From a virus, in IMG/VR virus record IMGVR_UViG_3300021469_000002, positions 1 to 64,000 of that record: a stretch of 64,000 nucleotides of DNA; one strand, 5' to 3'. The notes under the pieces were generated by a model. The model saw only the letters and a program-made list of their open reading frames with translations, ran no database searches and was not told the origin of the DNA. Each line of letters opens with the position of its first letter. Positions within the stretch are counted from its first letter, which is position 1. A program made the position numbers and the translations under genes. Shown here piece after piece: positions 1 through 64,000 of the stretch.

Positions 1-14
1 CGAAAAAAAAAGCT

Positions 15-334
15 ATTTGTATAGGAAAATTAAAAATATATATCAAATGTATTGGATAAACTTGGAACATTATACATTTGTATAAGAAAATTAAAAATAT
101 ATATCAAATTTTTCAAAAATCCTATACAAATGTATTACTTGAAAAAATATTTGGATCTATAAGTATAAAAGTTGATTGATAAAAAAATTCAACAACCTAG
201 TTCCAGACTTACTTTCCAGGTTTTTTTTCGTCTAATACATTTGTATAGGAAAATCGGAAAATTTGTATAGGAAAATTAAAAATATATATCAAATGTATTT
301 TGTGTTACTATTATCCAATACATTTGTATAGGAT
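15..334. repeat. Iteron-like direct and inverted repeat cluster (candidate replication origin or terminus)
   Basis: The 39-nt unit ATTTGTATAGGAAAATTAAAAATATATATCAAATGTATT occurs at 15-53 and 261-299, with a near copy at about 72-109. The core (A)ATACATTTGTATAGGA also occurs at 233-254 and 317-334, and inverted at 119-137. The region is non-coding and very AT-rich. Confidence 0.8.
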
Positions 335-450
335 ATTTCAATATATATACCAAAATAGCAATATTAATATAAATCGCGAGACATAATATATGATATATGA
401 AACATAAAACACGAAACGCGAAATAGAAACAACGAATAGAGGTGAAAAGA

Positions 451-696
451 ATGTTGGTGTATAACATAATTGGGAAGAGAAGATTGAAAAAACTGCTTTT
501 AGACTATTTAAAACAAAATACAGATATAAGGAGATCAGCTATTGATGAATTAAATCTTTTTTTAACTGAAGTAATTTTAGAAATATTAAAAGAAGCAAAC
601 AGAATTAGAAAAGCAAAAAATCCAAAAAAGAGATTAAGTGGTGATGATATTCGTTTTGCAGTAAAAGAAAAAGTAATAATTAAAAAAGAGAGGTGA
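451..696 (+). CDS. Archaeal-type histone-fold protein
   Basis: Three-helix pattern IRRSAIDELNLFLTEVILEILKEA...KKRLSGDDIRFA with the histone R-x5-D/D-I-x-x-A loop-2/helix-3 motif. GAGGTG RBS precedes ATG 451. Confidence 0.75.
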   Translation: MLVYNIIGKRRLKKLLLDYLKQNTDIRRSAIDELNLFLTEVILEILKEANRIRKAKNPKKRLSGDDIRFAVKEKVIIKKER

Positions 697-700
697 TAAA

Positions 701-1315
701 ATGGTAGAAAAGACATTAGAGCCTAGCCCTGAATTCAATCCAGTAGTAATTCCTGATGGAATTTACAACGCTAAAGTAAAAGATTACAGAGAAAACGTGC
801 ACCCAAAATATGGCGAATCTCTTATTATTGACTTCGAAATTACAGATGGACCACATAAAGGTAAAATAGTAGCTGGGTTTGCAAGTTGGCGAAAATTAAC
901 AAAAAAGACAAAATTATATAAATGGGCAACAAATCTTAATGCACCGGTACCAACAGAAATCGGTGAACCATTTAATCCTGATAATCTAATAGGAAAAACG
1001 GGCAGAATTTTAACCATGCAAGTACAAAGAATAGACAGAGAAGGAAAACCATTTTGGCAGAGCATAGTAAAGGATGTTTTGGGTGCTGAAGGGGCGGCAC
1101 CCTCATCCTCAGAAAAACCTATAACTCCAGAAATACAAAAAAAAGTAGAAGAACGACAAAATAAAATGGAATTATTAAAACAATTTGAGGGAAAATCGTT
1201 TACAGAAGAAGATTTAAAAAAACTAGGCTTTTCAGATGCAGAAATTGACTCTTTAAGAACAATGGGATATATTTATGAGCCTAAACCTGGAGAATTGAGG
1301 TTAGTTTCAGGATGA
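701..1315 (+). CDS. Phage-type ssDNA-binding protein (DUF669-like) with C-terminal winged helix
   Basis: N-terminus IPDGIYNAKVKD...LIIDFEITDGPHKGKIV is typical of phage SSBs. C-terminus LRTMGYIYEPKPGELRLV resembles the archaeal RPA2/MCM winged helix. Confidence 0.65.
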   Translation: MVEKTLEPSPEFNPVVIPDGIYNAKVKDYRENVHPKYGESLIIDFEITDGPHKGKIVAGFASWRKLTKKTKLYKWATNLNAPVPTEIGEPFNPDNLIGKTGRILTMQVQRIDREGKPFWQSIVKDVLGAEGAAPSSSEKPITPEIQKKVEERQNKMELLKQFEGKSFTEEDLKKLGFSDAEIDSLRTMGYIYEPKPGELRLVSG

Positions 1316-1482
1316 AAAAGAAAATACTATGGAACATTACATGCCCCTTTCATAATATTCCTTTATTAGCAGACATAGATAGTGTCTTTGCTTTTTGCCC
1401 AAAATGTAATTGTTCTTACTTTATATATGAAGTAGAAGACCCAATAAAAAGGCAGGCATTAATTAAATCTAAGGAGGAATAG
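1312..1482 (+). CDS. Small zinc-finger protein (56 aa)
   Basis: Translated by hand: CPFH...CPKC. Overlaps the SSB stop as ATGA. Confidence 0.5.
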   Translation: MKKKILWNITCPFHNIPLLADIDSVFAFCPKCNCSYFIYEVEDPIKRQALIKSKEE

Positions 1483-1483
1483 T

Positions 1484-1753
1484 ATGCCTTATATCAAAAA
1501 AGAAGATAGAGAAAAATATGAAGCTTGTATTAATTATATTGTTCAGGAGCTGAATAAATTACCAATAGAAAAAGTGGAAGGCGAACTAAACTATATAATT
1601 AGCAGCATATTGAAATGGTTTTATAGAACGAAACCAAAGTATTTTAATTACAATCGCATGATTGGTTTACTTGAGTGTATAAAATTGGAAGTATATAGAA
1701 GGTGGGTTGCTCCATATGAGGATATAAAAATGGAAGAGAATGGAGATATATAG
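1484..1753 (+). CDS. Conserved viral hypothetical protein
   Basis: MPYI...GELNY...LECIKLEVYRR..APYED.K..ENGD pattern recurrent in phage genomes. AGGAGG RBS. Confidence 0.6.
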   Translation: MPYIKKEDREKYEACINYIVQELNKLPIEKVEGELNYIISSILKWFYRTKPKYFNYNRMIGLLECIKLEVYRRWVAPYEDIKMEENGDI

Positions 1754-2458
1754 GAGGTGAATAATGAAATTATATGAAGACAAATTAAAAAAGATCATAG
1801 CATATATTGAACAATTTGGTGCTATCAAAGATGTAAAAATTATAAATAGTTCCATTCTTTTACGAGAACCTATAAAAAGCAAAGTTATTGAATTTGATTT
1901 AAATAAACCAAACGAATATGAAATCAGATTTATATTAGGTAATGAAAAAATAAAAAAAAGTAAGGAATGATTATTAATAAGGGGGAGGTTAATGGATCTT
2001 GAAGCAATTATTCTTAATTCCAAAAATAAATCATTAAAAGAATATAAAGAAAATCAACTTTTAACTAAAGAAATCTTAGTTTATGTATGGAGCAGCTATA
2101 TTAAAAAATACAAGATAGGTTTTTTTACCGGAAATACAATGATTCTTCAAAGTAAATTCCTCAAAAGAAAAGTAAATTTTAATATCTCGGAATCGGACGA
2201 GTAAATATTGATCTTTTCTTTTTTAGTTTTTCAATACATCTTCCACAAAGCCATATTGTTTTTCCACCAAAATAAACAGGTCTTAAAGTTGCAAATAAAT
2301 GACATTTTAAACTTGCAATTTTTCTTCCATCACAATAACCTATCTTAGATGCCGTAAGAATTCTTTTCCATCTCGGATTAACAAAATATGCAGGAATTTG
2401 ATATCTTTGAATTCTTTTCACCATAATTAATATTAATATATTTGTATATATAAATAAT

Positions 2459-2986
2459 ATGCCAGGAAAAATAGCTAAAAATCCTGAATTGGCGGAATAT
2501 GCTCGTGATTTAAGAGCAAGAGGATTGGGTTTTAGACAAATAGCAAAAAAAATAAATGAAAGATTTAATACACAAGTATCTCATATGGCAGTGAAAACAT
2601 ATTTTGATAATTTTGGGGCACAAGCAATGGGTATGAAAAAAACAACAATAATACAAACAAGAGAAGAATTAAAACAAGAAATCCTTGATACAACAAAACA
2701 GTTAAAAAAAATAAACAAAGAGATGTGGAAACTATACGAAGAAATAAAAAAAACAGGAAAAGATAAAATGGGTTTAGCAAGAATGAATATGTTAGACAAA
2801 ATTCTTAGGCAGTTAGAATTTAATGCCAGACAATTAGGCAGATTAAGTTCTACAGCTGTTAATATTACACAAATAAATTATGTCGATTTTGCAGTTACTA
2901 TAACAAATTATCTAAAAGAATGGGAAAGGCAAGGATACATTAAAATTCTTAAACCATTAACTCCTCCAACAGATGAAGATTATTAA
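2459..2986 (+). CDS. N-terminal HTH plus coiled-coil protein (possible terminase small subunit or regulator)
   Basis: GLGFRQIAKKINERFNTQVSHMAVKTYF HTH followed by amphipathic helices. Confidence 0.45.
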   Translation: MPGKIAKNPELAEYARDLRARGLGFRQIAKKINERFNTQVSHMAVKTYFDNFGAQAMGMKKTTIIQTREELKQEILDTTKQLKKINKEMWKLYEEIKKTGKDKMGLARMNMLDKILRQLEFNARQLGRLSSTAVNITQINYVDFAVTITNYLKEWERQGYIKILKPLTPPTDEDY

Positions 2987-3084
2987 GAATATAGAATTAA
3001 CAATATATGTTTTGGACAATATAAATTAACTAATTCTATTACTCCTAAATATAATTAATAAAAAAAACTAAAAGGAGGTTGTAA

Positions 3085-3357
3085 ATGCGGAAATATGATT
3101 ATAAAAAAGCCAAGAAGATAATAGAAGATTATAAAAATAAAGGTTTAAAAGAAGCATTTCTTGGGATGCAAGAGGATTGGTCCTTAACAGCAGAAACAAT
3201 CTGGAAAAATGGAAAATATTATGTAAATCTCGATAAAAAGAACTTAGAAATATGTGGAATTAATGGTTCGTTATGGGCTACTCCTATTTTAGTACTTGAA
3301 TTTAAAGACGGAACCTATAAAAAACTTTTATGTTATAAAGAAGAACAAGAAACTTAA
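3085..3357 (+). CDS. Hypothetical protein
   Basis: ORF with GGAGG RBS. Confidence 0.6.
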   Translation: MRKYDYKKAKKIIEDYKNKGLKEAFLGMQEDWSLTAETIWKNGKYYVNLDKKNLEICGINGSLWATPILVLEFKDGTYKKLLCYKEEQET

Positions 3358-3407
3358 TTTTTTGGTTATATCGAAAATAGAAAATAAAAAGAAGGAGGAT
3401 TTAAGAC

Positions 3408-3689
3408 ATGTCAAATAAAAACTTGGAAGATAGGATGTTTTCGCCTGTAATAAAAGAAATGTTTGAAGAATTGGGTAAAAATGGTGAAATACCTCAAATG
3501 ATTGATTTTATGCATAAAAGCAAGAGATCTTATTCGCAAATACTTAAAGTGAAAAACTATCTTTCAGAAGCAGGGATTATTAAAATAAATAAAGAAGGCA
3601 AAGAAATCAAAATAATACTTACTCCCAAAGGAAAAGAAATAATTAATGCCTTCATGAATTTTCTTAATGTTTTACGAAAAAATAAATAA
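3408..3689 (+). CDS. Winged-helix DNA-binding protein
   Basis: SYSQILKVKNYLSEAGII...IILTPKGKEI wHTH/MarR-like signature. Confidence 0.7.
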   Translation: MSNKNLEDRMFSPVIKEMFEELGKNGEIPQMIDFMHKSKRSYSQILKVKNYLSEAGIIKINKEGKEIKIILTPKGKEIINAFMNFLNVLRKNK

Positions 3690-3696
3690 AATTCCA

Positions 3697-3723
3697 TTAA
3701 CCGAAAACTTTATATATAAGTTA
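3697..3723 (+). promoter_or_regulatory. Archaeal BRE-TATA promoter
   Basis: TTAACCGAAAACTTTATATATAAGTTA, nearly identical to 29041-29067. Confidence 0.7.
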
Positions 3724-3814
3724 ATACATAATAATAAATGAGTGTTTCGGTAGTTTAATGAGCCAAAAGCTCAAAGCATTCCCGAGCACTTTATATTAAA
3801 AAAAAGGAAACAGA

Positions 3815-4228
3815 ATGTTAAAAAAATTAATTAAAAAACTAAAGGGAGTTGATATGCCTAAAGAAAAACAAGTTTCATACAAAATTAAAAAAATAATCAA
3901 ACAATTCAAGATTCCTTTACCACAAAAAGAAATAGAGAAAATCAGCAAAAAGGAAACCATGATATATGCAGAAGATATTCTTGCATATTTGATGAATAGA
4001 AGCAATAAACTAAATATTTTATTTAAACAAGCTGAAGAAAAAAATAAAAAAATTATTACTACTGATTCTGCTCTTTATGAAGCAATTGGCTCTGCAAGAG
4101 GAAACGTTGAAGTACCTCTTGATAGATTAAAAAAAGTTCTCTGGAATATTACTATAATTCCTCAAGAAAAAAAGCAACTTACAAGAGAGCGAATGCATGA
4201 AATTAGAAGAGCTTATGGTGGTATATAA
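3815..4228 (+). CDS. Hypothetical protein, weak PIN-like features
   Basis: MIYAEDILAYL...KIITTDSALYEAI loosely resembles the PIN N-terminal motifs. Confidence 0.35.
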   Translation: MLKKLIKKLKGVDMPKEKQVSYKIKKIIKQFKIPLPQKEIEKISKKETMIYAEDILAYLMNRSNKLNILFKQAEEKNKKIITTDSALYEAIGSARGNVEVPLDRLKKVLWNITIIPQEKKQLTRERMHEIRRAYGGI

Positions 4229-4440
4229 TGAGCAAGATTTCCGAAAACACAAAAAAAACAATTAAGAATCAAATATTAAATATCGTATCAGATAATTTTC
4301 AATCTACTAATAATATAGCAAAAAAAATAGGAAGAAGCTGGGAATTTACATCAAGTTTATTATCTGAATTAAAAAATGAAAAAAAAATAATAGAATTACA
4401 AATATCGAATTTAAAAGTTTGGAAAAAATATGGAGGTTGA
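4228..4440 (+). CDS. Small winged-helix protein
   Basis: STNNIAKKIGRSWEFTSSLLSELKNEKKI. Confidence 0.6.
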   Translation: MSKISENTKKTIKNQILNIVSDNFQSTNNIAKKIGRSWEFTSSLLSELKNEKKIIELQISNLKVWKKYGG

Positions 4441-4443
4441 ATT

Positions 4444-5330
4444 ATGCGATTAAATGTACATAAATTATCGTTGTGCGTTGCAGAAAAAGAAGGAAAAAAG
4501 AAAGAAATGTCTATTGCACAAATTAAAGAATGCATTAAATATACTTTAAGGATTTTAGGTATGCATTCCAATAAAGATATTATAGATACTATAAATGCAT
4601 ACAGACCAAAAAATAAAAGAAAAAAATATGGTGAATAAATGGGATATTCAGTAGTAAATTCAAAAGGAATTAAATATTGGTTACATAGAGTTTTGGCTAA
4701 AAAAAATAAAAGATATATATATTATTTTTCAAAAAACCCCGAAAATTCAATTGAATTACCAGAAAATTATATAGTGATTGAGTCGCCATATAGTAAAATA
4801 CCTATGCTGAAAAAGAAGAGGTGGTAATTTGCCTAAAACAACTTCAACAAAAAATATCATTTTCGATGAAAAAACAAAAGGAGTAAAAGTAATTAAAACT
4901 ATTACAGAAGTATTTGACAAACGTGAAATATATAATGTGTATAATAATTTAAAACAACAACTTTCTACATTTGAAAAGCAAATTATTCAAATGCAACAAG
5001 CTATTGAAAACATAAAAAAAGATCTTAGAGAATTGGGTCCAATTTATGACAAAATCAAAGATGAAGTAGAAAAAGAAAAAAGTGAAGAAAATGTTTAGAA
5101 AAAAATTCAGCAAAAAAGATTTTGAAGAATTTATTAAATTTAAAAAGTTTGATGAACATGCTTTCTATATAGTGACAGTTGGTAATGATAAGTATGAACC
5201 TACATTAGAAGTTATTAATCAAATCGGAGATACTTTACAAAAAACATTTCCTGATATGAAATTTATAATTGTTCCTAACTATATCAAAATAGTAGGTTTT
5301 GAACCAATTAAATCAACAAACTCAAAATAG
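4444..5330 (+). CDS. Four tightly coupled small hypothetical genes (4444-4638, 4639-4827, 4829-5098 coiled coil, 5082-5330)
   Basis: Abutting or overlapping ORFs with GGAGG/GGTG RBSs. 4829 uses TTG. Confidence 0.55.
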
Positions 5331-5342
5331 GAGGGATGAAAT

Positions 5343-5651
5343 ATGGCAGAAGAATTAAAAAATGTTATATATGTGGGAAATAAACCACCTATAATATATG
5401 CAGCCAGTATTCAAACCCAAGCGGTTTCAGGAGAAACAGAAATACATTTAAAAGCAAGAGGAAAAGCAACAGCAAGAGCTATAGATGTAAGTCAATTAGC
5501 AATTAATAAATTCTTGCCTGATTGGGAAGTAGCTGATGTACAGATTGGCACAGAAGAAATAGAATTTGAAAAGGAAAACAAAGAGACAAAAAAGAAAGAG
5601 ACAATAAAAATAAATGTCTCGACTATAGATATCACATTAAAAAAGAAATAA
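5343..5651 (+). CDS. albA: Alba (Sac10b family) DNA/RNA-binding protein
   Basis: NVIYVGNKP..Y...EIHLKARGKATARAIDV...VQIGTEE...NVSTIDITL is the canonical Alba signature. Confidence 0.92.
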   Translation: MAEELKNVIYVGNKPPIIYAASIQTQAVSGETEIHLKARGKATARAIDVSQLAINKFLPDWEVADVQIGTEEIEFEKENKETKKKETIKINVSTIDITLKKK

Positions 5652-5893
5652 TTCTCCAAAGAATATGCGGAATTAGATATACCTTTTAAACCTTTCGTGT
5701 ATTCGGAGAATAGAGGTGAATAGAATATGTGGAATAGAATTTTGATTGTTGGCGGTTCGAGTAAGGAAGATTATACTACTTATGATATTTTAAATATATT
5801 ATTAGCAAATTTAACAAAAAAGGAGTTGGAAGAATTTAAAAAATCCCTAAATCCCTAAACAGCCCGCCACTATACACTTGGAATATGGTCTCC

Positions 5894-6025
5894 ATGATAG
5901 AAGAAAAAGAAGGAACAATAATTGATGTTAAGAAATATGGGAAGTGGTTAATAGTATCGTATAGAGGCAGATGGGGAATATCATTTCATAAGATTAGAAT
6001 AGATGATGGTAAACTCCATGAGTGA
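5894..6025 (+). CDS. Small protein MIEEKEGTIIDVKKYGKWLIVSYRGRWGISFHKIRIDD
   Basis: Hand translation. The paralogous degenerate copy at 6255-6384 differs largely at synonymous or conservative sites, which supports coding. Confidence 0.55.
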   Translation: MIEEKEGTIIDVKKYGKWLIVSYRGRWGISFHKIRIDDGKLHE

Positions 6026-6254
6026 AGACACACCGTAGATTGGCTGGGGGAGAAAAAGTGAGGTGATTAAATGAAAAAAGAAGTAATCGCATATGCTATG
6101 GCTTCAATTATTTTTAATAATGGTATATGCCCGTTTTGTAAAGTCAAAATAGCTGAAAGATACATTAGTTTATCAGATGTAGAGAAGCACATAGAAGAAA
6201 AGAACGAATACTCGCTTTGGGAAAAATCTTATAAAAGAAGAGGTGATTTGAAAA

Positions 6255-6384
6255 ATGAGCAAAAGGAACAACAATTGATGTTAAGAAGTTCGGCAAATAG
6301 CTTATAATTTCATACAAAGGCAGGTTTGGAATATCTTTCCATAAGATTAGAATTGATGAGGAGGTTGGAAAAGATGAGGGATGA
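6255..6384 (+). pseudogene. Degenerate paralog of 5894-6025
   Basis: KGTTIDVKKFGK*LIISYKGRFGISFHKIRIDE: TAG (6298) replaces Trp and the ATG is out of frame. Confidence 0.6.
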
Positions 6385-6406
6385 AGAATTAATTTGGTGA
6401 AAGAAA

Positions 6407-6583
6407 ATGTCTGAAAGAACAGATGAAAAGCACAAGCAAGTTTTTCCTTTTGCACCAATATCACTCGATGAACCATATTGTCCGTATTGCGGTGCTCGTG
6501 AGTTCCACACAATACATTTCTGTAGGAAGCATAAGCGGTTCGAGTGTATTGTTCAAAGATATGAAGAAGACAAAGATAAATAA
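6407..6583 (+). CDS. Small zinc-finger protein (58 aa)
   Basis: CPYCG...CRKH, with GGTGA RBS. Confidence 0.5.
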   Translation: MSERTDEKHKQVFPFAPISLDEPYCPYCGAREFHTIHFCRKHKRFECIVQRYEEDKDK

Positions 6584-6601
6584 CTTACAAGGTGAGAGAA
6601 A

Positions 6602-7387
6602 ATGAATGAATTTTACTTTGGATGTGGGGACGGAAGCACAAAAAAAGCATTAGAATACATAGGTCCTATAAATGTGATGATTAATTATGCAAGTAAAGTT
6701 AATACACCGCCACAAACAACAAGAAAATTATTCATTGATAGTGGTGGTTTCTCGTTTTTCTTTAAGATGAAAGATTATGCAACACCACATAAACACTACT
6801 TAAAATTTGTTGAAAAAAGAAAAGCAGATTTTTTCGCAAATCGGGATTACCCATGCGAACCAGAATTATTAAGAAAAAACAAAACAACAGTTAAAAATAA
6901 TCAAGAACGCACTATCGAGAATCATATCGAGATAATGGATATTATTGATAATGAGTTTTCAAATTTAAAACATAAGTTTGTTGCTGTTATTCAAGGTTGG
7001 AAAGTTGATGAGTATTTATTAATGTTGGATAGAATGAAAGAACAGGGATTATTAACAAAACGGATTGCGATAGGAAGCATTTGTAGAAGAGGACAATCAC
7101 AAGAAATTCGGAAAATAGTTACAGAAATACGAAAAAATTTGACAAAAAAATATGAACTTCATGCTTTTGGTGTAAAATTTAATATGTTATGTTATAAAGA
7201 TGTTTGGGATGCTTTAACAAGTGCAGATAGTATGGCTTTTAGATTTATGATTGTTAGTAATGGTAATCCGATTTGGCTACAAATAAAAGAAAAGATTGAA
7301 TTATGGATTAAAAGGTTAGAACAATTAAAAAGAAAGCATAAGACACAAAAAACAATTACTGATGTGATGAAAGATGACCCAGAATGA
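6602..7387 (+). CDS. tRNA-guanine transglycosylase-like (DpdA-like) protein, putative 7-deazaguanine DNA modification
   Basis: TGT motifs FIDSGGF, DYPCEP, AVIQG, IAIGS, LHAFG, SADS. Confidence 0.8.
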   Translation: MNEFYFGCGDGSTKKALEYIGPINVMINYASKVNTPPQTTRKLFIDSGGFSFFFKMKDYATPHKHYLKFVEKRKADFFANRDYPCEPELLRKNKTTVKNNQERTIENHIEIMDIIDNEFSNLKHKFVAVIQGWKVDEYLLMLDRMKEQGLLTKRIAIGSICRRGQSQEIRKIVTEIRKNLTKKYELHAFGVKFNMLCYKDVWDALTSADSMAFRFMIVSNGNPIWLQIKEKIELWIKRLEQLKRKHKTQKTITDVMKDDPE

Positions 7388-7706
7388 ACCTTTGGATTTA
7401 GAAGAATTGGCAGATAGCATATTTAACGCTATTTTGAATATTTACGGTCATGCAAGAGGCGAATTTAAAAACAAATTAAAACAAGAACTCAAGCAACGAA
7501 TCAAGTCCGCCTGCGAGTTTTATTTGCGGTATAAGGATAAACCAGAGTTATTAATTAAAGAACATCCTGAATATGAAGAAGAAATTGATGACATTAAAAA
7601 ATATTCTGATAAAGCATTTTTTAGAGAAGAAGATATACAAAAATACAACGAATGGCTCTTCAAACTTGCTTTCAAGGGGGTGTTTGAAAATGTTAGAAAA
7701 GAATAA
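7374..7706 (+). CDS. Hypothetical protein (EPL..IKSA paralog family)
   Basis: NEPLDL...RIKSACEF. Confidence 0.55.
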   Translation: MTQNEPLDLEELADSIFNAILNIYGHARGEFKNKLKQELKQRIKSACEFYLRYKDKPELLIKEHPEYEEEIDDIKKYSDKAFFREEDIQKYNEWLFKLAFKGVFENVRKE

Positions 7707-8139
7707 GCCGTTGAAATTAATAGAAACAAGAAAAGAATTTCTCGAAGATTTAGCAAAAGAAATCTTACAAGAAATAAAAAAAGAATTAAATAGAAAGCAT
7801 CCACAAAAAGAAATTTTCGCTCATGCAAAGATTTACACATTCGTCAGAGAAACGGTAGATGGGATAGTTGGAGATGTCAAATCCGCAGTTCAGGGATTGC
7901 TGGGAGAGATTAGAAAACAAAAAAAGAATTTATCGGATTTTGGCGAACGACCTCTTACGGAAAAAGAATTAAATGCTTTTATCTCAATTTTGAAGAAGAA
8001 ATTTACAGAAGAAGAAAATAGGATGATGCAATTATTGATATTGACTTATCTTAGTATGGGAGCAAGAAAAATGGCTAAAGTATGTGAACAAGAAATCAAA
8101 AAATGGTTTCCCATTGAGGAGGAAGAAGAATGGAAATAG
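7690..8139 (+). CDS. Hypothetical protein (KSAVQGLL..KKWFP paralog family)
   Basis: ATG 7690 after GGGGTG. Shares a 23-nt identical block with 8526-8870. Confidence 0.6.
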   Translation: MLEKNKPLKLIETRKEFLEDLAKEILQEIKKELNRKHPQKEIFAHAKIYTFVRETVDGIVGDVKSAVQGLLGEIRKQKKNLSDFGERPLTEKELNAFISILKKKFTEEENRMMQLLILTYLSMGARKMAKVCEQEIKKWFPIEEEEEWK

Positions 8140-8321
8140 AAATTTTACAAAAAATATTGAATATTATGAAAGATATGTCTTCTGATATTTGTTTCTTGAA
8201 AAGTGGTTTATTGAGTTTATATATCATAGTTTTGTTCTTGTTTATTTATGTGCTTTACCTCAATTCGAGAATAATAAACTTAGAAAAGAGGGTGTTGAAG
8301 GATGAAATTAAGTCAAAATGA
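8130..8321 (+). CDS. Small membrane protein
   Basis: Hydrophobic stretch GLLSLYIIVLFLFIYVLYL. Confidence 0.5.
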   Translation: MEIEILQKILNIMKDMSSDICFLKSGLLSLYIIVLFLFIYVLYLNSRIINLEKRVLKDEIKSK

Positions 8322-8525
8322 GAAATTTATTGTAGTTAAGTCGCTTGTAGAATATTGGAAAGATTGTGATTCGGAAGATGATGCAGACGATATTATCAAA
8401 CTTATTATAAAAATCTGTGAGGTGTCCGATAATGCAAAAAATATGCAAAAAATGTAATTCAAGAGAAGTATTTGGATGGAAAGGAGGCGAGATGATTTGC
8501 TTAAAATGTGGACACAGGTGGTGGG

Positions 8526-8870
8526 ATGAATGAACCGTTAAAGTTAAACACATTGAAAAACAAAATAAAGGAAATAATGCGATCTATCAGAGAATTAGAA
8601 AGAGAAGGAAAAATAGATGAAAAAGCCTCTAAAGAGTTAAATTGCAGTATGGGTCAGTTAGGATATGAGTTAGATTGGAGTATCAAATCCGCAGTTCAGG
8701 GATTGTTGGAGGAGATTGAAAAAGAAAGACAATATGCAAATATTATGAAAGAAAGAGATGACATTAATGAGTATGGAAAGTATGTATGGATAGGTTATAT
8801 AAATGGATTAGAAGAAGCAGAGTTAAAAGTCAAGAAATGGTTTCCTGTGGTGGAAAATGAAAGAGATTAG
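8526..8870 (+). CDS. Hypothetical protein (KSAVQGLL..KKWFP paralog family)
   Basis: MNEPLKL...IKSAVQGLLEEI...VKKWFP. Confidence 0.6.
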   Translation: MNEPLKLNTLKNKIKEIMRSIRELEREGKIDEKASKELNCSMGQLGYELDWSIKSAVQGLLEEIEKERQYANIMKERDDINEYGKYVWIGYINGLEEAELKVKKWFPVVENERD

Positions 8871-8971
8871 AGACATCTACATTCGTATCCTTGCGGACTT
8901 GCCACTCACGCCAGAGTTTGTTAGGCGGAATTTCAAACAGGAATGGAAAGAATTGGAAAGGAGATTGGAAA

Positions 8972-9568
8972 ATGAAATGGATTAAATGGTTTGATGAGTT
9001 GAGAAAAGATGAAGTAATGGTAATGATAGCGATAGCAAGAAAGAAGTATAACGAAAAACTAAAATCAGAGCAGGTAGTGTTCAGGGAAATAGTCACAAAA
9101 GAGACATGGAAGAGGAAGTTAAACAAACTAAAAACCCTTGTCCATTATTATCCAAGTCAAGCAGAGCCAGAAGATTACACTATTTATATGTCCTATAACC
9201 CCAGAAGTCTGAAAAAGGCATTATTCCTCTTACACGAAAGGTTATTGAAGTGGCAGTTTGAACTCTACAAAGGGAATACAGGAAATTACTTCTTTCATGT
9301 CAGGAAATTACCAAGTGAATTCATATCCTGTCTCCAGAAACCAGAGGCAAGGTCAAGGAGATGGCATTTCCTGATAGATGTTGATGACTTGGACAAGTTA
9401 GATGAGGTCAGGGAGCAGATAAGCACACTAAACATCAAAGTGAAACATGAGGAATCAACCAAGAATGGTCTCCACATCCTTGTTGAACCATTTAATATAA
9501 TAGAATGGAAGCAGATTAAAAATGTGGAGATTAAGAAAGATGGAGTGTTCCACATTTACCATGTCTGA
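8972..9568 (+). CDS. AEP (primase-polymerase) superfamily-like protein
   Basis: hhDhD motif FLIDVDD followed by STKNGLH (S/TxxGxH), matching AEP motifs I and II. Confidence 0.5.
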   Translation: MKWIKWFDELRKDEVMVMIAIARKKYNEKLKSEQVVFREIVTKETWKRKLNKLKTLVHYYPSQAEPEDYTIYMSYNPRSLKKALFLLHERLLKWQFELYKGNTGNYFFHVRKLPSEFISCLQKPEARSRRWHFLIDVDDLDKLDEVREQISTLNIKVKHEESTKNGLHILVEPFNIIEWKQIKNVEIKKDGVFHIYHV

Positions 9569-10047
9569 CCATAAACTGCACTAATTCGGACAAATTATAT
9601 ATCAAAATAAGGAAGTTGATATTGACAAAGAGATGGATAAATTAAATAAAACAGTTCAGGGTGATGAAGTTGAAAACAGAATTTGAAAAAAAACTTGAAA
9701 AAATGAGTGATAAAGAATTAAGGGTATTTATAGGATTAGATAATGGGAAGCCGGTTTTTATTAAAAAACAATTAAGACGCAAAATTAAAAGATTATTAAA
9801 TGCAATTAAAAAAGAAAAAGAATATATTTATAAAAGTAGTAATGTTTTATATAGAAATGATGTGTTAAAAGGCATGGAAATATGCGAAAATTTAATTAAA
9901 CAGCATTTTAAGAAAATTTTAAATTGATAAAATGTTATATATAATAATTGAAAGCAAAGATAAATGGTTTATAGGAGGAACTGCTATAGCAAAAGATGTT
10001 GTAGAATTGGGTTTAATTGAGGCTTCAAAAAAGAATAGGCGAATAGA

Positions 10048-10770
10048 GTGAAAAAGAAAAAATTACATTTATTAATTGGCGTTACTTTATATAATGTAAT
10101 GCCTGTAGAAACTTTTATGAGTTTAAATAATTTGTTATTTGAACTTCTTCGGCTTATTGGTCAAGAAATAGGAAATTATAAAAATTTTTCTTTTTCTTTT
10201 TGCAATACTAAAGGAATGGTTACGGATCAAGCAAGAAATAATATAGTCTCTCGTTTATTGCATGATAAAGAAGCTACTCATTTATTTTTTATAGATTCAG
10301 ATATGGTTCTTCCCGCTAATGTATTTCCACGGCTTCTTGCATTAAATGCTGATATTGCTACTGCAATTGCATTTAAAAAATGGTATCCTCATCAACCTAC
10401 TATTTATAAATTCAAAAGAGGCCGGTGGTATTCTTTGATAGATTATCCAGAAAATAAAATAATTAAAATAGATGGTTGTGGTATGGCGTGTTGTTTGATA
10501 AAAAAAGAAGTTTTTAAAAAAATAAAAGAGCCATGGTTTGAATTTAAGCCATATGAAATAAATGGAAAAAAAGTAATTTTAAGTGAAGATTTAGTGTTTT
10601 GCGAAAAAGTAAAAAAAGCAGGATTTACAATTAAATGTGATACAGGATTGGTTTGTGGTCATGTTGGCGGAATAATAGATAATAGAACCTATCAGGGTGT
10701 AAAAAAACTTTCGCCTATTCATAACTTACCTTTTCATATTCCAGGATTATCTAGGAGGAAGAAAAAATGA
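10048..10770 (+). CDS. GT-A (GT2-like) glycosyltransferase
   Basis: ARNNIV, FFIDSDM, GMACCLIKKEVF, SEDLVFC. Confidence 0.85.
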   Translation: MKKKKLHLLIGVTLYNVMPVETFMSLNNLLFELLRLIGQEIGNYKNFSFSFCNTKGMVTDQARNNIVSRLLHDKEATHLFFIDSDMVLPANVFPRLLALNADIATAIAFKKWYPHQPTIYKFKRGRWYSLIDYPENKIIKIDGCGMACCLIKKEVFKKIKEPWFEFKPYEINGKKVILSEDLVFCEKVKKAGFTIKCDTGLVCGHVGGIIDNRTYQGVKKLSPIHNLPFHIPGLSRRKKK

Positions 10771-11870
10771 AAATAGCTATGTGTTTAGGAATAAGGCCTG
10801 ATTGGATAATGAATTCAATCTTAATAGAAAAATTAAATAAATGGCTAGGAAAGAATTTCATTCTTATCCATAGCGGGCAACACTATTCTTATAATATGGA
10901 CAAAATTTTTTTTAATGAATTAGGAATACGCGAACCTGATTATCATCTTAATATTCGATCAGGAACACAAAGTTACCAATCAGGCGAAACAATTAAAAGG
11001 GCAGGAGAAATTTTTGAAAAAGAAAAACCTGATTTGGTTTTGGGATTTAGTGATGGAAATCCTGTATTAAGTTGTTTAGCAGCAACAAAATTAGGAATTA
11101 AAGTAGGTCATTTAGAAGCTGGAATGCGTTCTTGGGATTGGAGAATGCCTGAAGAAAAAAATAGAAGAATGATTGATGCAATATCAGATTATTTTTTTGT
11201 TCCAACTGTTATTGCTGAAAATAATTTAATAAACGAAGGAATAGAAAAAACAAAAATATTTGTTGTTAGCAAACAAGTAATTGAGGTTATAGAAAAGTAT
11301 AAAAAACAAATAGACGATTCATCTATTTTAGAGAAGTTAAAATTAAAAGAGCAAGAATATTTTCTTGCCACAGCACATAGACCAGAAAATGTTGAAAACA
11401 AAACCAATTTGCAAAATATATTAATTGCTTTTAAGAGAATTTATAAAAAGTATCAATATCCTATTATATTCCCGGCTCATCCAAGAACGCAAAAAGCAAT
11501 AAAAAGATTTAAATTTAAAATTCCAAAGGGAGTAAAAATGCTGGATTATTTCGGTTTCTTTGATTTTAGCAAACTAGAGAAGAATGCCTTATGTTTATTA
11601 ACCGATTCTGGAACTGTTCAAGAAGATGGTTGTTGGTTTAAAGTTCCTTGTGTCACTTTCAGAATAAGTACTGAAAGACCCGAAACAGAATTGTGTGGAT
11701 CAAATATAGTTTCAGGTTTGGATGCAAATTCTATTGTGGATTGTGTGAAATTAATGGTAGAAAAAGAAAAAAATTGGAAGTGCCCTTATTATTTAGGTGC
11801 TTCAGAAAAAATAATTTCAATATTAAAAATGAAAAAAGAGGAGATAATAAATGAAAAAGTGTGGTGGTAA
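10767..11870 (+). CDS. wecB: UDP-N-acetylglucosamine 2-epimerase (non-hydrolysing)
   Basis: GIRPD, HSGQHY, HLEAGMRS, PEEKNR, HRPEN, HPRT, TDSGTVQE, TERPE. Confidence 0.93.
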   Translation: MKIAMCLGIRPDWIMNSILIEKLNKWLGKNFILIHSGQHYSYNMDKIFFNELGIREPDYHLNIRSGTQSYQSGETIKRAGEIFEKEKPDLVLGFSDGNPVLSCLAATKLGIKVGHLEAGMRSWDWRMPEEKNRRMIDAISDYFFVPTVIAENNLINEGIEKTKIFVVSKQVIEVIEKYKKQIDDSSILEKLKLKEQEYFLATAHRPENVENKTNLQNILIAFKRIYKKYQYPIIFPAHPRTQKAIKRFKFKIPKGVKMLDYFGFFDFSKLEKNALCLLTDSGTVQEDGCWFKVPCVTFRISTERPETELCGSNIVSGLDANSIVDCVKLMVEKEKNWKCPYYLGASEKIISILKMKKEEIINEKVWW

Positions 11871-12273
11871 ACCTTTTATTGAGGATCTTAAATGTTTTGT
11901 TGATGATAGAGGTTTTTTAATTCAGTTATTTGATGAATTAAAAGTTGTTAGGGCATATGCTGTAAGTAATTTTAATAAGAATACAATCAGAGGATATCAT
12001 AAAAATTTTAAGGAATGGAAATATTTTTGTGTTTTAAAGGGTTCTGCAAAATTTATTGTAGCTAAAAATAAGAAAGAAATTTATAGTTTTACTTTATCAG
12101 AAAAAAAGCCACAACTTCTTCATGTTCCTCCGGAATGGTGGAATGGTTGGAAAGCTTTGGAATGTGATACTATTTTACTTGGTTTCTCTGATATAACAAT
12201 GAAGAATCATAAAGATAGAAGGATGTCTCCTTATGCATTTGGAAAAAAAATCTGGGAGGTTGAAAGTAGGTAA
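11851..12273 (+). CDS. dTDP-4-dehydrorhamnose 3,5-epimerase-like cupin
   Basis: DDRGFL, IRGYH, LHVPPEWWNGW. Confidence 0.8.
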   Translation: MKKCGGKPFIEDLKCFVDDRGFLIQLFDELKVVRAYAVSNFNKNTIRGYHKNFKEWKYFCVLKGSAKFIVAKNKKEIYSFTLSEKKPQLLHVPPEWWNGWKALECDTILLGFSDITMKNHKDRRMSPYAFGKKIWEVESR

Positions 12274-12274
12274 T

Positions 12275-12802
12275 ATGAAAAAATATGAAAAATCTTGGTT
12301 AGCAGGAGTAATAGATGGGGAGGGATCGATAATGATTTATGATTATATAGATAGACGTGGGTGGAGAAATAGACATGCTAGAATAGAAATTGTAAATACT
12401 AATAAAAATTTTATTGAAAGGGCAGGAAAATTGCTTAACTTAGATTCAAAAATTATTAAGCAAGTTAGAGGGAAAAATAGAAAACCACTTTATAGAGCAA
12501 GACAGGCAAACCATAAAAAAGTTCTATCAATTTTAACTCAGATATTACCTTATCTTATCATTAAAAAAAATAAAGCAATAGAAGCGATTGATTTCATTAA
12601 AAGAACTGATTGGGGTAAAAGAAGATTTTCTTCTACTAGATCAGAAAGTTTAAGAAAATCATGGAAATTGAGAAATATAAAATGGGCTATTAATTACGAC
12701 AAATGTCTGAATTGTGGTACTACTAAATTTAAACATTTTGGGCATGGATTATGTTCACGATGTTATATGAGGAGGTGGCATAAATCACACGAGTCCTCGT
12801 AA
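12275..12802 (+). CDS. Free-standing LAGLIDADG homing endonuclease with C-terminal zinc finger
   Basis: WLAGVIDGEGSI, ILPYLIIKK, CLNC...HGLCSRCY. Confidence 0.85.
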   Translation: MKKYEKSWLAGVIDGEGSIMIYDYIDRRGWRNRHARIEIVNTNKNFIERAGKLLNLDSKIIKQVRGKNRKPLYRARQANHKKVLSILTQILPYLIIKKNKAIEAIDFIKRTDWGKRRFSSTRSESLRKSWKLRNIKWAINYDKCLNCGTTKFKHFGHGLCSRCYMRRWHKSHESS

Positions 12803-13767
12803 CCGGCGGAGCAGGATACTTAGGCTCTATGCTCGTTAGAAAGCTTCTTGAAAATAAACATGAAGTCATAGTATTGGATACTGGAATCTACGGCTTCGAT
12901 TCTCTCAAAGAATTGCCAGTTCAAATAATAAGAAAAGATGTAAGAGAAATCAATACCCTCCAAAATATTGATGTAGTAATACATCTGGCTTCAATCGTTG
13001 GAGATTCTGCGTGCGATTTAAATCCAAACGAAACAGTTGAAATAAATGTTGAGGCAACAAATAATTTAGCAAGATTCTGTGCTGAAAATGGAATTAAAAT
13101 GCTTTATGCAAGTACATGTTCTGTTTATGGTAAAAATCCCAAAAAGATTTGCAACGAAGAAGATAAAACAATAGTTCCAATAAGTTTATATGGAAAAACA
13201 AAGCTTATTTCAGAAAAGAGAATCAAAGAATCGGGATGTAAATACACAATTTTAAGATTAGGAACACTGTTTGGATTAAGTTATAGAATGAGATTTGATT
13301 TAGTTGTTAATCTATTTGCTGCCAAAGCTATATGTGGAGAAAGAATTACAGTTTTTGGAGGAACTCAATGGAGACCATTTCTTCATGTTGAAGATGCAGC
13401 AGAAGCTTTTATATGGGCATTAAATAATAATGAAAATTCAGTATTCAATGTTGCTCTTGACAATTATACGATTTTAGGAATAGCTAAATTGGTTTCTAAA
13501 GCTCTTGGCGGAATATCTGTTGAAGTGTCTTCTGATATAGTTGATGAAAGAAATTATAGAGTAGATACAAAAAAAATAATAAATAGAGGATGGCGACCCA
13601 GAAAAACAATTAGGGATGCTGTAATAGAAATTCAAACAGCCTATAGGTTTGGAGTTTGGAAGGATTACAAAAAACCGATTTATAGCAATTATAAATCTTT
13701 ATTCGAAAATTTTAAATTAATGAAAAATATATATACCTATGGTCCAATACCGGAGGTGAAAATATGA
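12784..13767 (+). CDS. NAD-dependent sugar epimerase/dehydratase (extended SDR), apparent ATC start
   Basis: The Rossmann motif RVLVTGGAGYLGS lies upstream of the first ATG (12829). The frame opens at ATC 12784 after GGAGGTGG. Also HLASIVGD, STCSVYG, YGKTK. Confidence 0.88.
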   Translation: MTRVLVTGGAGYLGSMLVRKLLENKHEVIVLDTGIYGFDSLKELPVQIIRKDVREINTLQNIDVVIHLASIVGDSACDLNPNETVEINVEATNNLARFCAENGIKMLYASTCSVYGKNPKKICNEEDKTIVPISLYGKTKLISEKRIKESGCKYTILRLGTLFGLSYRMRFDLVVNLFAAKAICGERITVFGGTQWRPFLHVEDAAEAFIWALNNNENSVFNVALDNYTILGIAKLVSKALGGISVEVSSDIVDERNYRVDTKKIINRGWRPRKTIRDAVIEIQTAYRFGVWKDYKKPIYSNYKSLFENFKLMKNIYTYGPIPEVKI

Positions 13768-15806
13768 TTTTTATAACTGGTGCTCATGGAAAATTGGGTT
13801 CTGAATTAAGTAAATTATATCCTAACGCTTTAAAACCTACACATAAAGAATTAGATATTACAAATAGAAAACAAGTTTTTGAATATATTAAAAAACACAT
13901 GCCAAACACTATTATTCATTTAGCAGCATTAACAGGAATAAGACAATGCGAAGAAAATAAAAAATTAGCTTGGGAAACTAATGTTCTGGGAACAAAAAAT
14001 CTTATAGATGCTTGTCTAGAACATAATCCAAGTGTTTATTTCATATATATGTCAACTCCGTGTTTTACAAAAAACACATTAATCTTAACTAATTTCTCAA
14101 TAAAACCGATTTCTTTGATTAGAAAAGGTGAAAAAGTAATTACTCATAAAGGAAATTTGAAAAAAGTTGTAAAAACATTTAAGCGAAAATATAAAGGAAA
14201 GATATTAAAAATCAAACCATTAGGAAATTTAGAGATTGAATGTACTCCTAATCATCCGTTTTTGGCTATTAAAAGAAAATATAAAAAAAATTATAAGGAA
14301 GACAAATTTAAAAATATAATAAAAAGAAAACCAAAATGGATTCTGGCGGGAGATTTAAACATTGGAGATATGTTGGTTGTTCCAAAAATAAAAATAACTG
14401 GATATGCTCCACGTTTTGTAAAAATATCAAATAAAAGACTCGAAAAATATTATGAAATAATGAAGCTTGAAATACCTAGATATGAATCTGGAAAAATTAA
14501 GCGTGGGATTTTATCAGAATTATCCAAAAAATATAAAATCAATAAGTTGGTTTTAAGTGGATGGATAAACAAAAAACATAAACCAAAACATCTTATTAAT
14601 TTAAAAATTAAAATTGATAAAAATTTGTCTTATTTATTTGGAATATTTGTTGCAGAAGGGTGGATACAATACAATAAAAGATTTTATAAAAAAAGAAAAA
14701 AATACTATAGTAGCAAAGAATTAGTTTTCGCTTTTGGTGAAGAACCAAATCTTATTGAAAAAACAAAAAAAATATTAAGGCAAAAATTTAATATTGATGC
14801 CAAAATTGAAAAAATGAAAAATCAAAAAGGCTATAAATTACATATTGTTGATAAAAATATAGCTAATTTATTTGAAAAATTATTTTATAATAAAAATGGT
14901 CATAGAGCATGGAATAAAAAATTACCAAATTGGTTTCTCTTTTTGAATAAAAATCTCATCTCCGCTTTTTTAAAAGGATATTGGGATGGTGATGGCTCAA
15001 TTTGGCAAGGACAGCATCCATTTGCTTCCTGTTCGACGGTTTCTTTTAAGTTGATAAATCAAATTAAACTATTATTGTTAAAACTAGGAATATATCCATG
15101 TTTAATTAAAAGAAAGCCAAGTAGTCAAATTTTAGGAAGAAAAGTAAAAGATAAAGAAAGTTTTCAATTAATTATTTCTGGCAAACAAATCAAAAAATTT
15201 GCTAAATTACTTGGTTTTTCTTTCAAATATGAGCCAAAATATCAAAAATTTATAGAAACTAAAGATTATTTTTTAGTTCCAATAACAAAAATAGAAATTG
15301 AAGATTTCAATGGTGATGTTTTTAATTTAGAAGTTTTAGATGATAATTCCTATTTATCTTCATACATATCTGTACATAATTGTGTTTTTTCAGGAAACCC
15401 AAAAGAAGCCCCATTCACTGAAAATTCTTTTCCCTATCCGAAAAATTTTTATTCTTTAACAAAATTATTGGGTGAAATGGCTGTAAGATTTACTGATTTA
15501 AGATGGCTTGTTATTAGAGGAAATTTTGTTCCTAGAGCGAAATGGCTCTATCCTAAAGCCTTTACTGATAGATGGGGAACATACTTGTTTGCAGATCAAT
15601 TAGCTATGGCAATAAAAGAGGTTGTTGAGAAAGGTTTATGTGGTATAGTTCATTTAGTTGGAGATAAAAAATTAAGTATGTATGAATTAGCCAAAATGAC
15701 AACACCAGATATAGAACCCATGACGCTTAAAGAATATTCTGGTCCACCTTTAACTCAAGATATGAGTTTAGATACTATTATTTGGCATAAATATAAAATT
15801 GATTGA
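13764..15806 (+). CDS. rmlD: dTDP-4-dehydrorhamnose reductase-like SDR containing an intein
   Basis: ITGAHGKLG, LDIT, IIHLAA, NVLGT, YMSTP|CVFSG, YSLTK. Spliced product about 240 aa. Confidence 0.85.
   Translation: MIFITGAHGKLGSELSKLYPNALKPTHKELDITNRKQVFEYIKKHMPNTIIHLAALTGIRQCEENKKLAWETNVLGTKNLIDACLEHNPSVYFIYMSTPCFTKNTLILTNFSIKPISLIRKGEKVITHKGNLKKVVKTFKRKYKGKILKIKPLGNLEIECTPNHPFLAIKRKYKKNYKEDKFKNIIKRKPKWILAGDLNIGDMLVVPKIKITGYAPRFVKISNKRLEKYYEIMKLEIPRYESGKIKRGILSELSKKYKINKLVLSGWINKKHKPKHLINLKIKIDKNLSYLFGIFVAEGWIQYNKRFYKKRKKYYSSKELVFAFGEEPNLIEKTKKILRQKFNIDAKIEKMKNQKGYKLHIVDKNIANLFEKLFYNKNGHRAWNKKLPNWFLFLNKNLISAFLKGYWDGDGSIWQGQHPFASCSTVSFKLINQIKLLLLKLGIYPCLIKRKPSSQILGRKVKDKESFQLIISGKQIKKFAKLLGFSFKYEPKYQKFIETKDYFLVPITKIEIEDFNGDVFNLEVLDDNSYLSSYISVHNCVFSGNPKEAPFTENSFPYPKNFYSLTKLLGEMAVRFTDLRWLVIRGNFVPRAKWLYPKAFTDRWGTYLFADQLAMAIKEVVEKGLCGIVHLVGDKKLSMYELAKMTTPDIEPMTLKEYSGPPLTQDMSLDTIIWHKYKID
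14061..15380 (+). mobile_element. Intein (440 aa) with LAGLIDADG endonuclease
   Basis: Starts CFTKNT; block B TPNHPF; FGIFVAEG and LKGYWDGDG; ends SVHN with Cys at +1. Confidence 0.93.
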
Positions 15807-15807
15807 T

Positions 15808-16893
15808 ATGTTAAATAAAATTCAAAAAAAAATAAATGCAGACTATCCACCAACACACACTTTTTTAGCCAAAACTTTAGAACCTACAAATATTTTGAAA
15901 CAAAGAATAGAAATAATAAATAAACATTTTCCTGATTTTTTTAAAGGAGAAAGATTACTTGATATAGGTTGTAGTAAAGGTTATTTTTCTTTAAGTTATG
16001 CGAAGAATTTTAAAGAAATTATTGGAATAGATAATAATAAAGAATTTATTAAAATTTGCCAAGAATTAAAACAATATCATAAAATTAATAATGTTGAATT
16101 TATACATGCTTCTTTTAGAAATTTTGCTACTGATAAACAATTTGATAAAATTTTTTTAGGTAATACGCATCATCATTTATTTAAAGAAATAAATGGGCAT
16201 GAATGGATAGATAAATTGGCAGCTATAAGCAATGGTTATGTTTTAATAGAAGGTCCCTATAATACAGCATGCCCAGATACAAGAAATTTTCCAAAAAAAT
16301 TTAATGATTTTATGGGAAAAATGTCGGATCATTTTATACTTTTGGATATGATTCCTACAGTTTCATATACACCTGATAGACATTTCATATTATGGAAAAG
16401 AAGAGAATTAAAAATGGAAGAAGGAAAAAGATATATCAAGAAATATTTTAAATATGATAAATATACGGATAATAATAAAATTGATATATTTATTGCTTCT
16501 ACTTCTCCTATAAGTAATGGTTTAGTTACTTTTACTGAAGATGGTTGGATAGAAGAATTTGTTGATTCTCCAATTTATCATTATTTTGAAAACGAAAAAG
16601 AATTATTTAAATTACATTGCATACATCAAATTTATTTGTCTAAATTGGGTTATTGGGATATGGACTCTGCTACAATAAATTTTTTCAAAATAAACAACAA
16701 ATTATTTGATAAATCTGCTGTAATGCCAATAAGAAAAATTAAAAAAATACACATCGATGGATATTTTAAATTATTAAATCAAAGTTATAAAACTATAAGC
16801 AAAGAAATACAAGAAAAGATAAAAGAAGCAATAAAAACTAAAAATCCAAAAGAATTTGAAAAGGTGTATGAATGGGTGAAATCAAAATTATAA
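15808..16893 (+). CDS. Class I SAM methyltransferase with possible degenerate kinase-like C-terminal domain
   Basis: LLDIGCSKGYF and IGIDNN motifs. C-terminal LSKLGYWDMDSATINF..KLFD. Confidence 0.75.
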   Translation: MLNKIQKKINADYPPTHTFLAKTLEPTNILKQRIEIINKHFPDFFKGERLLDIGCSKGYFSLSYAKNFKEIIGIDNNKEFIKICQELKQYHKINNVEFIHASFRNFATDKQFDKIFLGNTHHHLFKEINGHEWIDKLAAISNGYVLIEGPYNTACPDTRNFPKKFNDFMGKMSDHFILLDMIPTVSYTPDRHFILWKRRELKMEEGKRYIKKYFKYDKYTDNNKIDIFIASTSPISNGLVTFTEDGWIEEFVDSPIYHYFENEKELFKLHCIHQIYLSKLGYWDMDSATINFFKINNKLFDKSAVMPIRKIKKIHIDGYFKLLNQSYKTISKEIQEKIKEAIKTKNPKEFEKVYEWVKSKL

Positions 16894-17894
16894 AAGATAA
16901 ATGGTCGCCGTGGAATGAAACAGGCGGAGATCCAACACTTATAGATGTGTGGGATAATCCAAACAGACCATGGCCAAGTATAGTATATGTTGAAACCACT
17001 AATTATTGTAATGCAATGTGTGCTCCTTGCTTAAATCACAGATGTAAAAGAATAAGAGGAATAATGAGTTTGGAAACTTTTAAAGAAATAGCTCATAAAA
17101 TAAAGAAGAGAGGAGTAAAAATTGGAGCAATGTTTTGTTTTGGTGAACCTCTTATAGATCCTACTCTTTTTCAAAAATATGCTTATGCAAAAAAATTGGG
17201 CATTTTAACTCCTGGTCATGTTGGTTTAAATACTAATGTTTCTCTTTTAACTCCTGAAAAATATGATGAAATTTTGGAATATACTCCTAATATAATTCTC
17301 TCTTTTTTTAATGTTGGAAAAAAATACGAAGCATTAACCGGAGGATTAAGTTGGGAAAGGAGTTATAAAAGAGCTATAGATTTTATAAAATATAGAGATA
17401 AACATAAACCAGAGTATCCTATATTTATTAGCGTAAATACTGTTAGAGGACATGATTTAGCAGCAGTTAAAAAGGCATTTGAAGGTTATAGAGTACTTTA
17501 TGTCCAAGATGCAGAATTGCGTTGGGCAGGAAGTGTTATGATTATTTCTGATAGATTAAAAATGTATCATCATTGGCGTTGTGATGGTTATAAAGGAGCA
17601 TTACAAATTAAATTTAACGGTAATTGCGAATTTTGTGCATATGATATTGTTGGAACAGATGAGGGAGTCGGAGAAACTTTATTTGGAAATATTTTAGAAG
17701 ATTCTTGGGATGAATTAGATAGAAAATTTAGAGAGCTTTGGCGTAAACCTTGTTCCTTATGTTTAAGATGTGATATGTGGTATCATTGTAAAACTATAAT
17801 GGCTAATGGATTTAAAGATCCTGATCCATTACCTGAAGATTGGTTTGATTGGCAAAAACCATTCTTAAAACCAGGAGAATCGTTTTACAAGTGA
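16872..17894 (+). CDS. Radical SAM protein with SPASM/twitch domain
   Basis: CNAMCAPC, FGEPL, NTN; C-terminal C..G....C..D...FGNI...CSLCLRC. Confidence 0.88.
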   Translation: MGEIKIIKDKWSPWNETGGDPTLIDVWDNPNRPWPSIVYVETTNYCNAMCAPCLNHRCKRIRGIMSLETFKEIAHKIKKRGVKIGAMFCFGEPLIDPTLFQKYAYAKKLGILTPGHVGLNTNVSLLTPEKYDEILEYTPNIILSFFNVGKKYEALTGGLSWERSYKRAIDFIKYRDKHKPEYPIFISVNTVRGHDLAAVKKAFEGYRVLYVQDAELRWAGSVMIISDRLKMYHHWRCDGYKGALQIKFNGNCEFCAYDIVGTDEGVGETLFGNILEDSWDELDRKFRELWRKPCSLCLRCDMWYHCKTIMANGFKDPDPLPEDWFDWQKPFLKPGESFYK

Positions 17895-17899
17895 GAAAA

Positions 17900-18655
17900 A
17901 TGAAATATAATATTTCGGTTGTAGTGCCGGTTTATAATACTAAAGCAAAATATTTAGAGCAGTGTCTATTTAGTATTTTCGGTCAAACATATCAACCCTA
18001 TGAAGTAATTATAGTAAATGATGGTTCTACTAGAAAAGAAACATTAAATGTTCTTAAGATGATAGAAGAACAAAATCTTAAGAATGTAAAAATAATTCAT
18101 CAAGAAAATAAAAAAATTAGTGGTGCATTAAATACTGGTATAAGAAATATGAAAGGTAATTGGTGGGCTGGTTGTGCATCTGATGATTTATGGTTTCCTA
18201 ATAAATTAGAAGAGCAAGTAAAATTCGCAAAAAAACATCCTGAGGCAAGAGTAATATATGCTAATTGGGTTATGATCGATGAAAATGGTTTTTTTATAAG
18301 ACAAGTTAATGAAGTTGAATTTTTTAGTCTAAGAGATCAACAACTTTATTTATGCCAAGCTTATTTTGCTACTTGGAGTAATATGCTAGTTCATAAAGAA
18401 GTATTTAAAAAAATTGGTTTATTTAATGAAGCTTTTCCAACATCTGAAGATTATGAAATGAATATTAGAATAGCTCAGTATTACTTATTTTACAAAGTTC
18501 CAAAAAATTTAATGATGTATAGAGTTCATCCTGAGCAATTATCAGAAAGTGAATGGGGATGGAAAGGCGAGAAAGGAAAAGAATATACAATTAGAGCTCA
18601 AAAGCTTGCCAAACAGCTTTTTTGGAAAAGTAAACATGGTGATGGTAATGAATGA
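17900..18655 (+). CDS. GT2 glycosyltransferase
   Basis: SVVVPVYN, IVNDGS, ALNTG, SDD, SEDYEM. Confidence 0.9.
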   Translation: MKYNISVVVPVYNTKAKYLEQCLFSIFGQTYQPYEVIIVNDGSTRKETLNVLKMIEEQNLKNVKIIHQENKKISGALNTGIRNMKGNWWAGCASDDLWFPNKLEEQVKFAKKHPEARVIYANWVMIDENGFFIRQVNEVEFFSLRDQQLYLCQAYFATWSNMLVHKEVFKKIGLFNEAFPTSEDYEMNIRIAQYYLFYKVPKNLMMYRVHPEQLSESEWGWKGEKGKEYTIRAQKLAKQLFWKSKHGDGNE

Positions 18656-29024: not shown

Positions 29025-29067
29025 TTTATAAATCTTTCGGTTAACCGAAACATTTATATATAAGTTA
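29025..29067. promoter_or_regulatory. Back-to-back divergent BRE-TATA promoters
   Basis: TTTATAAA-TC-TTTCGGTTAACCGAAA-CA-TTTATATA, with a 16-bp palindrome at the strand switch. Confidence 0.8.
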
Positions 29068-29082
29068 TGACAAATAATAAAT

Positions 29083-29552
29083 ATGGTATTATTTCCTAAA
29101 AATTCGTGGGATATTGAAGATTTGGTAAAAATAGCGAAACATTTAGGGATAAATTACGAAATTACACCAAAAGGTAATTTTTGGGTAAACAATAATAAAG
29201 AAGCAAACTTAATAACAAATTATATAGTTTGTCCGCAATGTCACAAAGTAAAAAAGAAATATATGGGTTTTGTCTGTGAGGAATGCCACAAAAAGAATTG
29301 GAAAAAGAAAAAAGGAATTAGATTAATATGAAAAAAGAATTAGAAAAATTAGTAGAAAAAATGGAAAACTACTTGAAATGGAAAATAATGCTGGGGGAAA
29401 GTGATGACGGGGAAGAACAGGAAATAAAGACAATTCAGCAAACGATTAAAATAATCCAGCAAGATTTGAATTGGGTCGGAATGCCAGCGGAGCAGAGATT
29501 AAAAGCATTGTTTGGGTTGAGTTCGGCGGGAGAAAGAGGAGTGAAAAAATGA
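29083..29552 (+). CDS. Two small genes (29083-29331 zinc finger CPQC..CEEC; 29328-29552)
   Basis: Leaderless spacing from the TATA box; ATGA overlap. Confidence 0.55.
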
Positions 29553-29760
29553 ATATAAGAGAATTGCACGAAAATTATATATTGCAGAAAAAGAAAGTAT
29601 TACTTGATGGGAGCAAATTAAAAGGTTTTGCTCCCGACAAGTAGCAAACCCGAGCAATTACCAAAAAGTGAGAAAAAATAATTCGGAAAATTTCCTCACT
29701 AAAAAATGGAAAATGCGGGTTGTCACCTCGCACTCCGCACCGTAAGATTTTGGTGATAAT

Positions 29761-30293
29761 GTGTTTATAATTTATCAAGGCGATGTATTAAAAGCATTAA
29801 AACTCATTCCAGACGAATCTGTAGATTGCATCATTACCAGTCCTCCTTATTATGGTCAGAGATTTTATGGCGAAGAGACTAATGTAATATGGGACGGAAA
29901 ACCCGGTTGTAATCACGAATTTGTCTTAAACAAAATAAAAGACCCTATGGATAGAGGTGGTAGTGGAGATAAAGAAAAAAAAACTGGGAAAGAGAGTTAA
30001 ATGTCCAACTTGGGAGATGAAAAATACAGAGGTGGGTTTCTGTAGGAAGTGTGGTGCTTGGTATGGTGGTCTTGGTTTGGAGCCTCATCCGAAAATGTTT
30101 ATAAAACACATATGCGATATAACGGAGGAGTGTATGCGTGTTCTCAAGAAAGAAGGGAATATGTTTTTAAACATTGGAGATACGTGGGCAACTGCTACAC
30201 ACAAAGGTGGTTACTAAATATGTAGAAATAGCGAAAAAGCGTGTGGGTTGGAATCTGGGATTAGGTGTTGAATTTAAATTTATTAAACTCTAA
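29761..30293 (+). pseudogene. Broken beta-class N4-C/N6-A DNA methyltransferase
   Basis: GDVLKAL..IPDESVDCIITSPPY, then a frameshift near the A-run at about 29975, then RVLKKEGNMFLNIGD, then a jump straight to the C-terminal KYVEIAKKR. The SAM-binding DPFxGSG motif is missing. Confidence 0.8.
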
Positions 30294-30381
30294 ATTATAA
30301 TATATATATCAAATCACCAATAAGTTTATATATACATTAATACAAATATAATATATATATTGTTGGTTTGTTGGTGTTTAG

Positions 30382-30660
30382 ATGGTATATGTAGTTGCTA
30401 CAAAATTTGATGCATTTTATGTAGCTAATACTCTTAAAATTAAATATGATGATTCCTATAAAAAAGGAAAAAGAGTTGCTGCAATGACTGATTGTTGGCG
30501 AATAACTCGTTCTAAAAAATTATTTTATTCTTCTTGTACAGTTAGAATGAGATATATTAGAGTTTACGGAAAAATTAAGGCCAATCCAGAGGATTTGACA
30601 TTTAAAGAATTAGAAAAAGAAATTAATAATCCTAAAAAATTTAAATTATTGGGGTGGTGA
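30382..30660 (+). CDS. Hypothetical protein
   Basis: ORF downstream of a TATA-like element at about 30325. Confidence 0.5.
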   Translation: MVYVVATKFDAFYVANTLKIKYDDSYKKGKRVAAMTDCWRITRSKKLFYSSCTVRMRYIRVYGKIKANPEDLTFKELEKEINNPKKFKLLGW

Positions 30661-30661
30661 A

Positions 30662-31321
30662 ATGATGAACAAGCAAAAAGGTAATATGTATCCTTGGGTA
30701 ACTCACACATGGAATGCTATTCGTGGAAAATGTCCATATGATTGTAATTATTGTTATATGAAAAATTTAATAAAAAATAAAAAACTAAGATTAGAAGAAA
30801 AAGAACTTGAAACTGATTTAGGGCAAAATAATTTTATTTTTGTTGGTTCTTCTATAGATATGTTTGCTGAAACGATTCCGAGAATATGGATTGAAAAAGT
30901 TTTGGCTCATTGTAGAAAATATCCAAATAACACTTATCTTTTCCAATCCAAAAACCCAAAACGCTTTTATGAATTTATTAAATTAAGAATGTTCCCCAAA
31001 AGAACTATATTAGGAACGACAATAGAAACTAATAGAAACTATGAAACAAAAGCTCCTCAGCCAAAAGAAAGATATATGGCAATGAAAAATATTAAAGAAT
31101 TTGAAAAAATGGTTAGCATAGAACCTATTATGGATTTTGATTTTAATATTATGGTTGGAATGATATATTTTATTAGACCCAAATTCGTTTCAATCGGGGC
31201 TGATAGCAAAGGGCATAATTTACCTGAACCACCAAAAGAAAGACTTATTAAATTAATCGAAGAACTTACCAGATTTACTAAAGTTAAAGTTAAGGACAAT
31301 CTTAAACGATTATTAATATGA
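30662..31321 (+). CDS. DUF5131 / phage Gp37Gp68 radical-SAM-like protein
   Basis: TWNAIRGKCPYDCNYCY, FVGSSIDMF, FQSKNPKR, GTTIET, VSIEP. Confidence 0.8.
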   Translation: MMNKQKGNMYPWVTHTWNAIRGKCPYDCNYCYMKNLIKNKKLRLEEKELETDLGQNNFIFVGSSIDMFAETIPRIWIEKVLAHCRKYPNNTYLFQSKNPKRFYEFIKLRMFPKRTILGTTIETNRNYETKAPQPKERYMAMKNIKEFEKMVSIEPIMDFDFNIMVGMIYFIRPKFVSIGADSKGHNLPEPPKERLIKLIEELTRFTKVKVKDNLKRLLI

Positions 31322-32709
31322 GAACATTAGAACAAATTTTTGGAGATGAGAAAGAAGAAAAATTCCTACTAGATTGTAGATTTGATTTTGGTAAATGGGT
31401 TAGAAGAGTACATGGTTATCAATATAAATGGTTTCATAAAGAATGGGTTGATGCTCTTGAATCTAAAAAAAGGATAGCTATCCTAGCTCCTACGGGTTTT
31501 GGTAAAACAACAATACTTGCTGTATGTTATTCGATATGGAAAACTTTTTATAATCCTTATTGGCAGGGTTTAATAGTTTCTAATTCTGTTCCTCAAGCAA
31601 CGAAAATAATAGATCAAATCAAATTTGAATTAACTGAAAATGAACTATTACAGCGTTTAATTCCTAGTTATTCTCAATTAACTTGGAGCAAAACAGAAAT
31701 TTCTACAGCCACTAAAGGAAAAATATTTTGCAAACCTTATGGTGAAAGTGCAAAAGGAGTGCATGTAGACTATGTTTTATGCGATGAGGCTTCATCTTAT
31801 CGTGACCATAATATATTTTTTCGGTATATAGTAACAAGAGCAACAGCAAAAAGAGGTTGTGTTGCTGCAATCTCAACGCCTGTAAATGAAACTGATTTAA
31901 TGATTTCTAAATTAATGAAAAACCCGGAATACTGGCACAAGGCATACCCTGCTATACAAAATGGAAAATCTATATGGCCGGAAAGATTTCCATTAGAATG
32001 GCTAAGAAAAAGAGAAGCGGAGATTGGTAAAACAGCATTTGCTCAACAATATTTATGTAGAATAGTGCCTGAATCAGAAGAAATTCCATTTCCTATGAAT
32101 TTATTAATAAAGGCACATGATTTGAATTTAAGATTTATGGATAAAAGACCAGAAGGAGATACTGATCCTTATTATGTTGGTTGCGACTTTGCTCTTGCTA
32201 TAAAGGGAGATTGGTCTGCATTTGTAGTTGGTAAGAAAAGAAAAGATAATAAAATTCAAGTCGTTAAGATATTTAGATTTAGAGGAATGTTGCCATCAGC
32301 TCAAATGGAAGTTTTAAGAAGTATTAATAATAATTATCAACCCAATAGGATGCTTTTGGATAAATCTAATTTTGGAGAAATGTTTGTTAGAGATTTAATA
32401 GCAGAAAATCTTCCTGTAGTTGGTTTTCCATTTACACAGGAAAATAGAAACTCGGCGTTTGCAAAAGCTATAACATTATTCAATGAAGGTAATATAATAT
32501 TGCCATATAGTAAAGAGGAAACTCCAACATCAAAAATGATTGACAGACTAGAACACGAATTAACTCATTTTGTTGTTGATAAGACACCAAGAGGATACGC
32601 AACATATAAAAGTTTATCTGATTATGATGATGTAGCTATTGCTTTTATATTAATGGTTAAGGCGGCATCGGAAGAAAGAAAGTTTTTATCATACATGAGG
32701 GCTAGGTAA
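31318..32709 (+). CDS. terL: Terminase large subunit
   Basis: Walker A APTGFGKT, Walker B LCDEA, ISTP, WPERF, nuclease GCDFA...D...DDVAIA. Confidence 0.93.
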   Translation: MRTLEQIFGDEKEEKFLLDCRFDFGKWVRRVHGYQYKWFHKEWVDALESKKRIAILAPTGFGKTTILAVCYSIWKTFYNPYWQGLIVSNSVPQATKIIDQIKFELTENELLQRLIPSYSQLTWSKTEISTATKGKIFCKPYGESAKGVHVDYVLCDEASSYRDHNIFFRYIVTRATAKRGCVAAISTPVNETDLMISKLMKNPEYWHKAYPAIQNGKSIWPERFPLEWLRKREAEIGKTAFAQQYLCRIVPESEEIPFPMNLLIKAHDLNLRFMDKRPEGDTDPYYVGCDFALAIKGDWSAFVVGKKRKDNKIQVVKIFRFRGMLPSAQMEVLRSINNNYQPNRMLLDKSNFGEMFVRDLIAENLPVVGFPFTQENRNSAFAKAITLFNEGNIILPYSKEETPTSKMIDRLEHELTHFVVDKTPRGYATYKSLSDYDDVAIAFILMVKAASEERKFLSYMRAR

Positions 32710-32813
32710 TCTATATTATAACAAATATAGTGTAAGGAAAATGTAAGCGGAAAACTTTATAATTTAGTTATGTATAAATTATAATTAGGGATTACTATAC
32801 AAAGGTTAATGGT

Positions 32814-34091
32814 ATGGTTGTACTGGACTTCAATTCTATTAGAGGTATTTTTAAGGGTTCTCAAAGACAAGTAATCCAGACTCTAGCAATAAGAAGCAGT
32901 GCAGGCGAAACGAAGACAATAAAATCAGATGAAGAAGAAATAAAAAGAGTTTCTCCGCTTGATTTAGAAACAATATATATTAGAGAAGGAATGGTTTATA
33001 ATTGGATTAATAAATTTGTTGAATCATTTCTTTCTTCCGATTTCAGAATTAATACATCTAATACAAGAGAACGCAGAATAATGGAAGATTTTTTAAGAGC
33101 TTCAGATTTTAGAAATTTATTAAAAACTACTGTTGCTCATATGTTGATTTACGGGAATGCTTTCTGGGAAAAAATAACTAATGATGGACCTAAAATTCTT
33201 GCTGTTACATGGATTGATCCAAAAAGTATGGATGTTAAAAGAACATCAATGGGTAAAATTATTTATGATATGGATGGTAAACCAACGGCTTATGTGCAAT
33301 ATGTTAAATGGAATGTTGACACTTCCAAAGTTCCAAAAGAAAGATTAATACAACAACAGCCAATGTTTTCTTATCAAAGCGGAAAAGGTATACTTTTAAA
33401 AAGAGAGGAAATTGTTCATTTTACTTTAAATACTGTGGGAGATTCTTGGTGGGGGGTTGGGTTAATTGAACCAATATATAATATAGTTAGGGTAAAACAA
33501 AACGCTGAAGCGGGATATGCAGAAGCTATTCAAAGAGTTGCTTATCCAAGAATATGGGTAAGAATTGGAGATGAACAACATCCGCCAACACAAGAACAAA
33601 TAGATGATGTATGGAATCAATTAAAAGGATTAGAAACAAAACATCAGTTTGTAACGCCATATTATTACAATCCACAAATTCTTGAATCAAAAAGGGTTGA
33701 AAGATTAGCACAAAATTTAAAATATTTTTCTGATCAAATAGTTGCAGGTTTGGGAGGACCAAAACCGTTTATTACTGGACTAGGTACAGATACAAATAAG
33801 GCAACATTAAATGATCAAAAAATATTATTTGAAAGACAGTTAAAAGCATTACAAGAGCAAATTAGTCATACCATAATGAAAAATGTGTTTGCTGATATAG
33901 CAAAACAGTATAGATTTCGTTCTGTTCCTGTATTAGTTTGGGAAGAAATTTCTACAGAAAGTTTAGACAGTAAAGCAGATAGACTGGTTAAATATGTTAA
34001 TTCTGGATTGCTTATTCCAGACAAGGAAATAAGAAATATAGTAAGACGGTCGGAGAGATTACCGGAGGAGCCCAACGATATTCAAAAATAA
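32814..34091 (+). CDS. Portal protein
   Basis: Follows TerL; IYGNAFWE, IVHF, WGVGLIEP, NKAT motifs. Confidence 0.88.
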   Translation: MVVLDFNSIRGIFKGSQRQVIQTLAIRSSAGETKTIKSDEEEIKRVSPLDLETIYIREGMVYNWINKFVESFLSSDFRINTSNTRERRIMEDFLRASDFRNLLKTTVAHMLIYGNAFWEKITNDGPKILAVTWIDPKSMDVKRTSMGKIIYDMDGKPTAYVQYVKWNVDTSKVPKERLIQQQPMFSYQSGKGILLKREEIVHFTLNTVGDSWWGVGLIEPIYNIVRVKQNAEAGYAEAIQRVAYPRIWVRIGDEQHPPTQEQIDDVWNQLKGLETKHQFVTPYYYNPQILESKRVERLAQNLKYFSDQIVAGLGGPKPFITGLGTDTNKATLNDQKILFERQLKALQEQISHTIMKNVFADIAKQYRFRSVPVLVWEEISTESLDSKADRLVKYVNSGLLIPDKEIRNIVRRSERLPEEPNDIQK

Positions 34092-34218
34092 TAAGAGATA
34101 AATATGAAAAAAATATCAGGCGTTTTCATCTCCAGAATGTTAAAAGAGGTTTTGGAAATTAGAAATTCCCTGGATTCACTTGATGCAAAGTTGGAGAACC
34201 ATTTAAATAATTGTTGTG

Positions 34219-34533
34219 ATGAAAATGCCAAGGAAAAAAAGTAATTCAGGAGAAGCTTCAATATCTGCCTTATTTACACATATAACTTATATTAGAGAAA
34301 AAATAGATGATTTGGATAAAAAAGTTGATGCTCATATAAATAATTTTGAAAATTGTAGAAGGGAACATAATAAAATAATAAGTAATCATAATGCTCGACT
34401 TCAAAAACTTGAAGATTGGAAATATTTTGAAGAAAATCAATGGCAAAGAAAAGTTCAAAAACACGGTTTATTAGTTGGGATATTGGCTATGATTGTTTCG
34501 GCTATTATAAGTATATGGAGTTTGGTGCATTAA
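34219..34533 (+). CDS. Coiled-coil protein with C-terminal transmembrane helix (holin/XhlA-like)
   Basis: Heptad region then GLLVGILAMIVSAIISIWSLV. Confidence 0.55.
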   Translation: MKMPRKKSNSGEASISALFTHITYIREKIDDLDKKVDAHINNFENCRREHNKIISNHNARLQKLEDWKYFEENQWQRKVQKHGLLVGILAMIVSAIISIWSLVH

Positions 34534-34534
34534 A

Positions 34535-37500
34535 ATGAAATTAACGATTTTAGGTTCGGGTCCTACTAAACCCGTTATGGGTAAAGGAAAGAATAGACGT
34601 AGGAATAGTTCTATGCTTTTACAAACAAGAAACGGAATTAATATTCTTTTTGATTGCACTCCTAATTTTTATGAACAAATGCAAACCTTTGCTGATAATA
34701 TTAATAGAATAGATTATATTATTATTAGCCATGGTCATGCAGATGCAATTGGTGGAATACCGCAATTAAAACATTGGCTACAAGAAAAGAAACAAGAAGA
34801 TAAACCAATTGTATACATGGAAAAAGAAACCGAAGCCAGAATAAGAGAAAAGTTTAAAGACATTGAACATATTAATATAAAAAATTTTACCCCGTACAAA
34901 GTTTTAAATTTAGACTATCTAAAAATAGTTCCATTTAGGGTAATACACGCTGAGGCATTTCCAACAGGTCATAAATTTCCATGCGTAGGATTCAGAATTG
35001 ATAATAAAGTTGTATATGCTGAAGATATGGAAAAAGCACCAGAAAAGTCTATACCATATTTTGATAAATCTCATGTAATTATTATCGATGCAGCGATGTG
35101 GTTTGGAAAAAGTATTAGAGGACATATGAATATAGAAGAAGCATTACAATTTGTTAAAAAATTTAAAACTAGGAAAGTTGTTTTCACACAAGCAGGACAC
35201 ACTTATCCTGATTATGTAACAGCTTTAAAAGAAATTAAAAAGCGTTGGAAAGAAATAGGCGGAAGTTCAAAAGTTGATATTGAATTAGCTTATGATGGTA
35301 TGGAAATTAATATACCAGATTATTTCCAAAAAATAAATGATTATCTTATTGAGTTAAGAGAGGGAATATATCTTCCTGCTCCTCATGCAGAATTGCTTTG
35401 GAAAGGAAATAAGAAATATATTGTTAAAGCAAAAAAATATTCAAAAATGTTAGACAGGCTTCTTTATGTTTGTGATCAAAAATACGCTTATGCAATAATT
35501 AAATTAAAAAAGCCATTTATGATTAATCTCGAAGAATTTAATAAGTATAAACCAAAACATCTTGTTAGTAATGAAGAAAGAAAGAAATGGTGGGGTAATA
35601 AAAGGTATTTATTTCTTTATCCATTTGATATAGTTGAAAAATTCAAAAAACCTAAAGAAATTAAAGTTGAACGAGGAGTACAAACTTTCATAAAGAATGT
35701 TAAATTTTTAGCAGAACTCTCTACTATTGAACTTATTGAGGATGTCGCAGAATATGACCCACATACTGTTGGTAATGCACAGTTGGCTGATGATTGGAGA
35801 ATTGTTTGTGCTTGGTATGCAACCAAGAAAAAAGGAGGCAAAATTAAATTTTCATTAGAAACTATAGTAAATTTAGCAAAACTAATTTATGATGAAATAG
35901 TTAAAAGAGTTAAAAGAGGAGATATGAAACATGAGTTTCAGCCAGAAAAAATGACTCCATTTTCAAAACAATTATATGATATAGTTTCTCAAAATAAAAT
36001 TATTAAAACACCAGAAGAAGAATGTAAAGATACAGAATATACTGTAGATGTCGAGGAAGTAAAGCCCTTAATAGACCAATTTAAAGAGTTTAAAATAATT
36101 AAAGATTTTATTTCAATTGTGGGTTCGACAGTCAAAAGAGAACCGGGTCATAAACCAAATGATATAGATTTGCATATTCGTTTAAGAACGCCACCAGATT
36201 ATATTAAACGAGCAATAGAAGTAAGAATACTAAAAATGCTTCCAGCAGAGATTGCAAATAAAATTCATTTTGTATGGGGAGATCCAGAGGGTTCACATGA
36301 TTCTTTTATTCCTCTTTATGATCTTGCATTAGTAAGGACAGAACCAAAAGTTGTTGAAATGAAAGATACAACAACAGCTCAAGTTCCTGAACTTCTTCCA
36401 ACTGTTTGGATTGTTGGAAAAAAAGTTAGGGTTAAAGACAAAATTGGAAAAATAAAAGAAATAAAAAAAGAACCAAAAATATATATAATTGAATTTGAAG
36501 ACGGAACAACCATAGAAGCAAAAGAGGAAGAACTAAAAGCTATAGATTTTATTCCTCTCAAACCTTTTTTACCTCTTAAAAGCACATCTATATATAACAA
36601 AACAAAATTTTATGATCTTAAAAAAATAATAGAAGTACTTAATCCTAGTGAAGAAAATCTTTATATAGTTGAAGAAAAATTTGATGGTTTTAGAGGGGTA
36701 TTACATAAAAAAGGAAATAAAGTAAAAATCTTTTCGGATCAAGGAAAAGATATAACTGATGCTTTTCCTACAATATGTGATCAAGCACTTGATTTAACAG
36801 CAGAAGATATTATACTTGATGGGGAAATTGTTCCTTATGATAAAAAAGGAAGATCTTTGGGAAGAAGAGGATTAATGGAGTTCATTGGAGCAATTAGATC
36901 AGGCAAAAAATTAGATGATTCGAATATTAAATATCATGTCTTTGATATTCTTTATTATAAAAATAAATCTTTACACGATGCCAGACTTTATGAAAGAAAA
37001 AAAGTACTTAACCTATTAAAATTCACAAAAAATATAGTCAAAGTTCCATTTGTTGTTGTTGCTAATAAAGAACAATTGGAAAAAGCAATAAAATTATTCA
37101 GGGCTTTACCAAAAAGCGAAGGTGCGATGATAAAGGCTTATAATTCTACTTATCCAGTTAGTGGAAAAACTCCTTTCTGGATTAAATTTAGAAACGCAAG
37201 AGATATTCATGTCAAAGTTTTAAAAGTTTTGCCTGTTAAAGGAACAGAAAATGCTTGGAGATATATGTGTGGCATTGAAATTCCAGAAAAAAAAATTAAA
37301 GAATTTAATCCTGATAAACTTATGAAATATAATTCAAAAACCTATATGGTTTTTGGCAATACATTTAATACTTCTGTAAAAGCAAAAATTGGAGATATCA
37401 TTGATGTTGATGTTCAAGAAATTTGGAAACATGTTGGTCCTAAAGGAATACATTATAGCTGGCATAAACCCGATGTTCGATTTCTATCTGAAAGAAAGAC

Positions 37501-39355
37501 TACTTCAACAATAGCTGATTTAGATGCAATAGTTGATGCTATAGGAGTTTTGGTTAAAGAATATGGAGAAGAAGCAATTTTAAAAGAATTTGAATTAATG
37601 AAACAAGAATTAAAAAAAATAAAAGATGAAGGAGAAACTAGAGCAGAATATGCAACCAAGTTTTGGGCGTCTCATTGGTGGAAATCATATCCAAAAACAG
37701 GAAAAGGTAAAATGGTCTACCAACATCATTGGAGAGGGTTGACAGAAGAAGAAGCAAAATGGGATGAAGAAAAGTTATTACAAACTGATAGAAGCGTTCA
37801 TGGTGATTTAAGAATGCAGTTTAATCCTAATACTTTATTTGGTTTTACGATATTCTTAGGCGAAGTAGAAGATTTAAGAAAAGGAAGGGATTTATGGAAT
37901 CTTAAAGAGCCAGATAAATTGCAAGGAACATGGAAACTTTGGCAGCCTTGTATCTCGGAAGATTCTTTTGTGATAAAAAATCAAAATATAATTCAGGCTA
38001 AAGAGCTTCATATAGGCGATAAAATTTTGGATGCTAATGGCGTTTTTAGTCCCATAACTTCAATTGATGAAATAGAAGACAACGAACAGTATTTGATTAA
38101 ACCAAGTTATGGCTTACCTATCCAAGTGAGTAAATTGCATCCGTTTTTAGTTAACGGGTTAAGCGAAAGCCATACATTAGCACTGCTTTCACACAAGAAA
38201 AGAAAGATAATCAAACATAATTGTTTGCCCGTTTGGAAAAACGCAAAAGACTTAAAGATTGGCGATATATTACTTTTCCCTAAGTTAAAAATTAAGAAAA
38301 TTAATTATATTGGCACTTATGAAGAGGGAAAAATAATCGGATTCTTTCTTGGAGATGGGCATTTGTTTAGAGCTGGAAAAGATTATAAAACTCTATATTG
38401 TGCTTTAACCTTTAATGCAAAAGAAGATATCAATTCATATAAGAACTTGCTGAGAAAAATGGGTGTCCATAGCTGGATTTCCAGCCCCCCATCTGCAAAA
38501 AATACAAAAAATCTGGTATTTACATGTAAAGGAAGAATCAAAGATCTCATATTTCAGGTTTTTGACAAAGAAAAACAAATACCGCACAAATATTTGTATG
38601 CAAATAAAAAATTTATTAAAGGTTTGATAGACGGGTTAGTGGATTCTGATGGATATGATAAAAACAATCGAAGGTTCATAATTAATACATCAGCTTCAAT
38701 AATAAATGGAGCTGTTTTATTGTTACATCGGTTAGGTCATATTCCAAGTATCCGTTATAGAGAGAACAGTGATGTTGGCTTTAGGCTTCGTAAAAAGAAA
38801 AGCAAATTAAAAAAAGTTTTTGAAATAAGTTGGACTAAAAAACCAAAACATAAAAATTGGTTTGATTATGAAAATTTTTACGGTTTCAGGGTCAGACATA
38901 TAGAAAAAGCAAAACCCAAAAGGTTATTGAATATAATCACGAAAAGCCATACATTATGCTCCCCCTATTTCATTATGCATAATTCCGCGTGGTTAGATGT
39001 CGGCAAGAAAAAACCTTATGTATCAAAACCATCTGAAGTGGGAGCAACTCCAAAAAAATATGCAAAATTTTTTGCTGAAGATTGGGGTACATATGAAATT
39101 GGTGTATGGAGAGAGCACTTTTTTGAGTTTTTCTTCCATGGAAAAAAATTAAAAGGTAGATATTTGATTGTGTATGCTCCTGTGGGAGAAGGAGGAAGAA
39201 AATGGTTAATTGGAAAACCAGCAGATCAAACTCCTTATGCTGATAAACATAATATAGAAGATATAATAAAAGAATTAAAAATGAAAAAACAAGAATGGTT
39301 AATTTGGGCAAAACCTGGTGTCAAACCCAAGCTTATTAATGTGAAAAGGCGTTAA
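34535..39355 (+). CDS. Multidomain end-processing protein: MBL hydrolase + ASCH-like + Pol-beta nucleotidyltransferase + KOW/SH3-like + ATP-dependent DNA ligase + LigD 3'-phosphoesterase (with intein)
   Basis: LTILGSG..SHGHADA..H..D..GH; GIYLPAPHAELLWKG.K; IVGS..NDIDL; EEKFDGFR, ILDGEI, VFDIL, EGAMIK; YQHH..VHGDLR..DWGTYE..FHGKKLKGRY..KWLI. Confidence 0.85.
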   Translation: MKLTILGSGPTKPVMGKGKNRRRNSSMLLQTRNGINILFDCTPNFYEQMQTFADNINRIDYIIISHGHADAIGGIPQLKHWLQEKKQEDKPIVYMEKETEARIREKFKDIEHINIKNFTPYKVLNLDYLKIVPFRVIHAEAFPTGHKFPCVGFRIDNKVVYAEDMEKAPEKSIPYFDKSHVIIIDAAMWFGKSIRGHMNIEEALQFVKKFKTRKVVFTQAGHTYPDYVTALKEIKKRWKEIGGSSKVDIELAYDGMEINIPDYFQKINDYLIELREGIYLPAPHAELLWKGNKKYIVKAKKYSKMLDRLLYVCDQKYAYAIIKLKKPFMINLEEFNKYKPKHLVSNEERKKWWGNKRYLFLYPFDIVEKFKKPKEIKVERGVQTFIKNVKFLAELSTIELIEDVAEYDPHTVGNAQLADDWRIVCAWYATKKKGGKIKFSLETIVNLAKLIYDEIVKRVKRGDMKHEFQPEKMTPFSKQLYDIVSQNKIIKTPEEECKDTEYTVDVEEVKPLIDQFKEFKIIKDFISIVGSTVKREPGHKPNDIDLHIRLRTPPDYIKRAIEVRILKMLPAEIANKIHFVWGDPEGSHDSFIPLYDLALVRTEPKVVEMKDTTTAQVPELLPTVWIVGKKVRVKDKIGKIKEIKKEPKIYIIEFEDGTTIEAKEEELKAIDFIPLKPFLPLKSTSIYNKTKFYDLKKIIEVLNPSEENLYIVEEKFDGFRGVLHKKGNKVKIFSDQGKDITDAFPTICDQALDLTAEDIILDGEIVPYDKKGRSLGRRGLMEFIGAIRSGKKLDDSNIKYHVFDILYYKNKSLHDARLYERKKVLNLLKFTKNIVKVPFVVVANKEQLEKAIKLFRALPKSEGAMIKAYNSTYPVSGKTPFWIKFRNARDIHVKVLKVLPVKGTENAWRYMCGIEIPEKKIKEFNPDKLMKYNSKTYMVFGNTFNTSVKAKIGDIIDVDVQEIWKHVGPKGIHYSWHKPDVRFLSERKTTSTIADLDAIVDAIGVLVKEYGEEAILKEFELMKQELKKIKDEGETRAEYATKFWASHWWKSYPKTGKGKMVYQHHWRGLTEEEAKWDEEKLLQTDRSVHGDLRMQFNPNTLFGFTIFLGEVEDLRKGRDLWNLKEPDKLQGTWKLWQPCISEDSFVIKNQNIIQAKELHIGDKILDANGVFSPITSIDEIEDNEQYLIKPSYGLPIQVSKLHPFLVNGLSESHTLALLSHKKRKIIKHNCLPVWKNAKDLKIGDILLFPKLKIKKINYIGTYEEGKIIGFFLGDGHLFRAGKDYKTLYCALTFNAKEDINSYKNLLRKMGVHSWISSPPSAKNTKNLVFTCKGRIKDLIFQVFDKEKQIPHKYLYANKKFIKGLIDGLVDSDGYDKNNRRFIINTSASIINGAVLLLHRLGHIPSIRYRENSDVGFRLRKKKSKLKKVFEISWTKKPKHKNWFDYENFYGFRVRHIEKAKPKRLLNIITKSHTLCSPYFIMHNSAWLDVGKKKPYVSKPSEVGATPKKYAKFFAEDWGTYEIGVWREHFFEFFFHGKKLKGRYLIVYAPVGEGGRKWLIGKPADQTPYADKHNIEDIIKELKMKKQEWLIWAKPGVKPKLINVKRR
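37949..38983 (+). mobile_element. Intein (345 aa) with LAGLIDADG endonuclease in the phosphoesterase domain
   Basis: WQP|CISEDS, SKLHPF, IGFFLGDG, IDGLVDSDG, IMHN|S. Confidence 0.92.
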
Positions 39356-39357
39356 AA

Positions 39358-39504
39358 ATGGCATATCCAAAAATACCGATAGAAAAGATTCAAAAAATAA
39401 TTGAAATGACTAATAACGGAGAAAGTAGAAAAAGAATTGCTAGAGTAGTAGAATGTAGCACATCCACAGTTTATAGATATCAAAAAGAGTTTGACCTTAT
39501 TTAA
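39358..39504 (+). CDS. Small HTH protein (48 aa)
   Basis: GESRKRIARVVECSTSTVYRY. Confidence 0.65.
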   Translation: MAYPKIPIEKIQKIIEMTNNGESRKRIARVVECSTSTVYRYQKEFDLI

Positions 39505-39532
39505 TATATGCTACAATAGATATTTAAAAAGA

Positions 39533-39561
39533 TTTATAAATTCGACTTAAGTTCTAAATAA
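39533..39561 (+). promoter_or_regulatory. Putative late promoter (head operon)
   Basis: TTTATAAATTCGACTTAAGTTCTAAATAA, 28/29 identical to 53249-53277. Confidence 0.7.
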
Positions 39562-39564
39562 TTT

Positions 39565-40743
39565 ATGAGTGAAGATTTACAATCGATTTTTGAGCATCCA
39601 ATTGTACAACAATTAGCAGAAAAGGCGTGGAAGGATTTAGAATCAGAAGTAAAATTACCTTATATCTTAAAAGATAAAATTTTGATGTCTCCGGGCGTAT
39701 GGAACAATTTTTATTATAGTCCAGAAGTTATTAGAAAAATTTTTAAAAACACTAATTGGGACGATCCAAAAATTAGGGCTTTATTTTTAGATCACGTTGA
39801 CGATAGAGCAGCGGAATGGATTGGAGAAGTAATTAATCCAAGATTAGTAAATGGTAATGTTATAGGTGACTTGGCTATATTAGACAAGCCGACAGCAATT
39901 AAATTGGCTTATGGAGCTAAGTTTGGTGTTTCACCCAAAGTTATCGGAGAAGCTGATTACAATAAAAAAATGTATGACGGTCATTTTGAAAATTTTTCTG
40001 TTGTAATTAATCCTGCTGTTAAGACTACGTTTCTTAACAGCGAAATAAAAATAAAAAATAAAGGAGGAAAAATAATGCCAAAGACTAAAGAAGAACTTCA
40101 AGAAGAAGAGTCTGAGGCATCCGAAGAAGCAGAAGAACCAGCAGAAGAACAAGAAGAAAAACAAGAAGAAAAACAAGAAGAAAAACAAGAAGAAAAAGCC
40201 GAAGAGCTTGCAGAAAAACTTGCAGAAAAGGTTGCTGAAATTCTCAAGAAAAAGAAATATGCATATCCAGAGGAAATGAAAAAGAAAAAGAAATATGAAT
40301 ATCCAGAAGAAATGAAAGAAGAAATAGCAAAATTAAAAGCAGAGATAGAGGAACTAAAAAAGAAGAAGAAAAAATATCCATATGAACAAAAAGCAGAAGA
40401 AAAAAATGAATTAAAAGAAGCAGTAGAAACTCATCTATCTGCTTATACAGACTTTATCAAAAAATTCTTGAAGAAATATCCTAAAGCAACATTAAAAGAT
40501 GCAGCAAAAGCATGGGCTAAAGAGCATGGAGAATTAGAAGAAAAAACTTCAATAACTGTAGAAGACTTAAAAACAGAAATTGGCGAAATTGTAACGGCTA
40601 AAATGTCCGAGTTTGGTATTAAGCCAATAACAGTTGCAGCTAAATTCATTAATCCTCAGGCAGAAGGTTATGTTGAGGAAGCAGAAGAGCATGAGCTTGA
40701 CCAAGCAATGTTTGATATGATTAAACAGGGGGTGGAAAAATGA
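39565..40743 (+). CDS. Prohead protease-scaffold fusion (internal scaffold start at 40075)
   Basis: FLDH...IGEV...GVSP...NFSVVINPA protease-like region, then an E/K-rich coiled coil. AGGAGG precedes the in-frame ATG 40075. Confidence 0.75.
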   Translation: MSEDLQSIFEHPIVQQLAEKAWKDLESEVKLPYILKDKILMSPGVWNNFYYSPEVIRKIFKNTNWDDPKIRALFLDHVDDRAAEWIGEVINPRLVNGNVIGDLAILDKPTAIKLAYGAKFGVSPKVIGEADYNKKMYDGHFENFSVVINPAVKTTFLNSEIKIKNKGGKIMPKTKEELQEEESEASEEAEEPAEEQEEKQEEKQEEKQEEKAEELAEKLAEKVAEILKKKKYAYPEEMKKKKKYEYPEEMKEEIAKLKAEIEELKKKKKKYPYEQKAEEKNELKEAVETHLSAYTDFIKKFLKKYPKATLKDAAKAWAKEHGELEEKTSITVEDLKTEIGEIVTAKMSEFGIKPITVAAKFINPQAEGYVEEAEEHELDQAMFDMIKQGVEK

Positions 40744-41753
40744 GAACAATACAAGAATTAGCTGATACCACGACATCCCATAATACAGACCTTTTAGCAA
40801 AAAGATGGTTAGATAAAATAATAGATTCAGCAAGAAAAAAGATGTTCTTTTTGAGTATTGTTAGTCAATATGATGTGCCTCCAGGAACCAAAGACATAGT
40901 AATTCCATATAGAAAAGGTTATTGGAGCACTCTTGGAACTACAGTAACTGATACTACTACAGAAGGGACATCAGTAGTTTTCACAGCAATGAATAATTTG
41001 GAAGGTTTAACATTAACACCGTCGCCACATTCCTATGGTATAGCAATATCCAATCACGCAATTAGAACAACAGCAACCAATTTAATTCAGGCTGCAAGAG
41101 AAGAATTAAGTGATTACTGGGCAGATGTTGTTGATAAAGCCATAGCTGCAGCAATTAATGGAGCCCCCGTAGCAACTTCTTCAGCAAAGGGTGCTTCTGA
41201 ATTATTTGGCGGAGATGCAACCTCGACATCAACATTAGAAGCTGGGGATATTTTAACACCATCTCTTATAGTGAAGGCAAAAGCAAGATTACAAGGAACA
41301 AAAATGTATTACTGGTCCGGGGGATCTGAATCAGTTTCAAATGAATCTAAAACGCCTTGGTTCTCTGAACCTAATTCACCTTTTGTAATTTTCATAGGAC
41401 CAGAACAGGAATACGTTTTACTAACAGATAGTCAGTTTACTAATGCAGCCGAATATGGTGGTAATGAAATAGTTCTTAATGGGGAAATAGGAAAGTATCA
41501 AGGAGTTAAAGTAATAACATCAGTTAATACTACAGCAGCATCGAATTGGGGTTCAGGAGGAAATTTAGCAGGACACAACTGTTATGTGGTTAAAGCAGGA
41601 GTATGTGCAGCATTAGCTTGGGGACAAAGACCAAGACTTAGAGTATTCGAATATCCAAGTGAGTTAGAAACAAGATTAATACTTGAACAAGCATATGCAG
41701 TAGATTCGCTTCATAACGATGCCATTTGTCATATAAAGGTTTTAGATGAGTAG
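40740..41753 (+). CDS. Major capsid protein (HK97 fold, N4-gp56-like)
   Basis: Position and size; FTNAAEYG...LNGEIGKYQGVKVI motif. Confidence 0.85.
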   Translation: MRTIQELADTTTSHNTDLLAKRWLDKIIDSARKKMFFLSIVSQYDVPPGTKDIVIPYRKGYWSTLGTTVTDTTTEGTSVVFTAMNNLEGLTLTPSPHSYGIAISNHAIRTTATNLIQAAREELSDYWADVVDKAIAAAINGAPVATSSAKGASELFGGDATSTSTLEAGDILTPSLIVKAKARLQGTKMYYWSGGSESVSNESKTPWFSEPNSPFVIFIGPEQEYVLLTDSQFTNAAEYGGNEIVLNGEIGKYQGVKVITSVNTTAASNWGSGGNLAGHNCYVVKAGVCAALAWGQRPRLRVFEYPSELETRLILEQAYAVDSLHNDAICHIKVLDE

Positions 41754-41772
41754 GGATGCCGAAGACAAAAAT

Positions 41773-41893
41773 AGCCGTTAAGAGTATCTTTTGATACTCA
41801 TAACCTTCAATACAATGAAGGTTATGGCTTAATTGGGCTGCGTAAAGCGGTCTACTGGCATTCAGTTGATACTGAATGCTGGTATTCAATTAA
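41773..41893 (+). ncRNA. Multi-hairpin structured RNA element after the capsid gene
   Basis: Stems GAGTATC/GATACTC, ATAACCTTCA/TGAAGGTTAT, GGCTGC/GCGGTC and TACTGGCATTCAGT/ACTGAATGCTGGTA, closed by AGCCGT/ATGGCT and TTAATTG/CAATTAA. Confidence 0.6.
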
Positions 41894-41906
41894 GTGAGGT
41901 GTATAA

Positions 41907-42308
41907 ATGGGGAATAAATATTGGTATGGAAAACCAAGAACTATAGAAGTAGGAGTATCTGCGGTAAGTGCAGGTAGTACTACCGAAGTTCCGGTATTTG
42001 CTGCACCGTTTAGATGTAAAATAAAAAAAGCATCAATAATACCTAAATCAGCTATTACTGGAGCACAAACAAATAATATGACATTAGGTTTCTATAACAG
42101 GGGAACAGATGGATCATCAACATCAAATATAGCTTATGTAACATTCGATACTGGAGTAAATGCAAGTGCTTATGTAGAAAAAAATCTGGGAGCTATATCA
42201 AATGGAGTATTACCTTTGGCTACAGTAGTTACATTTTACAAAGATGAAAGCGGAAGTGGCATGGATATGCCAGACTTAATAGCAAAGTTGGAAGTGGTAC
42301 GTATTTAA
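41907..42308 (+). CDS. Virion structural (head decoration/minor capsid) protein
   Basis: Beta-rich protein with many small residues, directly after the capsid gene. Confidence 0.5.
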   Translation: MGNKYWYGKPRTIEVGVSAVSAGSTTEVPVFAAPFRCKIKKASIIPKSAITGAQTNNMTLGFYNRGTDGSSTSNIAYVTFDTGVNASAYVEKNLGAISNGVLPLATVVTFYKDESGSGMDMPDLIAKLEVVRI

Positions 42309-42318
42309 AGGTGATTAA

Positions 42319-42679
42319 ATGGGGGCTTATGGTTTTAGTAATGCACCTGTTCCTAGACATGCTCCTAAACCAAAGAAATACACTAAAGCAGAATTAAAGG
42401 CGATGAATAAAAGTCAACAAATTAGTTTATTACGAAGTCTAGGATTCAGAGGAAGAATACCAAGATACGAAAAAGATAGAATTGATAAAATACTTGAGTT
42501 GATGTAATATGGCTGTAACAAAAACAGAATATGGAAACTGGTATACTTTAGAAGGTACACTAGCTGAAGTAATGGCAGAATTAAAGGGAAAATCTCCAGA
42601 CGAAGTAATTTCAGTTGTTCACGATGGAGCCGATTATACTGTGATATGTGTTCATAGAACTCCGAAATATAAAAGTTAA
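42319..42679 (+). CDS. Two small genes (42319-42507 SAP/HeH-like; 42509-42679)
   Basis: ELKAMNKSQQISLLRSLG...EKDRIDKILE helix-extension-helix pattern. Confidence 0.5.
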
Positions 42680-42742
42680 TTTAAATGGGAATTGTATTCC
42701 CCAAATTAATAATTTATGGTTATAATTTATGGAGGAGAAAAA

Positions 42743-43270
42743 ATGCAAGAAGATGTAGCAATGAATGACCGAATAATAAAAAAAACGGGTAAAAGTTTAT
42801 CGGGTGAAAGCGTTAAGCTTAAAGGATGGTTTCAGTTAGATCATATAAGAAATGGACAAATTATAGATACAAGAATCGTACCCAATGTGATAACAAATGC
42901 AGGATTAGCAGAAGTGGCTGGCTTATTAGTTGATGATGTTGGTGGAACATCGTTTGATTATATAGCAATAGGTACGGGAACAACTGCTGCAGATTCAACT
43001 GATACTGAATTAGAACATGAGATAACAAGTGGTGGAGGAGAAAGAAGAGGCGGTGCAGATGTAACAGGTTCAAGAGTTACAACAACTGTAACAAACGATA
43101 CTGCACAATGGGTAACAACTTTTACATTCACAGCATCGTTTGCAGTAACAGAAAGTGGGGTATTTAATGCTCCATCTGGTGGAACAATGCTTTGTAGACA
43201 AACATTTTCGGCAATTAATGTTGCATCCGGTGATTCGTTGCAAATTACTTGGAAAGTTCAGGCTAGTTAA
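42743..43270 (+). CDS. Virion structural protein (fibre/collar attachment type)
   Basis: NVITNAG, YIAIGTG, TESGVFN..SGGTML.R..F..IN...GDSLQITW. Confidence 0.65.
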   Translation: MQEDVAMNDRIIKKTGKSLSGESVKLKGWFQLDHIRNGQIIDTRIVPNVITNAGLAEVAGLLVDDVGGTSFDYIAIGTGTTAADSTDTELEHEITSGGGERRGGADVTGSRVTTTVTNDTAQWVTTFTFTASFAVTESGVFNAPSGGTMLCRQTFSAINVASGDSLQITWKVQAS

Positions 43271-43302
43271 ACTAAATTAAGCCAATGCAATGGCGATAAG
43301 CA

Positions 43303-43596
43303 ATGCAATGCGAGGTATATTTTAAAAACGGAATTAGGCTTGTTTCTTCAAACGAGTTAGTTAAATCTGTTTATAATAACCCAGACATAGAAAAAGTTGT
43401 TCTTACTCGTGATGGTCATAAATTTACTGTTAAGTTATCCCCTCCACTTAGATTAATTTTTTGGAGAGATATAAAAGTAAGCTCTCCTAAAGAAGTTATA
43501 TATAATATAGGATTTCAACGAACAGTTAGAGGAAAAAACGTCAAAACAATAATGAAAATTTTGCCAAATAACGAAATTATTTTGGAGGGTAAGTAG
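43303..43596 (+). CDS. Hypothetical protein
   Basis: ORF within the structural operon. Confidence 0.5.
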   Translation: MQCEVYFKNGIRLVSSNELVKSVYNNPDIEKVVLTRDGHKFTVKLSPPLRLIFWRDIKVSSPKEVIYNIGFQRTVRGKNVKTIMKILPNNEIILEGK

Positions 43597-43598
43597 TC

Positions 43599-46500
43599 AT
43601 GAAAAAGAACAAAAGGATATATTGGGAAAGCGTGAAGAAGTGGGCAATATCAGTAGGACTGGGAAGCGTTCCTCTCGTGATAGTTCTGTTTATCTATTTG
43701 TCTTATGCCAACATCATCACGATTCACGATTACAATTGGAGTAGAGTTTGTGGCGGAACGGTAGACGACCCTTGCTGGGCGACAGTTACCTTTACCGCCA
43801 ATTCGGATTTCTACTTGTATCCGCTTGGTTACGACCCTTACGGTAGAAATACGCCTTTCAACTTTTCCAAGGCGGTTAAGGATTGGAAATTGTATAGGAA
43901 ATGGGGAGACGGTTGGCGAGAAATAGACCTGAATGAAGGTTGCACGGGAAGGTGGTGCGGTTGTTATTGGTGCAAAGGAGGGAAAACGGCTAAATATTCT
44001 TATGCTTTCAGGTCGGGGAAAAATTATACAATCAAGATTGTAGCTTATAAAAAAGATGCTTTCGAAGATGTCAAATGGAGTTTTGGCTTCCCGAAAGATA
44101 ATCGGACATATATAGACCCTGTTTGGCGGAGAGCGGGAGAATACAGGCTAACCGAAATCGCTGGCAGGAAGTATACTCCGCAGTGCTTGTCTGATTGCCA
44201 TTTGCCCATCGAACTTAAATTCTATAAAGATTACAAATTTGACAAACTCGATATGCTGATTAGAAAGGGATCGAGTGAGTTTGCCGACTGGGGAATTGAC
44301 TATTTAGTAATTGAAAACTACACTGTGACGATAAGTAATTGCACATATAAATGTAGAAATATCACATTCGCAAACGGAACGATTGGGCAGGATTGTAAAG
44401 CGATTTGTAACCCTTACAACACTGCTAAACAAAGATACATATGGAAACCACTCAAAACACTTAATGTAAAAGCAAACAAACCTATTATAATAGATTTGTG
44501 GGGAAGAAGAAAGGCAAAATTAGGCAATATTGTGGTAGATGTTGTGCCGAAGTTAGCGGATTTCGAGTTGGCAAAATTGAGTTGGTGGAATTCCTCTTGG
44601 GAACGAAAAAGACCAATAAACCTGTCTGTATCCAGCGGAAGCACACCAAAAGGTTATCAAGTAAAACTAAATATAACCTACGATTCCGATATGCAAACAG
44701 ATTTTGACGATTTGAGATTCGTGAACGGTTCTGAAAACACAGAACTGCCTTACTGGGTTGAAGAAAAATCCAATGGTGAATGGGCTGTAGTATGGGTTAA
44801 AGTAGACCAGAACATAACGACAGACAATTATACAATCTATATGTATTACGGCAATCCTTCGGCAACTTCAGAAAGCAATGGCTCAGCAGTTTTTGAATTT
44901 TTCGATGATTTTAGCGGAGATTTAAGCCAGTGGGAACAAGTAGGTGCTGGCACGGCAAGTATTGTAGAGGATGCAGATGCCTATAATGGTGATGCATGTA
45001 AAATATCACCCGGCACCGGCGAAAGAACTTTGTGGATATCTACGACTTTCGATGGAAACTATGCTGTTGAAACAAGAATGAAAGGCAACAAATACTTCCG
45101 TGTTTTCATGAGGGGACAAGATAAAACTGCCTTGAGAGAGGCTATTGCTGATTTCCACAGCACGAACGATATTACAAATATGATATACGATTATATAGAT
45201 GGTGTGTCTATTGCAATAGGAGGAACCGGTGATAAAGACTGGACAGTATATCATCGTGAATCTATGAGAGCACAGGGATTAAATTATTATTGGTATTTGG
45301 ATGGAGAGCTTTATATTAGCGGGACTGATTCTGGAGCCTCCCAGCCAACTTCAGGTTATATAGGTATAAATTCGCAGCAAAACGATGCTTTTTTTGATTT
45401 TGTTGCTATCCGCAAATACACTTCTCCAGAACCATCATATTCGATAGGCGGGGAAGAATCGATTGCACCAATCATTATTATAAACTCACCACAAAACACC
45501 ACTTACATAGATATAGGCGCTACTATATCTATTCCAATTAACTTCACTGTTTACGGCAATATTTCTACTTACCAAGTTAAAGTATACGCAAACGGGTCAG
45601 AAATTTATTCAAATGATAACTATGCAAATAACACGAACACGCAAATTGAACGCGATTGGTATGAAGGTAACCAGAATGTTACAATATGGGCAAATTCTTC
45701 AGAGGGTGTTGAATCAACGAAAACAGTGCTGTTTACTACAAGATTGTGTTCAGCATCGTCTGATTGGCTTAACAACAGTTTTGCTAAAAGAAAAGGTATT
45801 TGTATTTTAGAACAGTCTAGTAATAACTTAACGAATTACTCAATTGCTATTAATATATCTTACGATTCCGATATGCAAACAGATTTTGATGACTTGAGAT
45901 TTAGTTGGTATAATGAGTCATTTGGAAGCGAAATAGAAACACGTTATTGGGTTGAAGAAAAATCTGATGGTGAATGGGCAGTAGTATGGATTAAAATTCC
46001 TTCTATTCCAGCAGATTCATTACAAACAATTTACATGTATTATGGAAACCCGAATGCAACCTCAGAAAGCAACGGCTCAGCGGTTTTCGATTTCTTCGAT
46101 GACTTCGAAGATGGAGATTATAGTGATAAATGGACTTTAATAACTGGAACAGCATCGGAAACAAATGGATATTTAGAGGTTAGTTCCACCTCTTCAATTG
46201 AGGGTTTAATTGAAGAAAATGTAACGCAGTTTTCAGATACAAACGGCTTTGTTGTTGAAGGCAAAATTATGCAAGTTACCACAAACGATTTAGGCGAGAT
46301 TCTCTTTCACGGCGATTTAACAAAAGACAATTACTATATATTTGTAGTGGGTTATAATGATAAATTAATAATTGATAAACAGGTAGGAGGCTCGGGAACT
46401 AGTTTAGCTCAAGTTTCACAAGTTATTAATGAAAATGTATGGTATGATTTCAGAGTTACAAGAAAACCAGATGGAACTATTATCGGCGAAATTATCGGAG

Positions 46501-49133
46501 TAAATTCTGTGTCTGCTACCGACACAAGTTTGACAAGCGGATATGTGGGAGTTAGGGTAGGCGGAAAGTTTTCAGACACTTGCAGAGTGGATAATTACCG
46601 AGTCCGCAAATACGCAGAACCAGAACCAACATATTCGATAGGAGAGGAAGAAACATCATTATCTACTTGTTCGAATATAACTTCTTCAGGAATATATTAT
46701 TTAACTGTTAATATAATAAATTCATCGACTTCTTATTGTATGAATATTTCTGCTAATGATGTAACTTTAGATTGTCAAGGGAATACAATAGATGGAATAG
46801 ATAATTCTGACACATATGGCGTTTATGCTTCACGCTCAGGTTGGCAAGTAGCAAACATAACAATTAAAAATTGTATTATAACAGATTGGGATGAAGGAAT
46901 ACATCTTGCTTATACAAGCGAAGTTGATATTTTGAATAATACAATTTCATCAACTATAAGTTATGGAATATATTTATATTATACTGGTTATGAGGGCCCA
47001 GGAAATATTAAAATATCAGATAATGTCATATCAGATACAGGAAATGATGGTATGAATCTGTATCCATATTTTACTTATTCGAATATTACAAATAACACTA
47101 TTTTATCTGCGGGACAAGACGGTATAACAATATTTACCGGGGGTGATTATAATATTATAGAAAATAATACAATTGAAAATGCTGTAGCAAATGGGATTTG
47201 CTTCGGCGGTAGTGATAATAATACAGTAAGAAACAACATTATTCGTGGTTGTAATTATTCAATCAGATTAGTAAACAACCCCCAAGATAATTTTATTTAT
47301 AATAATCTATTTAATAACTCTGGAGATATTAGTTATGTTGCGATATATGGAAATAATTGGAATACAACATATCAATCTGGAACAAATATTTGGAATGATA
47401 GTTTAGGTTATATTTGGGGAAATGCTTGGTTCAAACCTGATGGAACTGGATTTAGCGAGGTTGAATGTAATGATATTAATCCGGTAGATGGTTTTTGTGA
47501 TAGTCCTTATGAATTAGCACCAGATAATATAGATTACCACCCAATAGCAAAAGAGTATGGAATGGTAGCAGACATAGATCCACCAACATTCTCAAATTGG
47601 CAACAAGACCCGTTAGACATAAATTCAAGCACTATAGGGAAATTGTATGTAAATGTTACCATAACAGACGAATCTGGTGTTAATGCATCGAGTGTTAGAT
47701 TTTATCATTGGATAAACGATTCGCAATACCCGAACCAACCGTGGAAGTTTATAAATGGAACTGCACAGGAATTTGTTCACGAGCATACTATGACCAACAT
47801 CACGGATGTATTTAACATAACCCTTCATACATACGCATACAATCCATCTGTTTTTAATGTAGACCCAGAAACAATGGCTTCAGCAACAAAATATAACTAT
47901 TCGTTGGACTCAAATAATAAAGCACTAAAGGTTAGATTCTATAACATATCAACACATCCAAATACAACTTATATTTTGAAAGCAAGACTGCATAAAATCA
48001 CAGGAGATTTAATAGTTTATTATTGTAACAGTTCTTACACAAACGGCAAAATATATAACTCTGATTATTGTGTGCCATTAACTACATTAATATCTCAAGA
48101 TGAAACGCATTACTACCAAAATATTTACTTTTACGGAGATGAAAATTCATATTTGGATGCAGTTCAAATATCAGAAACAGGATTCATAGTATTTTATCCT
48201 GTAATTGGTTCGGATTGGGAAGTTGAATATGCAAACATAGATTCAAACTCTGTGGAGACAACAACAAGTGGAGGAACATCATGGACTAATCAAGATTTCA
48301 CTCCAGATGTCTGGCTTATACAAATTAATGGAAATGGATTGACAACATTTAGTTATAAAGTTTATGCCTGTGATATGTTGGAAAACTGTGGCAATTCAAG
48401 TGTTCAAGAAGATTCATATGCAATAGCAAACTTGCCACCATCACCAGCACCAAAAATAATAATACCTGGAAATGACACATACAGCGGAGTGTTTAACATA
48501 ACCTGGGAACCATCCAAAGACCCCAATAGTGACCCGTTCAACTATTCACTTTACCTTTACTACGCAAACGGGACTTTGGCAGATGTTTTAGCAGACAACA
48601 ACATACCTGAAGGAACAGAATATTACACTTTCGATTCGACAAACTATCCGAGTGGTCAATATTATTTAATAGCAAACGCAACTGATGATGCTGGTAATAC
48701 GAATTTTTATATACTGCCGTATTATTTTACAATTGGTGCACCCGATATGAATATAACATTTGGCCCACCCCAAACCTCAATTTTCAGATGGGCAGTTAAT
48801 GATTCTGGATATGGTTGTGGTCCGGACTATACATCTTATTGGGTTGAGCCAAGAAATCAAACTGATGTTTATGGCATATTTTGGATTTGTAATAATGGAA
48901 CAATTTCAGGAGGTGTTCAAGCAAAATTATCTGGAACGCCGAATACTGGTTGGAGTATAATGTTCACTAAAGATAATTCATCTGCTATTGCTGATGCTAT
49001 TGCTATGACTACAAATTATCAAACAATTTATTCAAATTTAGGTGTTAATGAATGTATTTATACATGGGGGTATGCAAATTGTACTCAGGTTTCTGCAAAC
49101 CCAGGAGTAAATATAGAATTTGATATAATTTAG
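43599..49133 (+). CDS. 1844-aa membrane-anchored adhesin-like protein (2x DUF2341 + lectin-like, NosD-type beta-helix, Ig/FN3-like)
   Basis: Basic N-terminus plus hydrophobic helix; two WW/WL..RKxI...DFDDLRF...YWVE...VWVK...IYMYYGNP repeats; parallel beta-helix repeats; many N-x-S/T sequons. Confidence 0.8.
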   Translation: MKKNKRIYWESVKKWAISVGLGSVPLVIVLFIYLSYANIITIHDYNWSRVCGGTVDDPCWATVTFTANSDFYLYPLGYDPYGRNTPFNFSKAVKDWKLYRKWGDGWREIDLNEGCTGRWCGCYWCKGGKTAKYSYAFRSGKNYTIKIVAYKKDAFEDVKWSFGFPKDNRTYIDPVWRRAGEYRLTEIAGRKYTPQCLSDCHLPIELKFYKDYKFDKLDMLIRKGSSEFADWGIDYLVIENYTVTISNCTYKCRNITFANGTIGQDCKAICNPYNTAKQRYIWKPLKTLNVKANKPIIIDLWGRRKAKLGNIVVDVVPKLADFELAKLSWWNSSWERKRPINLSVSSGSTPKGYQVKLNITYDSDMQTDFDDLRFVNGSENTELPYWVEEKSNGEWAVVWVKVDQNITTDNYTIYMYYGNPSATSESNGSAVFEFFDDFSGDLSQWEQVGAGTASIVEDADAYNGDACKISPGTGERTLWISTTFDGNYAVETRMKGNKYFRVFMRGQDKTALREAIADFHSTNDITNMIYDYIDGVSIAIGGTGDKDWTVYHRESMRAQGLNYYWYLDGELYISGTDSGASQPTSGYIGINSQQNDAFFDFVAIRKYTSPEPSYSIGGEESIAPIIIINSPQNTTYIDIGATISIPINFTVYGNISTYQVKVYANGSEIYSNDNYANNTNTQIERDWYEGNQNVTIWANSSEGVESTKTVLFTTRLCSASSDWLNNSFAKRKGICILEQSSNNLTNYSIAINISYDSDMQTDFDDLRFSWYNESFGSEIETRYWVEEKSDGEWAVVWIKIPSIPADSLQTIYMYYGNPNATSESNGSAVFDFFDDFEDGDYSDKWTLITGTASETNGYLEVSSTSSIEGLIEENVTQFSDTNGFVVEGKIMQVTTNDLGEILFHGDLTKDNYYIFVVGYNDKLIIDKQVGGSGTSLAQVSQVINENVWYDFRVTRKPDGTIIGEIIGVNSVSATDTSLTSGYVGVRVGGKFSDTCRVDNYRVRKYAEPEPTYSIGEEETSLSTCSNITSSGIYYLTVNIINSSTSYCMNISANDVTLDCQGNTIDGIDNSDTYGVYASRSGWQVANITIKNCIITDWDEGIHLAYTSEVDILNNTISSTISYGIYLYYTGYEGPGNIKISDNVISDTGNDGMNLYPYFTYSNITNNTILSAGQDGITIFTGGDYNIIENNTIENAVANGICFGGSDNNTVRNNIIRGCNYSIRLVNNPQDNFIYNNLFNNSGDISYVAIYGNNWNTTYQSGTNIWNDSLGYIWGNAWFKPDGTGFSEVECNDINPVDGFCDSPYELAPDNIDYHPIAKEYGMVADIDPPTFSNWQQDPLDINSSTIGKLYVNVTITDESGVNASSVRFYHWINDSQYPNQPWKFINGTAQEFVHEHTMTNITDVFNITLHTYAYNPSVFNVDPETMASATKYNYSLDSNNKALKVRFYNISTHPNTTYILKARLHKITGDLIVYYCNSSYTNGKIYNSDYCVPLTTLISQDETHYYQNIYFYGDENSYLDAVQISETGFIVFYPVIGSDWEVEYANIDSNSVETTTSGGTSWTNQDFTPDVWLIQINGNGLTTFSYKVYACDMLENCGNSSVQEDSYAIANLPPSPAPKIIIPGNDTYSGVFNITWEPSKDPNSDPFNYSLYLYYANGTLADVLADNNIPEGTEYYTFDSTNYPSGQYYLIANATDDAGNTNFYILPYYFTIGAPDMNITFGPPQTSIFRWAVNDSGYGCGPDYTSYWVEPRNQTDVYGIFWICNNGTISGGVQAKLSGTPNTGWSIMFTKDNSSAIADAIAMTTNYQTIYSNLGVNECIYTWGYANCTQVSANPGVNIEFDII

Positions 49134-49142
49134 GTGAAAAAT

Positions 49143-50531
49143 ATGCCGCCACAAATTCCGATGTATGCAGAATTTTACAAAACCTTAAGTGAAACTTTAA
49201 ATCTCCAAGATTCTAGCTTTAAGCAGACAGCACTTATTAAATCTGAGACTATAAATCTTTCAGATAAGATAGCTAAACAGACTCAAAAAAGCCTTTCTGA
49301 AACAATAAATTTGAATGAATTTATAATTAAACAAATATCAAAATTTTTTTCAGAAGTTATAAATTTAAATGAATCTATAACCAAACAAACATCAAAATCT
49401 TTTTCAGAAGTTATAAATTTAAATGAATTTATAATTAAACAAACACTAAAAAAACTTTCAGAAACTATAAACGTAAATGATTTTATAATTAGACAAGCGT
49501 CAAAATCTTTTTTAGAGACTATAAATTTAAATGAATTTATAGCCAAGCAAACATCAAAATCTTTTTCGGAATTGATTACTTTAACAGATTCAATGAATCG
49601 GTTATTTAATGCAGTTAGATCATTTAGCGAAATATTCAATTTACAAGATGTTTTTGAAAGACAAGCCACTTTACAAAGAATTTATACAGAAATATTAAAT
49701 TTGGAAGATAATATAGCTTTACTTAAAGCATATTTTAAAATATGTACTGAAACATTAAACCTTAATGATATATTCAATAGGACATGGAATGCTTATAGAA
49801 CATATACTGAAACATTAAGTTTAAATGATATTATAATAAAATTTTTATCTAAAATGCAAAATGAAACCATTAATTTAAATGATATTACAATAAAAGTTTT
49901 GTCTAAAACGTGGGATGAAACTATTAATTTAAATGATATATTAGGCAAACAACCACAAAAAAATATTTTTGAAACATTGAATTTTATAGATATTTTGACC
50001 CGAAGCTCATCAAAAACATTTATAGAAACACTTGCTTTTACGGATTCGATTCTTAAAAATGTGTCACTTTTATTAACAGAAACTTTAGATTTAAATGATA
50101 TTATTAAAAAATTATCCTATAAGATTTTAATAGATTCTTTTGTTTTTACAGATACTTTAACAAAAAATTTAATTAAATCGTTTGCTGAAATAATTATATT
50201 AACTGATAGCTCGTTTAAAACCGCTTCTAAAATTTTAATTGAAGTTATTAATTTTTCTGATATATTTACAAGAATTATTAGTGCTTCAAGGGTATTCACT
50301 GAATATATTACTTTGATTGATTCTTTTAATATAATAAAAGTAATTATAAGACAGTTTACCGAAACACTTAATTTAAATGATTATGTTCTTATAACTCCGC
50401 CAATTAAATTAATAATAGAGGCTATACCAATTAAACCTGAATTGGATGTTGTTGGCAAAATTATTGGTAAAATTATAAGCACAAAAAAACAAAAACCCAA
50501 ATTATTGGAGATAGATAGAGAAGGGATATAA
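49143..50531 (+). CDS. Repetitive fibre-like protein (~16-aa repeat K.FSE.INLND.I.KQ)
   Basis: More than 20 tandem degenerate repeats, with 48-nt periodicity at 49300-49580. Confidence 0.7.
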   Translation: MPPQIPMYAEFYKTLSETLNLQDSSFKQTALIKSETINLSDKIAKQTQKSLSETINLNEFIIKQISKFFSEVINLNESITKQTSKSFSEVINLNEFIIKQTLKKLSETINVNDFIIRQASKSFLETINLNEFIAKQTSKSFSELITLTDSMNRLFNAVRSFSEIFNLQDVFERQATLQRIYTEILNLEDNIALLKAYFKICTETLNLNDIFNRTWNAYRTYTETLSLNDIIIKFLSKMQNETINLNDITIKVLSKTWDETINLNDILGKQPQKNIFETLNFIDILTRSSSKTFIETLAFTDSILKNVSLLLTETLDLNDIIKKLSYKILIDSFVFTDTLTKNLIKSFAEIIILTDSSFKTASKILIEVINFSDIFTRIISASRVFTEYITLIDSFNIIKVIIRQFTETLNLNDYVLITPPIKLIIEAIPIKPELDVVGKIIGKIISTKKQKPKLLEIDREGI

Positions 50532-50565
50532 ATTCGAGATAATTAATTAAAAAATAGGTGAAAAA

Positions 50566-51480
50566 ATGGGAGTTTTATTAAGGTGGAGGATACCAGATTT
50601 AACTGAAGTCACATATGATAAAACAGTAATTTATAGAGCAACATCTAAAACAGGAACTTATAATGAAATAGCTATTCAGGATATAACCGATAATACATAT
50701 TTTGATTCCAGCGGAACAACTAATCATTGGTATAAGATAAGATTTAGAGGAGGAACAATAGGTAGTTATTATTATTCCGATTATTCAGACTCGATGCAAG
50801 GCGGGAAATGGAGAGGATATTGTAGTCCAGAAGATGTTAGGACAATAGCCAATTTATCATCAGATGATATAAGTGATTCAAGGCTTTATGACATAATCAC
50901 ATTTGCTATGGCACAAATAAATCACGAAATTAATTCTAAAATAATAGAAGAAAAAGTTGAACAAATCGATTTAACAAGAGAAAACAAAATAGATGGAAGT
51001 AATAAGACGTTTTACGTAAAAAAATCGTTTGAATGGTATATAGGAGATGCAGATGATGATGGAGATGTAGATACAGATGATATAACTGTTTATAAATATG
51101 CAAGTGACGGAACCAAAACTGAAATGACTATATCCGAAATATATCCAAATGAAGGCAAATTTGTTTTAGAAGATGCACCAGAATCGGGGAGTACATTGAC
51201 AGTAACCTATGTTTATGCACCAGTATCGGAAAGCGATCCACATCCAATGTTAAAACAGGCATGTGCTTATTTAACTGCTGCTTTAGCATTTACAAGAATT
51301 GAAACAGGATACTATGAAAAATTACAATTAGGCAAATTAACTTTACAGAATATGACAAGTGGTTTTACTCAATTTTATAGATTATACGAAAGAATTTTAC
51401 ATATGTTAAAAAGTAGGATGACAAGAAGAACAGATGACCCAGACTTTTGGAAACATCAATTAAATAATATAAACAGGTGA
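50566..51480 (+). CDS. Head-tail adaptor with N-terminal FN3-like domain
   Basis: YCSPEDVR...I..A...IN and LKQACAYLTAA adaptor motifs; gene position. Confidence 0.6.
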   Translation: MGVLLRWRIPDLTEVTYDKTVIYRATSKTGTYNEIAIQDITDNTYFDSSGTTNHWYKIRFRGGTIGSYYYSDYSDSMQGGKWRGYCSPEDVRTIANLSSDDISDSRLYDIITFAMAQINHEINSKIIEEKVEQIDLTRENKIDGSNKTFYVKKSFEWYIGDADDDGDVDTDDITVYKYASDGTKTEMTISEIYPNEGKFVLEDAPESGSTLTVTYVYAPVSESDPHPMLKQACAYLTAALAFTRIETGYYEKLQLGKLTLQNMTSGFTQFYRLYERILHMLKSRMTRRTDDPDFWKHQLNNINR

Positions 51481-51484
51481 TTTA

Positions 51485-51925
51485 ATGGTAGTCGGTGTAG
51501 TTAATCAATTCAGAAAAGGAGTGAAAAATATTTTTGATAAAGCAAAAGAAACAATAATTTATCAATCCATAACTAGAGATAAAGATGCTGATGACAACCC
51601 AGTAGAATATATAAATCAAACAGAAATTGATGCAGTAGTACAAATAATGAGATTAGAAGATATACAAGAAATGGGCGGACTACTACAAGTAGGTGATGCC
51701 ATAGCATTTTTTGATCATAATGCAAATATAGTTAAAGAAGACAGAATTATTCATCGAGGCATATATTATAGAATAACAGAAGCTTTTCCAGAAACTGTAG
51801 CAGGAAATGTTATTTTTATTCAAGCATTTTGTAAAAGGGAAGATTATAGACCAACAGGACACACAAATTATATTAAAACACTAACAGAGACTTTTTCATT
51901 ATCTGATGTAATTACAAAAACTTAA
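51485..51925 (+). CDS. Head closure protein
   Basis: IDAVVQ...G....GDA.......I.KEDRI...G..YRI; gene position. Confidence 0.6.
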   Translation: MVVGVVNQFRKGVKNIFDKAKETIIYQSITRDKDADDNPVEYINQTEIDAVVQIMRLEDIQEMGGLLQVGDAIAFFDHNANIVKEDRIIHRGIYYRITEAFPETVAGNVIFIQAFCKREDYRPTGHTNYIKTLTETFSLSDVITKT

Positions 51926-52020
51926 CGAAAGAAAACTTGGTATTTTAATGCTGGGATGAATTTCATTCACATAATATTATATTGTCGATAATATTTAAAT
52001 CTTTAATATTAATTAATATT

Positions 52021-52139
52021 ATGATAATCAGAAAAGTTTGGAAAAACAAAGCAACAAACCAATTGTTGGTGTCAATCCCGAAAAATGAAGGAATAAAAGA
52101 AGAGATTATGTTAAAATAGTCAAGGTGGAGGAAGAATGA
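52021..52139 (+). pseudogene. AbrB/MazE-like mini-regulator with a 1-nt frameshift
   Basis: MIIRKVWKNKATNQLLVSIPKNEGIKE / DYVKIVKVEEE. Restoring one base at about 52102 gives GIKEGDYV and an ATGA overlap with tnpB. Confidence 0.55.
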
Positions 52140-53215
52140 TAATCTGTAAAACTATAAAGGCAAAAATAATAGGATTGACAAAAACCAAAGCCAAACTCAT
52201 TAGTCAAGAATATCAAAATTTTCAATTGGTTTTGAAAGGAAAAAATGCTCCTCTATACTCAGCCATTAAGCAACAAGCTTTAAAACTGAAAAAACAAATT
52301 AATGGAAATAAGAGAGAATATCCTTTGATAATAAGAAGGGATGTTCTAAAAATAGAAAAACAAAATACTAAGCTTAGCAAATATTGGTTTAAAATTCCCT
52401 GTTATTATAGAAGAGGTGGAGTATGGGTTGCCATTAAATTCTCTCCTACTCAAGAAGAATTATTAAATCATTCTATTAGAGAAACAAAGCTTGTTAAGAA
52501 AAATAACAAATGGTTTTTATTGATAACTGTTCAAAAGGAAGTTGAAATTAAAAAATCATATTCCTCAATTTTAGCCATAGACTTTGGGCTGAAATGGATT
52601 GCTACGGTCTGTGACCTAAGTAATCTTAGACCAAAGTTTTATGGTAATGAATTGAGGAAAATAAGAGGGCACTATTTCTATCTGCGAAGGAAATTAGCGA
52701 AGAAAGAAATTAGAGGATATTATAAATGGATAAAAAGAAGTAAAGAAGCGAGAATTGTAAATAACTTTCTCCATAAAATTTCTAGAGAAATAGTTAATTG
52801 GGCAAAGGAAACCAACAGCTTGATAGTTTTTGGAAAACTAAAAGGAATAAGGAAGCAAAATAAGGGAAGGAAATTCAATAGAAAATTGAACTCATTTCCA
52901 TATTACAAATTGGCTCAATACATCAAGTATAAAGCAATTGAGGAAGAAATTTTTGTTTTAGAAGCTCCAGAGGCATATACTTCCCAGATATGTCATAAAT
53001 GCGGAAAGAAAGGGATAAGAAAAAACGGATTGTTCAAATGTGAGTGTGGGTTAGAAGATAACGCAGATAGGAATGGTGCTATAAACATTGGAAAACGAGC
53101 TTTGGGGTATATCTCCAAAGTAGGGGTAGTTGTGACACTACCCAGAACTGAGGCTTTAGACATAAAGATTCCGATTAACAATCCAGTGAGCGACCTCAGA
53201 AGCTCAGGTTTTTAA
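52136..53215 (+). CDS. tnpB: RNA-guided nuclease TnpB
   Basis: LAIDFG, LHKISREIV, YTSQICHKCG, FKCECG, NADRNGAINI. Confidence 0.92.
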   Translation: MIICKTIKAKIIGLTKTKAKLISQEYQNFQLVLKGKNAPLYSAIKQQALKLKKQINGNKREYPLIIRRDVLKIEKQNTKLSKYWFKIPCYYRRGGVWVAIKFSPTQEELLNHSIRETKLVKKNNKWFLLITVQKEVEIKKSYSSILAIDFGLKWIATVCDLSNLRPKFYGNELRKIRGHYFYLRRKLAKKEIRGYYKWIKRSKEARIVNNFLHKISREIVNWAKETNSLIVFGKLKGIRKQNKGRKFNRKLNSFPYYKLAQYIKYKAIEEEIFVLEAPEAYTSQICHKCGKKGIRKNGLFKCECGLEDNADRNGAINIGKRALGYISKVGVVVTLPRTEALDIKIPINNPVSDLRSSGF

Positions 53216-53248
53216 ACCTGAGTGTGTCACAAGCTCAAAAACTTAAAG

Positions 53249-53277
53249 TTTATAAATTCGACTTCAGTTCTAAATAA
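53249..53277 (+). promoter_or_regulatory. Putative late promoter (tail operon)
   Basis: Near-identical to 39533-39561. Confidence 0.7.
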
Positions 53278-53294
53278 AATATAATGATAACTAT

Positions 53295-53344
53295 GCCTTG
53301 TTGAAGGCTTCTTTAGTACCATTGGGTATAATCTCGTTGGAGAT
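53295..53344 (+). promoter_or_regulatory. Three tandem RUUG-tetraloop hairpins in the tail-operon leader
   Basis: GCCTT-GTTG-AAGGC, GTACC-ATTG-GGTAT, ATCTC-GTTG-GAGAT. Confidence 0.6.
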
Positions 53345-53347
53345 GTG

Positions 53348-53821
53348 ATGAATTTGGTTAGCTTAGATACTCTTGGAGATGATGCAATTACTTTCTTTAG
53401 AGATGTTCTTAGGCAAAATCTCACTGATAAACAAACGCCGCCTCGTCCTGGATCTGAATGGATTTATAAATCAAGACCAGCAACTACTGAAATTAATCTT
53501 CCTTTTGTTATAGTTACTGAAGATAGAGAGAATGCTAATAGATTAACTATTCATCCTACTAAAGGGAAAATCGGAATTCCAACAATACGTTTGGATATTC
53601 GAGTTTGGGCACATAAAATAAATCATAGAGATGAAATTGCTGATGAAATAATTAAAATTTTAAAAAATCCAACATCTAGCGATGGTTCGACAACCATACT
53701 TCAAAATCGTTTTGTTTTTAAAAGTTATGAAAAATATGAAGAAGATGCAAAACTTGCTGAATTCCCTGAAGTTATAAGAATGAAAAGAATAATGGTAAAT
53801 TTTAATTATATTGGTGGATAA
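53348..53821 (+). CDS. Tail terminator-like protein
   Basis: LPFVIV...IRLDIRVWA....RDEIADEI..IL pattern; gene position. Confidence 0.6.
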   Translation: MNLVSLDTLGDDAITFFRDVLRQNLTDKQTPPRPGSEWIYKSRPATTEINLPFVIVTEDRENANRLTIHPTKGKIGIPTIRLDIRVWAHKINHRDEIADEIIKILKNPTSSDGSTTILQNRFVFKSYEKYEEDAKLAEFPEVIRMKRIMVNFNYIGG

Positions 53822-53823
53822 TA

Positions 53824-54312
53824 ATGGTAACATTTACTGTTAGAGTTCAAATGAAAGGAGCTGAAAAAATTAATAAAAGATGGAGATTATTAAGAAACCT
53901 ACCTAAAATATTAGATCCTTATATTGAAACTATTGGAAATACTATAATAAAATTAGCAAAACAATATGCTCCAAGATTTGAAGAACATTTAGTTAAGGGT
54001 CTTAATTATAGAATAGACGAAGAAAAAAACGGACGTAAATTGATTGTATATAATGAAGTTTGGTGGTCACATTTTCAAGAATATGGTTTTGAGCCTCATT
54101 TTGCTCCAATCACACCTTATGCAAAAAGATGGTTAGAAGCACATATGACCGGTGCAGAAGGAGTTAAACCGGGTAAAAAAGGATATTTTTATGTTAAAAA
54201 ATATACTCCTCATGTAAGCAAGGCGGTTGAGGATATTAGACCAAATATCCCAACACTCCTAAAAAAAGGAGTGGATGCCTTTTTAGAAAAAACGTTTGGA
54301 GGAATTGAATGA
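53824..54312 (+). CDS. HK97 gp10-like tail completion protein
   Basis: AKQYAP...L..G....FQEYG...PH...A pattern. Confidence 0.65.
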   Translation: MVTFTVRVQMKGAEKINKRWRLLRNLPKILDPYIETIGNTIIKLAKQYAPRFEEHLVKGLNYRIDEEKNGRKLIVYNEVWWSHFQEYGFEPHFAPITPYAKRWLEAHMTGAEGVKPGKKGYFYVKKYTPHVSKAVEDIRPNIPTLLKKGVDAFLEKTFGGIE

Positions 54313-54545
54313 AATACAAAGTAAAAGTATCGGAGTGGTACCTAAAAAATAGACCTTCGCCAAATGCAAAATTGCCAGTAAAATTAGATTCATCAGGAAA
54401 AAAAATCAAACTTATAGGAGAAGGAGATGAAGTAATAACAGGGAATATTCAGGGTATAGAAAATGATCCAAGATTTGTTATTGAAAAAGTAAAGTCGGTA
54501 AAGATTCCTAAAATAAACGAAAATATTAAAAATAAGGAGGATTAA
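54309..54545 (+). CDS. Hypothetical protein
   Basis: ATGA-coupled ORF. Confidence 0.5.
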   Translation: MKYKVKVSEWYLKNRPSPNAKLPVKLDSSGKKIKLIGEGDEVITGNIQGIENDPRFVIEKVKSVKIPKINENIKNKED

Positions 54546-54551
54546 TGAAAT

Positions 54552-55163
54552 ATGGCTTTAAAAGCTGGAGCATGGAGTGAAACTGCGTTGGTGACAATTA
54601 CCAAGCACAATGGTTCAAATGTTGAGTTTGCAGCTTTAACAGAAACTATAGATATCGATATGGGCGACAAAGATATAGACCAAATACCCAGTGTAGCGGG
54701 GGGAAGATTAGTAAAAAAAGTAGCTCAAGATATTACAACAATTACTTTTGAAGGCTATCCAATAGATATAGATTCTGCTGATGGAACAGGCGTTTCCCAG
54801 ATGTTTGAAGGTGGAACATGGGATACTATTGAACCATTAGAAACCTATTCTAGTTTAGGCAGAGATTTATTTAGAGTAGCAATACTCTGGACTGATGACA
54901 CATCAGCAACTTCTGCTGCTGGATCAACAGCTGCAGGAACTAATTCATATAGAATAGTATTTGCACATTGTTATATGACAAGCATGAAACCAAGTTTCAC
55001 AGACGGTATATTAAAGTTTACATTCAGTTTTAAATGTCCAGCATTTAATCCTGAAAAAACAGCTAATATAAGAGAAGAATCAGGAGATAATACAGCACTT
55101 TCTGCTTTAAGTGCATATGATTCTACAAACTATCCTCCAAGAGGAACAAGTTATACGTGGTGA
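54552..55163 (+). CDS. Tail tube-like protein 1
   Basis: Beta-rich, about 200 aa, upstream of chaperones and tape measure; paralog of the next gene. Confidence 0.6.
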   Translation: MALKAGAWSETALVTITKHNGSNVEFAALTETIDIDMGDKDIDQIPSVAGGRLVKKVAQDITTITFEGYPIDIDSADGTGVSQMFEGGTWDTIEPLETYSSLGRDLFRVAILWTDDTSATSAAGSTAAGTNSYRIVFAHCYMTSMKPSFTDGILKFTFSFKCPAFNPEKTANIREESGDNTALSALSAYDSTNYPPRGTSYTW

Positions 55164-55169
55164 TAAAAT

Positions 55170-55808
55170 ATGACATTACCTGCTGGTGCATGGTCAGAAA
55201 CTGCGTTGGTAGCGGTTGCCTATTATGGTAATGGTTCAGAAACTAATAACGATATACAATTTGCAACTTTAACAGAAACTATTGACATAGATATGGGAGA
55301 TAAAGATATAGACCAAGTCCCAAGTATAGCAGGAGGAAGACTTGTAAAGAAAGTTCCACAGGATATAACTACAATAACATTTGAAGCATATCCAACCGAT
55401 ATAGATGTAAAAGGAGGAACAGGATTATCGCAATTATTCCATACCACAGAAGCTAATTGGGATGCTTCTGAACCTTTGCAAGTAACGGCTTCAAGAAATA
55501 GGGAGCTTTATAGAATTGCAATACTTTGGACTGATGATACTAGCGTTACTACAGCAAATGGTGCGGTATCTTCGGGATCTAATGCTTATAGAATAGTATT
55601 TGCACATTGTTATTGTACTAGTATGAAACCAAGTTTCACTGATGGCGTCTTGAAATTTACATTATCATTCAAAGTACCGGCATTTAATCCCAATGGTGTT
55701 GCTAATATTATGGAACAATCTACAGATGGATCAGCATCTTTAAATGCATTAAATACTTATAATTCAACGAATTACAATCCTAACTCTTCATCAGCATATA
55801 CTTGGTAA
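55170..55808 (+). CDS. Tail tube-like protein 2
   Basis: Shares AGAWSETALV, LTETIDIDMGDKDIDQ, YRIVFAHCY and TSMKPSFTDG with the previous gene. Confidence 0.6.
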   Translation: MTLPAGAWSETALVAVAYYGNGSETNNDIQFATLTETIDIDMGDKDIDQVPSIAGGRLVKKVPQDITTITFEAYPTDIDVKGGTGLSQLFHTTEANWDASEPLQVTASRNRELYRIAILWTDDTSVTTANGAVSSGSNAYRIVFAHCYCTSMKPSFTDGVLKFTLSFKVPAFNPNGVANIMEQSTDGSASLNALNTYNSTNYNPNSSSAYTW

Positions 55809-55827
55809 TCAATTCAGTAAGGAAAAG

Positions 55828-56568
55828 GTGAATAGATTGAGAAAACCGAAGGTCTTGGTAGCTGCTCCAACGTGGGAAGGGCATAAGTATATATTGGTTA
55901 AATATTTGCTTAGGGTTAAGAATCTTTCATATCCCAATTATTCCGTTTTATTAGTAGACAATGGAAAAAGTAAGTCTTTTAGTAAATGGTTAATTAGAAA
56001 GGGTATCAAAGTAATTAAAATTCCATACAGGGAAAATGTATTTGAAAGAATTGCCAATGCCAGAAACGCCATAATCAACTATGTTCTTCAACATCCAGAT
56101 ATCAAGTATTTATTAAGTTTAGATACTGATGTAATTCCTCCTAGAAATATAATTGAAAGACTCTTAAAACATAAAAAAGATTTAGTGGGGGCTTTGATTC
56201 ATATGGGATTTGAAAAAAAAGTGCCGTGTGTTTTAAAAGATGGATATTTAATGAAAAATGGTATAAGAGGATTATCTTATTACTCATGGAAAGAAATCAG
56301 AGAAATGAAAAAGAAAAAAGACTTGCATAAGGTATGGGGTACATCAGTTGCATGCTTATTAATTCATAGAAAAATATTTGAAGCAGGAGTAAGATTCCGT
56401 TATACTCCTTATTTTCATGTTGGCGAAGATATTTGGTTTTTTACAGAATGTAATGAAAAAGGTTTTAAATTTTATGTTGATTTAAGTAAACGCATTCCTC
56501 ATTTTAATAAATCAAAAAAGAGGTGGTATAAATCGTTAATGAAACTCAAAACCAAGTTGAAAAAGTAA
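55828..56568 (+). CDS. GT-A glycosyltransferase within the tail operon
   Basis: LVDNG, ANARN, LDTDVIPP, CLLIHRKIF, GEDIWF. Confidence 0.85.
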   Translation: MNRLRKPKVLVAAPTWEGHKYILVKYLLRVKNLSYPNYSVLLVDNGKSKSFSKWLIRKGIKVIKIPYRENVFERIANARNAIINYVLQHPDIKYLLSLDTDVIPPRNIIERLLKHKKDLVGALIHMGFEKKVPCVLKDGYLMKNGIRGLSYYSWKEIREMKKKKDLHKVWGTSVACLLIHRKIFEAGVRFRYTPYFHVGEDIWFFTECNEKGFKFYVDLSKRIPHFNKSKKRWYKSLMKLKTKLKK

Positions 56569-56834
56569 AACAATTTATAAAAGAACACAAACCAGATTTA
56601 AGTATATCAAGAGTTCCTGAAAAGACTCTTGAAATATTTAAAAAACTAGCTAAAGAAGAATTTTGTAATGATTATGGCATGACTCTAAAATATTTAGTTG
56701 ATTATGCTGTCCGAGATATAAAATTTCAAGAACTCTCCCAAAGAATAACAATACTCGAAAGAAAATTTTTAGAACAGGAAGAAAGAGAAATAAAAACATT
56801 AAGCGGGAGAGTTATACAAATTAAAAAAAAGTGA
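56532..56834 (+). CDS. Ribbon-helix-helix-like plus coiled-coil protein (100 aa), apparent ATC start
   Basis: Open frame from ATC 56532 (after GAGGTGG) to TGA 56834: PDLSISRVPEKTLEIFKKLAKEEFCNDYGMTLKYLVD. It fills an otherwise empty gap in the operon. Confidence 0.6.
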   Translation: MVNETQNQVEKVKQFIKEHKPDLSISRVPEKTLEIFKKLAKEEFCNDYGMTLKYLVDYAVRDIKFQELSQRITILERKFLEQEEREIKTLSGRVIQIKKK

Positions 56835-56843
56835 GGTGAATAG

Positions 56844-57257
56844 ATGGTAGAAATAGAAGAGAACGAAATTAAAAAATTTGAAAAACATATGGGATTAGCA
56901 CAAGAATTTAAAATAGGCGAAGATACTTTTAAGTTCTTGCCATTAAGAGCAGAAGACATTCCAGAACTATTAAAAGTAATAAGAGTTTTTACAACAAAAG
57001 TAAAGCCAGGAGAAGAAGAAAAATGGCTTGAAGCAATGGATAAAGAAACAATAGAGATTTTAGTTAAATTAATCAAAAAAATGGTTAAAATATCTTATCC
57101 AAAATTAAGCGAAGAACAAATTGATAATTTTGTATCTGCCAACTTCATAGCATTATCAGTAGCGTTATTTCAGATAAATGATTTAGGAGCTAAAAAAGTA
57201 GGAGCAATAAAAGAAAGGCTAGAAAAATTAAGAGCAGCAAGAAGATCTAAAAAATAG
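56844..57257 (+). CDS. Tail assembly chaperone
   Basis: FKIGEDTFKFLPL pattern; lies just before the tape measure gene. Confidence 0.6.
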   Translation: MVEIEENEIKKFEKHMGLAQEFKIGEDTFKFLPLRAEDIPELLKVIRVFTTKVKPGEEEKWLEAMDKETIEILVKLIKKMVKISYPKLSEEQIDNFVSANFIALSVALFQINDLGAKKVGAIKERLEKLRAARRSKK

Positions 57258-57266
57258 AGGAGGAGA

Positions 57267-57476
57267 ATGCTAAAGATACAAGAGATAATAGAAAAACATA
57301 AAAAAACCGATTTAGCAGTAATACATCATAACTTAATGAAATTTTATGGTTGCTGGATACCAATAGAAGAATTCAGAAAAATACCTATTCCAACATTAGT
57401 AAATTTGATATCATATATAAATGAGGATTTAAAAAAACAATTAAAAACACCAAAAGTCCCGAAAATAAGAAGATGA
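57267..57476 (+). CDS. Tail assembly chaperone, second (gpT-like) part
   Basis: W.P.EEFRKIPIPTL..L pattern; gene position. Confidence 0.5.
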   Translation: MLKIQEIIEKHKKTDLAVIHHNLMKFYGCWIPIEEFRKIPIPTLVNLISYINEDLKKQLKTPKVPKIRR

Positions 57477-57480
57477 AAAT

Positions 57481-59706
57481 ATGCCTGAAGCAACTAGTAG
57501 ATTAAGGGTTTTGATAGACTTTATAGTAAGAAATTTGGGAGATGTAGGTAGAGCTGGTTCTGCATTAAATAATTTACTAACAGATGCACAAAAAACAGGA
57601 ATTACTTTTTTAAGAACTGGGGCTGCTGTTAAAAAAGGAACACGTGGTTTCTTAACAACAGCAGAAGCAATAGGAGAAATTGCGAAAATTCAAACTTTAA
57701 GCAAAATGAAAATGGATGCATACAAAGATATGATGGAAACCTTAAGATTAACTTCTGACGAACTTGAAGAAAAAATGAGAGTGGCTCATATAGAATTAAA
57801 AGAGGGGGGAATATGGTGGGATAGGATAAGAGGTAAAGAATTATCTGTTAGAGAAGCTACGGGAATATTAGGCAGGACGATGAAGAGATTTAAATTCGAA
57901 TTGCTTGGAGTGTTGTTTTTTGGTCAACAATTAGAAAGAACATTAAGAAGTTGGTTAAAACCAGCTATGGAGGCTTACGGAATTTTTGATATGTGGAATT
58001 CGATGTTAATGGTTGCATTTATTCCAACTATGGAAGATTTAGCTCCTATTCTTTATAGCATAATGTATTGGTTTATGGATTTGCCAGATCCTATTAAAGA
58101 AGCTATAGGATGGTTATTAGTAATAGGAATGGTTGCAGGAAAAGTTTTGGAATCGTTTGCAGTTTTGGGATTAGGCATAATTAGTTTAAAATTTACATTT
58201 CCTTGGATAGTAAAATTGGGTGGTATATTTGGAATTACAAGTACTGGAATAAAAGGAGCAGTTGATGGTGTTATAAGAACTTTAGCAGGAGTTGGTCCAA
58301 CTACTGCCATAACCGCAAAAGTTGCTGCAATTGCTCTTTTTAAATTTGCAGCAGTTGCTGCTATTGTTGGTTTAATTGTTTATTCTGTATGGAAAGAAAG
58401 CCAACACGCTATAAGTTTGTCCCAAAAAATGGAAATGGATAAAAGGAAAAAAGATTGGGATTCTTTCAGAACTCATGCTTTGATGAGATCAATTGAAATG
58501 CGAAGTTTAATTCCAAGAATTATTCATAGGATGTTATATACTGTAGGAAGTATTGTTCTTTCGGTTGCTGAATTTGTTGTTACAGGTCTTTGGGAAATGG
58601 CCGGTTGGGTTCTTCAAGCATTTTTGTGGCTTCCTAAACAAATTTTAAATGCATTAAAAGAAATACCCGGTATTGGTGATACTTTTAAATCTGCATTAGA
58701 GGCAATTGAAAAAGCAGAAGCAAACTTTTTAACATTTCATGCTCAAGTTAGTGCCGAAATTTCTAGACGGTTTGCTGATGCATCAGTAAATGCAGCATAT
58801 AATTTTGAAAAAGCAATGCAAGACATGAGATATGAAACAACTAAGCAAATGTTAGCAATGGGTATTCCAATCAAAGAAATTATAGCAGAATACGGAAAAG
58901 AAGAAGGAGCCTTAAAAGCTTTATATCAGGCTGCAAGTGAAGGAAAAATTTCAATGACTGAATTACAAAAAGCATTAGCCGAACAAACAGAAGCAACAGA
59001 AAGTTCTACTTCTGCTTTGGATATATTAAATTCTAATATTTATAATGTAAGCGAACAATTAAAAAGCTTTGAAAATATTGGAGAACAAGCATTTACGACT
59101 TTAGTTGATCAGAGCCAATATACTGCTAATGCATTAACTGCTGATTTAAATGAATTTATATCAAATGCTTCATCTAAATGGAATTTTATTCAACAAACAG
59201 CAGAAAACGCTTCAAATGAAATACAAACCAACTTTTCTGCTATGACAATAAATATAACAGATCAATTAAGTAATTTTCAAAGCCATGCCGAAGCAAATAT
59301 AACTACTGTTAATACAAAATATCAAGAATCATTAAATCAAATGGTAAATTCTACAAAAAACGCTGTTGCAAAAATAAACTCTGAATTAGATAAAATTAAA
59401 AAATCTATAACAACTACGCATACCATAATTGTAAAAAGAGTATATAGAACATTTTGGAGATTTGGTGGTTTTACGTTTTTCCAAGCAGGTGGAATTGTTA
59501 TGAGACCAACTCTTGGAGTTCTGGGGGAAAGAGGACCAGAAGCAGTTATCCCTTTAAGAAAATTAAAGGGTTTAGGTGGGGTTACCATAAATTATAATCC
59601 AACCATAAATATAACAGCAGAAATAACCCAAGAAATTGATATTGATAGAATGATGTCTAAAGTTGATGATTATATTGTTGGAAAATTAAAATCGATGGTG
59701 CATTAA
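57481..59706 (+). CDS. Tape measure protein
   Basis: 741 aa, helical and A/G-rich with hydrophobic segments; C-terminal FQAGGIV.RPT...GERGPEAVIPL. Confidence 0.88.
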   Translation: MPEATSRLRVLIDFIVRNLGDVGRAGSALNNLLTDAQKTGITFLRTGAAVKKGTRGFLTTAEAIGEIAKIQTLSKMKMDAYKDMMETLRLTSDELEEKMRVAHIELKEGGIWWDRIRGKELSVREATGILGRTMKRFKFELLGVLFFGQQLERTLRSWLKPAMEAYGIFDMWNSMLMVAFIPTMEDLAPILYSIMYWFMDLPDPIKEAIGWLLVIGMVAGKVLESFAVLGLGIISLKFTFPWIVKLGGIFGITSTGIKGAVDGVIRTLAGVGPTTAITAKVAAIALFKFAAVAAIVGLIVYSVWKESQHAISLSQKMEMDKRKKDWDSFRTHALMRSIEMRSLIPRIIHRMLYTVGSIVLSVAEFVVTGLWEMAGWVLQAFLWLPKQILNALKEIPGIGDTFKSALEAIEKAEANFLTFHAQVSAEISRRFADASVNAAYNFEKAMQDMRYETTKQMLAMGIPIKEIIAEYGKEEGALKALYQAASEGKISMTELQKALAEQTEATESSTSALDILNSNIYNVSEQLKSFENIGEQAFTTLVDQSQYTANALTADLNEFISNASSKWNFIQQTAENASNEIQTNFSAMTINITDQLSNFQSHAEANITTVNTKYQESLNQMVNSTKNAVAKINSELDKIKKSITTTHTIIVKRVYRTFWRFGGFTFFQAGGIVMRPTLGVLGERGPEAVIPLRKLKGLGGVTINYNPTINITAEITQEIDIDRMMSKVDDYIVGKLKSMVH

Positions 59707-59707
59707 T

Positions 59708-60112
59708 ATGACTAATAATATAACTTTAACAAAATCGGGAATAGGAACTGTTAGAATATTTACTGAGAAAGTAGAAGAAGTATATGAAAAGAAATTAAAT
59801 TTTATAAGAATACCTAGACCAAAAAATAAATGGGGATTGGGAGCAAAAACACAAATAGTTGATTTTTTAATAATTGTCAAAATTTTTAATATACATGGTT
59901 ATATTACAGGTTATGGAGGAGATAATGCTCAACAACAAAGGGCAAAATTAAGACAAATGATTGAAGCCGGTGGTGGAGTAACATTAAATTATGATGGAAC
60001 AAATTATAATGTTAATTTTAATAAATGTAGCATAACTGAAGAAGGAACAGATGAAGATACTCCTCAAGAATATGGAGTAATGTTATCTTTAGTAGTAGGG
60101 GGAGATAGATGA
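59708..60112 (+). CDS. Distal tail-like protein
   Basis: Small beta-rich protein directly after the tape measure gene. Confidence 0.5.
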   Translation: MTNNITLTKSGIGTVRIFTEKVEEVYEKKLNFIRIPRPKNKWGLGAKTQIVDFLIIVKIFNIHGYITGYGGDNAQQQRAKLRQMIEAGGGVTLNYDGTNYNVNFNKCSITEEGTDEDTPQEYGVMLSLVVGGDR

Positions 60113-63100
60113 AAACTAAATATAAATATATGGGAGCAATAGGAACAATTGTTATTCTTATTGTTTTAGTTACTACTTTATATCCAAAAGATTATCGTGC
60201 TATATTAGACCAGTATCCTAATGCTACTTATATTCTATTGGATTTTAAACAAAATGAAAAAATAGAAGTTTTAACCAAAGGTATATCAGATTATTTAAGA
60301 TGGAAATATGATAAAGATAAATTTGTTTTATATTCGGGAAGATATATTGCTGCTGAAGAAGATTGGCTAGTTTATTACAAACGAAATTGGCTTTCACTTG
60401 ATAAGGTCAATAATTTAAGTATTTGTAGTAGAATAACTCCAACAAGATGTTATGTCGATAATTATTATGAAAGATTAGCAAGAAAACCAAGCTTAATTAA
60501 ACTTTATTATACTAATACAACAAATAGTATAACAATTATCAAAGAGACCCCCTATTATGCTTATTCATATCCATCAGGGAGCGGCGGGATTTTAATTCAA
60601 AAAGCAACAATAACAGAAAAATCAACAATTTACAATTTTCCAGAAAATTATGAAATTCAATGGATTCCATCTTCTCAAAGACAAGATAACATACATAAAT
60701 TAGTTTGGCGGATTCAACATTTGGAATTCATTGAAAATTCGCCCAAAGGATACTTTAATGATACTGATTCGGTTAATTTCGGAAAAAATGTAAAAATTGT
60801 TTGGAAAGATGCTATGGATCAATTTGATTTTGGATATGCATTTGAGAATGAAAGTAAAATGATGATTTATTTCAAACCACAGATTGGTAATCAAACTTTA
60901 AACGTGAGAATTTTTGATCCTGTTATAACTTTGTATTTAGACGGCTTGTCTCAAAATAGATATTATGAAACAGGTTATCAAATAAATGCTACAGGAATAT
61001 CAGATAGTGGTGATGTTTGTTTATCCATCTATGCAAAAGGATATGGAGCTAATTATACTTGTGGAACAAATAATGTAGAAGTTGATTGGACTGCTTTTAC
61101 TAATCAACATATGTTTAACGATTCTACTGAATTGAAACAAATTTCTGCAAATACAACAGTATATATTGAATTTCATAATGAAAGCATAGTTTTACAAGAT
61201 GCTAAATGGAATTTTACTGGCATTCCTGCAAGTGGAGCAAAACAATTTTCAATTCATGCTTTTAATGATTCAAGTTCTATTAAATATCTTGTTTGGTCTG
61301 GTGGAAATGAAGGTCAAAATAAAACAGTTTGGATTAAAATTCCTAAAGAAGCCAATGTAACAAACGCTGTTTTAGATATTTATAGCAAAAAATTATTAAA
61401 TACTACAAGCAGTACTGCTAATTACGATTTGGGAGTACAAACTTATGCTCGTTATGCAACTTCAAATGGAAGCCATTTTGTTAATATTGAAAAATATGGA
61501 TTTGGTATAAGTTATGCTCGATTTTTTTATTATGATATGTCTGATGGTAGTTATGATGGTTATTGGGAACCTGAAAATTGTACTGCATATAGTGATGGTG
61601 GATATTATTGTTCTAGAATAGATTATGATGGAAATTATTATTGGATAATTGATAGTGCTTATAGAGAAATTCAAAAATATGATTCTGATGCTAATGGAAG
61701 AAATTTTATTGGCAAATGTGTTTATTCTGGAATGACTACTAATGATCCAGACGGACTAGTTCATGCTGATAATGGATATATTTATATTCCAAATAGCGAT
61801 GATGGATTATTTTATAAATACGATACTAATTGTAATTTAATAGAAACTATAGATATGTCAGATTGTGTGTTAGGGGATGGACCTTTAGACATAACTGATC
61901 ACGGAAGCGTATTTTATTTAATAACCGGCATGTGGAATGATAGAAAAATATGCATTTATGATGATTATGGAGAAACTTTTATTGGACTAATTGATGTTCC
62001 AGACACAGAAGTAGAAGAAGCATTTGGAATAGCAAATCAAGATAATGATTTATATATTTGGATAAACGATAATAGTCTAGATCCTGATTTTTGGAGATTT
62101 AATTTAAATTATGTAGAAAATCCATTTATGGATGCTACAAACGATACTGATATAGAATGGTCTCATAGTGGTGAATTTACCGAGGGCGAATCGCCCGAAA
62201 CCACTAATAGCTGGCATATAGAGATTAATGACACTTTGCCCAATTGCGATTGTTCGGGTTGTAACTTAGATGCAGATGGAAATTGTCATATACCTTTAGT
62301 TTTTGGAAGTGATGAAGTTGGTTATTTAAAAATAACTAACTTAGATATTGATTATAAATTAGGAGTGCCTACTGATATAGATATAGATATTGGTAATGAT
62401 GGAATTATTGACCATAGAATGCGTGGTTGGCTATATGGCAATACTTTACATCATTCTGAATTAAGTGATGGAAGCAAAACAAAGAATTTAACATATAATC
62501 AGGTTGAAGCAAAAACAATTTATTTTAATTTACCAAGAAAAAATATGTCTTATGCAACTTTTGAAGTCAATGGTTTTAGAAATCCATTTAATCAAACTTA
62601 TGAAAGTTGGAATGGTTTAATGTGTGCTTGCTATAGATCAAGTTTTGGACATATAGGAAGTTATATATATAGAATTGGAGGAATATGTATTAATTGTCCT
62701 GATAAAATTAAAAATGGAACTTTTGAATATGATCCTTCGACAGGTGAGGTTACAATGAAAGCTCAAGCTCCTGTTGATTTGGGTATGGACGTAAATGTTG
62801 TTGAATATAATGGAAATATTTATGTAAATGGAGGATATGGAAACCAAGAAAGTGGAAATCCGAATCCTGTTGCTGCTGTTTATAAATATGATAGAACAAC
62901 AAATACCTGGACACAGGTAGGGAATAATAATCCAAAACCTGTTGCTGGAGGAAACAATGTAGTTATTGGCGATGCTTGGTATATTCATGGTGGAATTAAT
63001 AGTAGTGGAGATTATGTTCATTGGTTAATGAAATATAATTTTACGACGGGAACTTGGACTGAATTATCCGAAGATGGTTTTACTGGTAGTTGGTATGGTA

Positions 63101-64000
63101 AATTCAGGGGAGCTGCAGCTCAAAATAAAAATGATACATTTTTAGTTTGGGGTGGTATAAGAAAAGGTGGTACTTATGCTAGCCCTTACACTTGGGAATA
63201 TAATATAACTTCAGATACATGGAATACTAGTTTAGGAGATCAAGCAGATTTGTCTAGGGGCGGTCAAGGTGGAATAAAAATTGGAAATTATATTTATAGT
63301 TTCGGAGGCTTTTATCAATGGGGAAGTACTTGTTATAATGATATTTATATTTGGAATGATACTTCTAGAGCGTGGGAAAAAATAAATAGTACATTAGCTT
63401 ATGCTAGCTGTTTATCTGATGCAGAAGAATTAGATTCTGGTGCTAATATATATCAGGTTTATATTCCCACAAGCGATTTTAGTTATTCATATATGTATGG
63501 TAGTGTAGGTTATTTTTATCCTGAAGATGCATATATTAATATTGGAGATGATGCAGACATAGAATGGAGTAAAACAAATGCTTTATATCAAACTGAAGCA
63601 CTTTCAGATTTTTCTTCAGAACTAAATGAATATTTAACTAACGAATGTAGCCAAGATATTTGTTTAGTTCCTATTATAGTTTATTCCAAAGGCGGGATAG
63701 TTGAAATTAGTCAAATAAGTATTGAATATAATCCTAATCCATTTGAATTGAACACATCAAAATTTACCGAATATATGCAAAATAATGTTATAGTACCAAT
63801 ATCAATAAATTCATCAAATTGGGAAGGCATTCTTAAAATTCACGATCTCGATTTTCCTTATTATGGTTCTCAGAACGTTACTATAATAGCACACACACCA
63901 AACTATGATACAAATGATACACATTATGCTTATATTGTATATTCAAATTTCTCTTTAAAAATTGCTTATGATTTGCCTTATTTTGAATTCTTTCCAGACA
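60109..64000 (+). CDS. Very large (>1290 aa, runs off the window) membrane-anchored protein with beta-propeller and Kelch repeats
   Basis: MKTKYKYMGAIGTIVILIVLVTTL signal anchor; no stop seen in the stretches read, and absent from the ORF track as expected for an unterminated frame. Kelch motifs IYVNGG..VYKYD..TNTW and WYIHGG..KYNFTTGTW; many N-x-S/T sequons. Confidence 0.8.
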   Translation, partial: MKTKYKYMGAIGTIVILIVLVTTLYPKDYRAILDQYPNATYILLDFKQNEKIEVLTKGISDYLRWKYDKDKFVLYSGRYIAAEEDWLVYYKRNWLSLDKVNNLSICSRITPTRCYVDNYYERLARKPSLIKLYYTNTTNSITIIKETPYYAYSYPSGSGGILIQKATITEKSTIYNFPENYEIQWIPSSQRQDNIHKLVWRIQHLEFIENSPKGYFNDTDSVNFGKNVKIVWKDAMDQFDFGYAFENESKMMIYFKPQIGNQTLNVRIFDPVITLYLDGLSQNRYYETGYQINATGISDSGDVCLSIYAKGYGANYTCGTNNVEVDWTAFTNQHMFNDSTELKQISANTTVYIEFHNESIVLQDAKWNFTGIPASGAKQFSIHAFNDSSSIKYLVWSGGNEGQNKTVWIKIPKEANVTNAVLDIYSKKLLNTTSSTANYDLGVQTYARYATSNGSHFVNIEKYGFGISYARFFYYDMSDGSYDGYWEPENCTAYSDGGYYCSRIDYDGNYYWIIDSAYREIQKYDSDANGRNFIGKCVYSGMTTNDPDGLVHADNGYIYIPNSDDGLFYKYDTNCNLIETIDMSDCVLGDGPLDITDHGSVFYLITGMWNDRKICIYDDYGETFIGLIDVPDTEVEEAFGIANQDNDLYIWINDNSLDPDFWRFNLNYVENPFMDATNDTDIEWSHSGEFTEGESPETTNSWHIEINDTLPNCDCSGCNLDADGNCHIPLVFGSDEVGYLKITNLDIDYKLGVPTDIDIDIGNDGIIDHRMRGWLYGNTLHHSELSDGSKTKNLTYNQVEAKTIYFNLPRKNMSYATFEVNGFRNPFNQTYESWNGLMCACYRSSFGHIGSYIYRIGGICINCPDKIKNGTFEYDPSTGEVTMKAQAPVDLGMDVNVVEYNGNIYVNGGYGNQESGNPNPVAAVYKYDRTTNTWTQVGNNNPKPVAGGNNVVIGDAWYIHGGINSSGDYVHWLMKYNFTTGTWTELSEDGFTGSWYGKFRGAAAQNKNDTFLVWGGIRKGGTYASPYTWEYNITSDTWNTSLGDQADLSRGGQGGIKIGNYIYSFGGFYQWGSTCYNDIYIWNDTSRAWEKINSTLAYASCLSDAEELDSGANIYQVYIPTSDFSYSYMYGSVGYFYPEDAYINIGDDADIEWSKTNALYQTEALSDFSSELNEYLTNECSQDICLVPIIVYSKGGIVEISQISIEYNPNPFELNTSKFTEYMQNNVIVPISINSSNWEGILKIHDLDFPYYGSQNVTIIAHTPNYDTNDTHYAYIVYSNFSLKIAYDLPYFEFFPD

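Follow-up and report, generated by a model that had tools for sequence, protein, structure and literature searches.

A LigD-like multi-enzyme protein encoded in the head module of a hydrothermal-vent tailed virus, and its possible delivery with the genome

Why should a protein composed of DNA-repair enzymes be encoded among the capsid-assembly genes of a tailed virus? The question is raised by a virus from a hydrothermal vent, of which a window of 64,000 nucleotides was analyzed. A single uninterrupted open reading frame at 34535-39355, on the plus strand, encodes 1606 amino acids. An initial annotation had described it as a multi-enzyme protein and had quoted three motifs, all of which we located: SHGHADA at residues 65-71, GS..DID at residues 530-545, and KFDGFR at residue 715. 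The same annotation had listed, in order, an MBL hydrolase, an ASCH-like domain, a helical domain, a Pol-beta-type nucleotidyltransferase (NTase), a KOW/SH3-like domain, an ATP-dependent ligase, and a LigD-type 3'-phosphoesterase (PE), and had read the whole as a LigD analog that may be packaged in the head. Fold and profile searches with Foldseek, VIA, and Pfam uphold the MBL, ASCH, ligase, and PE domains; the NTase is probable only, the KOW/SH3 domain was not verified, and an intein had been overlooked. As for the interpretation, the domains, the LigD analogy, and the linkage to head genes hold up, but the assignment to a MuF-type slot does not.

The N-terminal region (residues 1-262; 34535..35320, plus strand) is an MBL-fold metallo-hydrolase, PhnP/RNase Z-like, matched by PF12706 at 4.5e-24 and scoring 85.6 bits where the cut-off is 27. 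Its NCBIfam matches are to MBL, RNase Z, and PhnP proteins, and PDB structures 3py5 and 3md7 are found at 5e-14. Residues H66, H68, D70, H138, D164, D185, and H197 are conserved across 58 family members. Motif 2 reads H66-G-H68-A-D70-A71, and is thus not a complete HxHxDH. At position 71, Ala is present in 41 of the 58 members and His in three, and in these aligned sequences Ala after HxHxD is a trait of the family. Residues 270-398 (35342..35728, plus strand) were recognized as an ASCH (PUA-like) domain by structural comparison of a predicted model in which the region has pLDDT above 90. Foldseek finds 2dp9 at 1e-5 and ZmASCH 5guq at 7e-5, and VIA aligns the latter with Z 11.8 and an rmsd of 3.4 over 120 residues; the Pfam ASCH model gives a weak hint in one homolog only (P0013, E 0.06). 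The conserved helical domain that follows (residues 399-505; 35729..36049, plus strand), with the signature YDP..DDWRIV.AWYS.KK, is modeled as helices of high pLDDT. VIA returned generic helical matches only, at Z 5.8 or lower, and relatives contain the domain together with ASCH and the NTase.

Residues 506-618 (36050..36388, plus strand) are probably an NTase of the Pol-beta superfamily, as judged from a motif and several weak matches, and any polymerase activity is putative. The region fits the pattern hG[GS]x9-13Dh[DE]h with a third carboxylate, in the form VGS (G530, S531), NDIDL (D543-x-D545), and YDL (D596), and the G, D, D, R, G, and D residues of the domain are invariant in 21 sequences. 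Within a 441-residue model, VIA gives a weak match to the MNT protein HI0073 (1no5_B, Z 5.3). The top profile matches, MNT 5yep and ASFV Pol X, align on the motif at non-significant E values of 0.3-0.5, and searches of the ESM Atlas lead to NTP_transf_2/Polbeta clusters with scores of 0.87-0.89, below 0.9. No Pfam model matches the region. Beyond it lies a small beta-rich linker unit (residues 619-680; 36389..36574, plus strand) of four short strands with pLDDT 55-75. Pfam hints there are of Tudor type only, at E 0.08-0.2, and the unit was detected in one (P0003) of 30 long relatives mapped; the proposed KOW/SH3 identity was not confirmed, and we describe it only as a small beta unit of low confidence.

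The ATP-dependent DNA ligase (residues 681-1010; 36575..37564, plus strand; PF01068 at 3e-28) consists of adenylation and OB domains, with K715 as the motif I lysine and no N-terminal DNA-binding domain. Its Foldseek matches, at 6e-17 and about 360 columns long, are archaeal and human DNA ligases. In VIA it scores Z 22.2 with 2hiv, Z 19.7 with the LigD LigDom structure 1vs0, and Z 19.2 with the ASFV ligase, against only about Z 10 with RNA ligases. Six residues, K715, E764, E862, G863, K867, and K884, do not vary within the family.

The PE is split by the intein. A helical linker and the N-terminal half of the domain occupy residues 1011-1138 (37565..37948, plus strand), and contain H1065 and H1089-x-D1091-x-R1093, all four of which are invariant across the family; the C-terminal half, with a conserved C-terminal extension, occupies residues 1484-1606 (38984..39352, plus strand) and belongs to the same structural match. 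When the domain is assembled across the intein, VIA aligns 117 of 118 residues with the archaeal PE 3p4h_A at Z 12.7 and an rmsd of 2.0 A, and 3n9b_A follows at Z 10.5. Archaeal PE structures also rank top in a profile search, in which HxDxR aligns to 5dmp and 3p43. The Pfam LigD_N model finds nothing in the genome at E<=1, or on the two halves; a close homolog (P0018) passes it with 42.4 bits against a cut-off of 31.1. The C-terminal half gives a weak NCBIfam match to the LigD PE region and is 55-70% identical to relatives.

The intervening 345 residues (1139-1483; 37949..38983, plus strand) are an intein with a LAGLIDADG homing endonuclease. It begins with C1139 as Cys1, carries SKLH as block B, and ends in HN (1482-1483) followed by S1484 at the +1 position. 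Two LAGLIDADG motifs are present, GFFLGDGH and LVDSDGY, with a PF14528 match at 1.4e-8 and Hint-fold matches to 5bkh (Z 7.9) and 2jnq (Z 7.0). Intein-less homologs (P0005, P0007, L012, and L002) align straight over the insertion site. Splicing is predicted, and the spliced protein would have 1261 residues. The PE domain is a recurrent intein target in this family, with at least two insertion sites.

LigD, the ligase D of NHEJ, combines a PE, an AEP polymerase, and an ATP ligase, and works with Ku. The viral protein resembles it in having a ligase of adenylation and OB domains only, in the PE fold and its H..HxDxR residues, and in joining a probable nucleotide-adding domain to the ligase and PE in one polypeptide. 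A gene for Ku, a possible partner, lies in the same genome. The protein differs in that a small, probable Pol-beta-type NTase stands in place of the AEP polymerase, that MBL, ASCH, and helical domains are added, that the PE has an 18-24-residue insertion, N- and C-terminal extensions, and the intein, and that the gene lies in a head module, with relatives fused to the prohead protease. The 1606-residue ORF has no match to PF21686 (LigD_Prim-Pol), and the proposal of a LigD analog with a different polymerase fold is borne out to this extent. The sole PF21686 match in the genome is sub-threshold (19.4 bits), in a 783-residue ORF at about 69.5 kb; a candidate AEP-like gene near 8972 was set aside for want of Pfam support.

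The surroundings of the gene agree with its placement between portal and prohead protease. Upstream are TerL (31318-32709), the portal protein (32814..34091, plus strand; Portal_Mu 5e-17, phrog_9232 5.5e-30), and a 105-residue ORF. Downstream are a protein with a prohead protease-like N-domain and a Lys/Glu-rich, scaffold-like C-terminal region (39565..40743, plus strand) and the major capsid protein, MCP (40740..41753, plus strand; phrog_1357 5.8e-15, Phage_capsid_4 4e-5). The first of these is called protease-like only from the ESM Atlas structural neighbors of residues 30-160, which carry Peptidase_S78, S77, and Mu-like_Pro at TM 0.6-0.7. Its H77 and S123 do not vary among 13 homologs; it has no Pfam match, and neither hhalign of its family against the protease-bearing protein P0067 nor a profile search of PDB gave anything useful. 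A non-structural cluster encodes RNase HII, a separate minimal ATP-dependent DNA ligase (24785-25636, minus strand; PF01068 1.3e-30), and Ku (25869-26612, minus strand; PF02735 1e-22, confirmed at 81.8 bits), and the last two may act together with the protein in end joining. No terminal repeat was found in this record. The host markers TBP, PCNA, and MCM, and tRNAs, were not found in the genome; relatives occur in both bacterial and archaeal MAGs, labeled Chloroflexota, Methanothrix, and Leptospira.

Linkage to head genes extends well beyond this virus. The metagenomic family comprises 507 cluster representatives at E<1e-30, essentially unannotated and with shuffled domain orders. Among 105 viral loci, 61 have TerL or portal genes upstream, or scaffold or MCP genes downstream, on the same strand, and none has TerL, portal, scaffold, or MCP genes elsewhere only. 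The order TerL, portal, family member, protease/scaffold, MCP is kept in loci L002-L016 and in distant loci as well. The association with head genes, for which the initial annotation had suggested a synteny search, is conserved across about 100 viral loci.

Many relatives are joined to the protease itself. Peptidase_S78_2 is the C-terminal domain of five of the 30 long relatives, and follows directly after the PE C-terminal extension in fused forms; one of the five also starts with Mu-like_Pro. NTase-ligase-PE-S78_2 was the commonest architecture in a second scan (37 ORFs), and in a large clade the enzyme trio forms an N-terminal extension of an XkdF-type prohead protease. Most relatives have this core trio without MBL or ASCH; a Dam methylase occurs in 11 of the 30 long relatives, and uracil-DNA glycosylase (UDG) is also found. 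The virus's own portal protein, 39565-40743 product, and MCP revealed no fusions when compared by phmmer with 164 family proteins. The earlier assignment of the gene to the slot of MuF/gp7-like minor head proteins does not hold strictly: the genome has no PF04233 match at E<=1, and one relative (L079) has a separate MuF gene before its polyprotein, in the order TerL, portal, MuF, polyprotein (methylase-ligase-UDG-PE-protease), scaffold-like gene, cement protein, MCP. The polyprotein there occupies the protease position. The fusion of these enzymes to the capsid-maturation protease suggests a DNA repair kit built into the head. In a literature search, no account of a ligase/PE protein that is encoded in a head module or fused to a protease came up; the initial annotation likewise had not recognized the full architecture as described.

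From the identities of the domains, the conservation of their catalytic residues, the synteny with head genes, and the fusion of relatives to the protease, we propose a LigD-like enzyme that would clean, fill, and seal breaks in DNA and would be delivered into the procapsid, a reading to which we give an even chance. Splicing of the intein would restore the PE, which would strip a 3'-phosphate or other 3' blocks; the NTase would extend the resulting 3'-OH with nucleotides, and the ligase, which may travel pre-adenylylated, would seal the strand. The MBL domain, as a phosphodiesterase or nuclease, and the ASCH domain, as a binder of nucleic acid, might contribute further end processing or recognition. 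Made alongside the head proteins, the protein could enter the prohead by association with the protease/scaffold, as the covalent fusion of the same enzymes to the protease in many relatives suggests. It would then travel with the genome and mend nicks, gaps, and breaks around the time of entry, or join ends with the viral Ku. Ku turned up in only two of 26 related records, and direct terminal repeats in several relatives, so end joining or circularization cannot be the general role; dependence on Ku and a general part in circularizing cos ends, both considered, are weakened by these counts and repeats, respectively.

The suggestion of packaging gains independent support from the fusion of NTase, ligase, and PE to the XkdF-type protease, and we infer the presence of the protein in the virion from it; incorporation into the capsid is somewhat probable. 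Several observations count against it: the protein has no MuF or other known packaging domain, the virus's own protease is a separate gene from a family other than S78_2, and a protease-fused enzyme could be cut off before assembly. Ejection and early action in the host are more tentative, a little short of even, and a globular protein of 140 kDa must unfold to leave through portal and tail. The weak identification of the NTase and the missing fourth motif-2 histidine of the MBL domain weigh on the proposal as a whole.

The alternative that survives best, although unlikely, is that of a late cytoplasmic enzyme, never packaged, which repairs nicks, gaps, and blocked ends in replicated concatemers so that terminase packages intact DNA. 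T4 packaging in vivo needs ligase-sealed DNA, the gene shares a late operon with TerL and portal, and PE, NTase, and ligase would suit nick and gap repair equally well. In the Corndog genome, moreover, enzyme genes that are not structural separate portal from protease (PMC4351075), so that location by itself is weak evidence. What such an enzyme would not explain is why dozens of viral contigs fuse NTase, ligase, and PE to the prohead protease, an arrangement that would sequester it in capsids, and a separate ligase, Ku, and RNase HII are already supplied by the non-structural cluster.

An improbable alternative makes the protein an injected anti-defense effector of the polyvalent kind, directed mainly against RNA or signaling nucleotides: the MBL domain would degrade cyclic nucleotides, as Apyc1 does, or 2',3'-cyclic phosphate ends, RNA binding would fall to ASCH, and PE, NTase, and ligase would mend tRNAs cut by host anticodon nucleases. 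Shuffled and variable architectures do recall polyvalent proteins (PMC5512222), the MBL domain is nearest to PhnP and RNase Z-type phosphodiesterases, relatives of ASCH include an RNase and an ac4C amidohydrolase, and one homolog (P0007) has a weak RNA_ligase Pfam match at 6e-5. But the Apyc1 match is sub-threshold, at 17.9 bits against a cut-off of 50, and the ligase fold is far nearer to DNA than to RNA ligases. The fused partners in relatives, Dam methylase and UDG, act on DNA, and in most relatives neither MBL nor ASCH accompanies the core trio. The least probable reading, that the enzymes seal or trim DNA inside the capsid during or after packaging, or serve mainly as bulky internal head proteins never delivered, draws on the placing of enzymes in the prohead by protease fusion and on the ability of a pre-adenylylated ligase to seal once without external ATP, but the NTase needs nucleotides, the catalytic residues conserved in each of the three core domains speak against a merely structural function, and we know of no precedent for action in the capsid.

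Among described systems, delivery of a repair enzyme with the genome has partial parallels. Phage polyvalent proteins are large multi-enzyme polypeptides with variable domain combinations (Iyer et al. 2017, PMC5512222), and the viral protein, with several unrelated enzymatic domains in 1606 residues and architectures that vary among relatives, fits that description. It shares with them, and with packaged anti-restriction enzymes of the P1 DarB type, genes beside head genes, DNA methylase domains (in relatives), and proposed delivery with DNA. It differs in lacking MuF, a portal fusion, or another hallmark domain, the tether in relatives being the prohead protease, and a text search of PMC5512222 found DNA ligase, LigD-type phosphoesterase, MBL fold, and ASCH absent among polyvalent-protein domains. 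In the mycobacteriophages Corndog and Omega, phage Ku and host LigD circularize the genome, according to Pitcher et al. 2006 as cited in PMC4351075. These too are tailed viruses with Ku and NHEJ-type ligation, but they borrow LigD from the host, whereas here the LigD-like enzyme is viral and encoded in the head module, and most relatives lack Ku.

ASFV packages enzymes of BER (Pol X, ligase, and AP endonuclease) in its virion (PMC12172490). The likeness lies in a Pol-beta-type polymerase of minimal size (probable in our virus), an ATP ligase, and enzymes that process ends, which in ASFV are carried in the particle and repair viral DNA before replication; ASFV infects eukaryotes, has these enzymes as separate proteins, and packages them by a core route, whereas ours is a tailed virus of prokaryotes with a single polypeptide whose packaging is proposed. 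The best match among GenBank viruses is CDS 3200-5800 of the ANME-1 archaeal virus ANMV-1 (KP703175), annotated "ATP-dependent DNA ligase." The match spans NTase and ligase, at 25% identity and E 5e-22; the annotation names the ligase only, and no MBL, ASCH, or PE match was detected.

As a still more tentative generalization, many tailed viruses of bacteria and archaea may build a LigD- or BER-like kit into the capsid, tethered or fused to the prohead protease and co-delivered with the genome, which would mend damage suffered outside the cell or inflicted by host nucleases before viral genes are expressed. Its core would be a 3'-end cleaner, a Pol-beta-type NTase, and an ATP ligase; UDG, Dam methylase, MBL, and ASCH would be optional parts. 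If this is true, no earlier case would be known of tailed viruses of prokaryotes packaging a DNA ligase and end-repair system; the kit would parallel the BER that ASFV and giant viruses package, and cargo would be loaded into heads by a new kind of tether, the prohead protease. It could help to explain how genomes remain infective where conditions are damaging, as at hydrothermal vents, and how DNA withstands nucleases on entry. The family also offers compact, possibly thermostable, self-contained enzymes for cleaning, filling, and sealing DNA that are of biotechnological interest.

The IMG/VR record is 79,771 bp long and complete by CheckV, the window being its initial 64 kb, and hydrothermal-vent metagenome runs contain its DNA. 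The large open reading frame at 34535-39355(+) has 1606 codons without interruption, and the motifs that the initial annotation quoted from it all lie where they were placed. Its domain list, however, missed an intein at aa 1139-1483 (nt 37949-38983, +), which starts with Cys, has a block B of the form SxxH as well as two LAGLIDADG motifs (PF14528, 1.4e-8), ends in HN followed by Ser, and matches the Hint fold at Z 7-8. The insertion site falls within a conserved K-L-x-Q-P|x-x-W motif, across which the intein-less homologs P0005 and P0007 and those at loci L012 and L002 align continuously. The spliced product would have 1261 aa, close to P0005 (1259 aa). Homolog P0018 has an intein at another site in the LigD-type 3'-phosphoesterase (PE), and P0023 and P0133 have one inside the ligase. 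A second intein in the window (13764-15806, +; Intein_splicing 5e-12, LAGLIDADG_3 1.3e-19) lies within the gene of a sugar nucleotide enzyme that is RmlD/epimerase-like.

The two C-terminal enzyme assignments hold. The ATP-dependent ligase matches PF01068 (3e-28), its motif residues are invariant across the family, and a model of aa 680-1606 aligns with archaeal and human DNA ligases over about 360 columns spanning the adenylation and OB domains (Foldseek 6e-17). In VIA comparisons it scores Z 22.2 against 2hiv and Z 19.7 against the ligase domain of Mycobacterium tuberculosis LigD, but only about Z 10 against RNA ligases. The PE halves on either side of the intein come together in the structure model, and the assembled domain aligns at 117 of 118 residues with the Methanosarcina PE 3p4h (rmsd 2.0 A, Z 12.7), scoring Z 10.5 against 3n9b, the PE of a Pseudomonas LigD. 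A profile built from 14 PE segments that lack the intein ranks the archaeal PE structures 5dmp, 3p43 and 3p4h on top, with HxDxR aligned. Pfam LigD_N does not match the window sequence; P0018, 57-67% identical in the PE, passes that model.

The N-terminal half is more varied in its support. The metallo-beta-lactamase-type (MBL) domain matches PF12706 (4.5e-24), its nearest curated models being generic MBL hydrolases, RNase Z and PhnP, and H66, H68, D70, H138, D164, D185 and H197 are conserved among 58 family MBL domains. The replaced last His of HxHxDH is indeed seen; because the residue following D70 is Ala in 41 of the 58 and His in only three, it is a subfamily trait rather than a sign of decay. 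The ASCH-like domain is borne out by fold: modelled with AlphaFold, aa 260-700 (pLDDT 82) match ASCH structures at Foldseek E 1e-5 and ZmASCH at VIA Z 11.8. Residues 399-505 are confidently helical and conserved, with generic matches only. In aa 506-618, 21 sequences show no or almost no variation at G530, S531, D543, D545, R549, G586 and D596, which by sequence is the Pol-beta superfamily signature. Matches by fold (MNT 1no5_B, Z 5.3), by profile (E 0.3-0.5, MNT and ASFV Pol X ranking first) and by language-model search all agree with this superfamily, though weakly, and we regard this region as a probable Pol-beta-type nucleotidyltransferase (NTase). The proposed KOW/SH3-like domain was not confirmed: it corresponds to a low-confidence four-strand segment, detected in one of 30 mapped long relatives.

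The gene lies among head genes. A DUF5131 gene (+) precedes the large terminase (31318-32709, +), followed by the portal (32814-34091, +), a 105-aa ORF (34216-34533, +) that stops one base short of the start codon of the large ORF, and, beyond the latter, a 392-aa gene (39565-40743, +) and the major capsid protein (40740-41753, +). The 105-aa ORF shows weak coiled-coil-like matches only and has no detected counterpart among relatives. The 392-aa protein matches no Pfam family; residues 30-160 of its ESM Atlas model resemble clusters with Peptidase_S78, S77 and Mu-like_Pro (TM 0.6-0.7), 13 homologs all keep His77 and Ser123, and its C-terminal region is Lys/Glu-rich. Because of these features it is most likely a protease-scaffold fusion, in agreement with the annotated prohead protease, whose identity is predicted at that strength.

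With aa 1-1138 as the query, an exhaustive HMMER search yielded 507 cluster representatives (E<1e-30), almost none with a functional name, in which the domains occur shuffled, split and recombined. The closest relative (L002, 7778-12411, 67% identity) has two overlapping genes and no intein, encoding MBL-ASCH-helical-NTase (628 aa) and ligase-PE (916 aa); L015 has ASCH-NTase-ligase, then MBL-PE; and PE also occurs as standalone genes. The order terminase, portal, family gene, protease/scaffold, capsid is conserved in L002-L016, and terminase and portal lie upstream in distant relatives (25-30% identity) too. Of the 105 viral loci whose family gene includes an NTase or a PE, 61 have terminase/portal upstream or scaffold/capsid downstream, no more than a few kb away and on the same strand, and none has these genes only elsewhere, which upholds the proposed linkage to head genes.

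In five of the 30 long relatives, a C-terminal XkdF-type prohead protease (Peptidase_S78_2) immediately follows the PE, and one of the five has a Mu-like protease at its N-terminus as well. A second scan seeded with the protease form gave 80 viral loci, the commonest architecture being NTase-ligase-PE-S78_2 (37 ORFs) and further ORFs being variants. Locus L079 (7103-14069) reads terminase, portal, MuF (a separate gene, PF04233 1.3e-9), a 1261-aa fusion, a scaffold-like gene, cement protein and capsid; the fusion is methyltransferase-ligase-UDG-PE-XkdF-protease, its PE assigned by homology and the rest by Pfam. A prohead protease works only inside the procapsid. Its recurrent fusion is, at the level of sequence, Rosetta-stone evidence for the NTase-ligase-PE trio entering the head, and the trio is predicted to do so because its fused partner must be there. 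The packaging proposed initially thus gains from these fusions, but the genome of this virus has no MuF domain.

Clues to the host are mixed. We found no TBP, PCNA or MCM in the genome; the top GenBank match of the large ORF is archaeal virus ANMV-1, and the MAGs that contain relatives carry the labels Chloroflexota, Methanothrix and Leptospira. A 175-kb contig of 59% GC (L130) in MAG Dehalococcoides sp. JdFR-54, a Chloroflexota bin, has a portal close to that of this virus (E 2e-66), followed by HEL and NTase-ligase-PE genes. These genes may belong to a prophage, and the contig may hint at a host for the virus group at large. Elsewhere, a DpdA-type DNA transglycosylase gene (6602-7387, +; PF23859 1e-23) suggests 7-deazaguanine modification of viral DNA. 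A sugar-nucleotide/glycan cluster (10767-20674, +) includes UDP-GlcNAc 2-epimerase (8.5e-88), NAD-dependent epimerases, a SAM methyltransferase, a radical SAM enzyme and a glycosyltransferase. Beyond the window, a 783-aa ORF (about 67.5-69.9 kb of the record, -; L134, L135) matches LigD_Prim-Pol (19.4 bits) and MCM/AAA (11.8 bits) below threshold and is probably a primase-helicase. The record ends (bases 1-50 against the last 50) share no terminal direct or inverted repeat; a 30-nt element, GTATA[G/A]GAAAATTAAAAATATATATCAAAT, lies near both with one mismatch, and the 10-mer TTGTATAGGA lies near the start with its reverse complement at the very end.

The large protein resembles LigD in joining PE, polymerase and ligase, but has a small, probable Pol-beta-type NTase instead of an AEP polymerase. 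The genome also encodes Ku (247 aa, 25869-26612, -; PF02735 1e-22), an adjoining minimal ATP-dependent DNA ligase (283 aa, 24785-25636, -), downstream of this pair a 399-aa ORF without family (23521-24720), and, in a leftward non-structural cluster, RNase HII (20667-21308, -; PF01351 1.8e-32). Together with Dam methylase (11 of 30 long relatives) and uracil-DNA glycosylase (UDG; 1 of 30), the partners Ku, second ligase and RNase HII point to DNA over RNA as substrate. NHEJ-dependent circularisation is described for mycobacteriophages Corndog and Omega (Pitcher 2006, as cited in PMC4351075), but end-joining circularisation cannot be the general role here, since of the 26 related viral records only two have Ku, and terminal repeats are present in some relatives. 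The portal-protease interval can hold non-structural enzyme genes (PMC4351075). The closest functional precedents are these two mycobacteriophages, ASFV, which packages a BER system (PMC12172490), and the polyvalent or ejected proteins of phages (PMC5512222), for which the polyvalent-protein paper makes no reference to ligase, LigD-type PE, MBL or ASCH domains. Literature searches found no published description of a head-module or protease-fused ligase/PE protein. The original observation is thus borne out, with the intein, the wider family and the fusions to the protease adding to it, and its interpretation is supported in part. Given the LigD-like enzymology and the DNA-acting partners, we favour a candidate capsid-loaded enzyme for DNA break or BER-type repair that would accompany the genome, and rate it as kin to two known kinds, repair enzymes of the LigD-like type and effector proteins that phages package.
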